A DNA stretch of 64,000 bases, taken from Octopus sinensis (Eukaryota). The position numbers and the translations under genes are program-made. Location of the stretch: the NCBI RefSeq assembly GCF_006345805.1, contig NC_043007.1, positions 18,290,001-18,354,000 on the forward strand. The letters run 5' to 3'. Position 1 is the first letter of the stretch. Each line of letters opens with the position of its first letter. Below are positions 1 through 64,000 of the stretch, one piece after another. The notes under the pieces are model-generated. The model worked only from the letters and a program-made list of their open reading frames with translations. It was not told the origin of the DNA and did not search any database.

Positions 1-866
1 ATTTTGTGACCTTTTTTACTGACTCAGTTTACAAGTTCTGACATTCATTACATTTCCCTTTTATTGTAATTAGGTCAGACAGGACTAAGACTCAAAGATA
101 AGACCAACTTATTTAGGTAAAATAGTATTTCTGAAACTAAAATAAATTTACACAATGGAGAGGTGTCAAAAGTCATTCTGTTGCCAGAATGAGACTTCAG
201 GGAGACGACACTTTCATAATTCAAAGGTCATTAAGAAAAATAGTACGTCACACTGGCTAAAGGAACAAAACATTAGCATCAAGCTAAGTAAAACCGCGGT
301 TAGTGCCAGTGACATGTAAAAGGAACCCGCTAAATGATGACTGTGATGATCAGATATTGAATTGAAGAATCACAAATTTCACTGTTAGAGGGCACAGTGT
401 TATGTTCAGAGTAAGGTTCTGAATACCTTCCCCACTTACAGAGTATCTAGGAGGCCATTCAGTATTGCTAATAATAGCAGCCAATCTCCTCCAAATCATA
501 CTCTACTTTCTTAAAAGGAAAAAACAGTCTAGATAGCATATCCCTAGATACACAATATCTGAAGTGAAGGTGGGATGTTTTCAACTAGAATGTCTTTAAT
601 CTGCTGGATCAGGGCTGACCTGGGACCAACAATAACAAAAAAATGTGGCAGTACTAGTGCAAGTAAGAATAGTAGGGGAACAAGTGATGGGGTATTAGTG
701 TTGATGTAACAGGAAACTAATGTATGGTTTTCAAGTAAAAGATCTCCTTTTTATGAATACAAATAGATGAAGTTCAAAAATAATTAAATGGTGCTATCAG
801 TAAGATAGATCCAGTTGAGACAAGAATTCGTATCAGAAATTGAAAAAATTTATACAATAACTCCTA

Positions 867-1270
867 GGCGTAGGAGTGGCTGTGTGGTAAGTAGGTTGCT
901 AACCAACCACAAGGTTCTGGGTTCAGTCCCACTGCATGGCACGTTGGGCAAGTGTCTTCTACTATAGCCTCAGGCCGACCAAAGCCTTGTGAGTGGATTT
1001 GGTAGATGGAAACTGAAAGAAGCCCGTCGTATATATGTATATATGTGTGTGTGTGTGTGTTTGTGTGTCTGTGTTTGTCTCTCAACATCACTTGACAACC
1101 AATGCTGGTGTGTTTACGTCCCCGTAACTTAGCGGTTCGGCAAAAGAGACCGATAGAATAAGTACTAGGCTTACAAAGAATAAGTCCTGGGGTCGATTTG
1201 CTCGACTAAAGGTGGTGCTCCAGCATGGCCATAGTCAGTCAAATGACTGAAACAAGTAAAGGAGTAAAAG
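867..1270 (+). mobile_element. tRNA-derived SINE, family A (internal TA/TG microsatellite)
   Basis: Head ggagtggctgtgtggtaag...ggttcagtcccac, core ttgggcaagtgtcttc, tail gactgaaacaagtaaaagag; multicopy in the window. Confidence 0.85.
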
Positions 1271-4200
1271 AATATAGAACCTTGAAGAATCCTACTGGCA
1301 GTTGAATGTTGATAAGAACAAACAGTTGCAGTTTCAAAAAAATATGGAGTAGTTTAGACTATATTTTATAAAGTAGTGTTGTTGAGTTCAATATACAGGA
1401 AGTACAGTAGATAGATATGATAGTTAAAGAACATTTTGTTATTGAAAACTGTTCAATCGTTAATCTACCAAAAGGCAGATGATTAATATAGTCAAAAATA
1501 TTTCATCTTCTGAAGATGCAGTTAACGGTTTAGAAAATTATATTTGAATAAACAAAACTCATTTTAGATAGTCATATAAACTTTAATAATTATGGATGTA
1601 TATTTGGAGATTTTTTTGTGATCAATGATATCCACCAGGTAGACATTCTATATGTGAGGAGTTTAATACAAAGTAGGCGGAAATAAGAACCAGATTTTAT
1701 ATTCAATAGAAAGGCAAGCTAAGATGATTACGGTTTAAAGCTGGAGTAGTTTGATCTGGTGCCAATTTGTTATGGTGAAATTGGTTGGGGGAATATAAAG
1801 ATTCTGTTTAGAAAAACAATGAAATACTAATAGCAGATTTGAACTCATTAGTCATTAACAGGTAATCCAATTCTTTATCTACTGGGCCATTTCACCCTCA
1901 ATAGATATACATAAAGTGATTGATATATTATTATCATCTAAGTTGCTAACTGACAGCTAGGTGATTTCTGAATAAATGCATGGAATATAAGGAACAAATT
2001 GAGGAACTTTACGACCAACAATGAATAGAAACTCCAATATATTGATCATATAGACTCAACTGGAAAGTTCAAAGCAAAACAAGAGATAAATACTACAGGG
2101 TCAAAATATCTATATTGTAAGGTACCAACAAAACATGTAGATATCTATACTGAATTGTGCCATAAAACACAGGGATATCAATATTGTAGGATGCTACCAA
2201 AACAGATATCTACACAGCAGAGTACCACAAACAAGGTACTGTAAGGTACCAATGAAACATATCTGCTAAATGGTATTGTGCTACACAACATAGGGATAAT
2301 GATAGTAGAGGATGCTACCAAAGCAGAGATATCTCTACTGAAATAGACAACGTAGCCATAGAATTTGAAACTAGACCCAGCCTCTGAAAACAGAATCTAA
2401 ATCTTCACTATGAATGGTCTTCTATTCTTACTTTGTATCCTGATAATTATGAGGAGAAAGGACATATCGGTAGCCTTATGAAGGCTTGCTACAATCAGGT
2501 TAGATTTGAGTGAGAAATTAATATGGTAGTTGAAAAATTGGAATGCTTTGTTTTAGAGTTCCACAGAGACATAAGGATGACCATATAATGTGTGATGCAG
2601 AGTTAAAATATAGAAACATGGTAGAAATGGTAAAAAGCAGAAAGCTGGGTATATTGTACAAGTTCCAGTGGAGAAGGCGCAGCAGACAAGGCCTGAAGAA
2701 TTAGTATACAGGGTCAACAGAAAGGAAAGAATCAATGAAGTAAATCCTGTTTAAGTACTTCAATGAAATCATCTTTATATCTAGACTATTGCATTCTTTA
2801 GATTTTTGAAATGAACTTGAAAGAATGAAATAGTTTAGATGATAATAACATCCAATGTGTTATTGTTATACAGCAAAACATTTCATAGACTTCATACTCC
2901 AACCAAATACAGTATAGAAAAGTAAACTCACGGAGAAGATGGTTATACAGATGAGACATGATAAATGAATAAAGTAGAAATAGAGAAGTAGATGGTGGAG
3001 GTGCATGGCTTAGTGGTTAGGATGTCAGACTCCTGATCATAAGATTGTGGTTTCGATTCCTGAACTGGGCAATGATTTGTGTTCTTGAGTAAAACACTTC
3101 ATTTTACATTGTTCCGGCCCACTCAGTTGGCAAAAATATGTAATCCTATGACAGACCAATGTCCCATCCATGGAGGGAATATATACATCAAAGAAACCAA
3201 GAGACCGGCCCTATGCTCCTTACAGAGTAATATGGATTAACCATAGAAGTAGGTAGCAGAAACTATAGGTATTCAAAAGAGGAAAGATGTGCTATTTGAA
3301 CACTGGTTACAATAGTTTTTTTTTTTTTGTATTTTGTATCAAAGAAAAATTTCTTAAATTATCCTACAAGAATATCTTATCTTTAAAAAAAAAAAGAAAA
3401 ACTGAAGTAAACTAAAAACAATCTTAATTATTTAGAAAAGTATTCTGTCAATGCAAACTCAAAACTATATAACACCTTTTCTTGCTCTACATCACTAATA
3501 ATAAATGATATTGCATCTAAGACAATGTGAGTTAGGACTTAATATATTAATTATATTACAATGATTGAAATGTTCATTTGACATAATTTCTAGAGGTACA
3601 ACAGAGAAATACTGGAATGGTTTGCCTCAGAAGATGGCTATTTGTAATTGATTTTAAAAAGTGTGTGGTGTTTTTGCTTTGTTAGAAGTATTTGTTTTCA
3701 ATACAACGAATTTCCATTGATACTAACTGTTGCTAAATAAAAACAATGTTTTCAGAATATCTAGAAAATTATTTTCAAAAATAATTTTTTCAAATTTTGT
3801 ATATAAATGTTTGTTTACCACAACAGTGTAGGTTTTAGGAAGCAGTGTTGATCTAATTCAAATAGAAGATTTTTGTAGCTGTTTTTGATTTTTCTCTTTT
3901 TTTTTTTTTTTATTCAGTTCTAATGTGAATGAAATAACATTTGAAAACAAAATTTTAGACGAAAGTAAATAGAAATTGTTAAAGCTCTCAGTGTTCAAAA
4001 TAATGGTAAAAGGAAGTTACCAACCGTGAAACCCTCCTCCCAAAGATGTCAGCTCTTCAACTCCTGAGAATAAGACACTGGGCTTCCGAAATCCCCAATG
4101 AATGATTAAGGAAAATCACTAGAACCACCAGGATAAAATGCTTCTGTGAAATGCAACATATGAAATATATAGCTCATGTTACCTACCTAGGGAATTTATG

Positions 4201-5333
4201 TTTACAAACAAATTCTTTTTGCCCCATCAGAGAAAAAATTTGCTGTTTGTGGGAAAAGATCTTCAGCCGTCTTCAAAATGTATATCATGAAGGAAGACAG
4301 CATTCTGGTAACTATTTGGTTACAAGAATATAACGTTTAAATTGCAATCAAATAGAAACTTTTTTGAAAAAAAAAAAAAAAAAACAACAATGCTTTTCCT
4401 TTCTAAAGAGATGAAGATGATGCTGATAACAGTGACCAACCACGTTCTAAATATGGAACAGCAGCAGAATATTCTTATATGTTTTGGATCCTGAAAGAGA
4501 TGCTATTATTTGGATGGCCCAAAAGACCATGCTAAGTTACACACAACAGCAAATCTATGATGGAAATGTAGCATCTGTGTGTAAGTGAGATGAAAATTCT
4601 CTCTTCTGAGCTGACTTTTGTTTTTCCTTAGATGATAACAAGAGCCTCCTCAATACATTCCGCCTGTATTTTTTTTAGCAAAACATCATCTCTTTCAAAG
4701 ACAGCAGAGATGTATTTTTTTCTCTAAAGATTAAACCAATGTAAATAAGTGAGTACCATTGAATCTTTGAACAAGAGTAATGTTAGAATATCAGGTTGGT
4801 TAGTTATAATGAGTATTGAAACATGAAACATGTTCAAAACAAAGAAACAGTGACTTGTGATATTTTATAAAAAACTTCAGTCTTTTTTGTGATAAAAGCG
4901 GGTAAAACAGAAATTGGAAAATAAACATAATATATAACGACATCAATTTTAACAACAAAAATCTCCTGGTTTCAAAACACAGAAAACTGGACATTATTTA
5001 AAAGGAAATAACAAAATCAAAACACATATATCTATAACATTGAATAACAAAACCAAATGAAAAGCTGTAGAAATATTTGTTGCATTGAATAGTCACACAT
5101 AAGCACAAGCACTTTTTTTCTGAGAAAACAGTCACTGTTTCTTGGGGCAGGCTTTACAGTTAAAGCCAATGGTAAGCTTTTCTAAGTACAGGCTTCGGAT
5201 GTCAGAGGTATTTCATAATTAAATCTTTTTGACATTGGAGATATGCTTTTTTTATTTTTTTATATGGGTTATAACAAAAGTGTTAGCTACATTAATAAGT
5301 GTGATAAAAGACTGAAAAGATAATTAACGTTAC

Positions 5334-5392
5334 CTTCTTGTAAATCATTGTGACAAAACACTACAGGTGAGTTTACTTTTTCAAGGCTGTCC
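5334..5392 (-). CDS. CHKA: Choline kinase exon 5 (DSLEKVNSPVVFCHNDLQE-G, Brenner phosphotransferase motif)
   Basis: Acceptor ctgttttag|G, donor G|GTAACG, 59 bp; SPVVFCHNDLQEG is diagnostic. Confidence 0.96.
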
Positions 5393-5543
5393 CTAAAACA
5401 GTGAGAAAAGATAACATTGAAATGCTTTTACATATGAGGTAAATATCAGTTTCAAATAAATGGCACAAGGCCAGCAATTTCATGGGAGGTGGGTAAGTGA
5501 TTACATCACCCAACCAGTACTCAAACGGTACTTATTTCATCAC

Positions 5544-5768
5544 GGCGAGCTGGCAGAAACGTTAGCACGCCGGGTGAAATGCGTAGTCGTATTTCGTCAG
5601 CTGTTACGTTCAGATTCCGCTGAGGTCGACTTTGCCTTTCATCCTTTCGGGGTCGATTAAATAAGTACCAGTTACGCACTGGGGTCGATGTAATCGACTT
5701 AATCCATGTGTCTGTCCTTGTTTGTCCTTTCTGTGTTTAGCCCCTTGTGGGTAGTAAAGAAATAGGTC
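5544..5768 (+). mobile_element. SINE family B nested in an older SINE
   Basis: 13-bp TSD cttatttcatcac (5531-5543 / 5769-5781). Confidence 0.9.
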
Positions 5769-5974
5769 CTTATTTCATCACCTCTGAAAGGTTGAAAGGC
5801 AAAGTTGATAACACAGGATGTGAAGACAAATGAAATACTGCAAAGCATTTATGCCTGGAATGCTAATGATTCTGCCATCTTACTTCCCAAAGAACTTAGA
5901 CATGGAACCTTAGATTTAAAAAATAGAAATGAAAAACAAAAACAAATAATGTCAGAAATATAAGTTAATAAATA

Positions 5975-6381
5975 GGCACAGGCAAGACTGTGTGATAAGA
6001 AGTTTACTTCCAAACCACATGGTTCCGGGTTCAGTCCCACTGCATAGCACTTTGGGCAAGTGTCTTTTACTATAGCCCCAGGTCAATCAAAGCCTTCTGA
6101 GAGGATTTGGTAGATGGAAACTGAAAGAAGCTCATTGTGTGTATATATATATGTCGCTATTCATGTGTCTTTTTGTCTGTGTTTGTCTTGCATCACCATT
6201 TGACAACTGGTGTCGGTGTACTTATATTACCACAACTTAACAGTTTGGCAAAAAAGATCAATAGAGTAAGTACCAGGCCTAAAAAAAAGAAAAAAGGTAC
6301 TGGGGTCAATTAATTTGACTAAAAATTCTTCGAGGCAGTACTCCAGCTTGGCCAGTCTAATGACTGAAACAAGTAAAAGAT
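5975..6381 (+). mobile_element. SINE family A
   Basis: Full-length match to 867-1270. Confidence 0.82.
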
Positions 6382-6429
6382 AAATCTCCAAAGAAAATAC
6401 CTGAAAAACAGGATTACTAACAGGTATCC

Positions 6430-6653
6430 TGTTTCTCTACTACCCACAAGGGGCTAAACACAAAGGGGACAAACAAGAACAGACAAACGGATTAAGTCGA
6501 TTACATCGACCTCAGTGCATAACTGGTACTTATCCCGAAAGGATGAAAGGCAAAGTCGACCTTGGCAGAATTTGAACGCAGAACGTAGCGGCAGACGAAA
6601 TACCGCTAGGCATTCCGCCCGGCGTGCTAATGTTTCTGCCAGCTCGCCGCCTT
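6430..6653 (-). mobile_element. SINE family B
   Basis: 19-bp TSD ggattactaacaggtatcc (6411-6429 / 6654-6672). Confidence 0.9.
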
Positions 6654-6891
6654 GGATTACTAACAGGTATCCATCATTCTCTTTCTATTGATGATATCCA
6701 CAACTAGTTGTCAGTCACTCTCAATTACCATATAACATTAACCTTTGATAAAGTAAAATATATTGATTTTCAATCGGTCTTCAGCCGCTTATGCTCTTGC
6801 ATTTAGAGTATCTAGGCCATCAAAATAAATAAGGTATAAAACTTAGTAGGTTCTGAAAAGCCTACAAACCTCCATAGAACTCAGAGAGAGC

Positions 6892-7255
6892 GAATCTTTT
6901 CACTTTGACCGGCAGATTTTTAAAATAATTTCTTTGTAAATAAACACTTTTAAATTTCGTATACTGGTAGTGTGTTTCATAAAACATCTTTTTCTCTTGG
7001 CTTTCTTGGGAAATTTCTGTAGTTTGTAAGCTATTTGTTGTTTAATTTTTTGCATTTCGGCAATTTCAACCAATCAATGACGTCTATTGAGGTGAATACC
7101 TTTTCTGCCGTAGTGTGTCAACAACAATTATTTGCGGTGTCATATGAATTTGTGACAGATGTTTTATACACACATTCTACCAGTATACAAAGATTAAAGG
7201 TGTTTAGTTACAAAGAAATTATTAAAAAAATCTGCCGGTCAAAGCGAAAAGATCC
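6892..7255. mobile_element. Related GG..CC MITE with ~100-bp imperfect TIRs
   Basis: TSD gagagagc/gagacagc; internal sequence shared with 14081-14512. Confidence 0.82.
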
Positions 7256-7718
7256 GAGACAGCTTCTATGTTGTTGCACAACGTACTAGAAATAAAAGAA
7301 AAAAATTCCCTCAAATTACACACTACTATCTTTTAAACAACAGAAGCATACATTTTTTACGCCATTAAAAAAGTGGCCTTTGATCAAAATTTGCTCGATC
7401 AGGACTCGATGGAGTAACAGCATAAACATAAGTTATCTCCCTTATGTCGTAAATTATTTCCCTTAGTAAAAATGGCGAAGTTGGTTTTTAACTTTCCTAA
7501 AATTTAGATATTCATTCATACATTAATTTAAACGGACGACATGAGAAAGGAAATGTAATTTTAAGTTCTAACAAATCTATACAAAGCACTCAAGCATGAA
7601 GTTTTAACTTTGAATCTATGAAGCAATGAATTTTTATACTGTTATTTGACTACCATTTAAAAATAAGGCAGGGCATATAATTCTAGATAAAGAAAAAGAT
7701 GATATAACATACATTATA

Positions 7719-8120
7719 TATTTCTTTACTGCCCACAAGAGGCTAAACATAGAGGGTACAAACGGATTAAGTCGATTATATCGACCCAGTGTGTAACTGG
7801 TACTTTATTTATCGACCCTGAAAGGATGAAAGGCAAAGTCGACCTCGGCGGAATTTGAACTCAGAACGTAACGACAGACGAAATACCTATTTCTTTACTA
7901 CCCACAAGGGGCTAAACACAAAGGGGACAAACAAGGACAGACAAACGGATTGTCGATCATATCGACCCCAGTGCATAACTGGTACTTACTTAATCGCCCC
8001 CGAAAGGATGAAAGGCAAAGTCGACCTGGGCGGAATTTGAACTCAGAACGTAGCGGCAGACGAAATACCGCTAAGCATTTCGCCCGGCGTGCTAACGTTT
8101 CTGCCAGCTCGCCGCCTTAG
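7719..8120 (-). mobile_element. SINE family B dimer
   Basis: 21-bp TSD gatgatataacatacattata (7698-7718 / 8121-8141) flanks both monomers. Confidence 0.9.
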
Positions 8121-8163
8121 GATGATATAACATACATTATAATAACTGTGATGCAATACTTAC

Positions 8164-8271
8164 ATTAAGTCATGCATTTCCTTCTCAAGATTCTTTGGTA
8201 GAAACTTCCGCAATTCTTCATGCTTCCACAAACCATTACAGAGAAAGGCCTCTTTTACTTCACTTAACCAT
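8164..8271 (-). CDS. CHKA: Choline kinase exon 4 (WLSEVKEAFLCNGLWKHEELRKFLPKNLEKEMHDL-M)
   Basis: Acceptor ctctttcag|A, donor AT|GTAAGT, 108 bp, phase 2-2; bridges exons 3 and 5 without stops. Confidence 0.88.
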
Positions 8272-8346
8272 CTGAAAGAGAAGATGTCAAACTGGTGTTA
8301 ATGTACTTTTACAAACGAAAATGTGTATATGTATGTAACTAAGTGC

Positions 8347-8378
<32 letters not shown>

Positions 8379-8499
8379 CACACATACATACATATACACA
8401 CACATACATACATAGTATGTTCAGGTTAAATCTGATGAATTTTTGTCTCCCTTTTGTTCAGAAACGGCTTGATGTATTGGTGAACGATCAATGACACTG

Positions 8500-9930
8500 G
8501 AATGTATAAAGATTGAAGTTGTAATTGAGAAACGGTTAGCTGTCATGCAGGACTGGAAGCCATCTGAATATTGGGAAAGAGTTACCTGTGCCATGGTGAT
8601 TCACACTGGATGTCAAAATGCCAACAACATGATTGCTACTCAATGATCTGTGGACACTGTAAAGGCGGTAAGACAAGACATGGACAACTGCAACGGACAC
8701 TATGAAACCATGGCCAGCAGGAATACAGCAGGCATTCTGATTGTGTCCACATGTTGGAATTCATCCAACATGATCGTTGCCAGAGCAGCCAACTGGCTTC
8801 CATGCCAGTGACACGTAAAAGGGCACCATTCGAGCGTGATCGTTACCAAAGTCGCCTTACTGGCACCTGCGCTGGTTGCATGTGTAAAAGGATTTGAGCG
8901 AGGTCGTTGCCAGTACCGCCTGACTGACCCCCCCCCCCCGTGCCTGTGGCACGTAAAAAGCACCCACTACACTCTCAGAGTGGTTGGCGTTAGGAAGGGC
9001 ATCCAGCTGTAGAAACTGCCAAATCAAGATTGGAGCCTGGTGCAACCATCTGGTTCGCCAGACCTCAGTCAAAATCGTCCAACCCATGCTAGCATGGAAA
9101 GTGGACGTTAAAAGATGATGATGATGATGATGAACAAGGTAATGGAAGATCTGAGTAAGGGAATCCAGGCTTTTGTGAGAGAGAGATAAGCGAGTCACCC
9201 GTAATGAGGACCTTTGCTACAACCTGTAAAAGAAGTGCAAGAGACATATTCTGATAGCAAAGGCCCATGAGAACTGCTTGATGGATGCAAAGAAGCTCCC
9301 GAACAAGCTGTAACTTCCGGTGGAGCTGGGGATGATCTGGTTCTTCTTAGCTGAAAAGAACTCCTGGCAGTATGAGTTGCACAACTTCCAGAACAACAAG
9401 TGGACTTGCCAACGATTCATGTGATGTCCCATGTATCATGAAATGCAAGTTCTCCAAACTCTGGTGGTCTTTGCGTGTCTCCAGTGAGGGTGACACCATA
9501 CCTGTCCCACCTCTGTGAACAGGGCCTTAGGCTCAATTCAGATGGCTATGTGAAGCTGCTGCAGACTGCGATCAAACCCTGGTTGGAGATGGTTACTGTT
9601 AGAAGGCCATATGTGTGGCAGCAGGATTTGGCTCCTTGCCTTAACTCTAGAAAGAGTCAGAAGTGGTTGTTGGAGAATTTCTACAACTTCACCAGCCTCA
9701 ATTTCTGGCCTCCTAATTCCCCTGTTTGTAATCCCATGGATTACTAAGTTTGGGGCATGGTTGAGAAAGATCCTAACCACTTTGTCCACAACACCAACTG
9801 CCGAGCTGGTGGCCAAGATCAAGGAGGTGCTTAAAAGATCTTCTCAGAGACACAGTGAAGAACTCATACATCAGGTTCCAGAGCTGCCTTGAGCTGTAGT
9901 GGAAGCTGAGGGTAGCTACTCTGAGTAAAC
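8500..9930 (+). mobile_element. Tc1/mariner transposase pseudogene, DD37D (maT-like), interrupted at 8772-9132
   Basis: YVWQQD-x37-D: WQQDLAPCLNSRKSQKWLLENFYNFTSLNFWPPNSPVCNPMDY; stops and frameshifts; TIRs not identified. Confidence 0.85.
8772..9132 (+). mobile_element. RTE LINE 3'UTR copy inserted into a Tc1/mariner relic
   Basis: Same UTR blocks and (GAT)n tail; transposase reading continues on both sides. Confidence 0.85.
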
Positions 9931-10108
9931 AGTTACCTCCCAGCAATAATCTAGTCGGCATTCTTTGACTTTTAAAAATATTTTTATTTTTGGATGGTAT
10001 ATTGTGTTCTCTTTCCTTTAGATGCAAACTCAACTTTTGTATGAGCATCCTCTCTCTCCCTTTATATATATATATGCTAGCATGGAAAACGGACGCTAAA
10101 TGATGATG

Positions 10109-10143
<35 letters not shown>

Positions 10144-10969
10144 TATGCATGTAGAGAGAGAGGTACCAGCATCACAGTATTTGTTGGATGTTGAACCAAA
10201 GTTTAGGACTCATATTCAATGCTTGAGCTAAAACAGTCTCCTTTCTTCCTACTTATGCTTACATCAGAGTAGTGTGGCATGAATACCCTTAGCCAACACT
10301 GTTTTATATATATATATATATATATGTAGTGGATGCAGATGCGCGCATGGCTATGTGGTTAAGAAGCTCACTTTGCAATCATGTGGTATTGGGTTCAGTC
10401 TCCCTACATGGTACTTTGGGTAAGTGTATACTACTGTGGCCTTAAGCTGACCAATGACTTGTGAGTGAATTTGGTAGATGGAAACTGTGTGGATGCCTGT
10501 TGCATGTGTGTGTGCGCATGTGCACGTGCACATACAGGCATGTATACAAAGGACATCCAGCCATAAAAACCATGCCAAAGAAGACACTGGGGTTTAGCAC
10601 AGTGCTCTAGCTTGCCATCTCCTGTCAAAAAGTCCAACCCATGTCAACATGGAAAATGGATGTTAAATAATGATTCTGTGTGTGTGAAGAGAGACTGAGA
10701 GGGACAGAGAGAGACTGAGAGACAGAGAGAGCTATAAATAAATACACACACACAAATGGGTATACAATAGCAGAAAAATGTACTCAATACATTCTGTTGA
10801 TACTAAGTATTCTGTTTGCATACAGTCATGCCAGAAGAATCTCAGAATAATGATGGATTTAATCATTAGTTTTGAATGAGTAAAATATATGCAAAATATA
10901 CAAAAATATTTTTCAAGAAATAATTTTATGATTATTAAAACACACAAGGTAATAAGCGTATAAACTTAC

Positions 10970-11103
10970 CGGTACATGACATCATGTAACCATTTGGGTC
11001 GCTTACATAAAGGCATTTCCAAAGTGTGAAAATACCCCAATTTTGTTGCAATACCTTTAAATATTACCGGATTCAGAAGATCAGTTCTTGAAAGACAACG
11101 AGC
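10970..11103 (-). CDS. CHKA: Choline kinase exon 3 (ARCLSRTDLLNPVIFKGIATKLGYFHTLEMPLCKRPKWLHDVMY-R)
   Basis: Acceptor tttttgtag|GCT, donor CG|GTAAGT, 134 bp, in frame; matches the family IATKxxxFHxxEMP motif. Confidence 0.95.
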
Positions 11104-11309
11104 CTACAAAAATTCCAAGCATAGCCATTTATTCATATTGTTCTTGACAACAACAGACTAATTATGTAATTCAATTAATATTTTCAAAATTAAACATTTG
11201 GAGTTGGTTATAATTAACCAGCATATTCAGCTGGTATTTGAAATAGTAGAACTTAATACAAGGTTCTTACATAAAACTAAGATAAAAGTTTTCACTAGTT
11301 GTAATTTTG

Positions 11310-11960
11310 CTTCATCATTTAAGAAGCTTCCACTTTAGGACATTGGCTGTAATTTAAGTATCCTGGGGCTGTATTCATTAGTGTTGGGAGGCAGAAGGTG
11401 AAATTGGATCTTAGAATTGCAGGTGCTGGTACAGTAATACACCAGTGGTCATTCCTCAAATGAGGAGTGGTCGGTAAAAAGGCCAAACTTGTTATCTTCA
11501 ATTTGGATTTTGTGCCTATCCTCACCTCTGATCATGAATGGTGGATAATGACTGAAAGTGTTTGATCACAAATACAAGCAGCCAAAATTACTTCAAAGGA
11601 TCTCTTTGGTCATGTTACTCAACAGGGTGCATAGCTTGAAAATCAGAGAGCCTTTCTAGATTGAACTGTTATTTCTCCGCATTCAAAGGTCACAGCTCCA
11701 ATACTATGGTTATTGTGGTTAGAATGTTATGTGAAAGGATTGCAAAACAGATTCTTCAAGCTGAACCAATCAGCATGAGAATTAGTGAAATGGTTGAATA
11801 ATATCCAAAGCCTCAGTTGGTTATATTTGGAAATCCAGCAGGAAAGAATTCTGGTGGCTGTTTTTGATAGAACCCAATAGAGGAGGTGCCTGAGGACTCT
11901 ACTCCAATGACTGTTCTAGGAACAGTGGATGACAAAGATGGATTGATGGACGGACTATTG
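11310..11960 (+). mobile_element. Highly degraded RTE-like LINE fragment
   Basis: Residual FVPILTSDHEWWIMTESVxSQIQAA, resembling RTE LTYGHExW(V)MTE motifs; many stops. Confidence 0.55.
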
Positions 11961-12242
11961 GAATATGGGCAGTTTTGTGTATACCATGATATTAGATACC
12001 ATGGTATTAGAGTTGTTGAGAGCTGGGATCAGTATTACAATAGCTAAGGCAAGAATACTGGAAGTTTAATAGTTTTTTCTCGCTATATAATATAGTGAAC
12101 ACAGTAAAGTTATGGTCTATAATGAATATCAGCTGGAGGAAGTAGGTGTGGGTCATATACTTAAATTGATAGTAAATAATTTTTCTACTCCAAAACTGAA
12201 CCCAGATGGGGTGCATAAACCATTGCGCCACTTCAATTAAAC

Positions 12243-12553
12243 CAGTGGTTCTCAACCATTTTTATCTATCGACCCTTTTGATTACTATTCTATTCTGGTG
12301 GACCTCCATAACCAGTTGATGTTTAAAAACTAGTTCTATAGATACTTCTCTCAAAATTACTGTTTTGTTTTACACACATTAGAGAAAGAACTGTTTCTTG
12401 TAATATGTAATAAACACATTCAAAGTAACATTTTTTCACAGACCCTTTAAAATACTGCTGTAGATCCCCAATTTACTATTTTGCCTGCACTAACCCCCAA
12501 AAGTCTTACATAGATCCCAAGGTATCATAGGGACTCCAGTTGAAGAACCACTG
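12243..12553. mobile_element. hAT-type MITE
   Basis: TIR cagtggttctcaac/gttgaagaaccactg; perfect 8-bp TSD aattaaac. Confidence 0.9.
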
Positions 12554-12576
12554 AATTAAACCAAAATTGGACTTAA

Positions 12577-12796
12577 CCCTTTAATGTTCAGATTACTCTG
12601 TTAAATGTAAAGCTTTTTCACTCAAATTGTTTTGAATTAATCATGCATTATCTCACAGCTTTGAGGTTTCAATGATGTGATTATTTATTTTTAGAATGTC
12701 AATGTAGGTTAGGTGTGAGAGGCTAGATATGGCTAGTTCAAATATAAATCATGTAGAATATTTGGGCTGGATATGGCCAGTTTAAACATTAAAGGG
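12577..12796. mobile_element. TTAA MITE family 2 (other copies 33414-33634, 36162-36378, 42903-43126)
   Basis: ttaaccctttaatgttcagatt...aaagggtcaa; four related copies. Confidence 0.8.
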
Positions 12797-13212
12797 TCAA
12801 TCAACCAAATACTCTCCAACCCAATTACAGATCTGTAATCTTAGAAACCTATGGTATTAGCCTTTTACTATCTGTACTAACTATAATGCATACAAATAAA
12901 TAAATGAATGAATAGAAGCAGATTCACGGTAGCTGTTGGGGTAAGTTGCTGGTCTAGTGATTACATAGTCACAAGTCGAATGCAAAGTACCTCACTGTGG
13001 CTGTGTAAGATAACCTAGGTTCAAAATGTATAAAATCCATTCTAACTACATGGTTGAATGGCTGTTAGAAACAGACAAGGCATCCATATGGAAAATAAAC
13101 AGTTTACTCAGGCAATATTCAAATTTTCAAAATGACATTTCACCAATGCCAACATTGCAAAAATATAAGCAAGAACAAGTGAAAATGTAAATAAAATCCA
13201 AATCATTCTTAC

Positions 13213-13441
13213 AGGAATGTATTCTTCAAGCCTTCCATCTGGGAAGGCACCAAACAATTTGGGGCCAAGACACTTTTCTGAAAGAATAGCAAATATTACA
13301 GAGTTTCTCACAACAAAGCCAGCACTTGTCTTCGCAATGTGTCCATACACTCGTAGTAGTACTTTACGTGGTTCATCTGGCCTCAATACTGGAATTTCAT
13401 TTGGAAGAGAACAAATATACAGATAATTGGTCAGTCCACCA
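13213..13441 (-). CDS. CHKA: Choline kinase exon 2 (GGLTNYLYICSLP...VLLRVYG...LGPKLFGAFPDGRLEEYIP)
   Basis: Acceptor tttttccag|T, donor CCT|GTAAGA, 229 bp; ATP-loop GGLxN, VLLRxYG and LGPKLxGxFxxGRLEEYIP family motifs. Confidence 0.97.
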
Positions 13442-14009
13442 CTGGAAAAAATATAGAGAAAAACAAGGAATTATTAAACATACATTTGTTATATAAACAC
13501 TTTGACAGAATATAAAATAAACACAGCAGGGAGACATTTAATCAATATTTGCCAGGCATATCTGCACTTACCGGTTGCATCACATTGCTTATCTTCCTAA
13601 ACAGCCCACATGTATTGTAGTTTGATGACAGACATGTATTGAAATCCCAACCCACAAAAAAAAGACAAAAAAACTGGCACATTCAGCAGGTGTCTTCTAC
13701 TATAGCTCCAGCATGACCACAGTCTAAAGACTGAAACAAGTAAAAGACACACACACATATGACAGGCTTCCACTCATTTTCTATCGGCCAAATTCACTCA
13801 CAAGACATTGGTTCACCTGGGGCTATAGTAGAAGACGCGTGCCCAAAGTGCTGTGCAGTAGGATTGAACCAGAAATCCTGTGGATGCAAAACGAGCTTCT
13901 TAACTACACAGACATGACTGCACCTATGTCGTTTGATCAAATGTGCAACCTGCGCATTGACTTGAGCAAGCATGTGACTGAGTATTCCACAGACACATAT
14001 ACTCTTAAC

Positions 14010-14666
14010 CCTTTCGTTACTGTATTTATTTTGAGATGCTCTGGGTTTCTTTCAATTACTTTAAATATAACAAAGAATTTGGATCTTTTCGGTTTGAACG
14101 GCAGTTTTTAACATAATTTCTAGGTAACTAAACACTTTTAAACTTCGTATACTGGTAGAATGTGTTTATAAAACATCTTTTCTCTTGGCTTTATTGAGAA
14201 AATTCTATAGTTTGTAAGACATTTGTTGTTTTTTTCTTCAATTTCTGCAATTTCAACCAATCACTGACGTCCATTGAGGTAAACAACATTCTGTGCCATA
14301 TGAATATGTCCCTCGTTTAAGAAACAGATTGGGTTTATTTACATTTCTGAAGAAAACAAAGATCCCTTTCTCCCCACCCCTGACCCTAGCCCTAACTAAC
14401 CCTAACCCTAAAATAGATTGAAATGCAATAGATCGATACTAGGGTCATAATTATGGGTGGCAATTTCATATGACACTGCTAGAAGAAACTGCCGTTCAAA
14501 CCGAAAAGATCCAAGATTTTAGTAAAATAACTTATTTATCATTAAGCTAGTGATAGGAACATAGATTGTGACTAAGGTTTGGTGGAAGATTTTAATTCAA
14601 AATGTATGAAAATAGACATTTGTACTCAGAACTAGAGCCGGTTTCAGCTGGGTTGGTAACAAAAGG
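14010..14666. mobile_element. TTAA MITE family 1 interrupted by a GG..CC MITE
   Basis: ttaaccctttcgttac...gtaacaaaagggttaa. Confidence 0.85.
14081..14512. mobile_element. MITE with GGATC..GATCC termini and 8-bp TSD (Merlin- or hAT-like)
   Basis: TIR ggatcttttcggtttgaacggcagttt; TSD aagaattt/aagatttt; removing it restores the host MITE. Confidence 0.85.
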
Positions 14667-15004
14667 GTTAACATAATCTTCAAGCAAAATGAGAGTAATG
14701 CATTCTGTGACAAGACTGGACTTGAATTAGATACAATTTATTTGGTAGGTTTCCTCACACAATTTAGTCTATCAAATTTCACTCACAACACTTGGGGGTC
14801 AACCCAAGGTTACAAAGACACACACAGACAGAAACTGTGGCCATGTAAAACTTTACATTAAATAGGTCATTGACCTCATAACTCGCTAATTACAAACAGA
14901 AGATCCCCAAATATATTAACATCTGTCTTTACTTATCTCCTTTTCCTATTTCATGGTTGAGTGATTGGCAACAGGAAAAATAATTAGATTCTTTTTATTC
15001 TTTC

Positions 15005-15404
15005 TTTTATTCTTTTACATGTTTCAGTCATTTGACTGAGGCCATGCTGGAGCACCGCCTTTAGTCGAGCAAATCAACCTCAGGACTTATTCTTTGTAAG
15101 CCCAGTACTTATTCTATCGGCCTCTTTTGCCAAACCGCTAAGTTACGGGGACATAAACACACCAGCATTGGTTGTCAAGCAATGTTGGGGGAACAAACAC
15201 AGAGACATACACACACATACATATATATATATATATACATATGACGGGCTTCTTTCAGTTTCCGTCTACCAAATCCACTCACAAGGCCTTGGTCAGCCCG
15301 AGGCTATAGTAGAAGACACTTGCCCAAGGTGCCACGCAGTGGGACTGAACCCGGAACCATGTGGTTGGTAAGCAAGCTACTTACCACACAGCCACTCCTG
15401 CGCC
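15005..15404 (-). mobile_element. SINE family A
   Basis: Reverse complement of 867-1270. Confidence 0.85.
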
Positions 15405-15750
15405 TATATGGAAAAAAAAAGAAGAAAAAAAGGTGTCAAACAAGAAAAAGAAATGAAGTAGTTTTAGGGTTGGAAAAAATTTGATTTGAAAAAATCCCTA
15501 ATTTAGTTACAAAACCTAATCTTTCTAAGTATTTCTTCTAATGAAAACACTTTGTTTATCTTAACTTTGAAAGACAAAAGAAGTATAAAATAACTGCATT
15601 ATTTATGGGAAGACCCAATATTTTCTGGTGTATATGTCACATTATTCAATACTTGATTATAAATAAAAAATAAAGTGGGGGCATAACTTATAGATGGGGC
15701 AAAGCTAAAACTATGAAGGGTATAAAGTCTGTATCAAAATTTAACATTAA

Positions 15751-16212
15751 ACTAGCAGTATAGCCCGGCGTTGCTCGGGTTCGTTTTTTTTTAGTTGAGC
15801 TTAAAATGGCAGACTTTGATGTCGCATTAACAAAGTTTTGACATAGTTTCAATATATTTTGAAAAGCAAAAATTTTGCATTATGTAGCTTGTTATTCTCG
15901 TTAAGTGAACATTTTTCTGGTTGAAATACACCGAAAAATGGTGACACAGAAGTCAAAAAAATTGTAAAAGAAAGGGATTTTCATAGAAAAAAAGCACCTT
16001 TTTGATGTAAATAATTTTTGGTGTTAACATGGTCCGATTTGAATTTTATCTTCTACGGAAGGAAGAGCAAGCCTTCTTCTATCATACTCTCAATTTTGGT
16101 CAACTTGCACTGCAGGGTCTCGGAGGAGATAGTGTTAGTTGAAGGCTACAAACCTGCCACACATACACACACACACACACAGACAGACAACTTCAGCTTT
16201 ATATGTATAGAT
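15751..16212 (+). mobile_element. Non-autonomous Helitron-like (Lep1/HINE-type) element; 5' fragment also at 52815-52962 (-)
   Basis: actagcagtatagcccggcgttgctcggg start, (CA)n/(GACA)n near the end, cagcttttatatgtatagat terminus. Confidence 0.6.
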
Positions 16213-16649
16213 TAGGGATGCAACTTATACACAAGTAAATACAGTAAATGAAAAATGAGAAAATTGAACACAAATAGTTATTTTACAATCAAATTATTAC
16301 AATGAAGAAGTCTTTTAAAGTCTATCAATACTCAAATGCACAAATTACATATGTGGCAGTTGGTGCAGATATAGTTTCATCATCATCATCATCACCCTCT
16401 GTTGTACACTTTGTAGTGTTGATGACACTACATCCCTCGACCGCGAGTCTGCTGCTCTAACCACTAGGTCCATAATTTATCGAGCATGAATGGGTGGAAA
16501 ATTTGATTTTCCAGTGTAAGATTTTATTTACTTAATTATTTGTTTTTAAAATGGTTAATTTTGTCAAACATGATTGAAACGAATTTCTGATCTATCACTA
16601 ATGCATTTCATTAGGAAATATTTAAAATTTCTTGTAGTTCCAATACAGT

Positions 16650-17005
16650 TACTTGGGCAAGTGTCTTCTACTATAGCCATCGGTCAACCAATGCCTTGTG
16701 AGTGAATTTGCTAGAGAGAAAGAGTGTGGGAGCTTGATGCACACACACACACACACACACACAAACAAACAACTAGAGAGATATATAGATGTCTCTGTGT
16801 CTGTGTTCATCACATGCCTGTCCCCACCCACCCAATGTTTGACAACAGGTGTTGGTTTGTTTACAGCCTCCTTAGTAAAAGAGACTGACAGAATGAGTAC
16901 AAGACTTAAGAAAAGAAAAGAAAAAAGGGTACTTGGGGCAATTTCAAGCCACTCAAAGCAGTGCTCCAGAATGGCTGCAGTCCAATGACTGAAACAAGTA
17001 AAAGA
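16650..17005 (+). mobile_element. SINE family A, 5'-truncated
   Basis: Core and tail present. Confidence 0.75.
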
Positions 17006-17595
17006 CAAAAAAAAAAACAGAGCCTTTTCTTACAGAAATAACTGGAAACAATCAGAACTATAACTGTCAGAGTGAATTACTTAGCTCTTTGAAACATTCT
17101 CTTTAGTCACCACTACATTTGTTTCAGTTATTGGACTGTGGCCATGCTGGGGCACCACCTTAAGAAATTTTTAAATTACAAATTCTCAGTTATTCACGTT
17201 GTATTGATAAGGTTTTGGTTGCAACAGACATGCAACCTGATATGAAATTTTGAAACGGCTTCACAGGTTCCCTGCCCATTTATGGCTGAGTAAGACTGCA
17301 GCTTAAGAACAGGTCCGTTCCATGATAAATGAATTTATGAAATTTCAAAAAGTATGCGTAGAATATATCAGCAATGTTGTGGAAGAACAGATACTCCTTA
17401 TGCTTTTATATATCCTACATAAAATTTTAATTGTACAGAATCCATTAATTCACACTGTTAGGAATTAGCCATTAAAAAAAAAATACCTGTTCTTTACATA
17501 TGTTTCCAGGTTGAGGAGGTCAGCTAAGTTTTGACAGATGAAATTTTCAGATGAGCCTATAATCTATGAGAATTTTTTAACCACCTGGTCTTTAA

Positions 17596-18156
17596 CCCTT
17601 TCGTTACCAACCCGGCTGAAACCGGCTCTGGCTCTGAGTACAAATGTCTTGTTTTCATAAGTTTTGAGTTAAAATCTTCCTCCAAACTTTAGTCACAATT
17701 TATGTTCCTAACACTAGCTGAATGATAGCTAAATTATTTTACTAAATTATTTTGTTATATTTAAAGTAATTGCAATAAACACAGAGCATCTCAAAATATA
17801 TAAAAAAAGACTCCGCCGGTTACGACGACGAGGGTCCCAGCTGATACGATCAACGGAACAGCTTGCTTGTGAAATTAACGTGCAAATGGCTGAGCATTCC
17901 ACAGACACGTGTACCCTTAACGTAGTTCTCGGGGATAATCAGCGTGACACAGAGAGTGACAAGGCTGACCCTTTGAAATACAAGTACAACTCATTTTTGC
18001 CAGCTGAGTGGACTGGAGCAACGTGAAATAAAGTGTCTTGCTCAAGGACACAACGCGTCGCCGGGAATCGAACTCACAACCTTACGATCATGAGCCGAAT
18101 GCCCTAACCACTAAGCCACGCGCCCTCATCTCAAAATAAATACTGTAACGAAAGGG
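17596..18156. mobile_element. piggyBac-type (TTAA) MITE family 1, SINE-interrupted
   Basis: TTAA|CCCTTTCGTTAC...GTAACGAAAGGG|TTAA. Confidence 0.88.
17810..18126 (-). mobile_element. tRNA-derived SINE family D inserted in a TTAA MITE
   Basis: Head ggcttagtggttag..gttcgattccc; TSD catctcaaaata. Other copies at 2995-3235 (+), 32095-32297 (-), 53880-54121 (-). Confidence 0.85.
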
Positions 18157-18730
18157 TTAATGTTCGCCACTGTCATTTTACTGTTAACTTGTACGAATTT
18201 ATTTTGCAGTTTAGATTAAAATTTGCTGACTCACTCTTCAACTTTTTCTCTTTTTCTTTAGGTAAGTTGGTTAAACTGCTCCACATTTCCAACACAGAGC
18301 TATTAGCCCTAGAAAAACAGATATATCTCGTTTGCTTCGTTATTGATTTTAATGCTGTATTCTATCAACTGACAAATGAGTACAGTTAGAATGTATGCCA
18401 CATGCATATTAATTATTACCAGTCATATTGTCTAGCAAAAATAGATAACATACAGAATTCAGAACCTAAAGGAAGCATTGTTGTTAAGTTTCAAATGTGT
18501 CTGGTTACTTCACAATCTCACAAAAACGTTTTTCTATACCTTCCATAGTTGTTTGATCTTTCTAATAATGGAAGATTCAATCTTTGAACCCTAAATCACA
18601 AAATTATATAAATTCAAGTTTCCATATAGTTACCGTCTTCAGATTTAGTTTTTAGTAACTGACTTTAATTTCAGTTATAGTTTAGTGTTCAGTGTTTGGC
18701 GAAGGACACAACACAAAACCACTGATGCGA

Positions 18731-18901
18731 TCATCATCATCATCAACATCATTTAACATCCGTTTTCGATGCTGGCATGGGTTGGATGGCTTGATAGGAG
18801 CTGGTAAAGCCAAGGGATGCACCAGGTTCTGTAGTATGTTTCGATTTGGTTTCTACAGCTGGATGCCTTCCTAACACCAACCACTTTACAGAGTGTACTG
18901 G
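18731..18901 (-). mobile_element. 3' terminus of an RTE-type LINE contiguous with the array
   Basis: (CAT)n tail, tttaacatccgttttcgatgctggcatggg and ctggatgccttcctaacaccaaccac, shared with other LINE 3' ends in the window. Confidence 0.85.
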
Positions 18902-21900
18902 GTGATTTTTATGTGGCACCATCACCAGTGCTTTTTACGTGGCACCGGCACCAGTGCTATTTACGTGGCACCAGCACCAGTGCTTTTTACATGGCACCAG
19001 TGCCTTTTACGTGGCACCAGCACCAGTGCTTTTTACATGGCACTAGTGCCTTTTACGTGGCACCAGCACCAGTGCTTTTTACATGGCACCAGCACCAGTG
19101 CTTTTTACATGGCACTAGTGCTTTTTATGTGGCACCAGCACCAGTGCTTTTTACATGGCACCAGCACCAGTGCTTTTTACATGGCACTAGTGCTTTTTAT
19201 GTGGCACCAGCACCAGTGCTTTTTACATGGCACCAGCACCAGTGCTTTTTACATGGCACCAGTGCTTTTTACATGGCACCAGCACCAGTGCTTTTTACAT
19301 GGCACTAGTGCTTTTTACATGGCACCAGCACCAGTGCTTTTTACGTGGCACTAGTGCTTTTTATGTGGCACCAGCACCAGTGCTTTTTACATGGCACCAG
19401 CACCAGTGCTTTTTACATGGCACCAGTGCTTTTTACATGGCACCAGCACCAGTGCTTTTTACATGGCACTAGTGCTTTTTATGTGGCACCAGCACCAGTG
19501 CTTTTTACGTGGCACCAGCACCAGTGCTTTTTACATGGCACCAGTGCTTTTTACATGGCACCAGCACCAGTGCTTTTTACATGGCACTAGTGCTTTTTAT
19601 GTGGCACCAGCACCAGTGCTTTTTACATGGCACCAGTACCAGTGCTTTTTACATGGCACTAGTGCTTTTTACGTGGCACCAGTGCTTTTTACATGGCACC
19701 AGTGCCTTTTACGTGGCACCAGCACCAGTGCTTTTTACATGGCACCAGTGCTTTTTACATGGCACCAGTGCCTTTTACGTGGCACCAGCACCAGTGCTTT
19801 TTACATGGCACCAGTGCTTTTTACATGGCACCAGTGCCTTTTACATGGCACCAGTACCAGTGCTTTTTACATGGCACCAGTGCTTTTTACATGGCACCAG
19901 TGCCTTTTACGTGGCACCAGCACCAGTGCTTTTTACATGGCACCAGTGCCTTTTACGTGGCACCAGCACCAGTGCTTTTTACATGGCACCAGTGCCTTTT
20001 GCGTGGCACCAGCACCAGTGCTTTTTACATGGCACCAGTGCTTTTTACATGGCACCAGTGCCTTTTACATGGCACCAGTACCAGTGCTTTTTACATGGCA
20101 CCAGTGCTTTTTACATGGCACCAGCACCAGTGCTTTTTACATGGCACTAGTGCGTTTTACGTGGCACCAGCACCAGTGCTTTTTACATGGCACTAGTGCT
20201 TTTTACATGGCACTAGTGCTTTTTACGTGGCACCAGCACCAGTGCTTTTTACATGGCACCAGCACCAGTGCTTTTTACGTGGCACTAGTGCTTTTTACAT
20301 GGCACCAGCACCAGTGCTTTTTACATGGCACCAGCACCAGTGCTTTTTACATGGCACCAGTACCAGTGCTTTTTACATGGCACTAGTGCTTTTTACGTGG
20401 CACCAGCACCAGTGCTTTTTACATGGCACCAGCACCAGTGCTTTTTACATGGCACTAGTGCTTTTTACATGGCACCAGCACCAGTGCTTTTTACATGGCA
20501 CTAGTGCTTTTTACATGGCACCAGCACCAGTGCTTTTTACATGGCACTAGTGCTTTTTACATGGCACCAGCACCAGTGCTTTTTACATGGCACCAGTACC
20601 AGTGCTTTTTACATGGCACTAGTGCTTTTTACGTGGCACCAGCACCAGTGCTTTTTACATGGCACTAGTGCTTTTTACATGGCACCAGCACCAGTGCTTT
20701 TTACATGGCACCAGTGCTTTTTACGTGGCACCAGCACCAGTGCTTTTTACATGGCACCAGCACCAGTGCTTTTTACATGGCACCAGTGCTTTTTACGTGG
20801 CACCAGCACAAGTGCTTTTTACATGGCACCAGCACCAGTGCTTTTTACATGGCACTAGTGCTTTTTACATGGCACCAGCACCAGTGCTTTTTACATGGCA
20901 CTAGTGCTTTTTACGTGGCACCAGCACCAGTGCTTTTTACATGGCACTAGTGCTTTTTACATGGCACCAGCACCAGTGCTTTTTACATGGCACCAGTGCT
21001 TTTTACATGGCACCAGTACCAGTGCTTTTTACATGGCACCAGTGCTTTTTACATGGCACCAGCACCAGTGCTTTTTACATGGCACTAGTGCTTTTTACAT
21101 GGCACCAGCACCAGTGCTTTTTACATGGCACCAGTGCTTTTTACGTGGCACCAGCACCAGTGCTTTTTACATGGCACCAGCACCAGTGCTTTTTACATGG
21201 CACCAGCACCAGTGCTTTTTACATGGCACCAGTGCTTTTTACGTGGCACCAGCACCAGTGCTTTTTACATGGCACCAGCACCAGTGCTTTTTACATGGCA
21301 CCAGCACCAGTGCTTTTTACATGGCACCAGCACCAGTGCTTTTTACATGGCACCAGTGCTTTTTACGTGGCACCAGCACCAGTGCTTTTTACGTGGCACC
21401 AGCACCAGTGCTTTTTACGTGGCACCAGCACCAGTGCTTTTTACATGGCACCAGCACCAGTGCTTTTTACGTGGCACCAGCACCAGTGCTTTTTACATGG
21501 CACCAGCACCAGTGCTTTTTACATGGCACCAGTGCTTTTTACGTGGCACCAGCACCAGTGCTTTTTACATGGCACCAGCACCAGTGCTTTTTACGTGGCA
21601 CCAGCACCAGTGCTTTTTACATGGCACTAGTGCTTTTTACGTGGCACCAGCACCAGTGCTTTTTACATGGCACTAGTGCTTTTTACGTGGCACCAGCACC
21701 AGTGCTTTTTACATGGCACTAGTGCTTTTTACATGGCACCAGCACCAGTGCTTTTTACATGGCACAAGTGCTTTTTACATGGCACCAGTGCTTTTTACAT
21801 GGCACCAGTGCTTTTTACATGGCACAAGTGCTTTTTACATGGCACCAGTGCTTTTTACATGGCACCAGTGCTTTTTACATGGCACCAGTGCTTTTTACAT

Positions 21901-24900
21901 GGCACCAGCACCAGTGCTTTTTACATGGCACAAGTGCTTTTTACATGGCACCAGTGCTTTTTACATGGCACCAGTGCTTTTTACATGGCACCAGTGCTTT
22001 TTACATGGCACAAGTGCTTTTTACATGGCACCAGTGCTTTTTACATGGCACCAGTGCTTTTTACGTGGCACCAGCACCAGTGCTTTTTACATGGCACCAG
22101 CACCAGTGCTTTTTACATGGCACAAGTGCTTTTTATGTGGCACCAGTACCAGTGCTTTTTACATAGCACCAGTGCTTTTTATGTGGCACCAGTACCAGTG
22201 CTTTTTACATGGCACTAGTGCTTTTTACATGGCACCAGTGCTTTTTACATGGCACCAGTGCTTTTTATGTGGCACCAGCACCAGTGCTTTTTACATGGCA
22301 CCAGTGCTTTTTACATAGCACCAGTGCTTTTTATGTGGCACCAGCACCAGTGCTTTTTACATGGCACCAGTGCTTTTTACATGGCACCAGTGCTTTTTAC
22401 ATGGCACCAGTGCTTTTACATGGCACAAGTGCTTTTTACATGGCACCAGTGCTTTTTATGTGACACCAGTGCTTTTTACGTGGCACCAGTGTTTTTACAT
22501 GGCACCAGCACCAGTGCTTTTTACATGGCACAGCACCAGTGCTTTTTACATGGCACCAGCACAGTGCTTTTTACATGGCACCAGTGCTTTTTACATGGCA
22601 CAAGTGCTTTTTATGTGGCACCAGTACCAGTGCTTTTTACATAGCACCAGTGCTTTTTACGTGGCACCAGTACCAGTGCTTTTTACATGGCACTAGTGCT
22701 TTTACGTGGCACCAGCACCAGTGCTTTTTACATGGCACCAGTGCCAGTGCTTTTTACGTGGCACCAGTGCTTTTTACGTGGCACCAGTGCTTTTTACGTG
22801 GCACCAGTGCTTTTTACATGGCACTAGTGCTTTTTACATGGCACAAGTGCTTTTTATGTGGCACCAGTACCAGTGCTTTTTACGTGGCACCAGTGCTTTT
22901 TACGTGGCACCAGTGCTTTTTACGTGGCACCAGTACCAGTGCTTTTTACATGGCACCAGTACCAGTGCTTTTTACATGGCACAAGTGCTTTTTATGTGGC
23001 ACCAGCACCAGTGCTTTTTACATGGCACTAGTACCAGTGCTTTTTACGTGGCACCAGTGCTTTTTATGTGACACCAGTGCTTTTTACGTGGCACCAGTGC
23101 TTTTTACATGACACCAGTGCTTTTTACGTGGCACCAGTGCTTTTTACGTGGCACCAGTACCAGTGCTTTTTACATGGCACCAGTGCTTTTTACATGGCAC
23201 CAGTGCCTTTTACATGGCACCAGTACCAGTGCTTTTTTCATGGCACCAGTGCTTTTTACATGGCACCAGCACCAGTGCTTTTTACATGGCACTAGTGCTT
23301 TTTACGTGGCACCAGCACCAGTGCTTTTTACATGGCACCAGCACCAGTGCTTTTTACGTGGCACTAGTGCTTTTTACATGGCACCAGCACCAGTGCTTTT
23401 TACATGGCACTAGTGCTTTTTACGTGGCACCAGCACCAGTGCTTTTTACATGGCACCAGCACCAGTGCTTTTTACGTGGCACTAGTGCTTTTTACATGGC
23501 ACCAGCACCAGTGCTTTTTACATGGCACCAGCACCAGTGCTTTTTACATGGCACTAGTGCTTTTTACGTGGCACCAGCACCAGTGCTTTTTACATGGCAC
23601 CAGCACCAGTGCTTTTTACGTGGCACTAGTGCTTTTTACATGGCACCAGCACCAGTGCTTTTTACATGGCACCAGTACCAGTGCTTTTTACATGGCACTA
23701 GTGCTTTTTACGTGGCACCAGCACCAGTGCTTTTTACATGGCACCAGCACCAGTGCTTTTTACATGGCACTAGTGCTTTTTACATGGCACCAGCACCAGT
23801 GCTTTTTACATGGCACTAGTGCTTTTTATGTGGCACCAGCACCAGTGCTTTTTACATGGAACTAGTGCTTTTTACGTGGCACCAGCACCAGTGCTTTTTA
23901 CATGGCACCAGTGCTTTTTTTTATGGCACCAGCACCAGTGCTTTTTACATGGCACCAGCACCAGTGCTTTTTACATGGCACTAGTGCTTTTTACGTGGCA
24001 CCAGCACCAGTGCTTTTTACATGGCACCAGCACCAGTGCTTTTTACATGGCACTAGTGCTTTTTACGTGGCACCAGCACCAGTGCTTTTTACATGGCACT
24101 AGTGCTTTTTACGTGGCACCAGCACCAGTGCTTTTTACATGGCACCAGCACCAGTGCTTTTTACATGGCACCAGTGCTTTTTACATGGCACCAGCACCAG
24201 TGCTTTTTACATGGCACTAGTGCTTTTTACATGACACCAGCACCAGTGCTTTTTACATGGCACCAGTGCTTTTTACATGGCACCAGCACCAGTGCTTTTT
24301 ACATGGCACTAGTGCTTTTTACATGGCACCAGCACCAGTGCTTTTTACATGGCACCAGTGCTTTTTACATGGCACCAGCACCAGTGCTTTTTACATGGCA
24401 CTAGTGCTTTTTACATGGCACCAGCACCAGTGCTTTTTACATGGCACCAGTGCTTTTTACATGGCACCAGCACCAGTGCTTTTTACATGGCACCAGTGCT
24501 TTTTACATGGCACCAGCACCAGTGCTTTTTACATGGCACTAGTGCTTTTTACATGGCACCAGCACCAGTGCTTTTTACATGGCACCAGTGCTTTTTACAT
24601 GGCACCAGCACCAGTGCTTTTTACATGGCACCAGTACCAGTGCTTTTTACATGGCACCAGTGCTTTTTATGTGGCACCAGCACCAGTGCTTTTTACATGG
24701 CACTAGTGCTTTTTACATGACACCAGCACCAGTGCTTTTTACATGGCACCAGTGCTTTTTACATGGCACCAGCACCAGTGCTTTTTACATGGCACCAGCA
24801 CCAGTGCTTTTTACATGGCACTAGTGCTTTTTACATGGCACTAGTGCTTTTTACATGGCACTAGTGCTTTTTACATGGCACCAGCACCAGTGCTTTTTAC

Positions 24901-27900
24901 ATGGCACTAGTGCTTTTTACATGACACCAGCACCAGTGCTTTTTACATGGCACCAGTGCTTTTTACATGGCACCAGCACCAGTGCTTTTTACATGGCACC
25001 AGCACCAGTGCTTTTTACGTGGCACCAGTACCAGTGCTTTTTACGTGGCACCAGCACCAGTGCTTTTTACATGGCACTAGTGCTTTTTATGTGGCACCAG
25101 CACCAGTGCTTTTTACATGGCACTAGTGCTTTTTACATGGCACCAGTGCCTTTTACGTGGCACCAGCACCAGTGCTTTTTACATGGCACCAGCACCAGTG
25201 CTTTTTACATGGCACCAGTACCAGTGCTTTTTTATGCGGCACCAGCACCAGTTCTTTTTACGTGGCACCAGCACCAGTGCTTTTTACATGGCACCAGTGC
25301 CTTTTACGTGGCACCAGCACCAGTGCTTTTTACATGGCACCAGCACCAGTGCTTTTTACATGGCACCAGTGCCTGTTACATGGCACCAGCACCAGTGCTT
25401 TTTACATGGCACCAGTACCAGTGCTTTTTACATGGCACTAGTGCTTTTTATGTGGCACCAGCACCAGTGCTTTTTACATGGCACCAGCACCAGTGCTTTT
25501 TACATGCACCAGTGCCTTTTACGTGGCACCAGCGCTTTTTACATGGCACCAGTACCAGTGCTTTTTACGTGGCACCAGTGCTTTTTATGTGGCACCAGCA
25601 CCAGTGCTTTTTACATGGCACTAGTGCTTTTTATGTGGCACCAGTACCAGTGCTTTTTATGTGGCACCAGCACCAGTGCTTTTTACATGGCACCAGTACC
25701 AGTGCTTTTTATGTGACACCAGCACCAGTGCTTTTTACATGGCACTAGTGCTCTTTATGTGGCACCAGCACCAGTGCTTTTTACATGGCACCAGTACCAG
25801 TGCTTTTTATGTGGCACCAGCACCAGTGCTTTTTACATGGCACTAGTGCTTTTTATGTGGCACCAGTACCAGTGCTTTTTACATGGCACCAGTACCAGTG
25901 CTTTTTACATGGCACCAGTACCAGTGCTTTTTATGTGGCACCAGCACCAGTGCTTTTTACATGGCACTAGTGCTTTTTATGTGGCACCAGTACCAGTGCT
26001 TTTTACATGGCACCAGTACCAGTGCTTTTTACATGGCACCAGTACCAGTGCTTTTTATGTGACACCAGCACCAGTGCTTTTTACATGGCACTAGTGCTCT
26101 TTATGTGGCACCAGCACCAGTGCTTTTTACATGGCACCAGTACCAGTGCTTTTTATGTGGCACCAGCACCAGTGCTTTTTACATGGCACTAGTGCTTTTT
26201 ATGTGGCACCAGTACCAGTGCTTTTTACATGGCACCAGTACCAGTGCTTTTTACATGGCACCAGTACCAGTGCTTTTTATGTGGCACCAGCACCAGTGCT
26301 TTTTACATGGCACTAGTGCTTTTTATGTGGCACCAGTACCAGTGCTTTTTACATGGCACCAGTACCAGTGCTTTTTACATGGCACCAGTACCAGTGCTTT
26401 TTATGTGACACCAGCACCAGTGCTTTTTACATGGCACTAGTGCTCTTTATGTGGCACCAGCACCAGTGCTTTTTACATGGCACCAGTACCAGTGCTTTTT
26501 ATGTGGCACCAGCACCAGTGCTTTTTACATGGCACTAGTGCTTTTTATGTGGCACCAGTACCAGTGCTTTTTACATGGCACCAGCACCAGTGCTTTTTAC
26601 ATGGCACCAGTACCAGTGCTTTTTTATGCGGCACCAGCACCAGTTCTTTTTACGTGGCACCAGCACCAGTGCTTTTTACATGGCACCAGTGCTTTTTACA
26701 TGGCACCAGTGCTTTTTACGTGGCACCAGCACCAGTGCTTTTTACATGGCACCAGCACCAGTGCTTTTTACATGGCACCAGTGCCTGTTACATGGCACCA
26801 GCACCAGTGCTTTTTACATGGCACCAGTACCAGTGCTTTTTACATGGCACTAGTGCTTTTTATGTGGCACCAGCACCAGTGCTTTTTACATGGCACCAGC
26901 ACCAGTGCTTTTTACATGGCACCAGTGCTTTTTACGTGGCACCAGCACCAGTGCTTTTTACATGGCACCAGTACCAGTGCTTTTTACGTGGCACCAGTGC
27001 TTTTTATGTGGCACCAGCACCAGTGCTTTTTACATGGCACTAGTGCTTTTTATGTGGCACCAGTACCAGTGCTTTTTATGTGGCACCAGCACCAGTGCTT
27101 TTTACATGGCACCAGTACCAGTGCTTTTTATGTGACACCAGCACCAGTGCTTTTTACATGGCACTAGTGCTCTTTATGTGGCACCAGCACCAGTGCTTTT
27201 TACATGGCACCAGTACCAGTGCTTTTTACATGGCACCAGCACCAGTGCTTTTTACATGGCACCAGCACCAGTGCTTTTTACGTGGCACCAGCACCAGTGC
27301 TTTTTACATGGCACCAGTGCTTTTTATGTGGCACCAGCACCAGTGCTTTTTACATGGCACCAGTACCAGTGCTTTTTACATGGCACCAGTACCAGTGCTT
27401 TTTACATGGCACTAGTGCTTTTTATGTGGCACCAGCACCAGTGCTTTTTACATGGCACCAGCACCAGTGCTTTTTACATGGCACCAGTACCAGTGCTTTT
27501 TACATGGCACCAGCACCAGTGCTTTTTACATGGCACTAGTGCTTTTTATGTGGCACCAGCACCAGTGCTTTTTACATGGCACCAGCACCAGTGCTTTTTA
27601 CATGGCACCAGTACCAGTGCTTTTTACATGGCACTAGTGCTTTTTATGTGGCACCAGCACCAGTGCTTTTTACATGGCACCAGTACCAGTGCTTTTTACA
27701 TGGCACCAGCACCAGTGCTTTTTACATGGCACCAGTGCTTTTTATGTGGCACCAGCACCAGTGCTTTTTACATGGCACCAGTACCAGTGCTTTTTACATG
27801 GCACCAGTACCAGTGCTTTTTACATGGCACTAGTGCTTTTTATGTGGCACCAGCACCAGTGCTTTTTACATGGCACCAGCACCAGTGCTTTTTACATGGC

Positions 27901-30900
27901 ACCAGTACCAGTGCTTTTTACATGGCACCAGCACCAGTGCTTTTTACATGGCACTAGTGCTCTTTATGTGGCACCAGCACCAGTGCTTTTTACATGGCAC
28001 CAGTACCAGTGCTTTTTACATGGCACCAGCACCAGTGCTTTTTACATGGCACCAGTGCTTTTTATGTGGCACCAGCACCAGTGCTTTTTACATGGCACCA
28101 GCACCAGTGCTTTTTACATGGCACCAGTGCCTTTTACGTGGCACCAGCACCAGTGCTTTTTACATGGCACCAGTACCAGTGCTTTTTACGTGGCACCAGT
28201 GCTTTTTATGTGGCACCAGCACCAGTGCTTTTTACATGGCACTAGTGCTTTTTATGTGGCACCAGTACCAGTGCTTTTTATGTGGCACCAGCACCAGTGC
28301 TTTTTACATGGCACCAGCACCAGTGCTTTTTACATGGCACCAGTGCTTTTTATGTGGCACCAGCACCAGTGCTTTTTACATGGCACCAGTGCTTTTTACA
28401 TGGCACCAGTACCAGTGCTTTTTACATGGCACCAGTACCAGTGCTTTTTACATGGCACTAGTGCTTTTTATGTGGCACCAGCACCAGTGCTTTTTACATG
28501 GCACCAGCACCAGTGCTTTTTACATGGCACCAGTACCAGTGCTTTTTACATGGCACCAGCACCAGTGCTTTTTACATGGCACCAGTACCAGTGCTTTTTA
28601 CATGGCACCAGTACCAGTGCTTTTTACATGGCACCAGTACCAGTGCTTTTTACATGGCACCAGTACCAGTGCTCTTTATGTGGCACCAGCACCAGTGCTT
28701 TTTACATGGCACCAGTACCAGTGCTTTTTACATGGCACCAGCACCAGTGCTTTTTACATGGCACCAGTGCTTTTTATGTGGCACCAGTGCCTTTTACGTG
28801 GCACCAGCACCAGTGCTTTTTACATGGCACCAGTGCCTTTTACGTGGCACCAGCACCAGTGCTTTTTACATGGCACCAGTGCTTTTTATGTGGCACCAGC
28901 ACCAGTGCTTTTTACATGGCACCAGTACCAGTGCTTTTTACATGGCACTAGTGCTTTTTATGTGGCACCAGCACCAGTGCTTTTTACATGGCACCAGTGC
29001 TTTTTATGTGGCACCAGCACCAGTGCTTTTTACATGGCACCAGTACCAGTGCTTTTTATGTGGCACCAGCACCAGTGCTTTTTACATGGCACCAGCACCA
29101 GTGCTTTTTACATGGCACCAGTGCTTTTTTGTGGCACCAGCACTTTTTACATGGCACCAGCACCAGTGCTTTTTACATGGCACCAGTACCAGTGCTTTTT
29201 ACATGGCACTAGTGCTTTTTATGTGGCACCAGCACCAGTGCTTTTTACATGGCACCAGTGCTTTTTATGTGGCACCAGCACCAGTGCTTTTTACATGGCA
29301 CCAGTACCAGTGCTTTTTACATGGCACTAGTGCTTTTTATGTGGCACCAGCACCAGTGCTTTTTACATGGCACCAGCACCAGTGCTTTTTACATGGCACC
29401 AGTACCAGTGCTTTTTACATGGCACCAGTACCAGTGCTTTTTACATGGCACTAGTGCTTTTTACATGGCACCAGTACCAGTGCTCTTTATGTGGCACCAG
29501 CACCAGTGCTTTTTACATGGCACCAGTACCAGTGCTTTTTACATGGCACCAGCACCAGTGCTTTTTACATGGCACCAGTGCTTTTTATGTGGCACCAGTG
29601 CCTTTTACGTGGCACCAGCACCAGTGCTTTTTACATGGCACCAGTGCTTTTTACATGGCACCAGTGCCTTTTACGTGGCACCAGCACCAGTGCTTTTTAC
29701 ATGGCACCAGCACCAGTGCTTTTTACATGGCACCAGTGCTTTTTATGTGGCACCAGCACCAGTGCTTTTTACATGGCACCAGTACCAGTGCTTTTTACAT
29801 GGCACTAGTGCTTTTTATGTGGCACCAGCACCAGTGCTTTTTACATGGCACCAGTGCTTTTTACGTGGCACCAGCACCAGTGCTTTTTACATGGCACCAG
29901 TACCAGTGCTTTTTACATGGCACCAGTGCTTTTTATGTGGCACCAGCACCAGTGCTTTTTACATGGCACCAGTGCTTTTTATGTGGCACCAGCACCAGTG
30001 CTTTTTACATGGCACCAGTGCTTTTTATGTGGCACCAGCACCAGTGCTTTTTACATGGCACCAGTACCAGTGCTTTTTACATGGCACCAGTGCTTTTTAT
30101 GTGGCACCAGCACCAGTGCTTTTTACATGGCACCAGCACCAGTGCTTTTTACATGGCACCAGTGCTTTTTACGTGGCACCAGCACTTTTTACATGGCACC
30201 AGTACCAGTGCTTTTTACATGGCACTAGTGCTTTTTATGTGGCACCAGCACCAGTGCTTTTTACATGGCACCAGTGCCTTTTACGTGGCACCAGCACCAG
30301 TGCTTTTTACATGGCACCAGTACCAGTGCTTTTTACATGGCACTAGTGCTTTTTATGTGGCACCAGCACCAGTGCTTTTTACATGGCACCAGTGCTTTTT
30401 ACATGGCACCAGCACCAGTGCTTTTTACATGGCACCAGTGCTTTTTATGTGGCACCAGCACCAGTGCTTTTTACATGGCACCAGTACCAGTGCTTTTTAC
30501 ATGGCACCAGTGCTTTTTATGTGGCACCAGCACCAGTGCTTTTTACATGGCACCAGCACCAGTGCTTTTTACATGGCACCAGTGCTTTTTATGTGGCACC
30601 AGCACTTTTTACATGGCACCAGTACCAGTGCTTTTTACATGGCACTAGTGCTTTTTATGTGGCACCAGCACCAGCGCTTTTTACATGGCACCAGCACCAG
30701 TGCTTTTTACATGGCACCAGCACCAGTGCTTTTTACATGGCACCAGCACCAGTGCTTTTTACATGGCACTAGTGCTTTTTACATGGCACCAGTACCAGTG
30801 CTCTTTATGTGGCACCAGCACCAGTGCTCTTTATGTGGCACCAGCACCAGTGCTTTTTACATGGCACCAGTACCAGTGCTTTTTACATGGCACCAGCACC

Positions 30901-31474
30901 AGTGCTTTTTACATGGCACCAGTACCAGTGCTTTTTACATGGCACCAGTACCAGTGCTTTTTACATGGCACCAGTGCTTTTTACATGGCACCAGTACCAG
31001 TGCTCTTTATGTGGCACCAGCACCAGTGCTTTTTACATGGCACCAGTACCAGTGCTTTTTACATGGCACCAGCACCAGTGCTTTTTACATGGCACCAGTG
31101 CTTTTTACGTGGCACCAGTGCCTTTTACGTGGCACCAGCACCAGTGCTTTTTACATGGCACCAGTGCTTTTTACATGGCACCAGTGCCTTTTACGTGGCA
31201 CCAGCACCAGTGCTTTTTACATGGCACCAGCACCAGTGCTTTTTACATGGCACCAGTGCTTTTTATGTGGCACCAGCACCAGTGCTTTTTACATGGCACC
31301 AGTACTAGTGCTTTTTACATGGCACTAGTGCTTTTTATGTGGCACCAGCACCAGTGCTTTTTACATGGCACCAGTGCCTTTTACGTGGCACCAGCACCAG
31401 TGCTTTTTACATGGCACCAGCACTTTTTACATGGCACCAGTGCTTTTTACGTGGCACCAGCACCAGTGCCTTTT
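18902..31474. repeat. ~12.5 kb minisatellite/satellite array; units GGCACCAGTGCTTTTTACAT (20 bp) and GGCACCAGCACCAGTGCTTTTTACAT (26 bp) plus variants
   Basis: Continuous tandem units with no unique spacers; roughly 500-550 units estimated from length. Confidence 0.99.
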
Positions 31475-32499
31475 TCTTTTCTTTTAAAGCTAAATATATA
31501 CAGGGTGGTATGAAAGTAGTTATGAAAAGAGAAAACACGTACAATACTCATTTATTAAGTATTATTATAGTTATGATAAATGTATTAATATGATTAATGA
31601 CACTGAAAATATCAAAAATGAAGCTAACTAATTTAATGTGCTAATAATTTTAATGAATTAAGTATTATGACATTGATGTGGTACTTACTGTTTACCTACT
31701 TTTGCACCCCTGCCCCAGGATATTAGGCTAACCACCAGAGATGGCCTCTGATTCTAAGACACAAAACATCTTGTTTTAAAACGTTCATATTTTGAATTAA
31801 AGACTATCCATCAGAATTTTATGCAAGAACCATTTTACATTGTGTTCCTCACACCAATTCAAGGTTTTCAAATTCCGGCACAAGGCCAGCAATTTTAAGG
31901 GAAGGAATTGTCAATTACATCAACCCTTGACAGAAAAAAATTTCATGCACGTGAAGCTTGCAGATTATGTTTTGATGGATATCATGAAATCAACCAAATA
32001 TGCAACCTACACTAGTTTTTAAAGTAAGCTCCTTATTTCAAAGGAATTTTAAATGAAAAAGGATAAAGCTCCTTTCTGTGTCATAGAGACTCATAGGGCT
32101 GGTTTACCAGATTCTCTTACATGGATGGGTCACTGATCTGTCACAGAAATACCCATTTTTTGCCAACTAAGTGGACTGGAGTAATATGAAATTAATTGTT
32201 TTGCTCAAGAAGACAAGACATTGCCCAGTACAGGAATTGAAACCACAATCTTATGATCATGAGTTCAACACACTAACCACTATGCCACAGACCTCCACAA
32301 TACACTCCAAAGCAACTTGAGAAAACATTTAGTTTGGACATTGACTTACAGCTCTTAATAAGGACTGATAGAAGCTAATAGTGACCCTTTAATTCATCTG
32401 CATTAGACAACCTTTCTAGCACATGTCACACGATGAAACACACACAGTGAAATAAATGTTTTAAATGACAATAAAACTAAAATTAATTAAAATATCTGG

Positions 32500-32937
32500 T
32501 GCAGATATGGCTGTGTAGTTAAGAAGCTTGTTTCCAAACAATGTGACCTTGGGTTCAGCTCCATGACATGGCACCTTGGGCAAGTATCCTCTAGTGTATC
32601 CCTAGGCCAACCAAAGCCGTGAGAGAATTTGATAGACAGAAATGAAAGAAGTCCATGGTGTGTGTGTGTGTGTGTGTGTGTGTGAGTGAGTGTATATGTG
32701 TACCCTTGTTTCAACATCATGTGATGGTTGTAAATGAGCAATGTTATTTGTTTCCTGTCTTCTACGAAAAGCATGTCTGATGATGGGAAATATTAGCTTT
32801 CTTGGAAAAACATGGCTGTTGGCGACAAGAAGGGTATCCAATCACAACCCCCTACCCCCACCCAAAAAAATGGCCTCATCAAATTCTGTGGGACTCATGC
32901 TAGCATGATGGAAAAATGAACATTAAATGATGATGAT
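32500..32937 (+). mobile_element. SINE with family-A head and LINE-like 3' tail (related copies at 10345-10675 + and 33935-34170 -)
   Basis: A head, ggcgacaagaagggtatcca block, catgctagcatg..ttaaatgatgatgat tail. Confidence 0.65.
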
Positions 32938-33675
32938 ATCAAAGATAGTACAGTTGCAGTGTGAGGAAACTGTCAAACTCAGTTAATCCTCTTTGTTTCA
33001 AACCTGGCGTATATTTGATAACATGAATCAAGATCTCTGTTGACTGGACAAACGAGAGATAGGGGGGAGAAGGGAAAGAAAGAGAAAGGGAGCAATATAA
33101 TATTAGATAAAATCAACTTTAGAGTATTATGTCACTAATCTTTTTTATCATTGTTGTCTACAAGAATCTTCAATCCTTCACAAATACAGAGTCAAACAAA
33201 ATATATATATGTTGAATGTCATTTTACAACTCTCACAGCTAAACATATGACATTGTACAGAATACAAATTTAAAAGCTTGATACATTTGGGGTACAAGAT
33301 CTGTGGGTCAACTCCAAATCTGTTGGTTTCCTCAGAATCATTTTACTTAATAACATGAGTACTTACGCAGCCAGGAACAAAAACTAAGTAGATAGAATTG
33401 CTAATGTCATTAACTCTTTAGTGTTTAAACTGGCCATATCCGGCCCAAAATATTCTACATACTTTATATTCAAAGTGGCCATATCTAGCCTCTCACACCT
33501 AACCTACAGTGACAGTCTAAAAATAAGCAATCACATCATTGAAACCTCAAAGCTATAAGTTAATGCATGATTAATTCAAAACAATTTGAGTGAAAAAGCA
33601 TTACATTTAACAGAGTAATCTGAACACTAAAGGGTTAAGTGAAGAATCAACTTGTGGTAATTAAGGATAAAGTTA

Positions 33676-33909
33676 TGGCAGCGAGATGGCAGAATCGTTA
33701 GCATGCCGGGCGAAATGCGCAGCCGTATTTCGTCTGTCGCTACATTGTGAGTTCAAATTCTGCTGAGGTCAACTTTGCCTTTCATCCTTTCGGGGTCGAT
33801 TAAATAAGTACCAGTTAGGCACTGGGGTCGATATAATCGACTTAATCCGTGTGTCTGTCCTTGTTTGTCCTCTCTGTGTTCAGCCTCTTGTGGGTAGTAA
33901 AGAAATAGG
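33676..33909 (+). mobile_element. SINE family B
   Basis: 18-bp TSD taattaaggataa(a/g)gtta. Confidence 0.9.
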
Positions 33910-34214
33910 TAATTAAGGATAAGGTTACCATAATCATCATTGTTTTAACGTCTATTTTTCTATGCTCACATGGGTTAGACAGAATTTGGGAAGGTGGAAT
34001 TTCTATAGCCAGATGCCCTTCCTGTTGTCAACCCTCATCTGTTCTCATGTAGAGCAATATTTTTTCCATAACCTGACATGGTTTTACAGAAGATTAGAAA
34101 TGAAGGCCACTGCTTGTATGATAATGACATGTGCATACAGTTATCAAGTGAGTTGAAGGCAAGGAAACAGTAACACACAAGTAGACACATGAAGGGCTCT
34201 CTTCAGTTTTTGTT

Positions 34215-34741
34215 TACCGAATCCAGAGACCGAGACCTTTGAAAGTATGCTGTGCATGAGAAAACCCGGCAGGACAAGTGAGACCATAACCCGTGGCCTC
34301 TACCTGGGATGTAGCCAGTCCACTTATGCATACCTTTCCTTCTTGGGACACAAAACTCTACTTGTGAAGACCTGTTGAGGCAAGTGAAAATCGAAATCAT
34401 AATCGATCAACATCAATGGAATTTGTAGTTGTGATACCAGTGCCGGTGGCATGTAAGAGAACCATCCGAATGTGGCCGTTGCCAGTGCCGCCCCGACTGG
34501 CCTCCGTGCCAGTGGGATGTAAAAAGCACCATCCGATTGTGGCTGTTTGCCAGCCTCGTCTGGCACGTAAAAAGCACCCACAACACTCACGGAGTGGTTG
34601 GGGTTAGGAAGGGCATCCAGCTGTAGAAACACTGCCAGATCAGACTGAGCCTGGTGCAGCCTTCAGGCCTCCCAGACCCCAGCTGAACCGTCCAACCCAC
34701 GCTAGCATGGAAGATGGATGTTAAACGATGATGATGATGAT
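34215..34741 (+). mobile_element. RTE LINE 3' end (last codons, UTR, tail)
   Basis: gagacctttgaaagtatgctgtgcatgagaaaacc matches the end of the 57545-57600 copy; gagtggttggggttaggaagggcatccagc block; (GAT)n tail. Confidence 0.85.
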
Positions 34742-35439
34742 TCACAAGGCTTTGGTCAGTAGTCAGCTCAGGGCCATAGTAAAAGACACTTACCCAAGGT
34801 TCCACACAACGTGACTGAACACAACACTAAGTGGTTTGGAAAACAATTGAAATTCAGGTCAGTTGAAGTCAAGTAACAAACCTTGTTTGGTTATCAGTTA
34901 ACCACAATTACATGACAAAATATTATAGTTAGGTCATCATAGGTAATGAATATGTGTGAATGCATACATACATTCAATTTAGTTTCTGCAAAACCTGGTC
35001 TATCAAGGACATATTTTCATAGGTCATAGGTTACACATCAGTGGTTCTTTTCATAATCGGACATCATCAATACACTGAGTCCATAGACAGAGACCTTGCT
35101 GATATTATTCTTCGATGGGGCCAAGACAATCTTATCTCCTCCAACAGGAGAAATACATAATCACTTCACATATCATGGAAGAACATTTGTACTAACCCTC
35201 TCTAAATCGTAGAAAATGCATGGCTCAGTTGTAAGGGATCTGAACTCTTAGTTACTGGAATGAGACAACAGGGCATTGCTGTTGGGATGCTGATGATTTG
35301 GCATGGCTGACTGGACATTCAACTTGTTTTGGCGACATTACATTTTGATGCTGGACACACACACAAACACATATGTGCATCTGCACCCAGAAATATATAA
35401 ATAGAGCAAAAGAGAAAGGGACAGATACATCACACATGC

Positions 35440-35535
35440 ACTGAAACATAAACAGAGAGAAAAGAGAGAGAGAAAAAAGAGAGAGAGAGAAAAAGAGAGA
35501 GAGAAAAAAAGAGAGAGAGAGAGAAAAAGAGAGAT
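35440..35535. repeat. (GA)n/A-rich microsatellite
   Basis: Direct observation. Confidence 0.85.
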
Positions 35536-35564
35536 TTATACATAGGATCACATCATCCATTGTG

Positions 35565-35840
35565 TCATCATCATCATCAATGCAGTTTAACATCTGCTTT
35601 CCATGTTAAACTGGGTTGGACGGTTTGATTGAGGACTGGCGAACCAGAAGGCTGCACCAGGCTCCAATCTGATTTGGCAAAGTTTCTACAGCTGGATGCC
35701 CTTCCTAAAGCCAACCACTCCGAGAGCATAGTGGGTGCTTTTATGTGCCACCGGCACGAGGTCCAGTCAGGCAGTACTGGCACTGGCCACGCTCAAATGG
35801 TGCTTTTTACGTACCACTTGTACAGGAGCCAATCCAGTGT
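35565..35840 (-). mobile_element. RTE LINE 3'UTR copy
   Basis: (CAT)n tail plus ctggatgcccttcctaaagccaaccactcc. Confidence 0.8.
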
Positions 35841-36584
35841 TTAAAGGTAGTAAGATGAGATCTGAGTAAGATATGGCAGCTATTTTTTTAGCAGCCATAT
35901 CTTTAACGTTCTCCGTGTGTGGGAAGATGTGTAGGTGTTATAAGTTTAACAGCTAGGTCAACACAGGCCCATTTACACTTTATGGCTAGACTAAAGTATT
36001 AAATATGTTAAATCATGTTCTGCGTGAGGTTCATTTTACTAACACATTATGTGTCAATGAGAGAACGTTGACCTTATCCTGTGTGAATCTTAGATAAACA
36101 AAAATACTACACATGAATGAACTTCTTTTGTTAATATATAGAAATTCTTTAGAATAGTTAACCTTTTAGCATTCAGATTATTCTGTCAAATGTAATGCTG
36201 TTTCATTCACATTTTTAATTAATCATATATTATCTGAAAGCTTTGAAATTTTGATGGTGTGATAGCATATTTTTAGGATGGCATTGAAGGGTAGGTGTGA
36301 TGGGCAGGATTTGACTGGTTGGGACATAAAGCAAGTGGTATATGCAGGCTGGATGTGGTTGGTTTAAATGTCAAAAGGTAAAACGACAACTTTCTGTAGG
36401 AAGCTGGTTAACACAGCAATATTATTTAAACAGATGACAACACCCAAAAGACAACAGACACGCACAGCATTAAAATATCACTGTTGCATATTCATCAAAC
36501 ATGCATCGAAAGTAAGTTATTAGTGTTTAATAAAATTGTTGAACTGCACAACACACACAGAGGCAAATATGTGTCTATAGGTAT

Positions 36585-37420
36585 GGGTGTATGGGTGTGT
36601 GGTAAAGAAGCTCACTTTGCATCCATACCATTCAAGGTACCTTGGGCAAGTGTTTTCTACTACAGCCATGGGCCAACCAATGCTTTGTGAGTGAATTTGT
36701 AACGGTGTGGAAGCCTGCCATGTTTGTGTGTGTGTGTTTGTATTTGTCCCCCACTACCACTTAGCAACTGATGTTGGTTTGTTTATTTCCCCTTGACTTA
36801 GCAGTTTGTCAAAAGAGACTGATAGGATAAGTACCAGACTTAACAATAAGTGCTTGTTTAACAAAACACTTCAAGAGGGTGCCCCAGTATGGGCACAGTT
36901 CAATGAGCTAAATGAGTAAAAGATGAAAGATGTACATCTATGAGATTGGTAGATATACATACATACACACACAGATATACCCTAATATAAATATGTATGT
37001 ATTTATATAAAACATGCTCTTTTATTTGTTTCAGTCCTTTGACTGTGGCCATGCTGGAGCACAGCCTTTAGTCGAGCAAATCAACCCCAGGACTTATTCT
37101 TTGGAAGCCTAGTATTTATTCTATCGGTCTCTTTTACCAAACCACTTACGGGGACATAAACACATCAGCATTGGTTGTCAAGCGATGTCGGGGGGACAAA
37201 CACAAACACATAAACATGCACACACACACACATATATTTATATATATACATACATAAATACGACGGGCTTCTTTCAGTTTCCGTCTACCATATCCACTCA
37301 CAAGGCTTTGGTCGGCCTGAGGCTATAGTAGAAGACACTTGCCCAAGGTGCCATGCAGTGGCAATGAACCCAGAATCATGTGGTTGGTAAGCAAGCTACT
37401 TACCACACAGTCACTCCTGC
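36585..37420. mobile_element. Two SINE A copies, + (36585-36930) and - (37020-37420), tail-to-tail
   Basis: Family A motifs on opposite strands. Confidence 0.8.
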
Positions 37421-37924
37421 ATATACTTATAACGTAGCAGTTGAAGATAACTGCTGGTCTGTAATTTGAAATCATCATCATCATCTTCATTTAACATCCA
37501 TTTTCCATGCTGGCATGGGTTTGAGAACGGCTGGCCAGCTGAAGAGCTGCCCAGACTCCATGCCTGTTTTGGCATGGTTTCTATAGCTGAATTTCATCTG
37601 AGATTGGTTTTGTCAACATGAAACTTCCACTTATAGATTAGTGGTCATTTTTCACAGCATTGTTGTGTGCTTAACGTGCTCACTTTGAAGTCACATGTGC
37701 TCAGGTTCAGTTTCCATTGTGTTGTACCTTGAGCAAGTGTCTGGTTGTAGACACCAAGGTTCTATGCTTAATTTTGTCAAAATAATCATTTGTATGCTAA
37801 TGCCTCTGAGTACATCTATTGTGCATATGTCCTCATCTGCACCTCTCTTTATCTGCTATTCTTTCTTACAATTACGGAGATGTACTTGCATAGCAAGTGA
37901 CCCGATTTGAGATCGTGTGCTGGA

Positions 37925-38121
37925 ACGAAAACAATTGCAGCGTGGAACGTGTTTATAAGCCATTTAAGAAACACACAAAAACCGTTAGATCCAGCACGGA
38001 ATTTTGTCAGTGAACAGGTTGCGGTATCAAAGCGATGAAAATATTTTGACAAATTAAATTTAAATGTTGAAGTGAATCTAATGGTTTTTGTGTGTTTCTT
38101 CCACGCTGCAATTGTTTTCGT
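37925..38121. repeat. Inverted-repeat element (MITE-like)
   Basis: acgaaaacaattgcagcgtggaa..aagaaacacacaaaaaccgttagat / atctaatggtttttgtgtgtttcttccacgctgcaattgttttcgt. Confidence 0.65.
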
Positions 38122-40119
38122 ACAATTATTTTTTTTTCAATTTGTCATATAATGTGATAGTGTTTGCTAGATCTCAAATGGATGATTACAAGGATTAATA
38201 TCATATTCTATATATGTAAGTGTGTATGTGTGCTTTGTATTTTAAGCTGTTTCAGCTGTGAACAGCAGGAAGAGATCTGAATGGATGAGAAGATTGAGAT
38301 AAACAGTTTTGCTTCAAAATCTACTGTACTGATGCGACTCCCTACTCAGTTTTGGTTCTGCATATGCTCTGTACAAATCAAAGAGATGATCAGACAGATA
38401 AACCATTCTGTTGATAATAATCATTATCTATTTGTGTGTGTGTGTCCTCTGTATGTAATCATTTAAATTCTTCTTCTTGGTCAGCCTGAGGCTACAGTAG
38501 AAGATACTTGCCCAAGGTGCCATGATTATTTGAAGCTTATTCATTTTGAGATTTACAGGAAAACTTAATTTAATCAGAAACAACAAACCCAGGTGTGCAG
38601 GAATAATAAAGTTGACTGTTGTTTTGTTCTGCATTCAATTTAGTTTGTTGTTTGATTGAACCAATCAAAACTTAACAGAAAAAGTCAAACAAAACACTTA
38701 ACAGGTTTCACACCAAGTCCTAAAGATATTTTTGCACCAACAACACTAGTAGAAGGTTCAGTTTCATGACCAATAACAGTGTTCAACCATTCTTCAGATA
38801 TTTTATCCAAATTACTTGATGGAAAAATAGATGGATCAAAGCCAGACATATCACTTCTGTGTACAGAAAAAAATGGATATCTCACTCTGGTTGTCATTTC
38901 CAAAGCCTTTTCTGCCATTAATTCATTGATTAAATCATAGAATAAACTGTAACTATAGCATGATTAGAGGTTGGTGGCAACTAACTCCTTCATTTTGTCA
39001 CTGTTTATCTCAGTTGGTTGGCCAGAGGGAGGTGCATCTTGAACCAAAAAATTTCTCAAAAGAAATCTTGAAAATCACTTCTGGCACACACTTTCTATAA
39101 CAGCATCCCCTCCATTAAACAGCAAATATCTTCCTGTAAGTTTCTAACACTTTCTTTCTGTTTTTTTTTTTAAATAAAAGGGCATGAGGTGTTGATAATG
39201 TTTGTGTTTCTCTATTTTCGGGAAGATTCCAAGTATTTTTTACACTACACCTGATTTTCTCCCCTCCAAACATATGCAAGCATGAATCTGACTCATACAC
39301 TGTTCGCTTTCCAGACATCTGTACATTACTGCATATGCTTTATACGCACTTTTGACAAGTTGTGGTGCACCTGAGCACTGTATACAACAATTTCATTATT
39401 ATTATTATTATTATTATTATTCAAGATACAACCTGCCTCTTTGCAAGTTCATGCCAAACTACATTGATGCAAAAGGGACAGACTGAAGTTAGCTACTTAT
39501 TCGAGTGCTTCAAGTTTACTGTTGATAAAAACCGAACAGAATTTTAGGTCAATCCAATACAATAGCACGGTATACAACAAAAGTATAATGAAGGCATAAA
39601 TAAATGAATATACACCACAATAGAATAAAATGTAGACATGCTAAAATGGTTTTTTTTTCTACAGTTTATTGGGAAAATGTGTGAATATGTTTGTATTTTA
39701 GTGAGAATGTGCATATACAAATTAATGTGTGTATTCCCATGCATTAATTCTCCTTAGGATGCATACATGTCTGTGTGTATTAACTCATGTGAATATTCAT
39801 CTATTAGCTGACGTAAGTATATGTGTAAGCACTCACATGAGCAAACGTGTGTGTGTGTGTGTTTGTGAGCTCACATGAATATTTGTATGCATGGTTATTT
39901 TCATGAATGTCTGTGCATGGTCACATGAGGGTATTTATGTAAATGGTCACATGAATGTGTACGTGATCTGGCAAGTGTATCTACATTTAAATACTTTATC
40001 ATAGCTGATTAATGCCAGTATAGTATTGTTTATTCATTAGATTGGAAGAAGGACATTCTCCCCGGCTGTTGTACAAACACCACTGTTGGGAGACAGTCCA
40101 TATATCTCTTCTGCATCCT

Positions 40120-40552
40120 TCAACAGCCACAGTCGAACCAATTCTACTATATGGCTCAGAAACCTGGACGTTATCAAAGAAGCTGGAGAGGCAGTTGGAT
40201 GGAACCTACACTCGCCTCCTTATGAGAGCTCAAAATCTCTTGTGGAAGCGTCATCCAACCAAAATGCAAATATATGGGGAAACTACCACCTGTGTCATCT
40301 CTTGTGAAAGGTAGGAGAGTCCAGTTTGCTGGACATTGTTGTAGAGCTGAAAATGAGGCAATTTATACTCTTCTCCTCTGGAAGCCATCTGCTCATGATA
40401 CCAGAGGGCGCTTACTCTCCTACCCTGATGTAATCTCCAGGGATACAGGCATCCAGCAACAGGACATCCGTAATGCCATGATGGACCGTGAAGTCTGGCG
40501 TAGCATGGTAAATTCCATTGTCTCGACCACGGTCGAACAATGATGATGATGA
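40120..40552 (+). mobile_element. Second RTE-like LINE family, frameshifted C-terminal fragment with (TGA)n tail
   Basis: ILLYGSETWTLSKKLERQLDGTYTRLL / RRVQFAGHCCR...AMMDREVWRSMV. Confidence 0.88.
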
Positions 40553-40794
40553 CATCCTTCAAGATTTGAGATCAGAGATAACCGAGAGAAATTAGTGAAA
40601 GTTGGTGATATTTGCTGTGAATTATTGTAAGTTGGTGATTGAAAAGGATGTAAGAGTGAGAAAGAATTTAGCAAAGAAGAATCTGAAACGAGACATTATT
40701 ATGATGGAAGAGTGAAAAGGTAAAAAGAGACTGGGTAGGATGAATTTATGGAAAAAAGAAATGAAAATCAGAAAATTCAAAAGAGCATAAAGAG

Positions 40795-41097
40795 ATCCGT
40801 AAAAAGCACCATCCGAATGTGGCCGATGCCAGCACCACCTTGACTGGCTTCCGTGCTGGTGGCACGTAAAAAGCACCAATCCGATCGTGGCCGTTGCCAG
40901 CCTCGCCTGGCACCTGTGCCGGTGGCACATAAAAAGCACCCACTACACTCTCGGAGTGGTTGGTGTTAGGAAGGGCATCCAGCTGTAGAAACACTGCCAG
41001 ATCAGACTGGAGCCTGGTGCAGCCTTCTGGCTTCCCAGACCCCAGTCAAACCGTCCAACCCATGCTAGCATGGAGAACGGACGTTAAGCGATGATGA
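40795..41097 (+). mobile_element. RTE LINE 3'UTR copy
   Basis: ggcacgtaaaaagcacc repeats, conserved block, catgctagcatgg tail. Confidence 0.85.
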
Positions 41098-41289
41098 AGA
41101 CAATGGTTGTAGACACATACAGGACAGATATAGGATGTATATCACCAGGTTACATACTCCAGCTACCTGGACAATGCCCTTGTAAAACAGCTTTCAAATG
41201 GACAGCACTGGAGAGGAAAAGAACTAGAGGAAGATCGAAAACTAATGGTACAAAACATTCATAACTGATATGACAGGCCAATATTCTTT

Positions 41290-41848
41290 TCCACTCTAGG
41301 CACAAGGCCTGAGATTTTTGGAGGGTGGGGACGGTGGATCAGATTGATCCCCAGTACGCAACTGGCATTTAATTTATCGATCCCGAAAGGATGTAAGGCA
41401 CAGTTGACCTTGGCGGAATTTGAACTCAGAATATAAAGACAGATGAAATACCTATTTCTTTACTACCCACAGGGGACTAAACAAGCACAGACACACGGAT
41501 TAAGTCAATTACTTCGACCCCAATGCATAACTGGTACTTATTTAATCAACCTCGAAAGGATGAAAAGCAAAGTCGACCTTGGCGGAATTTGAACTCAGAA
41601 CGCAGCGGCAGATGAAATCCCTATTTCTTTACTACCCACAAGGGGCTAAACATAGAGAGGACAAACAAGGACAGACATAGGTATTAAGTCGATTATATCG
41701 ACCCCAGTACGTAACTGGTACTTATTTAATCGACCACGAAAGGATGAAAGGCAAAGTCGACCTCAGCAGAATTTGAACTCAGAATGTAACAGCAGACGAA
41801 ATACGGCTACGCATTTCGCCCAGCGTGCTAACGTTTCTGCCAGCTCGG
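41290..41848 (-). mobile_element. SINE family B tandem trimer
   Basis: Three aaggatgaaaggcaaagtcgacct-like blocks in tandem. Confidence 0.85.
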
Positions 41849-42515
41849 CCAGATACAGAGAAAAACCACAAGCCAACAGAAACCAGTGATGTCCAACTTG
41901 CTGCGCAATGTACTCGAGAGCACAGGAGAAACCGAAACAGTGATTGTGAATGATGATTCATAGCACACATCTTTATCCCAGGCATATTTCTCTCAAGGCT
42001 TTCCATTTCCACGTAATACTACATTTAATAAAAACCAATCATAATGGATGGACCTTTGCTGTAAGTGGATGTTAGAAGCAGTTAAAAAGAAACAATAAAA
42101 ATGCTATAGAAAAACATCTTTTTAGAATAATGATGGATCATATTAATGCACTTAATTAGTCTGGTTTTTTTGTTTAATATCTCAGTAGCACACATACATG
42201 TGTATACACAGAAGACATAGGATTGGTTAAAGTAAATATTGGAAACAGATGATATTTGAGGAAATTAATAATAATAATAGACAGACAGATATAATTAATA
42301 TATGTAGTATAAAATTATGTTTCTGTGATATGCTAGAAAAAATAATAAATATATTTCCATAGAAACAGTGGTTGCAAAATCTAGTTGTTGATATTGATTA
42401 ACTTCAGGCCAGACCTAGTCAAGTAGACCAATGATCAAAGACAGGCAAGCCACTAACCATTCCGTCTTTTGAGATAGAGTTTATCTGACTACGTAATCTA
42501 AGTCCTCATTTTTAA

Positions 42516-42735
42516 CCCTTTCATTACCAACCCGGCTGAAACTGGCTCTGGCACTGAGTACAAATGTCTTGTTTTCATAAGTTTTCAATTAAAATCTTCC
42601 ACCAAACTTTAGTCACAGTTTATGTTCCTAACACTAGCTGAATGATATCTAAGTTATTTTACTAAATTCTTTGTAATATTTAAAGTAATTAAAAGAAACA
42701 CAGAGCATCTCAAAATAAATACAGTAATGAAAGGG
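42516..42735. mobile_element. TTAA MITE family 1
   Basis: TTAA|ccctttcattac...gtaatgaaaggg|TTAA. Confidence 0.88.
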
Positions 42736-43589
42736 TTAAGACAGCACAGTGTAATTTGAGGGAGATTTTGTCGCTATTTCTAACAGGTCAGACCATTAAC
42801 TAGACGGTCTCCTTTGACAGCCCCCAGTCAAGGTGTTAGACTAGAGTGGATGCTGATATAAGTTCAAAAGCTTCTGAGCCAATTCCCGGTGTATTACTTA
42901 AACCCTTTAGCATTTAATCCGCCACATCCAGCAAATAAATATTCTGCCAGTTTTTACTTCCAAACAGTCCAGATCCAGTTTCAAACGCCAGCCTGATAAT
43001 GTTATTTTTTTAGAAATAAACAATGACATCATGGAAATCACAACAGCTATGAGATAATGCATGATTAATTCAAAATTGGGAATAAATAAGCATTACATCT
43101 GACAAAGAAATCTGAAGGCTAAAGGGCGAAGAGTCAAGTGTGATTCATGGTCTATTTGGCTACTATACCTTTTTGATTCAAGTCACGTCATTTAGTCTCA
43201 GGTTTGCCTTAATCCAGGAGGACTATGATCAAAACTGTTCCAGCCATGACCAACCCATCTTTCTTTCAAACTTTTCATTTATTCTTTTCTTCTTTTACTT
43301 GTTTTAGTCATTTGATCACGGCCATGCTGGGGCACTGCCTTCTGTGGAAGAAACCAAACCTAGGACTTATTCTTTGTAAGCCTAGTTCTTATTCTATCGG
43401 TCTCTTTTGCCGAACTGCTAAGTTACAGGGACGTAAACAAATTGGTTGTCAAGCAATGATTTTATTCAGCCTATTCCCCTTTCAGATTCACACACTTATT
43501 GCAATGGTCCTTTCAGTTTTTCTAAGCCCTGTAAAAGAACTCAGGAGGTTGGGCCTCCAACCAAACCTTTTGCAATACCCTAAAAGCCA

Positions 43590-43708
43590 GGAACTTTTCA
43601 GCAAACCCTCGTATGAGCCTGGTGCAGCCTCCTGGCTTTCCAGACCCCGGTCGAACCGCCCAGCCCATGCTAGCATGGAAAACGGACGTTAAACGATGAT
43701 GATGATGA
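43590..43708 (+). mobile_element. Short RTE LINE tail copy
   Basis: gagcctggtgcagcc...catgctagcatggaaaacggacgttaaacgatgatgat. Confidence 0.8.
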
Positions 43709-44804
43709 TATATATATATATACATACACACGCACATGTGAACCAAAGCAAATGAGTAACTATAATTAACTAAACAAATTAAATGTTAATTATGATAAAA
43801 AGAAAAAGAAAAAAAGAAGCAGTATTATACATCCTCACAGAGAGATAAGACAATTGCAGGGCATGCAATTAATTTATCTCGTTATCTCATCTGCTTTTAA
43901 TGTATGAGTGTACATGCGTCTGTGTGCACATGCATGTATGTTTGTATAGTAAAATGTGTCATAGGAGGGGAATGTTGAAATCTGTTTTAGTAATGTTCAT
44001 TTAATCTTAATTCAATTAGTACAAATCGTTGCCACTTTGTCTGAGGTTCATGCAGTACAAAAAAAAAAAAAGAAGTAATAGGGTTTCTTACTAATGCACT
44101 TTCATTCAATTTTGTCTCCTTCTGTTTCAAATTTTCTGGTCTGTTTATAAAACAGTAAACCATCATACAAATAACATTTATTTTACTGAACAATGTTCAT
44201 GTTTGTCCTATGATGTTCAACTCCACATCACACCAAAGATACAGTATTTAAATTAGTACTAATTTTTTCCACATATCATCCTATGATGCACCTGGACACA
44301 TCACCATCGATGTTTCCTGGTGTCAATATATGTCTTGGGTCTTTCAACACCAGACACTTTCATCCAAGCAACCCAGCTGAGCTTGATCAAGCCCCAGCTC
44401 ATGCCTGGTTAACACTACTCCCGGGTAGTATTAACCCTTCCCGGCCTCATAGTGACCTTGTGACAACCTTTAGTGCCTCTAAAAATAATCTGATAGTCAT
44501 GCAGTCAACTGGCCCATGATGCCAAACAGGTTGTAAGTTTTGCAGAGGGATTGACCAGCAAGTCCTCTGCAGAGATAACATGTGGAACACAATGAACATT
44601 AAAAATATAATGTAACATATTTAAGGGATGAGGAAAAGAAATATTAGCAGGATGACTAAATATCATTTTGATCATTTCAGCAATACAAGAGATAACTTCA
44701 AACATATTTCTGCTTAATTTATCTATACAGAGAATCTCTTTGGCAAGCATTGCGAAGGCTGATGAAGTCCAATATACATTACTGTACGTTACTATGTATG
44801 AAAT

Positions 44805-45175
44805 ATCATCATCATTGTCATTTAACGTCTGTTTTCCATGCTGGCACAGGTTGGGCAATTTGACAGGAGCCAGTAAGGTCAGAGGCTGCACCAGGCCCCA
44901 TTGTTGGTTTTGGCATGGTTTATAAGGCTGAATGCTCTTCCTAGTGCAAACCACTTTACAAATTGTACTGGGTGCTCTTTATGTGGCGCCAGCACCGGTG
45001 CTTTTCGATGGCACCAGCACCGGTGCTTTTCACTTGGCACCAACACTGGTGCTTTTCGATGGCACCAGCACCTGTGCTTTTCATATGGCACTAGCACCAA
45101 TGCTTTTCACATGGCACCAGCACCGATGCTTTTCACATGGCACCAGTACTGGTGCTTTTTATGTGGCACCAGCAT
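44805..45175 (-). mobile_element. LINE 3' end of the same subfamily as the array-bearing copy, with ~8 satellite units
   Basis: Shares ccactttaca..gtactgggtg with 18880-18905; units ggcaccagcaccggtgcttttcacat. Confidence 0.85.
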
Positions 45176-46176
45176 TGACAGGGTCACCAAGTAATTTGCA
45201 AGACAAAACTCTTTCAAGATATCAATTCTTCATGAGTAAAACAAGATGTCAAATATCTCAATCCTTAGTCATCTCCTTCATCTCTTCCTGATGTCAACTG
45301 CATGAAATGCAATAGTTTATTGGTACATCCCAATAATTCTGAAACAAGTCTAGCATTGTTCGTTTTCTCCTGTACTTGCCAAAATGATTAAACAATATTA
45401 GTCATCAAATTAATGTAGTCTTTTAACCCAGTGCAAAAAATCATTAATTTTTCATACTATGAAAAATTAATGATTCCAAACTTCAGCTTGGAATACCACT
45501 GAGTTAAAACTGCATCACACAACCATGCTACCATTTTGTATAGATTACAAGTTATTATATCCAGTTCTATTAGCAGCAGAAGATAACACATTTCCCTCAG
45601 TTGATAGCATTCACTACCTCTGTACACATATCACATATATAGAGAGAGTGTGTGTGTGTGTGAGAGAGTGCATATGCGTGTGAGAGAGTGCATATGCATG
45701 TGTGTGAGTACATGTGTATATGACAGGAACACTTTTGAATGTTAAAAACATAGTTAAAATGTTTGATAATTAAAATAGAAATTATTAGAAAAAAAAAAGC
45801 TCTTTTAACTGTTGGAATGTTAGAACCATAACTTTTTTTTGATTCTATGGAACTTAAATCTTTTAATTATGAGAATTATAGTTCAGCTATATATCTCAAT
45901 TCTTAGAGTTTCTCTAAATTGTTTAAAAATATTCCATCTTATTTTTTTTCTTGATATAAGAAATGTGAACGCTCCTAAATAAAGCACCAGTCTGCCTTGG
46001 GCCAAAATCTATCCTAAAATACACCATCCAACAACTTATGTTAAGTTTACCTACCGCTTCTTTTATGAGTCTTTAAAGACGAAAGCATTTGAAGTACCGA
46101 AAATTTAAGTTACTAAGAAACACTGAATATGTGATCGTAACACCATCATTATTGTTCTCAAGATAATCTTTCTAAT

Positions 46177-46483
46177 GTGGAGGCATATGGCCTAGTGGTT
46201 AGAGCAGCGGATTCGCGGTCAAGGGATCGCAGGTTCGAATCTCAGACTGGGCGATGTGTGTGTTTATGAGCGAAAACACCTAAGCTCCACACGGCTCCAG
46301 CAGAAGGTAATGGCAAAACTTCTGCTGACTCTTTCGCCACAACTTTCTCTCACTCTTTCCTCCTGCATCTTGCAGCTCACCTGCGACGGACCGGCGTCCC
46401 GTCCAGGTGGGGAACCTATACGCCAAGAAACCGGCCCTTATGAGCCAGGCATGGCTCGAAAAGGAACAAACAAACAACAACAA
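46177..46483 (+). mobile_element. tRNA-derived SINE family E
   Basis: A box ggcctagtggtt, B box ggttcgaatc; 12-bp TSD aatctttctaat; second copy at 53605-53876 (-). Confidence 0.85.
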
Positions 46484-46902
46484 AATCTTTCTAATATTAA
46501 CATGGGTAAGATGGGCCTACTATGTTGTGTTACTACTCACAACTAATGTCAACTTCCTTGTGAAATCCAACATCCAAAATTCTGATCTCATCTTTTTCCA
46601 GATCTTTATCCAACCATGACAGCACATGCATCTTTTATATGTATGACTCATCATCTATTCATGTCGTGTCTTAACCAGATTAAGCTAGATGGTCCTACAG
46701 AGCTGGCAGAGATTGAGAATCGCATTGAATATATCTGAAAAGTGGGTCATAATGGTTCAACTGTTTGATAAAAGGCAAACAGATCTGGAAACAGATGTTT
46801 CACATAAAAAAATGCTCACACACACACACATCCTTAATCTTTTTGTGTTTCGTTTTTTTTTTTCCACTTAGCATCAAGTTCATATGGAAATGTACACAGA
46901 TG

Positions 46903-47295
46903 TGCAGGAGTGGCTGTGTGGTAAGTAGCTTGCTTATGAACCACATGGTTCCGGGTTCAGTCCCACTGCGTGACACCTTGGGCAAGTGTCTTCTACTATA
47001 GCCTCGGGCCGACTAAAGCCTTGTGAGTGGATTTGGTAGAGAGAAACTGAACAAAGCCTGCCATATATATGTATGTATGTGTGTGTATATGTTTGTGTGT
47101 CTGTGTTTGTCCCCCCCAACATTGCTTGACAACCGATGCTGGTGTGTTTACGTCCCTGTAACTTAGCAGTTCGGCAAAAGAGATCAATAGAATAAGTACT
47201 GGGCTTCCAAAGAATTAGTCCTGGAGGCAATTTGCTCGACTAAAGGCACTGCTCCAGCATGGTCGCAGTCAAATGACTGAAACAAGTAAAAAGAA
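46903..47295 (+). mobile_element. SINE family A
   Basis: Full-length match. Confidence 0.85.
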
Positions 47296-47840
47296 AAGAG
47301 GAAAAAAAGATAAATTCTTAGTTAATCTGAAGAAGAGGGGGAAGTCACCATAAAACCTTTTCAATTCCTAAACAGAAAAGAACATGCTCGTATAGTTAAT
47401 GGTTGTTGGAAGAAGAAATGAGCAAAGAATTCCAGAGGTTAAGATTGGCAGACAAGAAATAGTTAAGTGTATGGCATTCAGCAGTCCAAGGCCATGCTGG
47501 AGAAGACACCATACAATTAAACATCAGAAAATGCCATATGTGAAGACTAAGCTGTCACAGTGATGTCAAATTATGCACTGCAGACGTTACATGCACGTGG
47601 ATGTCATTACTACATGCGAAAAACACCAACAGAGAGCGTAAATGAATAAGACCAAAATCCTGCAAACAGCAAAGTACAATTAATTCTTAATATATTACTA
47701 TGAAATGAGCTAATAATTTACACACAGAAAGCACATCAATGTTAGCACTCAGCTGCAATGAGTAAACACACTGATATGTTTACTCTTAAATTACAGAGAA
47801 GACAAAACAACAACCGATATCTGTATTCTGAGACACTTAA

Positions 47841-48306
47841 CCCGTTTTTGTTACTGTATTTATTTTGAGATGCTCTGTATTTCTTTCTATTATTTTCAAT
47901 ATAACAAAGAATTTAGTAAAATAACTTAGTTATTATTAAACTAGTGTTAGGAACAAAAATTTTGGCTAAGGTTTGGTGGAAGATTTTAATTCAAAACTTA
48001 TGAAAACAAGACATTTGTACTACAGAGCCAGAGGCAGTTTCAGCTGGGTTGGTATCAAAAGGGTTCATTAAAAATATCATGGTGACTTTAACCCTTTAGT
48101 TACCATATTTCTGATGAGATGCTCTGTGTTTCTTTCAGTTACTTTAAATTTAACAAAGAGTTTAGTAAAATAACTTAGTTATCATTCAGCTAGTGTTAGG
48201 AACAAAAATTTTGGCTAACGTTTGGTGGAAGATTTTAATTCAAAACTTATGAAAACAATTGTAATCAGAGCCAGAGCCAGTTTCAGTTGGGTTGGTATCA
48301 AAAGGG
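47841..48306. mobile_element. Two adjacent TTAA MITE family 1 copies (47841-48063, 48092-48306)
   Basis: Same internal sequence; CCC/GGG ends. Confidence 0.85.
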
Positions 48307-48622
48307 TTGATGATGTCTTACTAAGGTTTGTTAAAGAATTAAACCATGTCGAAATAATGTGATATGCTATAATAATTTAGATTTAATATTTATGTTAAGC
48401 TTAGGGCAGCAGATTTCTAAGCACATCAGGGGAGATGCTTAACGGCATATCGTCTGACTTTATGTTTTAAGTTCGAACTGCTACCAGGGTCAACTTTGCC
48501 TGTCATCCATTTTGGGTTGATGAAATGAATACCAGCTGGGCATTGGGGTTGATGACAGATTACGACATATATATATATATATATACACAAATATAGACAT
48601 ATACACATACATATATATATAT

Positions 48623-48854
48623 CTATTTCTTTACTACCCACAAGGGGCTAAACACAGAGAGGACAAACAAGGACAGACAAACGGATTAAGTCGATTACAT
48701 CGACCCCAGTGCGTACCTAGTACTTAATTTATCGACCCCGAAAGGATGAAAGGCAAAGTCGATCTCGGCGGAATTTGAACTCAGAACGTAACGGCAGACA
48801 AAATACGGCTACGCATTTCGCCCGGCATGATAACATTTCTACCAGCTCGCCGCC
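48623..48854 (-). mobile_element. SINE family B embedded in TA/CA microsatellite
   Basis: Full monomer; a degenerate + copy lies at 48430-48560. Confidence 0.85.
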
Positions 48855-49073
48855 ATATATACATACATATATATATATATCCACATACATATACATGCAA
48901 ATATACATATATATATATATATATGCATATGCATACGCATATATATATATGCATATATACATATTTATTATTGACATATATACATAGGCATATATATATA
49001 TATATATACGCATATATACATATGCATACATACATACATACATATACATACACATATACACACACACATATAT

Positions 49074-49106
<33 letters not shown>

Positions 49107-50065
49107 CATATAAACACACACACATATATATATACATATATACACACACACGTATATATATACACATACACATATATATATATACACATACACATATATG
49201 CACACATACACATATATGCACACATATACATATATGCACACATACATACACACATATACATAAACACATATATACACATATATATACACATATATACATA
49301 TATATATACACATATATACATATATATATACATATATACACATATATATATATATACACATATATACATATATATATATACACATATATACATATATACA
49401 TATATATACACATATATACATATATACACATATATACACATATACACATATATACATATATATATATACATATATATACACACATATATACATATATATA
49501 TATACACATATATACATATATATATATACACATATATACATATATATATACACATATATACATATATATATACACATATATACATATATATATACACACA
49601 TATATACATATACACATATATACATATACACATATATACATATACACATATATACATATACACATATATACATATACACATATATACATATATATATATA
49701 CACATATATACATATATATATACACATATACACATATATATATATACACATATACACACATATATATATATACACATATATACACACATATATATATATA
49801 CACATATACACATATATATATATACACACATACACATATATATATACACATATATATACACACACATATACACATATATATATATACACACATATACACA
49901 CATATATATATACACACATATACACATATATATATATACACACACATATACACATACACATATACACACATATATACACACACACATATACACACATATA
50001 TACACACACATATACATATATATATACACACATAAAGATATAAATATACACACAAATATACATAT
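48855..50065. repeat. ~1.2 kb compound (TA)n/(CA)n microsatellite
   Basis: Almost pure alternating purine-pyrimidine sequence. Confidence 0.97.
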
Positions 50066-51169
50066 ATCATCATCATCATCGTTTAATGATGATGATGATA
50101 TATATATGTATATTTGTGTGTGTACATTTACATCTTTATGTATATACATATATATATACACACACACACATATATATACATACATATAATTGCGAGAACT
50201 ACTGTTGACAAATCTGTATGACATTCGATTGTAAATAAATACAAAATACACATGAATTACAAGACATCAACAACGAGTGAAAAATGTTTAAATACACGAG
50301 AGATAAGTACACGATAAAATACCAAATCTTCCAAAATAATTACAGGGCATCATGGATGAGTGAGAAATACGTAAACCCGAGATAAGTACAGGACAAAATA
50401 CCAAAAGAAGATAACTCCTCGTCAGTTGTTGACTGTTTTACTACTCCGTATTTTGTACTTCCAATGAAAATATAGGAAAAACTTCATAAAACAGCAGTAT
50501 CCAGAAATTTTTAAAATATAATACTTTTGGAGAGTCAGGGCTTCAAATGAAGATAGAACAACAGAGTGGATGTACAGAGTAAACAATCAACAAATATTAA
50601 GGGCCGTTAGGCCAAGATGAATTGTAATGTATAATGCCTGGGAGAAATTTTGAAAGGATATAGAATAAATAGAAGAGAAAAAGAAATGTGAGGAGGCAAG
50701 AGAAATGATGTCCAGCTAGGTGGACGTCTGGTCCAGAAAAGACAGAGGTGAGAGAAATGGCCTATAGTCACATGTGGGCAAGAGGCAGATAGGATAAGGG
50801 AAGGAAACAAAGTGAGGAGAAGGAAGAAAACAAAGAAAGTAGGAAGTGGAAGACAGACAGGTGACAGCAATGAAGGAGGAGGAGAAACGGAAAATATAGA
50901 GGATTATAGAGGGATAGAGAGAAAGAAAGAAAGAAAACAGTGTGAACTCGCAGAATTTATATATAAATTTAAGAACTTACTGTAGACAAGGCTGCGTGGT
51001 GTTCAATTATAAATAAATAAAGAAAATACACATTAAGTACAAGACATCACCAATGAGTGAAAAATACGTAAACACACGTGAAACAAAGACTGTTCTGGAA
51101 TAAATATATAGGATCCCCAGGGTTATCAAATGCATACATCAATACCAGCACAAAATAAAACTAGTAGAA

Positions 51170-51375
51170 CATTCCCATCAAATATCTGTCAGGTGTAAGC
51201 CTAACAAGCCAGATATTGTTGTTTAGGAGAGACAAGAAAAAGTTTGTACCATCACAGAAGTCAGCTGTCCTGTTGATGTGAATATCTCTTTAAAAATCAA
51301 AGAGAAAGAAGATAACTGTGGACAACAGCTTCAAAACCTCCAGATTCTATATCACAATTATAAATTTATGTTTCA
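51170..51375 (+). mobile_element. Restriction-like endonuclease domain relic of an R2/R4/NeSL-type non-LTR element
   Basis: CKPNKPDIVV*ERQEKVCTITEVSCPVDVNISLKIKEKEDN matches the PD-(D/E)xK RLE pattern; one stop where W is expected. Confidence 0.75.
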
Positions 51376-51404
51376 TTTTTGGATTTGGTTTGTAAGACTT
51401 TTTA

Positions 51405-51805
51405 TCGCCAGCCTCGTCTGGCACCTGTGTCGGTGGCACATAAAAAACACCATCCAAGCGTGGCCGTTCGCCAGCCTCGTCTGGCACCTGTGTCAGTGGC
51501 ACATAAAAAACACCATCCGAGCATGGCCGTCCGCCAGCCTCGTCTGGCACCTGTGTCGGTGGCACATAAAAAACACCATCTGAGAGTGGCTGTTCGCCAG
51601 CCTCATCTGGCACCTGTGTCGGTGGCACATAAAATCACCCACTACACTCTTGGAGTGGTTGGCGTTAGGAAGGGCATCCAGCTGTAGAAACACTGCCAGA
51701 TCTGACTGGGCCTGGTGCAGCCTTCGGGCTTCCCAGACCCCAGTTGAACCGTCCAATCCATGCTAGCATGGAAAGCGGACGTTAAACGATGATGATGATG
51801 ATGAT
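51405..51805 (+). mobile_element. RTE LINE 3'UTR copy with a 63-bp tandem unit (~3.6 copies)
   Basis: gccagcctcgtctggcacctgtgtcggtggcacataaaaaacaccatcc repeated at ~63-bp period; (GAT)n tail. Confidence 0.88.
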
Positions 51806-51820
51806 ATGTGTTGAAGCATA

Positions 51821-52037
51821 TTCTGTTGTGTCTGGGGAGAGTCACTGTCTTTTCGTGCCTTATAATGTAACACACTCACCGGTAAAATTTCCACTTATTT
51901 CAAGACTATTGAAAAGGTTGCAAGACGCAACGAAAATTTTAGGAAAATAAAAATAAGAAATAAGTGGAAATTTTACCGGTGAGTGTGTTACATTATAAGG
52001 CACAAAAAGAAAATGACTCTCTCCAGACACAACAGTA
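51821..52037. mobile_element. Foldback MITE (~78-bp arms, probable TA TSD)
   Basis: ...cactcaccggtaaaatttccacttattt / aaataagtggaaattttaccggtgagtg... Confidence 0.8.
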
Positions 52038-52448
52038 TAAATTTACGGTTATACCAATAATAATTGTAGCACTTGGTTTTATAAGTAAATGCCTAACTGT
52101 CAGTCTGGGTAAGCTTGATTTTTTAGAAAAAGAAATCAACCATCTAACTGGGAGATTACAAATACAATCTGGAAGCCAAACGGTAAAATTATGCAAGTCT
52201 TTTCTCAGGTTTAAACTGTGACATTGTTTCCATTATCTACATTCAATATCAACAACTAGATTTTGCAACCACTGTTTCTATGGAAATATATTTATTATTT
52301 TTCTAGCATATCAAAGAAACATAATTTTATACTACATATATTAATTATATCTGTCTATTATTATTAATTTCCTCAAATATCATGGAGTTTGTATTTGTAA
52401 ATGATTAAAAATAGAAGAGAAACATACATACACATAAAAGAAAAGACT

Positions 52449-52815
52449 GCACTGGTTTGGTTACGTGATGTGGATGGATGAGGACAGTTGCTTAAAGAAA
52501 TGCCGATCACTTAAAATGGAGGGAAGTTGTGGAAGAGGGAGACCCAGGAAGATATGGGATGAAGTACTGAAAGTTGATCTCAAAATGATGAGCCTTATGA
52601 AGGAGATGACAGAGGACTGAAATATGCAGCACGTTGTTTGTACTTATGAAGACCTGCCCATGACAACAGAATTGATAGCCTAAAACCAAGGTGCTATGTA
52701 AAAAGTATTCATGTTGGAGCTAATGCCATGTAAAAAGCACTGGTGCCAGCGCCACGTAAAAAGCATTGATGCTGGAGCCACATAAAAAGTACCGGTAATG
52801 GTGCTATGTAAAAAG
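52449..52815 (+). mobile_element. RTE LINE C-terminal fragment followed by ~5 copies of the satellite unit
   Basis: LHWFGYVMWMDEDSCLKKCRSLKMEGSCGRGRPRKIWDEVLK; downstream gccatgtaaaaagcactggtgcc is the reverse complement of the array unit. Confidence 0.85.
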
Positions 52816-53109
52816 CACCATTTTTCAGTGTATTTCAACCAGAAAAATGTCCACTTAAAGAGAATAACAAGCTACATAATGCAAAATTTTTACTTTTCAA
52901 AAATTCCAATTTTAAAGGGTCGAAACAAACCCGAGCAGCGCTGGGCGATACTGCTAGTTTTAGCTAAATGGAACAGGGAACCGATACAACTGTGTTTACT
53001 GGATACTAAAAAATCCTTGCTTGCATGTGGACAAAGCAGTTGATTCACTGCAAATCAATATCTGCTATGGAGTGTCAACAAAAAGTTTAATCAAACTATT
53101 TTCCTTTGA

Positions 53110-53530
53110 AGTTACTTTTACTGGTAAAGTGCACATTCATTTTACCTGCCATACTTGCACTTCATGAAAATGAGGAATTTCTCTTTCAAGGAAATATACC
53201 ACCGAGCTTACCTGGATATAAATCTGCAAGGACTCTAGATAAGATGAAGAGGGTGCAGTTGAGTTCCCTACCCATTCTTCTGATTTAACACTTGCAGACT
53301 TATATTTATGGGGTACCTTAAAGGATGTCGTATACAGTGCAGAAAACTGGCTACAATGATGGCCCTTCAGAAAGGAACTGAAAAAGAACGTGCAGCAATC
53401 CCTTTGGACATTTTGGTCAACATTGCCAAAGCAGTAGTTCACCATACTAATATGTCCAGAGGCTAATGGTCACCACTTTGAGCAACACCTGTAACTGTAG
53501 AGTTTAAAGGTAACTTGTATTAATCCTGCA
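53110..53530 (+). mobile_element. Degraded IS630-Tc1-mariner transposase C-terminus
   Basis: RGAVEFPTHSSDLTLADLYLWGTLKDVVY...EANGHHFEQHL resembles WPPRSPDLTPLDFxLWGxLK. Confidence 0.7.
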
Positions 53531-54849
53531 CCCATTCTTTTTGAAATATGTATATATTTTTTTTGTGGACTCTATATACACACACACATATATATACATG
53601 TATTTGTTTGTTCTTTCTCGAGCCATACCTGGCTCATAAGGGCCAGTTTCCTGGTTTCTTGGCGTATAGGTTCCCCACCTGGATGGGGCGCCGGTCTGTC
53701 GCAGGTGAGCTGCAAGATGCAGGAGGAAAGAGTGAGAGAAAGTTGTGGCAAAAGAGTCAGCAGAAGTTTCACCATTACCTTCTGCCGGAACCGTGTGGAA
53801 CTTAGGTGTTTTCGCTCATAAACACACACAGTCCGCTGCTGTAACCACTAGGCCATGTGCCTCCACATAAATAAATGCACCCTTTTAAAGCCTAACCAGG
53901 CTCATGGGCCCAGTTTCCTGGTATCATGGCGTATGTGCTCCCCAGCTGGACGGGACGCCAGTCCATCGCAGCGTTACTCATTTTTGCCAGCTGAGTGGAC
54001 TGGAGCAACGTGAAATGAAGTGTTTTGCTCAAGAACACAACGCGTCGCTCGGTCCAGGAATCGAAACCACAATCTTATGATCATGATGCTGACACCCTAA
54101 CCACTAAGCCACGCACCTCTACAAGCTGATGTAAAGAGGTTAATAAAGAGATTATGTACCTCCGGTCAAGAAGTCTGATATCTCGTCTATATTGCTAAAT
54201 GCAACAGTAGACCTGAGACTAATGATAACTATCTGACCGGCCATACCAAAGAACTACATATAATATTACTGATCAAACACAAAAACATTTTAGTATGCTT
54301 TTTTCAGACTTATGGACAACCGACCTATACACACACATACATTCATCTTTTAAAACCTCCAGGCTTCCTGAAATTTGCCAACACTACACCTGATATCCCT
54401 GCTCCATACGTATGCATATCATGACTCTTACACTGTTCACTTTCCTGACCTTTGTACATAATTCTATGTACTGTACATGCACCTTTGATGAGTTGTAGTG
54501 CACCTGAGCACTATACATTATTAATTTACTATATATATACATGTGTGTGTGTGTGTGTGTGTGTATGTAGATGAATTTGTAAGTGTCCTATTTTCTTGAT
54601 TGAAATATATCTTACAACCACATATTTCACTGCTGCTTTCTTAATATAACATGATACCATAACCATTTATGTCACCATAAAGGCAAAGCTGTAACTGTCT
54701 CACCAACAGAGTGTACATAATTTAGCTCAGCCTTTTGGTGTAGTAAATGCTACAGGCAAAAATCTAAAACATTTCTGTTTACCACTAAGATATATACCTT
54801 CCACATACAGTCTGAGTATTATTAGTTTTACATCTATATTTTTTCTTTT

Positions 54850-55950
54850 TTTTTTACTGGCTTCAGTCATTGGACTGTGGCCACGCTGGGGCACCATCTT
54901 GAATTTTTTTAGTTGAATGAATTGACCCCAGTACTCATTTCTAAGCCTGGTACTTATTCTCACAATCCCTTTGGCTGAACTGCTAAGTTACAGCGACGTA
55001 AACACACCAACACCGGTTGCCAAGGGGTGATGAGGAAACAAACAGACACAAAGACACATACATATATATATATATATCCAAGCGTGATCGATGCCAGAGC
55101 GGCTAACTGGCTTCCATGCCGGTGGCATGTAGGAAGCACCATTCAAGCGAGATCGTTACCAGCATCGCCTTACTGGCACCTGTGCCGTTGGCATGTGTAA
55201 AAAGATACGAGCGAGGCCGTTGCCAGCATCGCCTTACTGGCACCTGTAAAAAGATATGAGCGAGGTCGTTGCCAGTACCGCCTGACTGGCCCCCGTGCCG
55301 GTGGCACGTAAAAGCACCCACTACACTCTCGGAGTGGTTGGCGTTAGGAAGGGCATCCAGCTGTACAAACTCTGCCAGATCAAGACTGGAGCCTGGTGCA
55401 GCCATCTGGTTCACCAGCCCTCAGTCAAAATCGTCCAACCCATGCTAGCATGGAAAGCGGACATTAAACGATGATGATGATATATATCATCATCATCATC
55501 ATCGTTTAACGTCCGTTTTCCATGCTAGCATGGGTTGGACGGTTCTACTGGGGTCTGTGAAGCCAGAAGGCTTCATCAGGCCCAGTCAAATCTGGCAGTG
55601 TTTCTACGGCTGGATGCCCTTCCTAATGCCAACCACTCCGTGAGTGTAGTGGGTGCTTTTTACGTGCCACCCGCACAGGTGCCAGACGAGCTGGCAAACG
55701 GCCACGAACGGATGGTGCTTTTTATGTGCCACCGGCACGAGGGCCAGGCAGGGCTGGCAACGGACAAGGACGGATGGTGCTTTTTATATGATGGGCTTCT
55801 TCCAGTTTCCATCTACCAAATCCACTCACAAGGCTTTAGTTGGCCCGAGGCTATAGCAGAGGACACTCACCCAAGGTGCCATGCAGTGGGACTGAACCTA
55901 GGAACCATGTAATTGGGAAGCAAGCGTCTTACCATGCAGCCACTCCTACA
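54850..55950 (-). mobile_element. SINE family A split by the LINE pair inserted in its internal microsatellite
   Basis: 3' half at 54850-55055 and 5' half at 55786-55950 in the same orientation. Confidence 0.7.
55075..55785. mobile_element. Two RTE LINE 3' ends joined tail-to-tail (+ 55075-55480, - 55487-55785)
   Basis: ...ttaaacgatgatgatga tatatat catcatcatcatcatcgtttaac... Confidence 0.9.
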
Positions 55951-56747
55951 CCCCTATGTTAGCTTTCCATATTTATATCCACCTCTCTTTACAATCATTA
56001 GGGGTGGGATTGAAAACAGTGTCAAGTATATGCTATTTATAGATTTATAGTAAACAGTAATAGTTGTAGAAATAGTTCATATTGTAGGCTAAATTAGTTT
56101 ACTATGAGAGAGAGAGAGCAATGACCTAATATTCTGAACAGAGCCTGCCAGTTGTGTGTTTTTAAAAAATTCTTTTTTTTTGCATATTTCAATTATTGGA
56201 CTGGCTGTGCTGGGACACTCCCCTTTTAGGTGATCAAGTTGATACAAATATTTATTTGTTAAGTCTGATATTTATTCTGTTGTTCTCTTTTGCTGGACTG
56301 CTAAGTTACAGTGATGTAAACATGCCAACATTGATTGTCAAGTGGTGGTGGTGGGGAGACAAAAACACAGTCGCAAAGAAATACAAACACACATAGATAC
56401 ATACATACATATAAATAGACATATATATATTTATACTAGTCCCTTAATATTTGATATTCAATAAGACAATCAATACTTCATTTCATTTTACTATATATAT
56501 ACTATTTATACTATATTCTACATTAATATTATAAAGAATATAAATAAAACATAAAAAACAGACAGAGTTGGAATTCCTTTGAATAATATATATATACACA
56601 TATATATATATATATATAAGTAGACAGATAGGGTTATAATCCAAGCTGTATTCTCATGAAGCACTTATGCATATTCAAGTTCTCCAAAGTATATTTGTAG
56701 ATGTTATGATTTATGTTAGAGTTGAAAATACTGGAGAATACTGTTAA

Positions 56748-57030
56748 CTCTTAACCACTACGCGTAGTGGTTAAGAGCATGCGCTACTAACCCCACGATT
56801 CTGAGTTCGATTCCAGGCTGTGACCTGACTAATAAATATTAACAACAACATTGAAAAATTCCTTAGGAATGAGAACCCAGGTTCAAAATTTCCCCAAGAC
56901 ACCTGATGAAGGTGGGAGGGTATATCAGCCGAAACGTTGTGTTAACAACGAACAAGATGAGGACAAATACCCATCAAATGTAAGTAATGTACATAATTCC
57001 TCATCTCTTAAATATAGAACTGTAATATCT
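56748..57030 (+). mobile_element. tRNA-headed element carrying a hammerhead-like motif
   Basis: A box gcgtagtggtt, B box gagttcgattcc; CTGATGA...GAAA core downstream. Confidence 0.6.
56898..56943 (+). ncRNA. Minimal type I hammerhead ribozyme-like motif
   Basis: Stem I gacac/gtgtt, core CUGAUGA, imperfect stem II ggtgg/cagcc, GAAA, palindromic ACGU stem III, GUU cleavage triplet. Confidence 0.55.
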
Positions 57031-57052
57031 AATATATATATATATATATATA

Positions 57053-57781
57053 TCATCATCATCATTTAACGTCCTCTTTCCATGCAGGCATGGATTGGAC
57101 GATTTAACTGAGAACTGGTGAACCAGATGGCTGCACCAGGCCCCAATCTGATCTGGCAGCGTTTCTACAGCTGGATGCCCTTCCTTATGCCAACCACTCT
57201 GAGAGTGTAGTGGGTGCTTTTACATGCCACCGACACAAGGGCTAGTCAGGCAGTACTGGCAACAGCCATGCTCAAATGGTGTTTTTTACGTGCCACCTGC
57301 ACAGGAGCCAGTCCAGCAGCACTGGCAATGACCTTGCTTAAATATTTTTCACATGCCAGTTGGTAACGATCACGCTCGAATGGTGCTTTTTACATGCCAC
57401 TGGCATGGAAGCCAGTTAGCTGCTCTGGCAACGATCACACTTGGATGGTGCTCTCAACAGGTCTTCGCAAGCAGAGTTTAGAGTCCAATGAGGGAAAGGT
57501 ACGCATAAGTGGGTTGGTTATACCCCTGGCATAGGCCACGGGTTATGGTCTCACTTGGCTTGCCAAGTTTTCTCAAGCACAGCATATTTCCAAAGGTCTC
57601 AGTCACTAGTCATTGCCTTGGTGAGGCCTAATGTTGGAAGGTCCTGCTTCACCACCTCATCCCAGGTCTTCCTGGGTCTACCTCTTCCCTCAAACGCTAG
57701 GGTGTGGCACTTTTTCACACAGCTATCCTCATCCATTCTCGTCACATGACCATACCAGCACAGTCGTCTCTCTTGCACACC
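57053..57781 (-). mobile_element. 5'-truncated RTE-clade LINE: RT-protein C-terminus plus 3'UTR and (GAT)n tail
   Basis: Minus-strand translation RRLCWYGHVTRMDEDSCVKKCHTLAFEGRGRPRKTWDEVVKQDL, then a repeat-bearing UTR and a tail at ~57055. Confidence 0.9.
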
Positions 57782-60700
57782 ACATATATATGTATATATA
57801 TATGTGTGTGTGTGAGTGTGTATCTGTGTTTACACCCCCGTAACATAGCGGTTCAGCAAAAGAGACCAACAGCATTGGCACTAGGCTTACAAAGAATAAG
57901 TCCTGGGGTCGATTTCTTTGACTAAAGGTGGTGCTCCAGCATGGCTGCAGTCAAAAGACTGAAACAAGGAAAAGAATATACACACACACCTTCACAACTT
58001 CTACACAGTTTCTATCTACCAAATTTGTCACAAAGCATTGGTAAACTGAAGTTTATAGACAACATTTGTCCAAGATGCCACACAGTGTGATCAACCGTGA
58101 AACGAGACAGCCATGCCAGAATGCTCAGTAAATTCTTTATTTTTACCAACACTGGAAGGATGAAAACTTGATTGATGGGGTTAAATGCAGAGACTAAAGG
58201 GCCATAACTAAGTAACACAAGATATTTTGTCAAATACTTTAACAATTCTACTAATGCACCATTCTTGTCTAGTTATATATTCTCATAAGAATATTTAATA
58301 AAAGCTAGAAGTCAAAGCAAAATAATAATTAGTTATGATTAAGCAAACCTATGATAAAATGTCCCAACTGTGGCTATTCTATGATACCCAGTTATGATAG
58401 AATCGAGAATTTCATTATCCAATGTGTCCTTCCATTTATTTAAAGATGATTAAATGTAGTTTGAGCAGAATTTGATTTATTTCTAGCAGATCAAGCAACT
58501 GCATAGAAAGTTCCCAACAATGGAACTGGTTAAAATTGTATCCAAAGCATATTCCCTCTCCCTGCTAAGCAGATTTAATAGAAACAAAGATATGTGATGA
58601 AATATTCGTGAATGATTTAGCATAGACCCAGTATTCCAGCTAAGCCATGCTCACCGGGGACAATCATGCCACGTAGAGAACAGCATAGCAAACAGGATCT
58701 GGCATCCAATGCCTTGTATATTATTAATTAAAGGCTGTTGTTTAACCCTAGGTCAGCCCTGACTGAGTAGATCCATGATCAAATGAGAATCCCATCCTGA
58801 TCATCTTGTTTGATCACCATCTCAAATGATCAAATTAAATTCCAGCAATGAAAATCTCATTTTGTTTTTATACCCCCAGACAATGTGTTTTTGTTATGCA
58901 TAAACTTGGAACAGAATGAACCTCATAACTTCTCTTCCTTTTATTGGCTGCTTAGCAATGCAGAGAGTCTTGTTAGAGTCTTGTTATTTTATCTTTCATG
59001 TTTCGGATATCAAAAACGTTTGTCAGATGAAAGAAAACAAAAACAAATGGAAATTATTGTTGTGTTGCTCATATGACGATGACTGGTTCTTGCAGTCATT
59101 GTTTTGAATTTGTAAATTTGTCTACTCACTTGTCTAAAGGATATTTAAAAAAATAATTATAATTTCTATTTTAAACAAACCATTATATTTCTGTCTGTTG
59201 TCAGTAAATCAAGTGGATATTAATAATATGATAGCCTTGTAATGTTCTCATTCCTAACTACAGAACATCTGCACTAGACTACTGTTCACACTTCCCAAAC
59301 CCCCCACACTTTAAATACAAACAGATAAACACGACTAGAGTTTAACTAGGGCTTAACCAACAACAGAAAGTTCAACATGGGATAGCTTTTCTATATGTTC
59401 GCCCGGCCTGTTAGCTGTCAAAGCTCCTTCAAGGAAACCCTGCCATGTAAAAAGATTAAAATAAAAAATAATAATAATAAAAGGAGGCCTTGGATTATGT
59501 CTTCAAGACGACCGGAAAAGTCTTCGATCGCAGGTCTCGGAAATGACTTGGAACTCAAAACCTGATGGTGGACTCGACCAGGAGAAAGAGAGAGCTTGTT
59601 GCGTCATAATTATTTGTTATTATAGGCATGAAGTCTCTCTTATGTCTGTAGGGAAAAGTAGGAAGTTGCATTAGGCTAAATCCATCAAATTCCAGGAGCT
59701 AAATTAATTTATATTTAAGTGGGGGAATCGTCGGTCGAATTATAATTGAACGTCCCTAAATATCTAGCTTAGCCAAGAGAGACACTAAGTAATATACTGG
59801 ATGTAAATAAATGCAAAAAACGTTAAATTGATCGATACGAGACAGAATCTAAACTGCCATCTGGAACTACTGACTTGAAGAACAACAAACAATCAACGTG
59901 GTGGTTGTTGAACCGAGCTAAACTCATAAAACAATTCTAAACACGACTGTCCGGTTTTTTCCTTTAAGCAAGGTGAAATCAGGACCACATTAACTAACAT
60001 GCATAAGACGGTAAGGTGTGATTCCAGAGACATTTGACAGCTATTTCTAGCATGCATAGGCTACAAAGGCGCTGTGAAAAATAAATTAATTGCGGCTGAT
60101 TTACTCGACCCAGTCATAACATATCCGTTTTATCGATACAGACGGGATGTAATAAAACCTCCAGATCAGCACTAAATGAGCAAAGGCATTCCACTTATGA
60201 TTATCGCATTTTTTAATTTAGACAGAATATTGAGGATCATATTTTTTTTAAGGGGATAGTGTGGTATGAGGAGATTTAGTTGCTATTTCTAGCAAGTCAT
60301 GTTTCGTAGAAGCTAGAAATAACAGCGCAAAAACAATGAGGTATCGTAACACAAAAAAAAAAAATAGACAAGATTGGTGAGGTGGATGCCTCCCATCAAG
60401 GACCCAATAGAGAGGAGAGAGGGATTCAAGGCATGGTAATAAAGGTTTTCTTTTTCGTTCCACAGCTCAAGCATGACAATAAACGATATGGTCTAAAAAC
60501 TCGACAGAGAGAAGCTTTATAAACCCGTATATCTCATGGCAGTGAACAACACATCTTGCTTCATTGCACAATCCACAAAAAAAGCAAGAATGAAGACATC
60601 TAGTTCACACTACACCATACCTATAGGTTTCTGCTAGCAGTGAAAATTCGTCTTTATCCTAAAATTACAAATTCTCTGTGTAAGTAACCCTTGTTGTGAG

Positions 60701-61264
60701 GTCGAATGGTAAACTCAAACAAACGTGGCTATAAGGTATCACAGAACAACCGTTATTCTATGGTGCTTATCATTTGTTAAGGAATAAAAAAAAAAGGTAA
60801 AAGGGGGTAATGATATTGTTGATTAGATTTAAACCTTGTTATTACTAGTATCTGTTTTTAGACACATCAGAGACATGTAAAAGAGATAAAAGTTTGCATT
60901 CATTATATTCGACATTATTGATTAAATCGGAAAAAAATATTTTAAAAAATGGTAAAATATTCCCCTCATAAAGATTCCGACAAACAAATTGAGAATAACA
61001 TTCAATGGGGGGAAAAATACAGATTTTGATTAATAAATTATATTAAAAATGTTTCTTCTTCCACAACGAAACGAAGTGACTAATAATTAGAGACGATGTT
61101 TTAGTAAAAATTGTGTCGAATTATTAATAATATTGAAAAGATAATTAGGAAGGATGGTGATTTCTTTCTAAACAAACACCCGAAATACATACACCACATG
61201 TGTCAACAAGTGTAGAATAACAAACATGAATATGGAACAACAGTAATAATAATAATAATAATCC

Positions 61265-61720
61265 TTCCCACTAAAGCCTGAAATTTTGTAAGGTAGGGAA
61301 CTAGTCAATTACATCGACCTCCAGTACTCAACTGGTACTTATTTCATCGATCCCGATAGGATGAAAGGCAAAGTCAACCTGGGCAGTATTTAAAACAACA
61401 ATAGTAATCTTTTCTGCTAAGGGCACAAGGCCTGAAATTTTGAGGGAGGGGACTAATCGATTACATCAACCCCAGTGTTCCACTGGTACTTAATTTATCG
61501 ACCCCAGTACTCAACTGGTACTTATTTCATCGATCCCGATAGGATGTAAGGCAAAGTCAACCTGGGCAGTATTTAAAACAACAATAATAATCTTTTCTGC
61601 TAAAGGCACAAGGCCTGAAATTTTGAGGGAGGGGACTAATCGATTACATCAACCCCAGTGTTTCACTGGTACTTAATTTATCGACCCCGGAATGAAAGAC
61701 AGAGTTGACCTCGGCGGAAA
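61265..61720 (-). mobile_element. SINE fragments related to the family B body, with a 183-bp tandem duplication
   Basis: 61321-61503 repeated at 61504-61687. Confidence 0.75.
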
Positions 61721-62238
61721 TAATAATAATAATAGTAATAAACAGGTTAAACATGATGCTAATGATAGTAGTAGTAGTAGTAGTGGTGTTATTTATGATA
61801 ATGACAGTTAGGGAGGTAAATAATTAAAACATTACATGAATGACAACATCAACGCAAAGGGGGGACTTTCGTTAAGACGGGGATTTAAAGAAGATAATCG
61901 GATGTCTGTCCAGAATAATCCAAGGATACCATTTATTTTTCAAGAAGTATAATGAGTATTTATGCGTTGTGTGACCCATACACGTGTGTTTGAACAGTTT
62001 GGTACCCGAGACAACGGATAAAGAACTCACATACCCTCATACCCGACACAGACAATTGACATATCCGACACTGGTCAGAGGCCACGGTGACATCAACTCC
62101 ATCAACATTATTATTATTATTATTACTGTTATTTTCCATATTTCAGTTGTTGTTTTTAAAAACACAGACGTAATGATAATTATTATTATGCTTTTTTTTC
62201 TTTTAAATAAAAGTGATTTTATATAGAAATTACATTAC

Positions 62239-62357
62239 CTGAGTGGAACAATCTGAAATTCGTCTTCACTCAAAGTAGACCAGGTTCCACCAAGACATTC
62301 TTTGCACCAGTCATAGGCTTTTTTGTTAATGTTTACTAGGCACCTGTCGTCGCCCAT
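62239..62357 (-). CDS. CHKA: Choline/ethanolamine kinase, first coding exon (MGDDRCLVNINKKAYDWCKECLGGTWSTLSEDEFQIVPL-S)
   Basis: ATG at 62357 in aggATGG context; AYDWCKECLGGTW resembles the choline kinase N-terminal AYxWCxxxLGGxW motif; phase-2 donor AG|GTAATG joins exon 2 (AG+T=Ser). CHKA vs CHKB orthology is not resolvable. Confidence 0.9.
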
Positions 62358-62752
62358 CCTCTTTTGGTGACCGAAGAAGAGCAAAACGAATGATTTCAAG
62401 GTTCGGAGGAACTCCAACAGGGAACTAAAAGTGTACATTGGAGATATAATGATTTTAAAACAAAAAAAAAACACACCCGGAGAAAAATGGTAACAAAAGA
62501 AAAAAAAGAAAGAAGGATGGAAAGAAAGAAAAAGAAGGAATAGAAAGAGAGGGAAAAAGGATGGAAAAATAAAAGAAAAATCAAGAAGCGAAAGAGACTG
62601 AGCCTAATGTCCGCTTCTTTTGCTCATCAGTTTCCAAGGCATGTAGAGAGAAGAGAGGAGAGTCGCTAGCGGTTTGTAGTCGGGGCAAATGACAATTATA
62701 TAGTAAAAGAAAAAAGGTAGGTAGGCTAATGTTTTTTAGTAAGATTTCCTAC

Positions 62753-62880
62753 CTTTGGCTTTTTTGTGGCAAACAACAACACTAGAAACGGTTAATGAAC
62801 ATACGGTGTCTACTAGCATCAGTCTAAACCGTGTATCATCGCAACTAACATTTTATACACTCGACACGATCAACACAATC
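62753..62880 (-). other. Candidate non-coding 5'UTR exon of the kinase gene
   Basis: Donor-like AAAG|GTAGGA at 62752; acceptor ttttag| at 62425 preceded by a long minus-strand pyrimidine tract; no transcript evidence and the 5' end is arbitrary. Confidence 0.4.
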
Positions 62881-63760
62881 GCTCTCCTCCTCCTCCTCCC
62901 ACTTCTTTCGCACTCCTCCCCTTCACCTACCTTCTCTCTCTCTCTCTCTCTCTCTCTTTATCTCTCTCGCTATACAGACATATATATATCTCATTACGAT
63001 ATGCAAATCTCCTTCCTCCTTCTCCCCTTCACCTACCTTCCTCTCTCTCTCTCATTATCTCTCTCGCTATACAGCTATATATATATCTCATTACGATATG
63101 CAAATCTCCTTCCTCCTTCTTCCCTCTACTCCTCTCTCTCTCTCTGTTTCTTTCTTTCTCTCCCCCTCTCTCTGTTTCTTTCTCTCACTCTCTGTCATTC
63201 ATCCTCTATGCAGTCCCTTCCTCCTTCTTCCCTCTCCCCCTCTCTCTGTTTCTTTCTCTCACTCTCTGTCATTCATCCTCTATGCAGTCCCTTCCTCCTT
63301 CTTCCCTCTACTCCTCTCTCTGTTTCTTTCTTTCTCTCCCCCTCTCTCTGTTTCTTTCTCTCTCTCTCCGTCATTCATCCTCTATGCAGTCCCTTCCTCT
63401 GTCTGCACTACAACTATTTTTTCATTTATCTCTCATGTCTTCTCTCATTCACTCTTTCTCTTTCACTTTCTCTCTCTCTTTCTCTTTCACTCTCACTCAT
63501 CCTCTATCTCTTTTTACTTTCTCCCTCCCACATTACTATTACTCTTTTGTTTGACTACTATTCCCTTTCTCCCATTCACCCATGTAAGTTCCTTTCTCTG
63601 CTTTAATTTTTCTGCCTCACTCTCTTTCTCTCTGCGGTGTTCTTCCTCCTTTTGCCCCATTACTCTTTCTTCCATTTATATTCAAAATTTTCCCCCCTTC
63701 CCTTCGTTCCTTCTTTCTTTGTTTCTTTCTCTCTCTCTCTCTCTGTCTTTCTGTCTGTCT
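62880..63760. repeat. CT-rich polypyrimidine tract with ~65-70-bp tandem subunits
   Basis: tctcattacgatatgcaaatctcc x2; ctgtcattcatcctctatgcagtccc-like x3. Confidence 0.9.
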
Positions 63761-64000
63761 CTCTCACACGTTCACACGTTGTACCAAAAGAAGTTCTATT
63801 CTTGCTGCTCTACAACCCTTTTCCTTCTGTTTTTTCAAACCCCTTTATTCCATATTTTGTAATATTTTCGCGCTCCTTTTCTCCTTATAATAGAATACTT
63901 CTCAACTTCAATTCGAAAATATTTTTCCTTAACTTCCAATTTTGGCAGAGGTGTTGCTTCTTTTTATTCACTCAGTGTTTTTTCCATTTCATATCTTCAT

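What the first reader, a model, noticed from the sequence alone, without database searches (positions are those of the whole stretch)
18731..31474. 12.5 kb satellite grown out of a LINE 3'UTR inside the kinase first intron
The array begins exactly where LINE copies carry their gtgctttttacgtg(g/c)cac repeat and is continuous with a minus-strand RTE tail at 18731-18901. One retrotransposon VNTR has apparently expanded to ~500+ units, about a quarter of the 48.8 kb intron. If general, LINE 3'UTRs act as dispersed seeds for new satellites. No LINE continuation is visible to the right of the array.
Basis: partly seen in the sequence, partly recalled or inferred. Interest (0 to 1): 0.8.

Follow-up and report, generated by a model that had tools for sequence, protein, structure and literature searches.

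The report
Intronic minisatellite grown from LINE 3'UTR repeat
A short repeat carried in the 3' untranslated end of an octopus retrotransposon has grown in place to about 530 copies (12.6 kb) inside the first intron of a choline-kinase-like gene; it is a clear new example of a process already known from other organisms.

Summary
Window 18902-31475 is one uninterrupted 12,574-bp tandem array of about 530 units of 20 bp (GTGCTTTTTACATGGCACCA) or 26 bp (the same plus GCACCA). It makes up 25.8% of the 48,797-bp first coding intron of a minus-strand choline/ethanolamine-kinase gene.

Its left edge joins a 170-bp retroposon 3' tail ending in (ATG)n, at 18731-18901 on the minus strand. The first array unit falls in the same alignment column as the first internal repeat of nine other tail copies in the window.

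The tail belongs to an old sub-lineage, which I call B. One tailed B copy (44805-45300) shares nine exclusive tail substitutions with it, and carries 7.4 units of 26 bp between the tail and the last ORF2 codons. A tail-less copy (52438-52870) has about 3-5 such units after an ORF2 end. So the seed is a LINE 3'UTR minisatellite. No LINE sequence and no target-site duplication lie to the right.

Nested higher-order repeats (46 to 418 bp, some 100% identical) and amplified CpG-decay variants point to stepwise DNA-level growth in place.

RTE clade membership, genome-wide generality and true array length could not be tested. Satellites derived from retrotransposon 3'UTRs are well documented, so this is a new member of a known kind.

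The parts
18731..18901 (-). 3' end of a 5'-truncated LINE, lineage B. It comprises an (ATG)n microsatellite terminus (read as ATC/CAT on the + strand, 18731-18753) and a ~170-bp 3' tail.
   Evidence: It is homologous to 9 other tails in the window. It shares 9 exclusive derived states with the LINE-B copy at 44805; the next best pair shares 3.
18902..31475 (-). Expanded 3'UTR minisatellite of about 530 units of 20 or 26 bp, written on the + strand as GTGCTTTTTAC(A/G)TGGCACCA[GCACCA]. It is sense-oriented with respect to both the LINE and the host gene on the minus strand.
   Evidence: TRF score 12598. Unit census and higher-order map. Lag analysis gives periods of 20, 46, 72, 92, 98, 346 (100% identical) and 418 bp. 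The core dinucleotide is CG in 80 units, CA in 359 and TG in 84.
31476..32150 (.). Right (element-5') junction and unique intron sequence. The array ends inside the T-run of a unit (GTGCC|TTTTTCTTTT...).
   Evidence: No similarity to the LINE 3'UTR or ORF2. No target-site duplication of 6 bp or more.
44805..45300 (-). Reference copy of LINE lineage B: tail, then 7.4 units of 26 bp (44984-45174), a spacer, and the last ~14 ORF2 codons with the stop. It is 5'-truncated.
   Evidence: Sequence. TRF. 45227-45281 matches the ORF2 end at 52652-52597 at 78.6%. The consensus unit is 24/26 identical to the array unit.
52438..52870 (+). Second LINE-B fragment: ORF2 C-terminus (..RLHWFGYVMWMDEDS..GRGRPRKIWDEV..*) followed by about 3-5 units of 26 bp (52690-52810). 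The tail is absent.
57052..57830 (-). LINE lineage A 3' end: (ATG)n, tail, 4 units of ~58 bp, then the ORF2 C-terminus.
   Evidence: Sequence. The ORF2 C-terminus is 78% identical to an Octopus vulgaris protein whose locus has the same layout.
55486..55950 (-). Non-autonomous (SINE-like) partner of lineage A: the same tail, 2.2 units of 62 bp, then a head shared with other SINE families.
   Evidence: Sequence and TRF. ARAGORN does not call a tRNA, so a tRNA origin of the head is not shown.
13213..13441 (-). Exon 2 of the choline/ethanolamine-kinase-like gene.
   Evidence: Acceptor and donor sites. Pfam PF01633.
62239..62357 (-). First coding exon of the same gene (ATG at 62357). Intron 1 is 13442-62238.
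   Evidence: Sequence. A homologue aligns across the junction. An orthologous exon lies in Logan contigs of a related species.

Best explanation
An old octopod LINE sub-lineage (B) carries a 26-bp minisatellite in its 3'UTR, between the ORF2 stop codon and a 170-bp tail that ends in (ATG)n.

Inferred history:
1. One copy, 5'-truncated within that minisatellite, inserted in sense orientation into intron 1 of a choline-kinase-like gene.
2. The few original units then expanded at the DNA level, by replication slippage and unequal exchange or gene conversion, to about 530 units (12.6 kb).
3. Loss of one copy of the internal GCACCA duplication produced a 20-bp unit.
4. Mixtures of 20- and 26-bp units were amplified as higher-order repeats of 46 and 72 bp and upward, and later blocks of about 100-420 bp were duplicated.
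5. Units whose CpG had decayed to CA or TG were swept to a majority.

The array most likely has no function. It is probably tolerated because its sense strand has no poly(A) signal and none of the strong splice-donor strings I searched for.

Shown directly: the homology, the collinearity, the copy-number contrast, the internal structure and the position in the intron. Inferred: the truncated insertion, the growth in place and the neutrality.
For: - The array is real and far above chance.
- It starts in the same alignment column as the internal repeat of 9 other copies.
- The tail shares 9 exclusive derived states with the LINE-B copy at 44805, against 3 for the next best pair. That copy has 7.4 units of 26 bp, 24/26 identical to the array consensus, followed by an ORF2 end. 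A tail-less LINE-B fragment at 52438 has about 3-5 such units after an ORF2 C-terminus.
- Every other copy has 8 units or fewer, so this locus is about 70-fold expanded.
- The first unit of both tailed B copies has the same ATGTGG form, and the three units next to the tail each carry private substitutions. Unhomogenised edges are expected of original units.
- Nested periods of 20, 46, 72, 92, 98, 346 (100% identity) and 418 bp indicate repeated DNA-level duplication.
- Only 80 of 528 units keep the ancestral CpG, against 359 CA and 84 TG, and 57 of those 80 lie in the tail-proximal half. CpG observed/expected is 0.12 in the array against 0.45 in the rest of the window.
- There is no AATAAA or ATTAAA and no GGTAAG, GGTGAG or CAGGT on either strand of the array.
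- Retrotransposon 3'UTR repeats giving rise to satellites are documented (PMC9659126, PMC7004042). An octopus RTE has a 3'UTR made mostly of microsatellite (PMC9115989).
Against: - There is no target-site duplication and no LINE sequence on the right. The insertion boundaries and the truncation point are therefore inferred, not demonstrated.
- The two tailed B copies are only 72% identical to each other, so the sub-lineage rests on few copies.
- No orthologous locus, no second individual and no reads could be examined. Neither growth in place nor the true length is directly shown.
- DNA folding of the units gives no strong hairpin (z -1.3 to -1.9), so no specific slippage-promoting structure is supported.
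Confidence: 0.78

Rival explanations
1. Assembly artefact. A real but much shorter repeat at this site was inflated or mis-joined by the assembler, so the 12.6-kb length, and hence the 'satellite', is not real.
For: Long low-complexity arrays are error-prone in assembly. Some internal blocks are 99-100% identical at lags of 346 and 418 bp, where copy number is hard to assemble. No reads could be examined.
Against: The array is not uniform. It has region-specific unit variants and higher-order patterns that change along its length. It has unique, well-defined junctions on both sides and no N. This pattern is typical of a long-read-resolved array rather than a collapsed or duplicated one.
Confidence: 0.1
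2. The array existed first, or was expanded elsewhere. Either a LINE-B copy landed beside an existing array of the same unit, its cDNA 5' end joining by microhomology, or an already expanded source element was retrotransposed or stuttered during reverse transcription.
For: A microhomology-mediated 5' junction would also look seamless. No target-site duplication delimits a single insertion.
Against: The left-most unit is positionally homologous to the first unit of the other tailed LINE-B copy. At 12.6 kb the array is far longer than an octopus LINE: the RTE-2_OV ORF is 3.3 kb with UTRs of about 0.6 kb (PMC9115989). All other copies have 8 units or fewer. Blocks at 100% identity and amplified CpG-decay variants indicate changes made in genomic DNA over time. 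This reading only moves the same origin back one step.
Confidence: 0.07
3. The array is a selected functional element of the kinase gene, for example an intronic regulator or an RNA that sequesters RNA-binding proteins. The sense RNA carries two YGCY motifs per unit.
For: Sense orientation within the pre-mRNA, large size, and absence of poly(A) signals and of the strong-donor strings searched.
Against: There is no evidence of conservation. The sequence evolves by turnover, as neutral minisatellites do. There is no coding potential: no protein homologues and no Pfam match. No stable structure is predicted.
Confidence: 0.03

Closest known systems
Satellites derived from tandem repeats in the 3'UTR of Ogre LTR-retrotransposons (PisTR-A in pea; Lathyrus sativus satellites; PMC9659126, PMC7004042)
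   Same: A short, variable tandem repeat sits in the 3' untranslated region of a retrotransposon. Dispersed copies carry a few units, and some loci are amplified into long arrays still attached to element sequence.
   Different: Those are plant LTR elements, with arrays reaching satellite abundance at many loci. Here the element is an animal non-LTR LINE, and only one expanded locus (12.6 kb, in an intron) is documented.
LINE 3'UTR-derived satellites: the common cetacean satellite (L1 3' end), chicken HinfI/CR1, and Drosophila 18HT from HeT-A/TART (table in PMC9659126)
   Same: The monomer is homologous to the 3' non-coding end of a non-LTR retrotransposon.
   Different: In those cases a larger segment of the element became the monomer and the arrays are heterochromatic or centromeric. 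Here a 26-bp sub-repeat that already existed in the UTR expanded, and the parent tail is still attached.
Microsatellite families associated with RTE retrotransposons (Tay et al. 2010, as cited in PMC9115989; the RTE-2_OV 3'UTR is mostly microsatellite)
   Same: The 3' region of a LINE (said to be RTE clade) spreads repeat-prone sequence through the genome, including in octopus.
   Different: Those are 2-6-bp microsatellites of modest length. This is a 20/26-bp minisatellite with higher-order structure, grown to 12.6 kb. RTE membership of this LINE was not shown.
VNTR region of hominid SVA retroposons (from my own knowledge, not checked here)
   Same: An internal minisatellite of a non-autonomous retroposon varies in copy number between insertions and expands after insertion, often within introns.
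   Different: SVA VNTR units are 35-50 bp and expansions are usually a few kb or less. The element family is unrelated.

Membership tests
Transposable-element-derived tandem array (retrotransposon 3'UTR repeat expansion) | The monomer is homologous to an internal segment of the element. | tested here: met
   The array consensus is 24/26 identical to the LINE-B repeat consensus at 44984-45174 and about 22/26 to the start of the 58-63-bp lineage-A unit.
Transposable-element-derived tandem array (retrotransposon 3'UTR repeat expansion) | The array is contiguous and collinear with the rest of the element. | tested here: met
   The tail at 18731-18901 abuts the array, and the array starts in the repeat column of the 10-copy alignment.
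Transposable-element-derived tandem array (retrotransposon 3'UTR repeat expansion) | Ordinary copies carry only a few units in an untranslated region. | tested here: met
   Other copies have 2-7.4 units. In the B copies the repeat lies just downstream of the ORF2 stop, and in the tailed copy 44805 it lies between that stop and the tail.
Satellite DNA in the strict sense (abundant, multi-locus, long arrays) | Many loci or a high genomic abundance of the same monomer. | not testable with these tools
   No octopod genome could be searched. The metagenome scans hold no octopus DNA. A protein-space search and an exact look-up with array ORFs found nothing.
Minisatellite / VNTR | Tandem units of roughly 10-60 bp at a single euchromatic locus. 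| tested here: met
   Units of 20 and 26 bp inside an intron.
Minisatellite / VNTR | Copy-number variation between individuals. | not testable with these tools
   Only one haplotype is available.
RTE-clade LINE | The reverse transcriptase falls in the RTE clade, in a single ORF with an AP-endonuclease domain. | not tested
   The window holds only the last ~60 ORF2 residues. Homologues of that C-terminus include non-LTR ORF2 proteins with Exo_endo_phos and/or RVT_1 domains. That shows a LINE, not the clade.
RTE-clade LINE | A microsatellite 3' terminus and a SINE partner sharing the 3' tail. | tested here: met
   (ATG)n termini are present on all copies. Lineage A occurs both as a LINE (57052-57830) and as a SINE-like element (55486-55950) with the same tail and repeat. 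These features are compatible with RTE but not exclusive to it.
Choline/ethanolamine kinase (host gene) | Pfam PF01633 domain. | tested here: met
   60.7 bits against a cut-off of 29 for the exon 1 + exon 2 peptide. The homologues carry PF01633.

The most novel reading that the evidence does not exclude
The repeat in the LINE/SINE 3' region is a general nursery of tandem arrays in octopod genomes. On this reading many long arrays, including intronic ones transcribed in sense, would descend from lineage A or B repeats, and retroposon-borne repeats would account for a sizeable share of octopus tandem DNA. In this locus one of three lineage-B copies in 64 kb has expanded. An unrelated SINE also forms tandem arrays: 183 bp x 2 in the window and 184 bp x 7 in O. 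vulgaris.
Probability: 0.25. Interest if true: 0.45.

Novelty: new member of a known kind. Interest (0 to 1): 0.3.

Why it matters
This locus catches the transition from a transposon-borne repeat to a long array with the parent element still attached. The seed (26-bp units in a LINE 3'UTR), unexpanded copies in the same 64 kb, and the product (12.6 kb with nested higher-order repeats and amplified CpG-decay variants) can be read side by side. Such intermediates are uncommon. I found no paper in the searched library that describes this unit or a LINE-derived array in a cephalopod.

It also shows that a quarter of a large octopus intron can be a single expanded repeat. That matters for annotation and for intron-size comparisons. 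The principle itself is established in plants, insects, birds and mammals.

Tried and rejected
1. Protein-space search with a 653-aa ORF translated from the array, to find other arrays. There were 8000 word candidates and none was significant.
2. Exact look-up of a 111-aa array ORF in public assemblies. Not on record.
3. Metagenome scans for a two-unit pattern and for the conserved tail core. Both gave zero hits, which means the collection holds no octopus DNA, not that the repeat is rare.
4. Orthologous intron. Only about 2-kb Logan contigs around exon 1 of a related species (81-85% identical) were retrievable. They are too short to reach the array.
5. Hairpin-driven slippage. DNA folding of the units is not better than shuffles (z -0.9 to -1.9), so I dropped it as a specific mechanism.
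6. Target-site duplication. None of 6 bp or more.
7. tRNA origin of the SINE head. ARAGORN finds no tRNA.
8. LINE clade. Homologues of the ORF2 C-terminus include non-LTR ORF2 proteins, but neither their names nor their domains give the clade.
9. Coding potential of the long + strand ORFs in the array. They exist only because the common unit has no stop codon on the + strand; stops there come only from variant units (TAA 0, TAG 87, TGA 11). They have no Pfam match and no homologues.
10. Full-text search for the unit and tail sequences in papers. No hits.
Full report

Yes. Tandem Repeats Finder reports a single array at 18902-31475 with period 26, 533 copies and score 12598. It also offers periods 46 and 72 for the same array. 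Only one match, at 8946-8963, lies outside the array.

Parsing at the unit start gives 209 units of 20 bp (GTGCTTTTTACATGGCACCA) and 306 of 26 bp (the same plus GCACCA). A few units are off by one base or could not be split. The array is 12,574 bp long, has no N and contains no inserted foreign sequence.

**2. Surroundings and host gene**

On the minus strand an ORF ends in ...DEFQIVPL at a GT donor (exon 1, ATG at 62357, last base 62239). A second exon follows a polypyrimidine tract and AG at 13441 and ends at a GT donor after 13213.

- The joined peptide matches Pfam Choline_kinase PF01633 at 60.7 bits against a cut-off of 29.
- Database relatives carry the same domain.
- One relative aligns without a break across the junction, including the junction serine.

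Intron 1 is therefore 13442-62238, or 48,797 bp, and the array is 25.8% of it. This confirms 'kinase first intron' and 'about a quarter of 48.8 kb'. I cannot exclude an untranslated exon further upstream, so strictly it is the first coding intron.

**3. The left flank is a retroposon 3' end**

Positions 18731-18901 read (ATC)n followed by about 170 bp. This stretch recurs about ten times in the window at 73-78% identity. Read in the element's own sense, the copy lies on the minus strand and ends in (ATG)n at 18731.

In a 10-copy alignment (A1) the first array unit falls in exactly the column where all other copies begin an internal tandem repeat that opens with GGTGCTTTTTA(C/T)GTG.

**4. LINE or SINE, and which repeat?**

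Two lineages are present.

Lineage A is the majority. Its copies are 80-92% identical to each other, and its unit is 58-63 bp long. The motif is only the first ~25 bp of that unit. Lineage A occurs in two forms:
- as a LINE 3' end: 57052-57830 has the tail, 4 units, then an ORF2 C-terminus ..RRLCWYGHVTRMDEDS..GRGRPRKTWDEV..*;
- as a SINE-like element: 55486-55950 has the tail, 2.2 units, then a head shared with other SINEs.

Lineage B contains the tail at 18731 and the copy at 44805. These two share nine exclusive derived states in the tail, and the next best pair shares three. The copy at 44805 carries 7.4 units of 26 bp (TRF) whose consensus is 24/26 identical to the array unit. After those units come a spacer and the last ~14 ORF2 codons, which are homologous to the ORF2 end at 52597-52652 (78.6%).

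The other fragment, 52438-52870, has an ORF2 C-terminus followed by about 3-5 units of 26 bp but no tail.

It belongs to an old sub-lineage rather than to the LINE copies in general.

The 26-mer corresponds to the first 26 bases of the long lineage-A unit. Going from one unit form to the other looks like a deletion (or insertion) between two GTGC motifs. That step is my inference.

**5. Organism**

The lineage-A ORF2 C-terminus is 78% identical to a 'hypothetical predicted protein' of Octopus vulgaris. The chromosomal locus of that protein shows the same ORF2-end / 3'UTR / long-unit repeat layout, together with further tails.

Logan contigs from another species align to the exon 1 region at 81-85% identity. 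The window is therefore from an octopod. I could not determine the species.

**6. Right edge**

The array ends inside the T-run of a unit (…CACCAGTGCC|TTTTTCTTTTCTTTTAAAG). The next 680 bp have no similarity to any LINE part in the window. No direct repeat of 6 bp or more flanks the tail-plus-array.

The simplest reading is a copy that was 5'-truncated within the minisatellite. A later deletion of the 5' part cannot be excluded.

**7. How did it grow?**

The array has nested structure:
- near the tail, 46- and 72-bp patterns (26+20, 26+26+20);
- at 21.7-23.1 kb, runs dominated by 20-mers;
- at 24.1 kb, a 46/92-bp pattern at 94-95% identity;
- in the distal half, longer blocks, including a 346-bp block repeated at 100% identity, a 418-bp block at 99%, and similarities at 1.3-1.5 kb lags.

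The 20-mer is the 26-mer minus one copy of the internal GCACCA duplication.

The ancestral ACGTGG core keeps its CpG in only 80 units. The two deamination products occupy 359 units (ACATGG) and 84 units (ATGTGG). Of the 80 CpG-bearing units, 57 lie in the tail-proximal half. CpG observed/expected is 0.12 in the array against 0.45 elsewhere in the window.

The three units next to the tail each have private substitutions. The first unit shares the ATGTGG form with the first unit of the copy at 44805. Unhomogenised edges of this kind are expected if these are the original units.

Together this indicates many rounds of DNA-level duplication at different scales, by slippage and unequal exchange or conversion. 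Growth continued after mutations had arisen in place. It does not look like a single event or a product of reverse transcription. Every other copy in the window has 8 units or fewer, so this locus is expanded about 70-fold.

**8. Consequences**

The element and the gene are on the same strand, so the pre-mRNA carries (UGGUGCUGGUGCCAUGUAAAAAGCAC)n. The array contains no AATAAA or ATTAAA and none of the strong donor strings GGTAAG, GGTGAG or CAGGT. This fits with the array being tolerated.

The long + strand ORFs, up to 653 aa, exist only because the common unit has no stop codon on that strand; the stops there come only from variant units (TAA 0, TAG 87, TGA 11). They have no homologues and no Pfam match. 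Single-strand folding of the units is not unusual. I see no evidence of function.

**9. Age**

The two tailed B copies are 72% identical to each other and about 70% to lineage A, so the insertion is old. By contrast, the identical internal blocks show that turnover within the array is recent.

**10. Comparison with what is known**

Satellites arising from retrotransposon 3'UTR tandem repeats are well documented:
- Ogre elements in pea and Lathyrus (PMC7004042; Macas et al. 2009 as cited in PMC9659126);
- LINE 3' ends in the cetacean L1 satellite, chicken CR1 HinfI and Drosophila HeT-A/TART 18HT (table in PMC9659126).

For octopus, the RTE-2_OV 3'UTR is reported to be mostly microsatellite. The same paper cites work on microsatellite families generated by RTE elements (PMC9115989).

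A recent detailed O. vulgaris repeat annotation does not discuss such arrays (PMC13282606). Full-text searches for the unit and tail sequences found nothing.

The finding is thus a clear new member of a known kind. It is unusually legible because the seed, the sister copies and the product all lie within one 64-kb window.

**11. What could not be done**

No octopod genome or read set was searchable. The following therefore remain untested:
- generality of the 'dispersed seed' idea;
- the true array length;
- polymorphism between individuals;
- the state of the orthologous intron in other species.

The RTE assignment is compatible with the (ATG)n terminus and the SINE partner, but no RT domain of this family was available.

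**Verdict**

Novelty is modest.

Noticed in passing
window 55300-55671: Two lineage-A retroposon 3' ends lie tail-to-tail and share one microsatellite (…GATGATGATGATATATATCATCATCATCATC…). One may have inserted into the (ATG)n terminus of the other, which would hint at microsatellite-primed targeting.
   Followed up: no
window 61313-61688; L003 16635-17923 (O. vulgaris OX597824.1): An unrelated octopus SINE family (…GGATGAAAGGCAAAGTC…, by eye the reverse complement of the L003 unit) forms tandem arrays of whole ~183-184-bp units: 2.0 copies at 97% in the window and 7.0 copies at 93% in O. vulgaris. This is a second route from retroposon to tandem repeat in these genomes.
   Followed up: partly
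window 48855-50067: A 1.2-kb AT/AC-rich low-complexity array (TRF periods 2, 24 and 26; GC 0.20 and GC skew -0.94 in that kilobase) lies in the same intron.
   Followed up: no
window 62880-63530: A CT-rich block with nested 74- and 97-bp tandem duplications lies about 0.5-1.2 kb upstream of the kinase ATG, possibly in the promoter or 5'UTR region. The related species' contig aligns here at only 74-85%, with multiple offsets.
   Followed up: no
window 9442-9744 (+): This ORF ends in …FWPPNSPVCNPMDY, which from memory resembles the C-terminal part of Tc1/mariner transposases. Pfam gave no match at E <= 0.01. It lies next to the retroposon tail at 8946-9133.
   Followed up: partly
window 51405-51634, 55652-55787, 55189-55290, 57200-57440: The long-unit (49-63 bp) repeat of lineage A varies from about 2 to 4 copies between insertions and in unit length. 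The repeat is unstable in ordinary copies too.
   Followed up: partly
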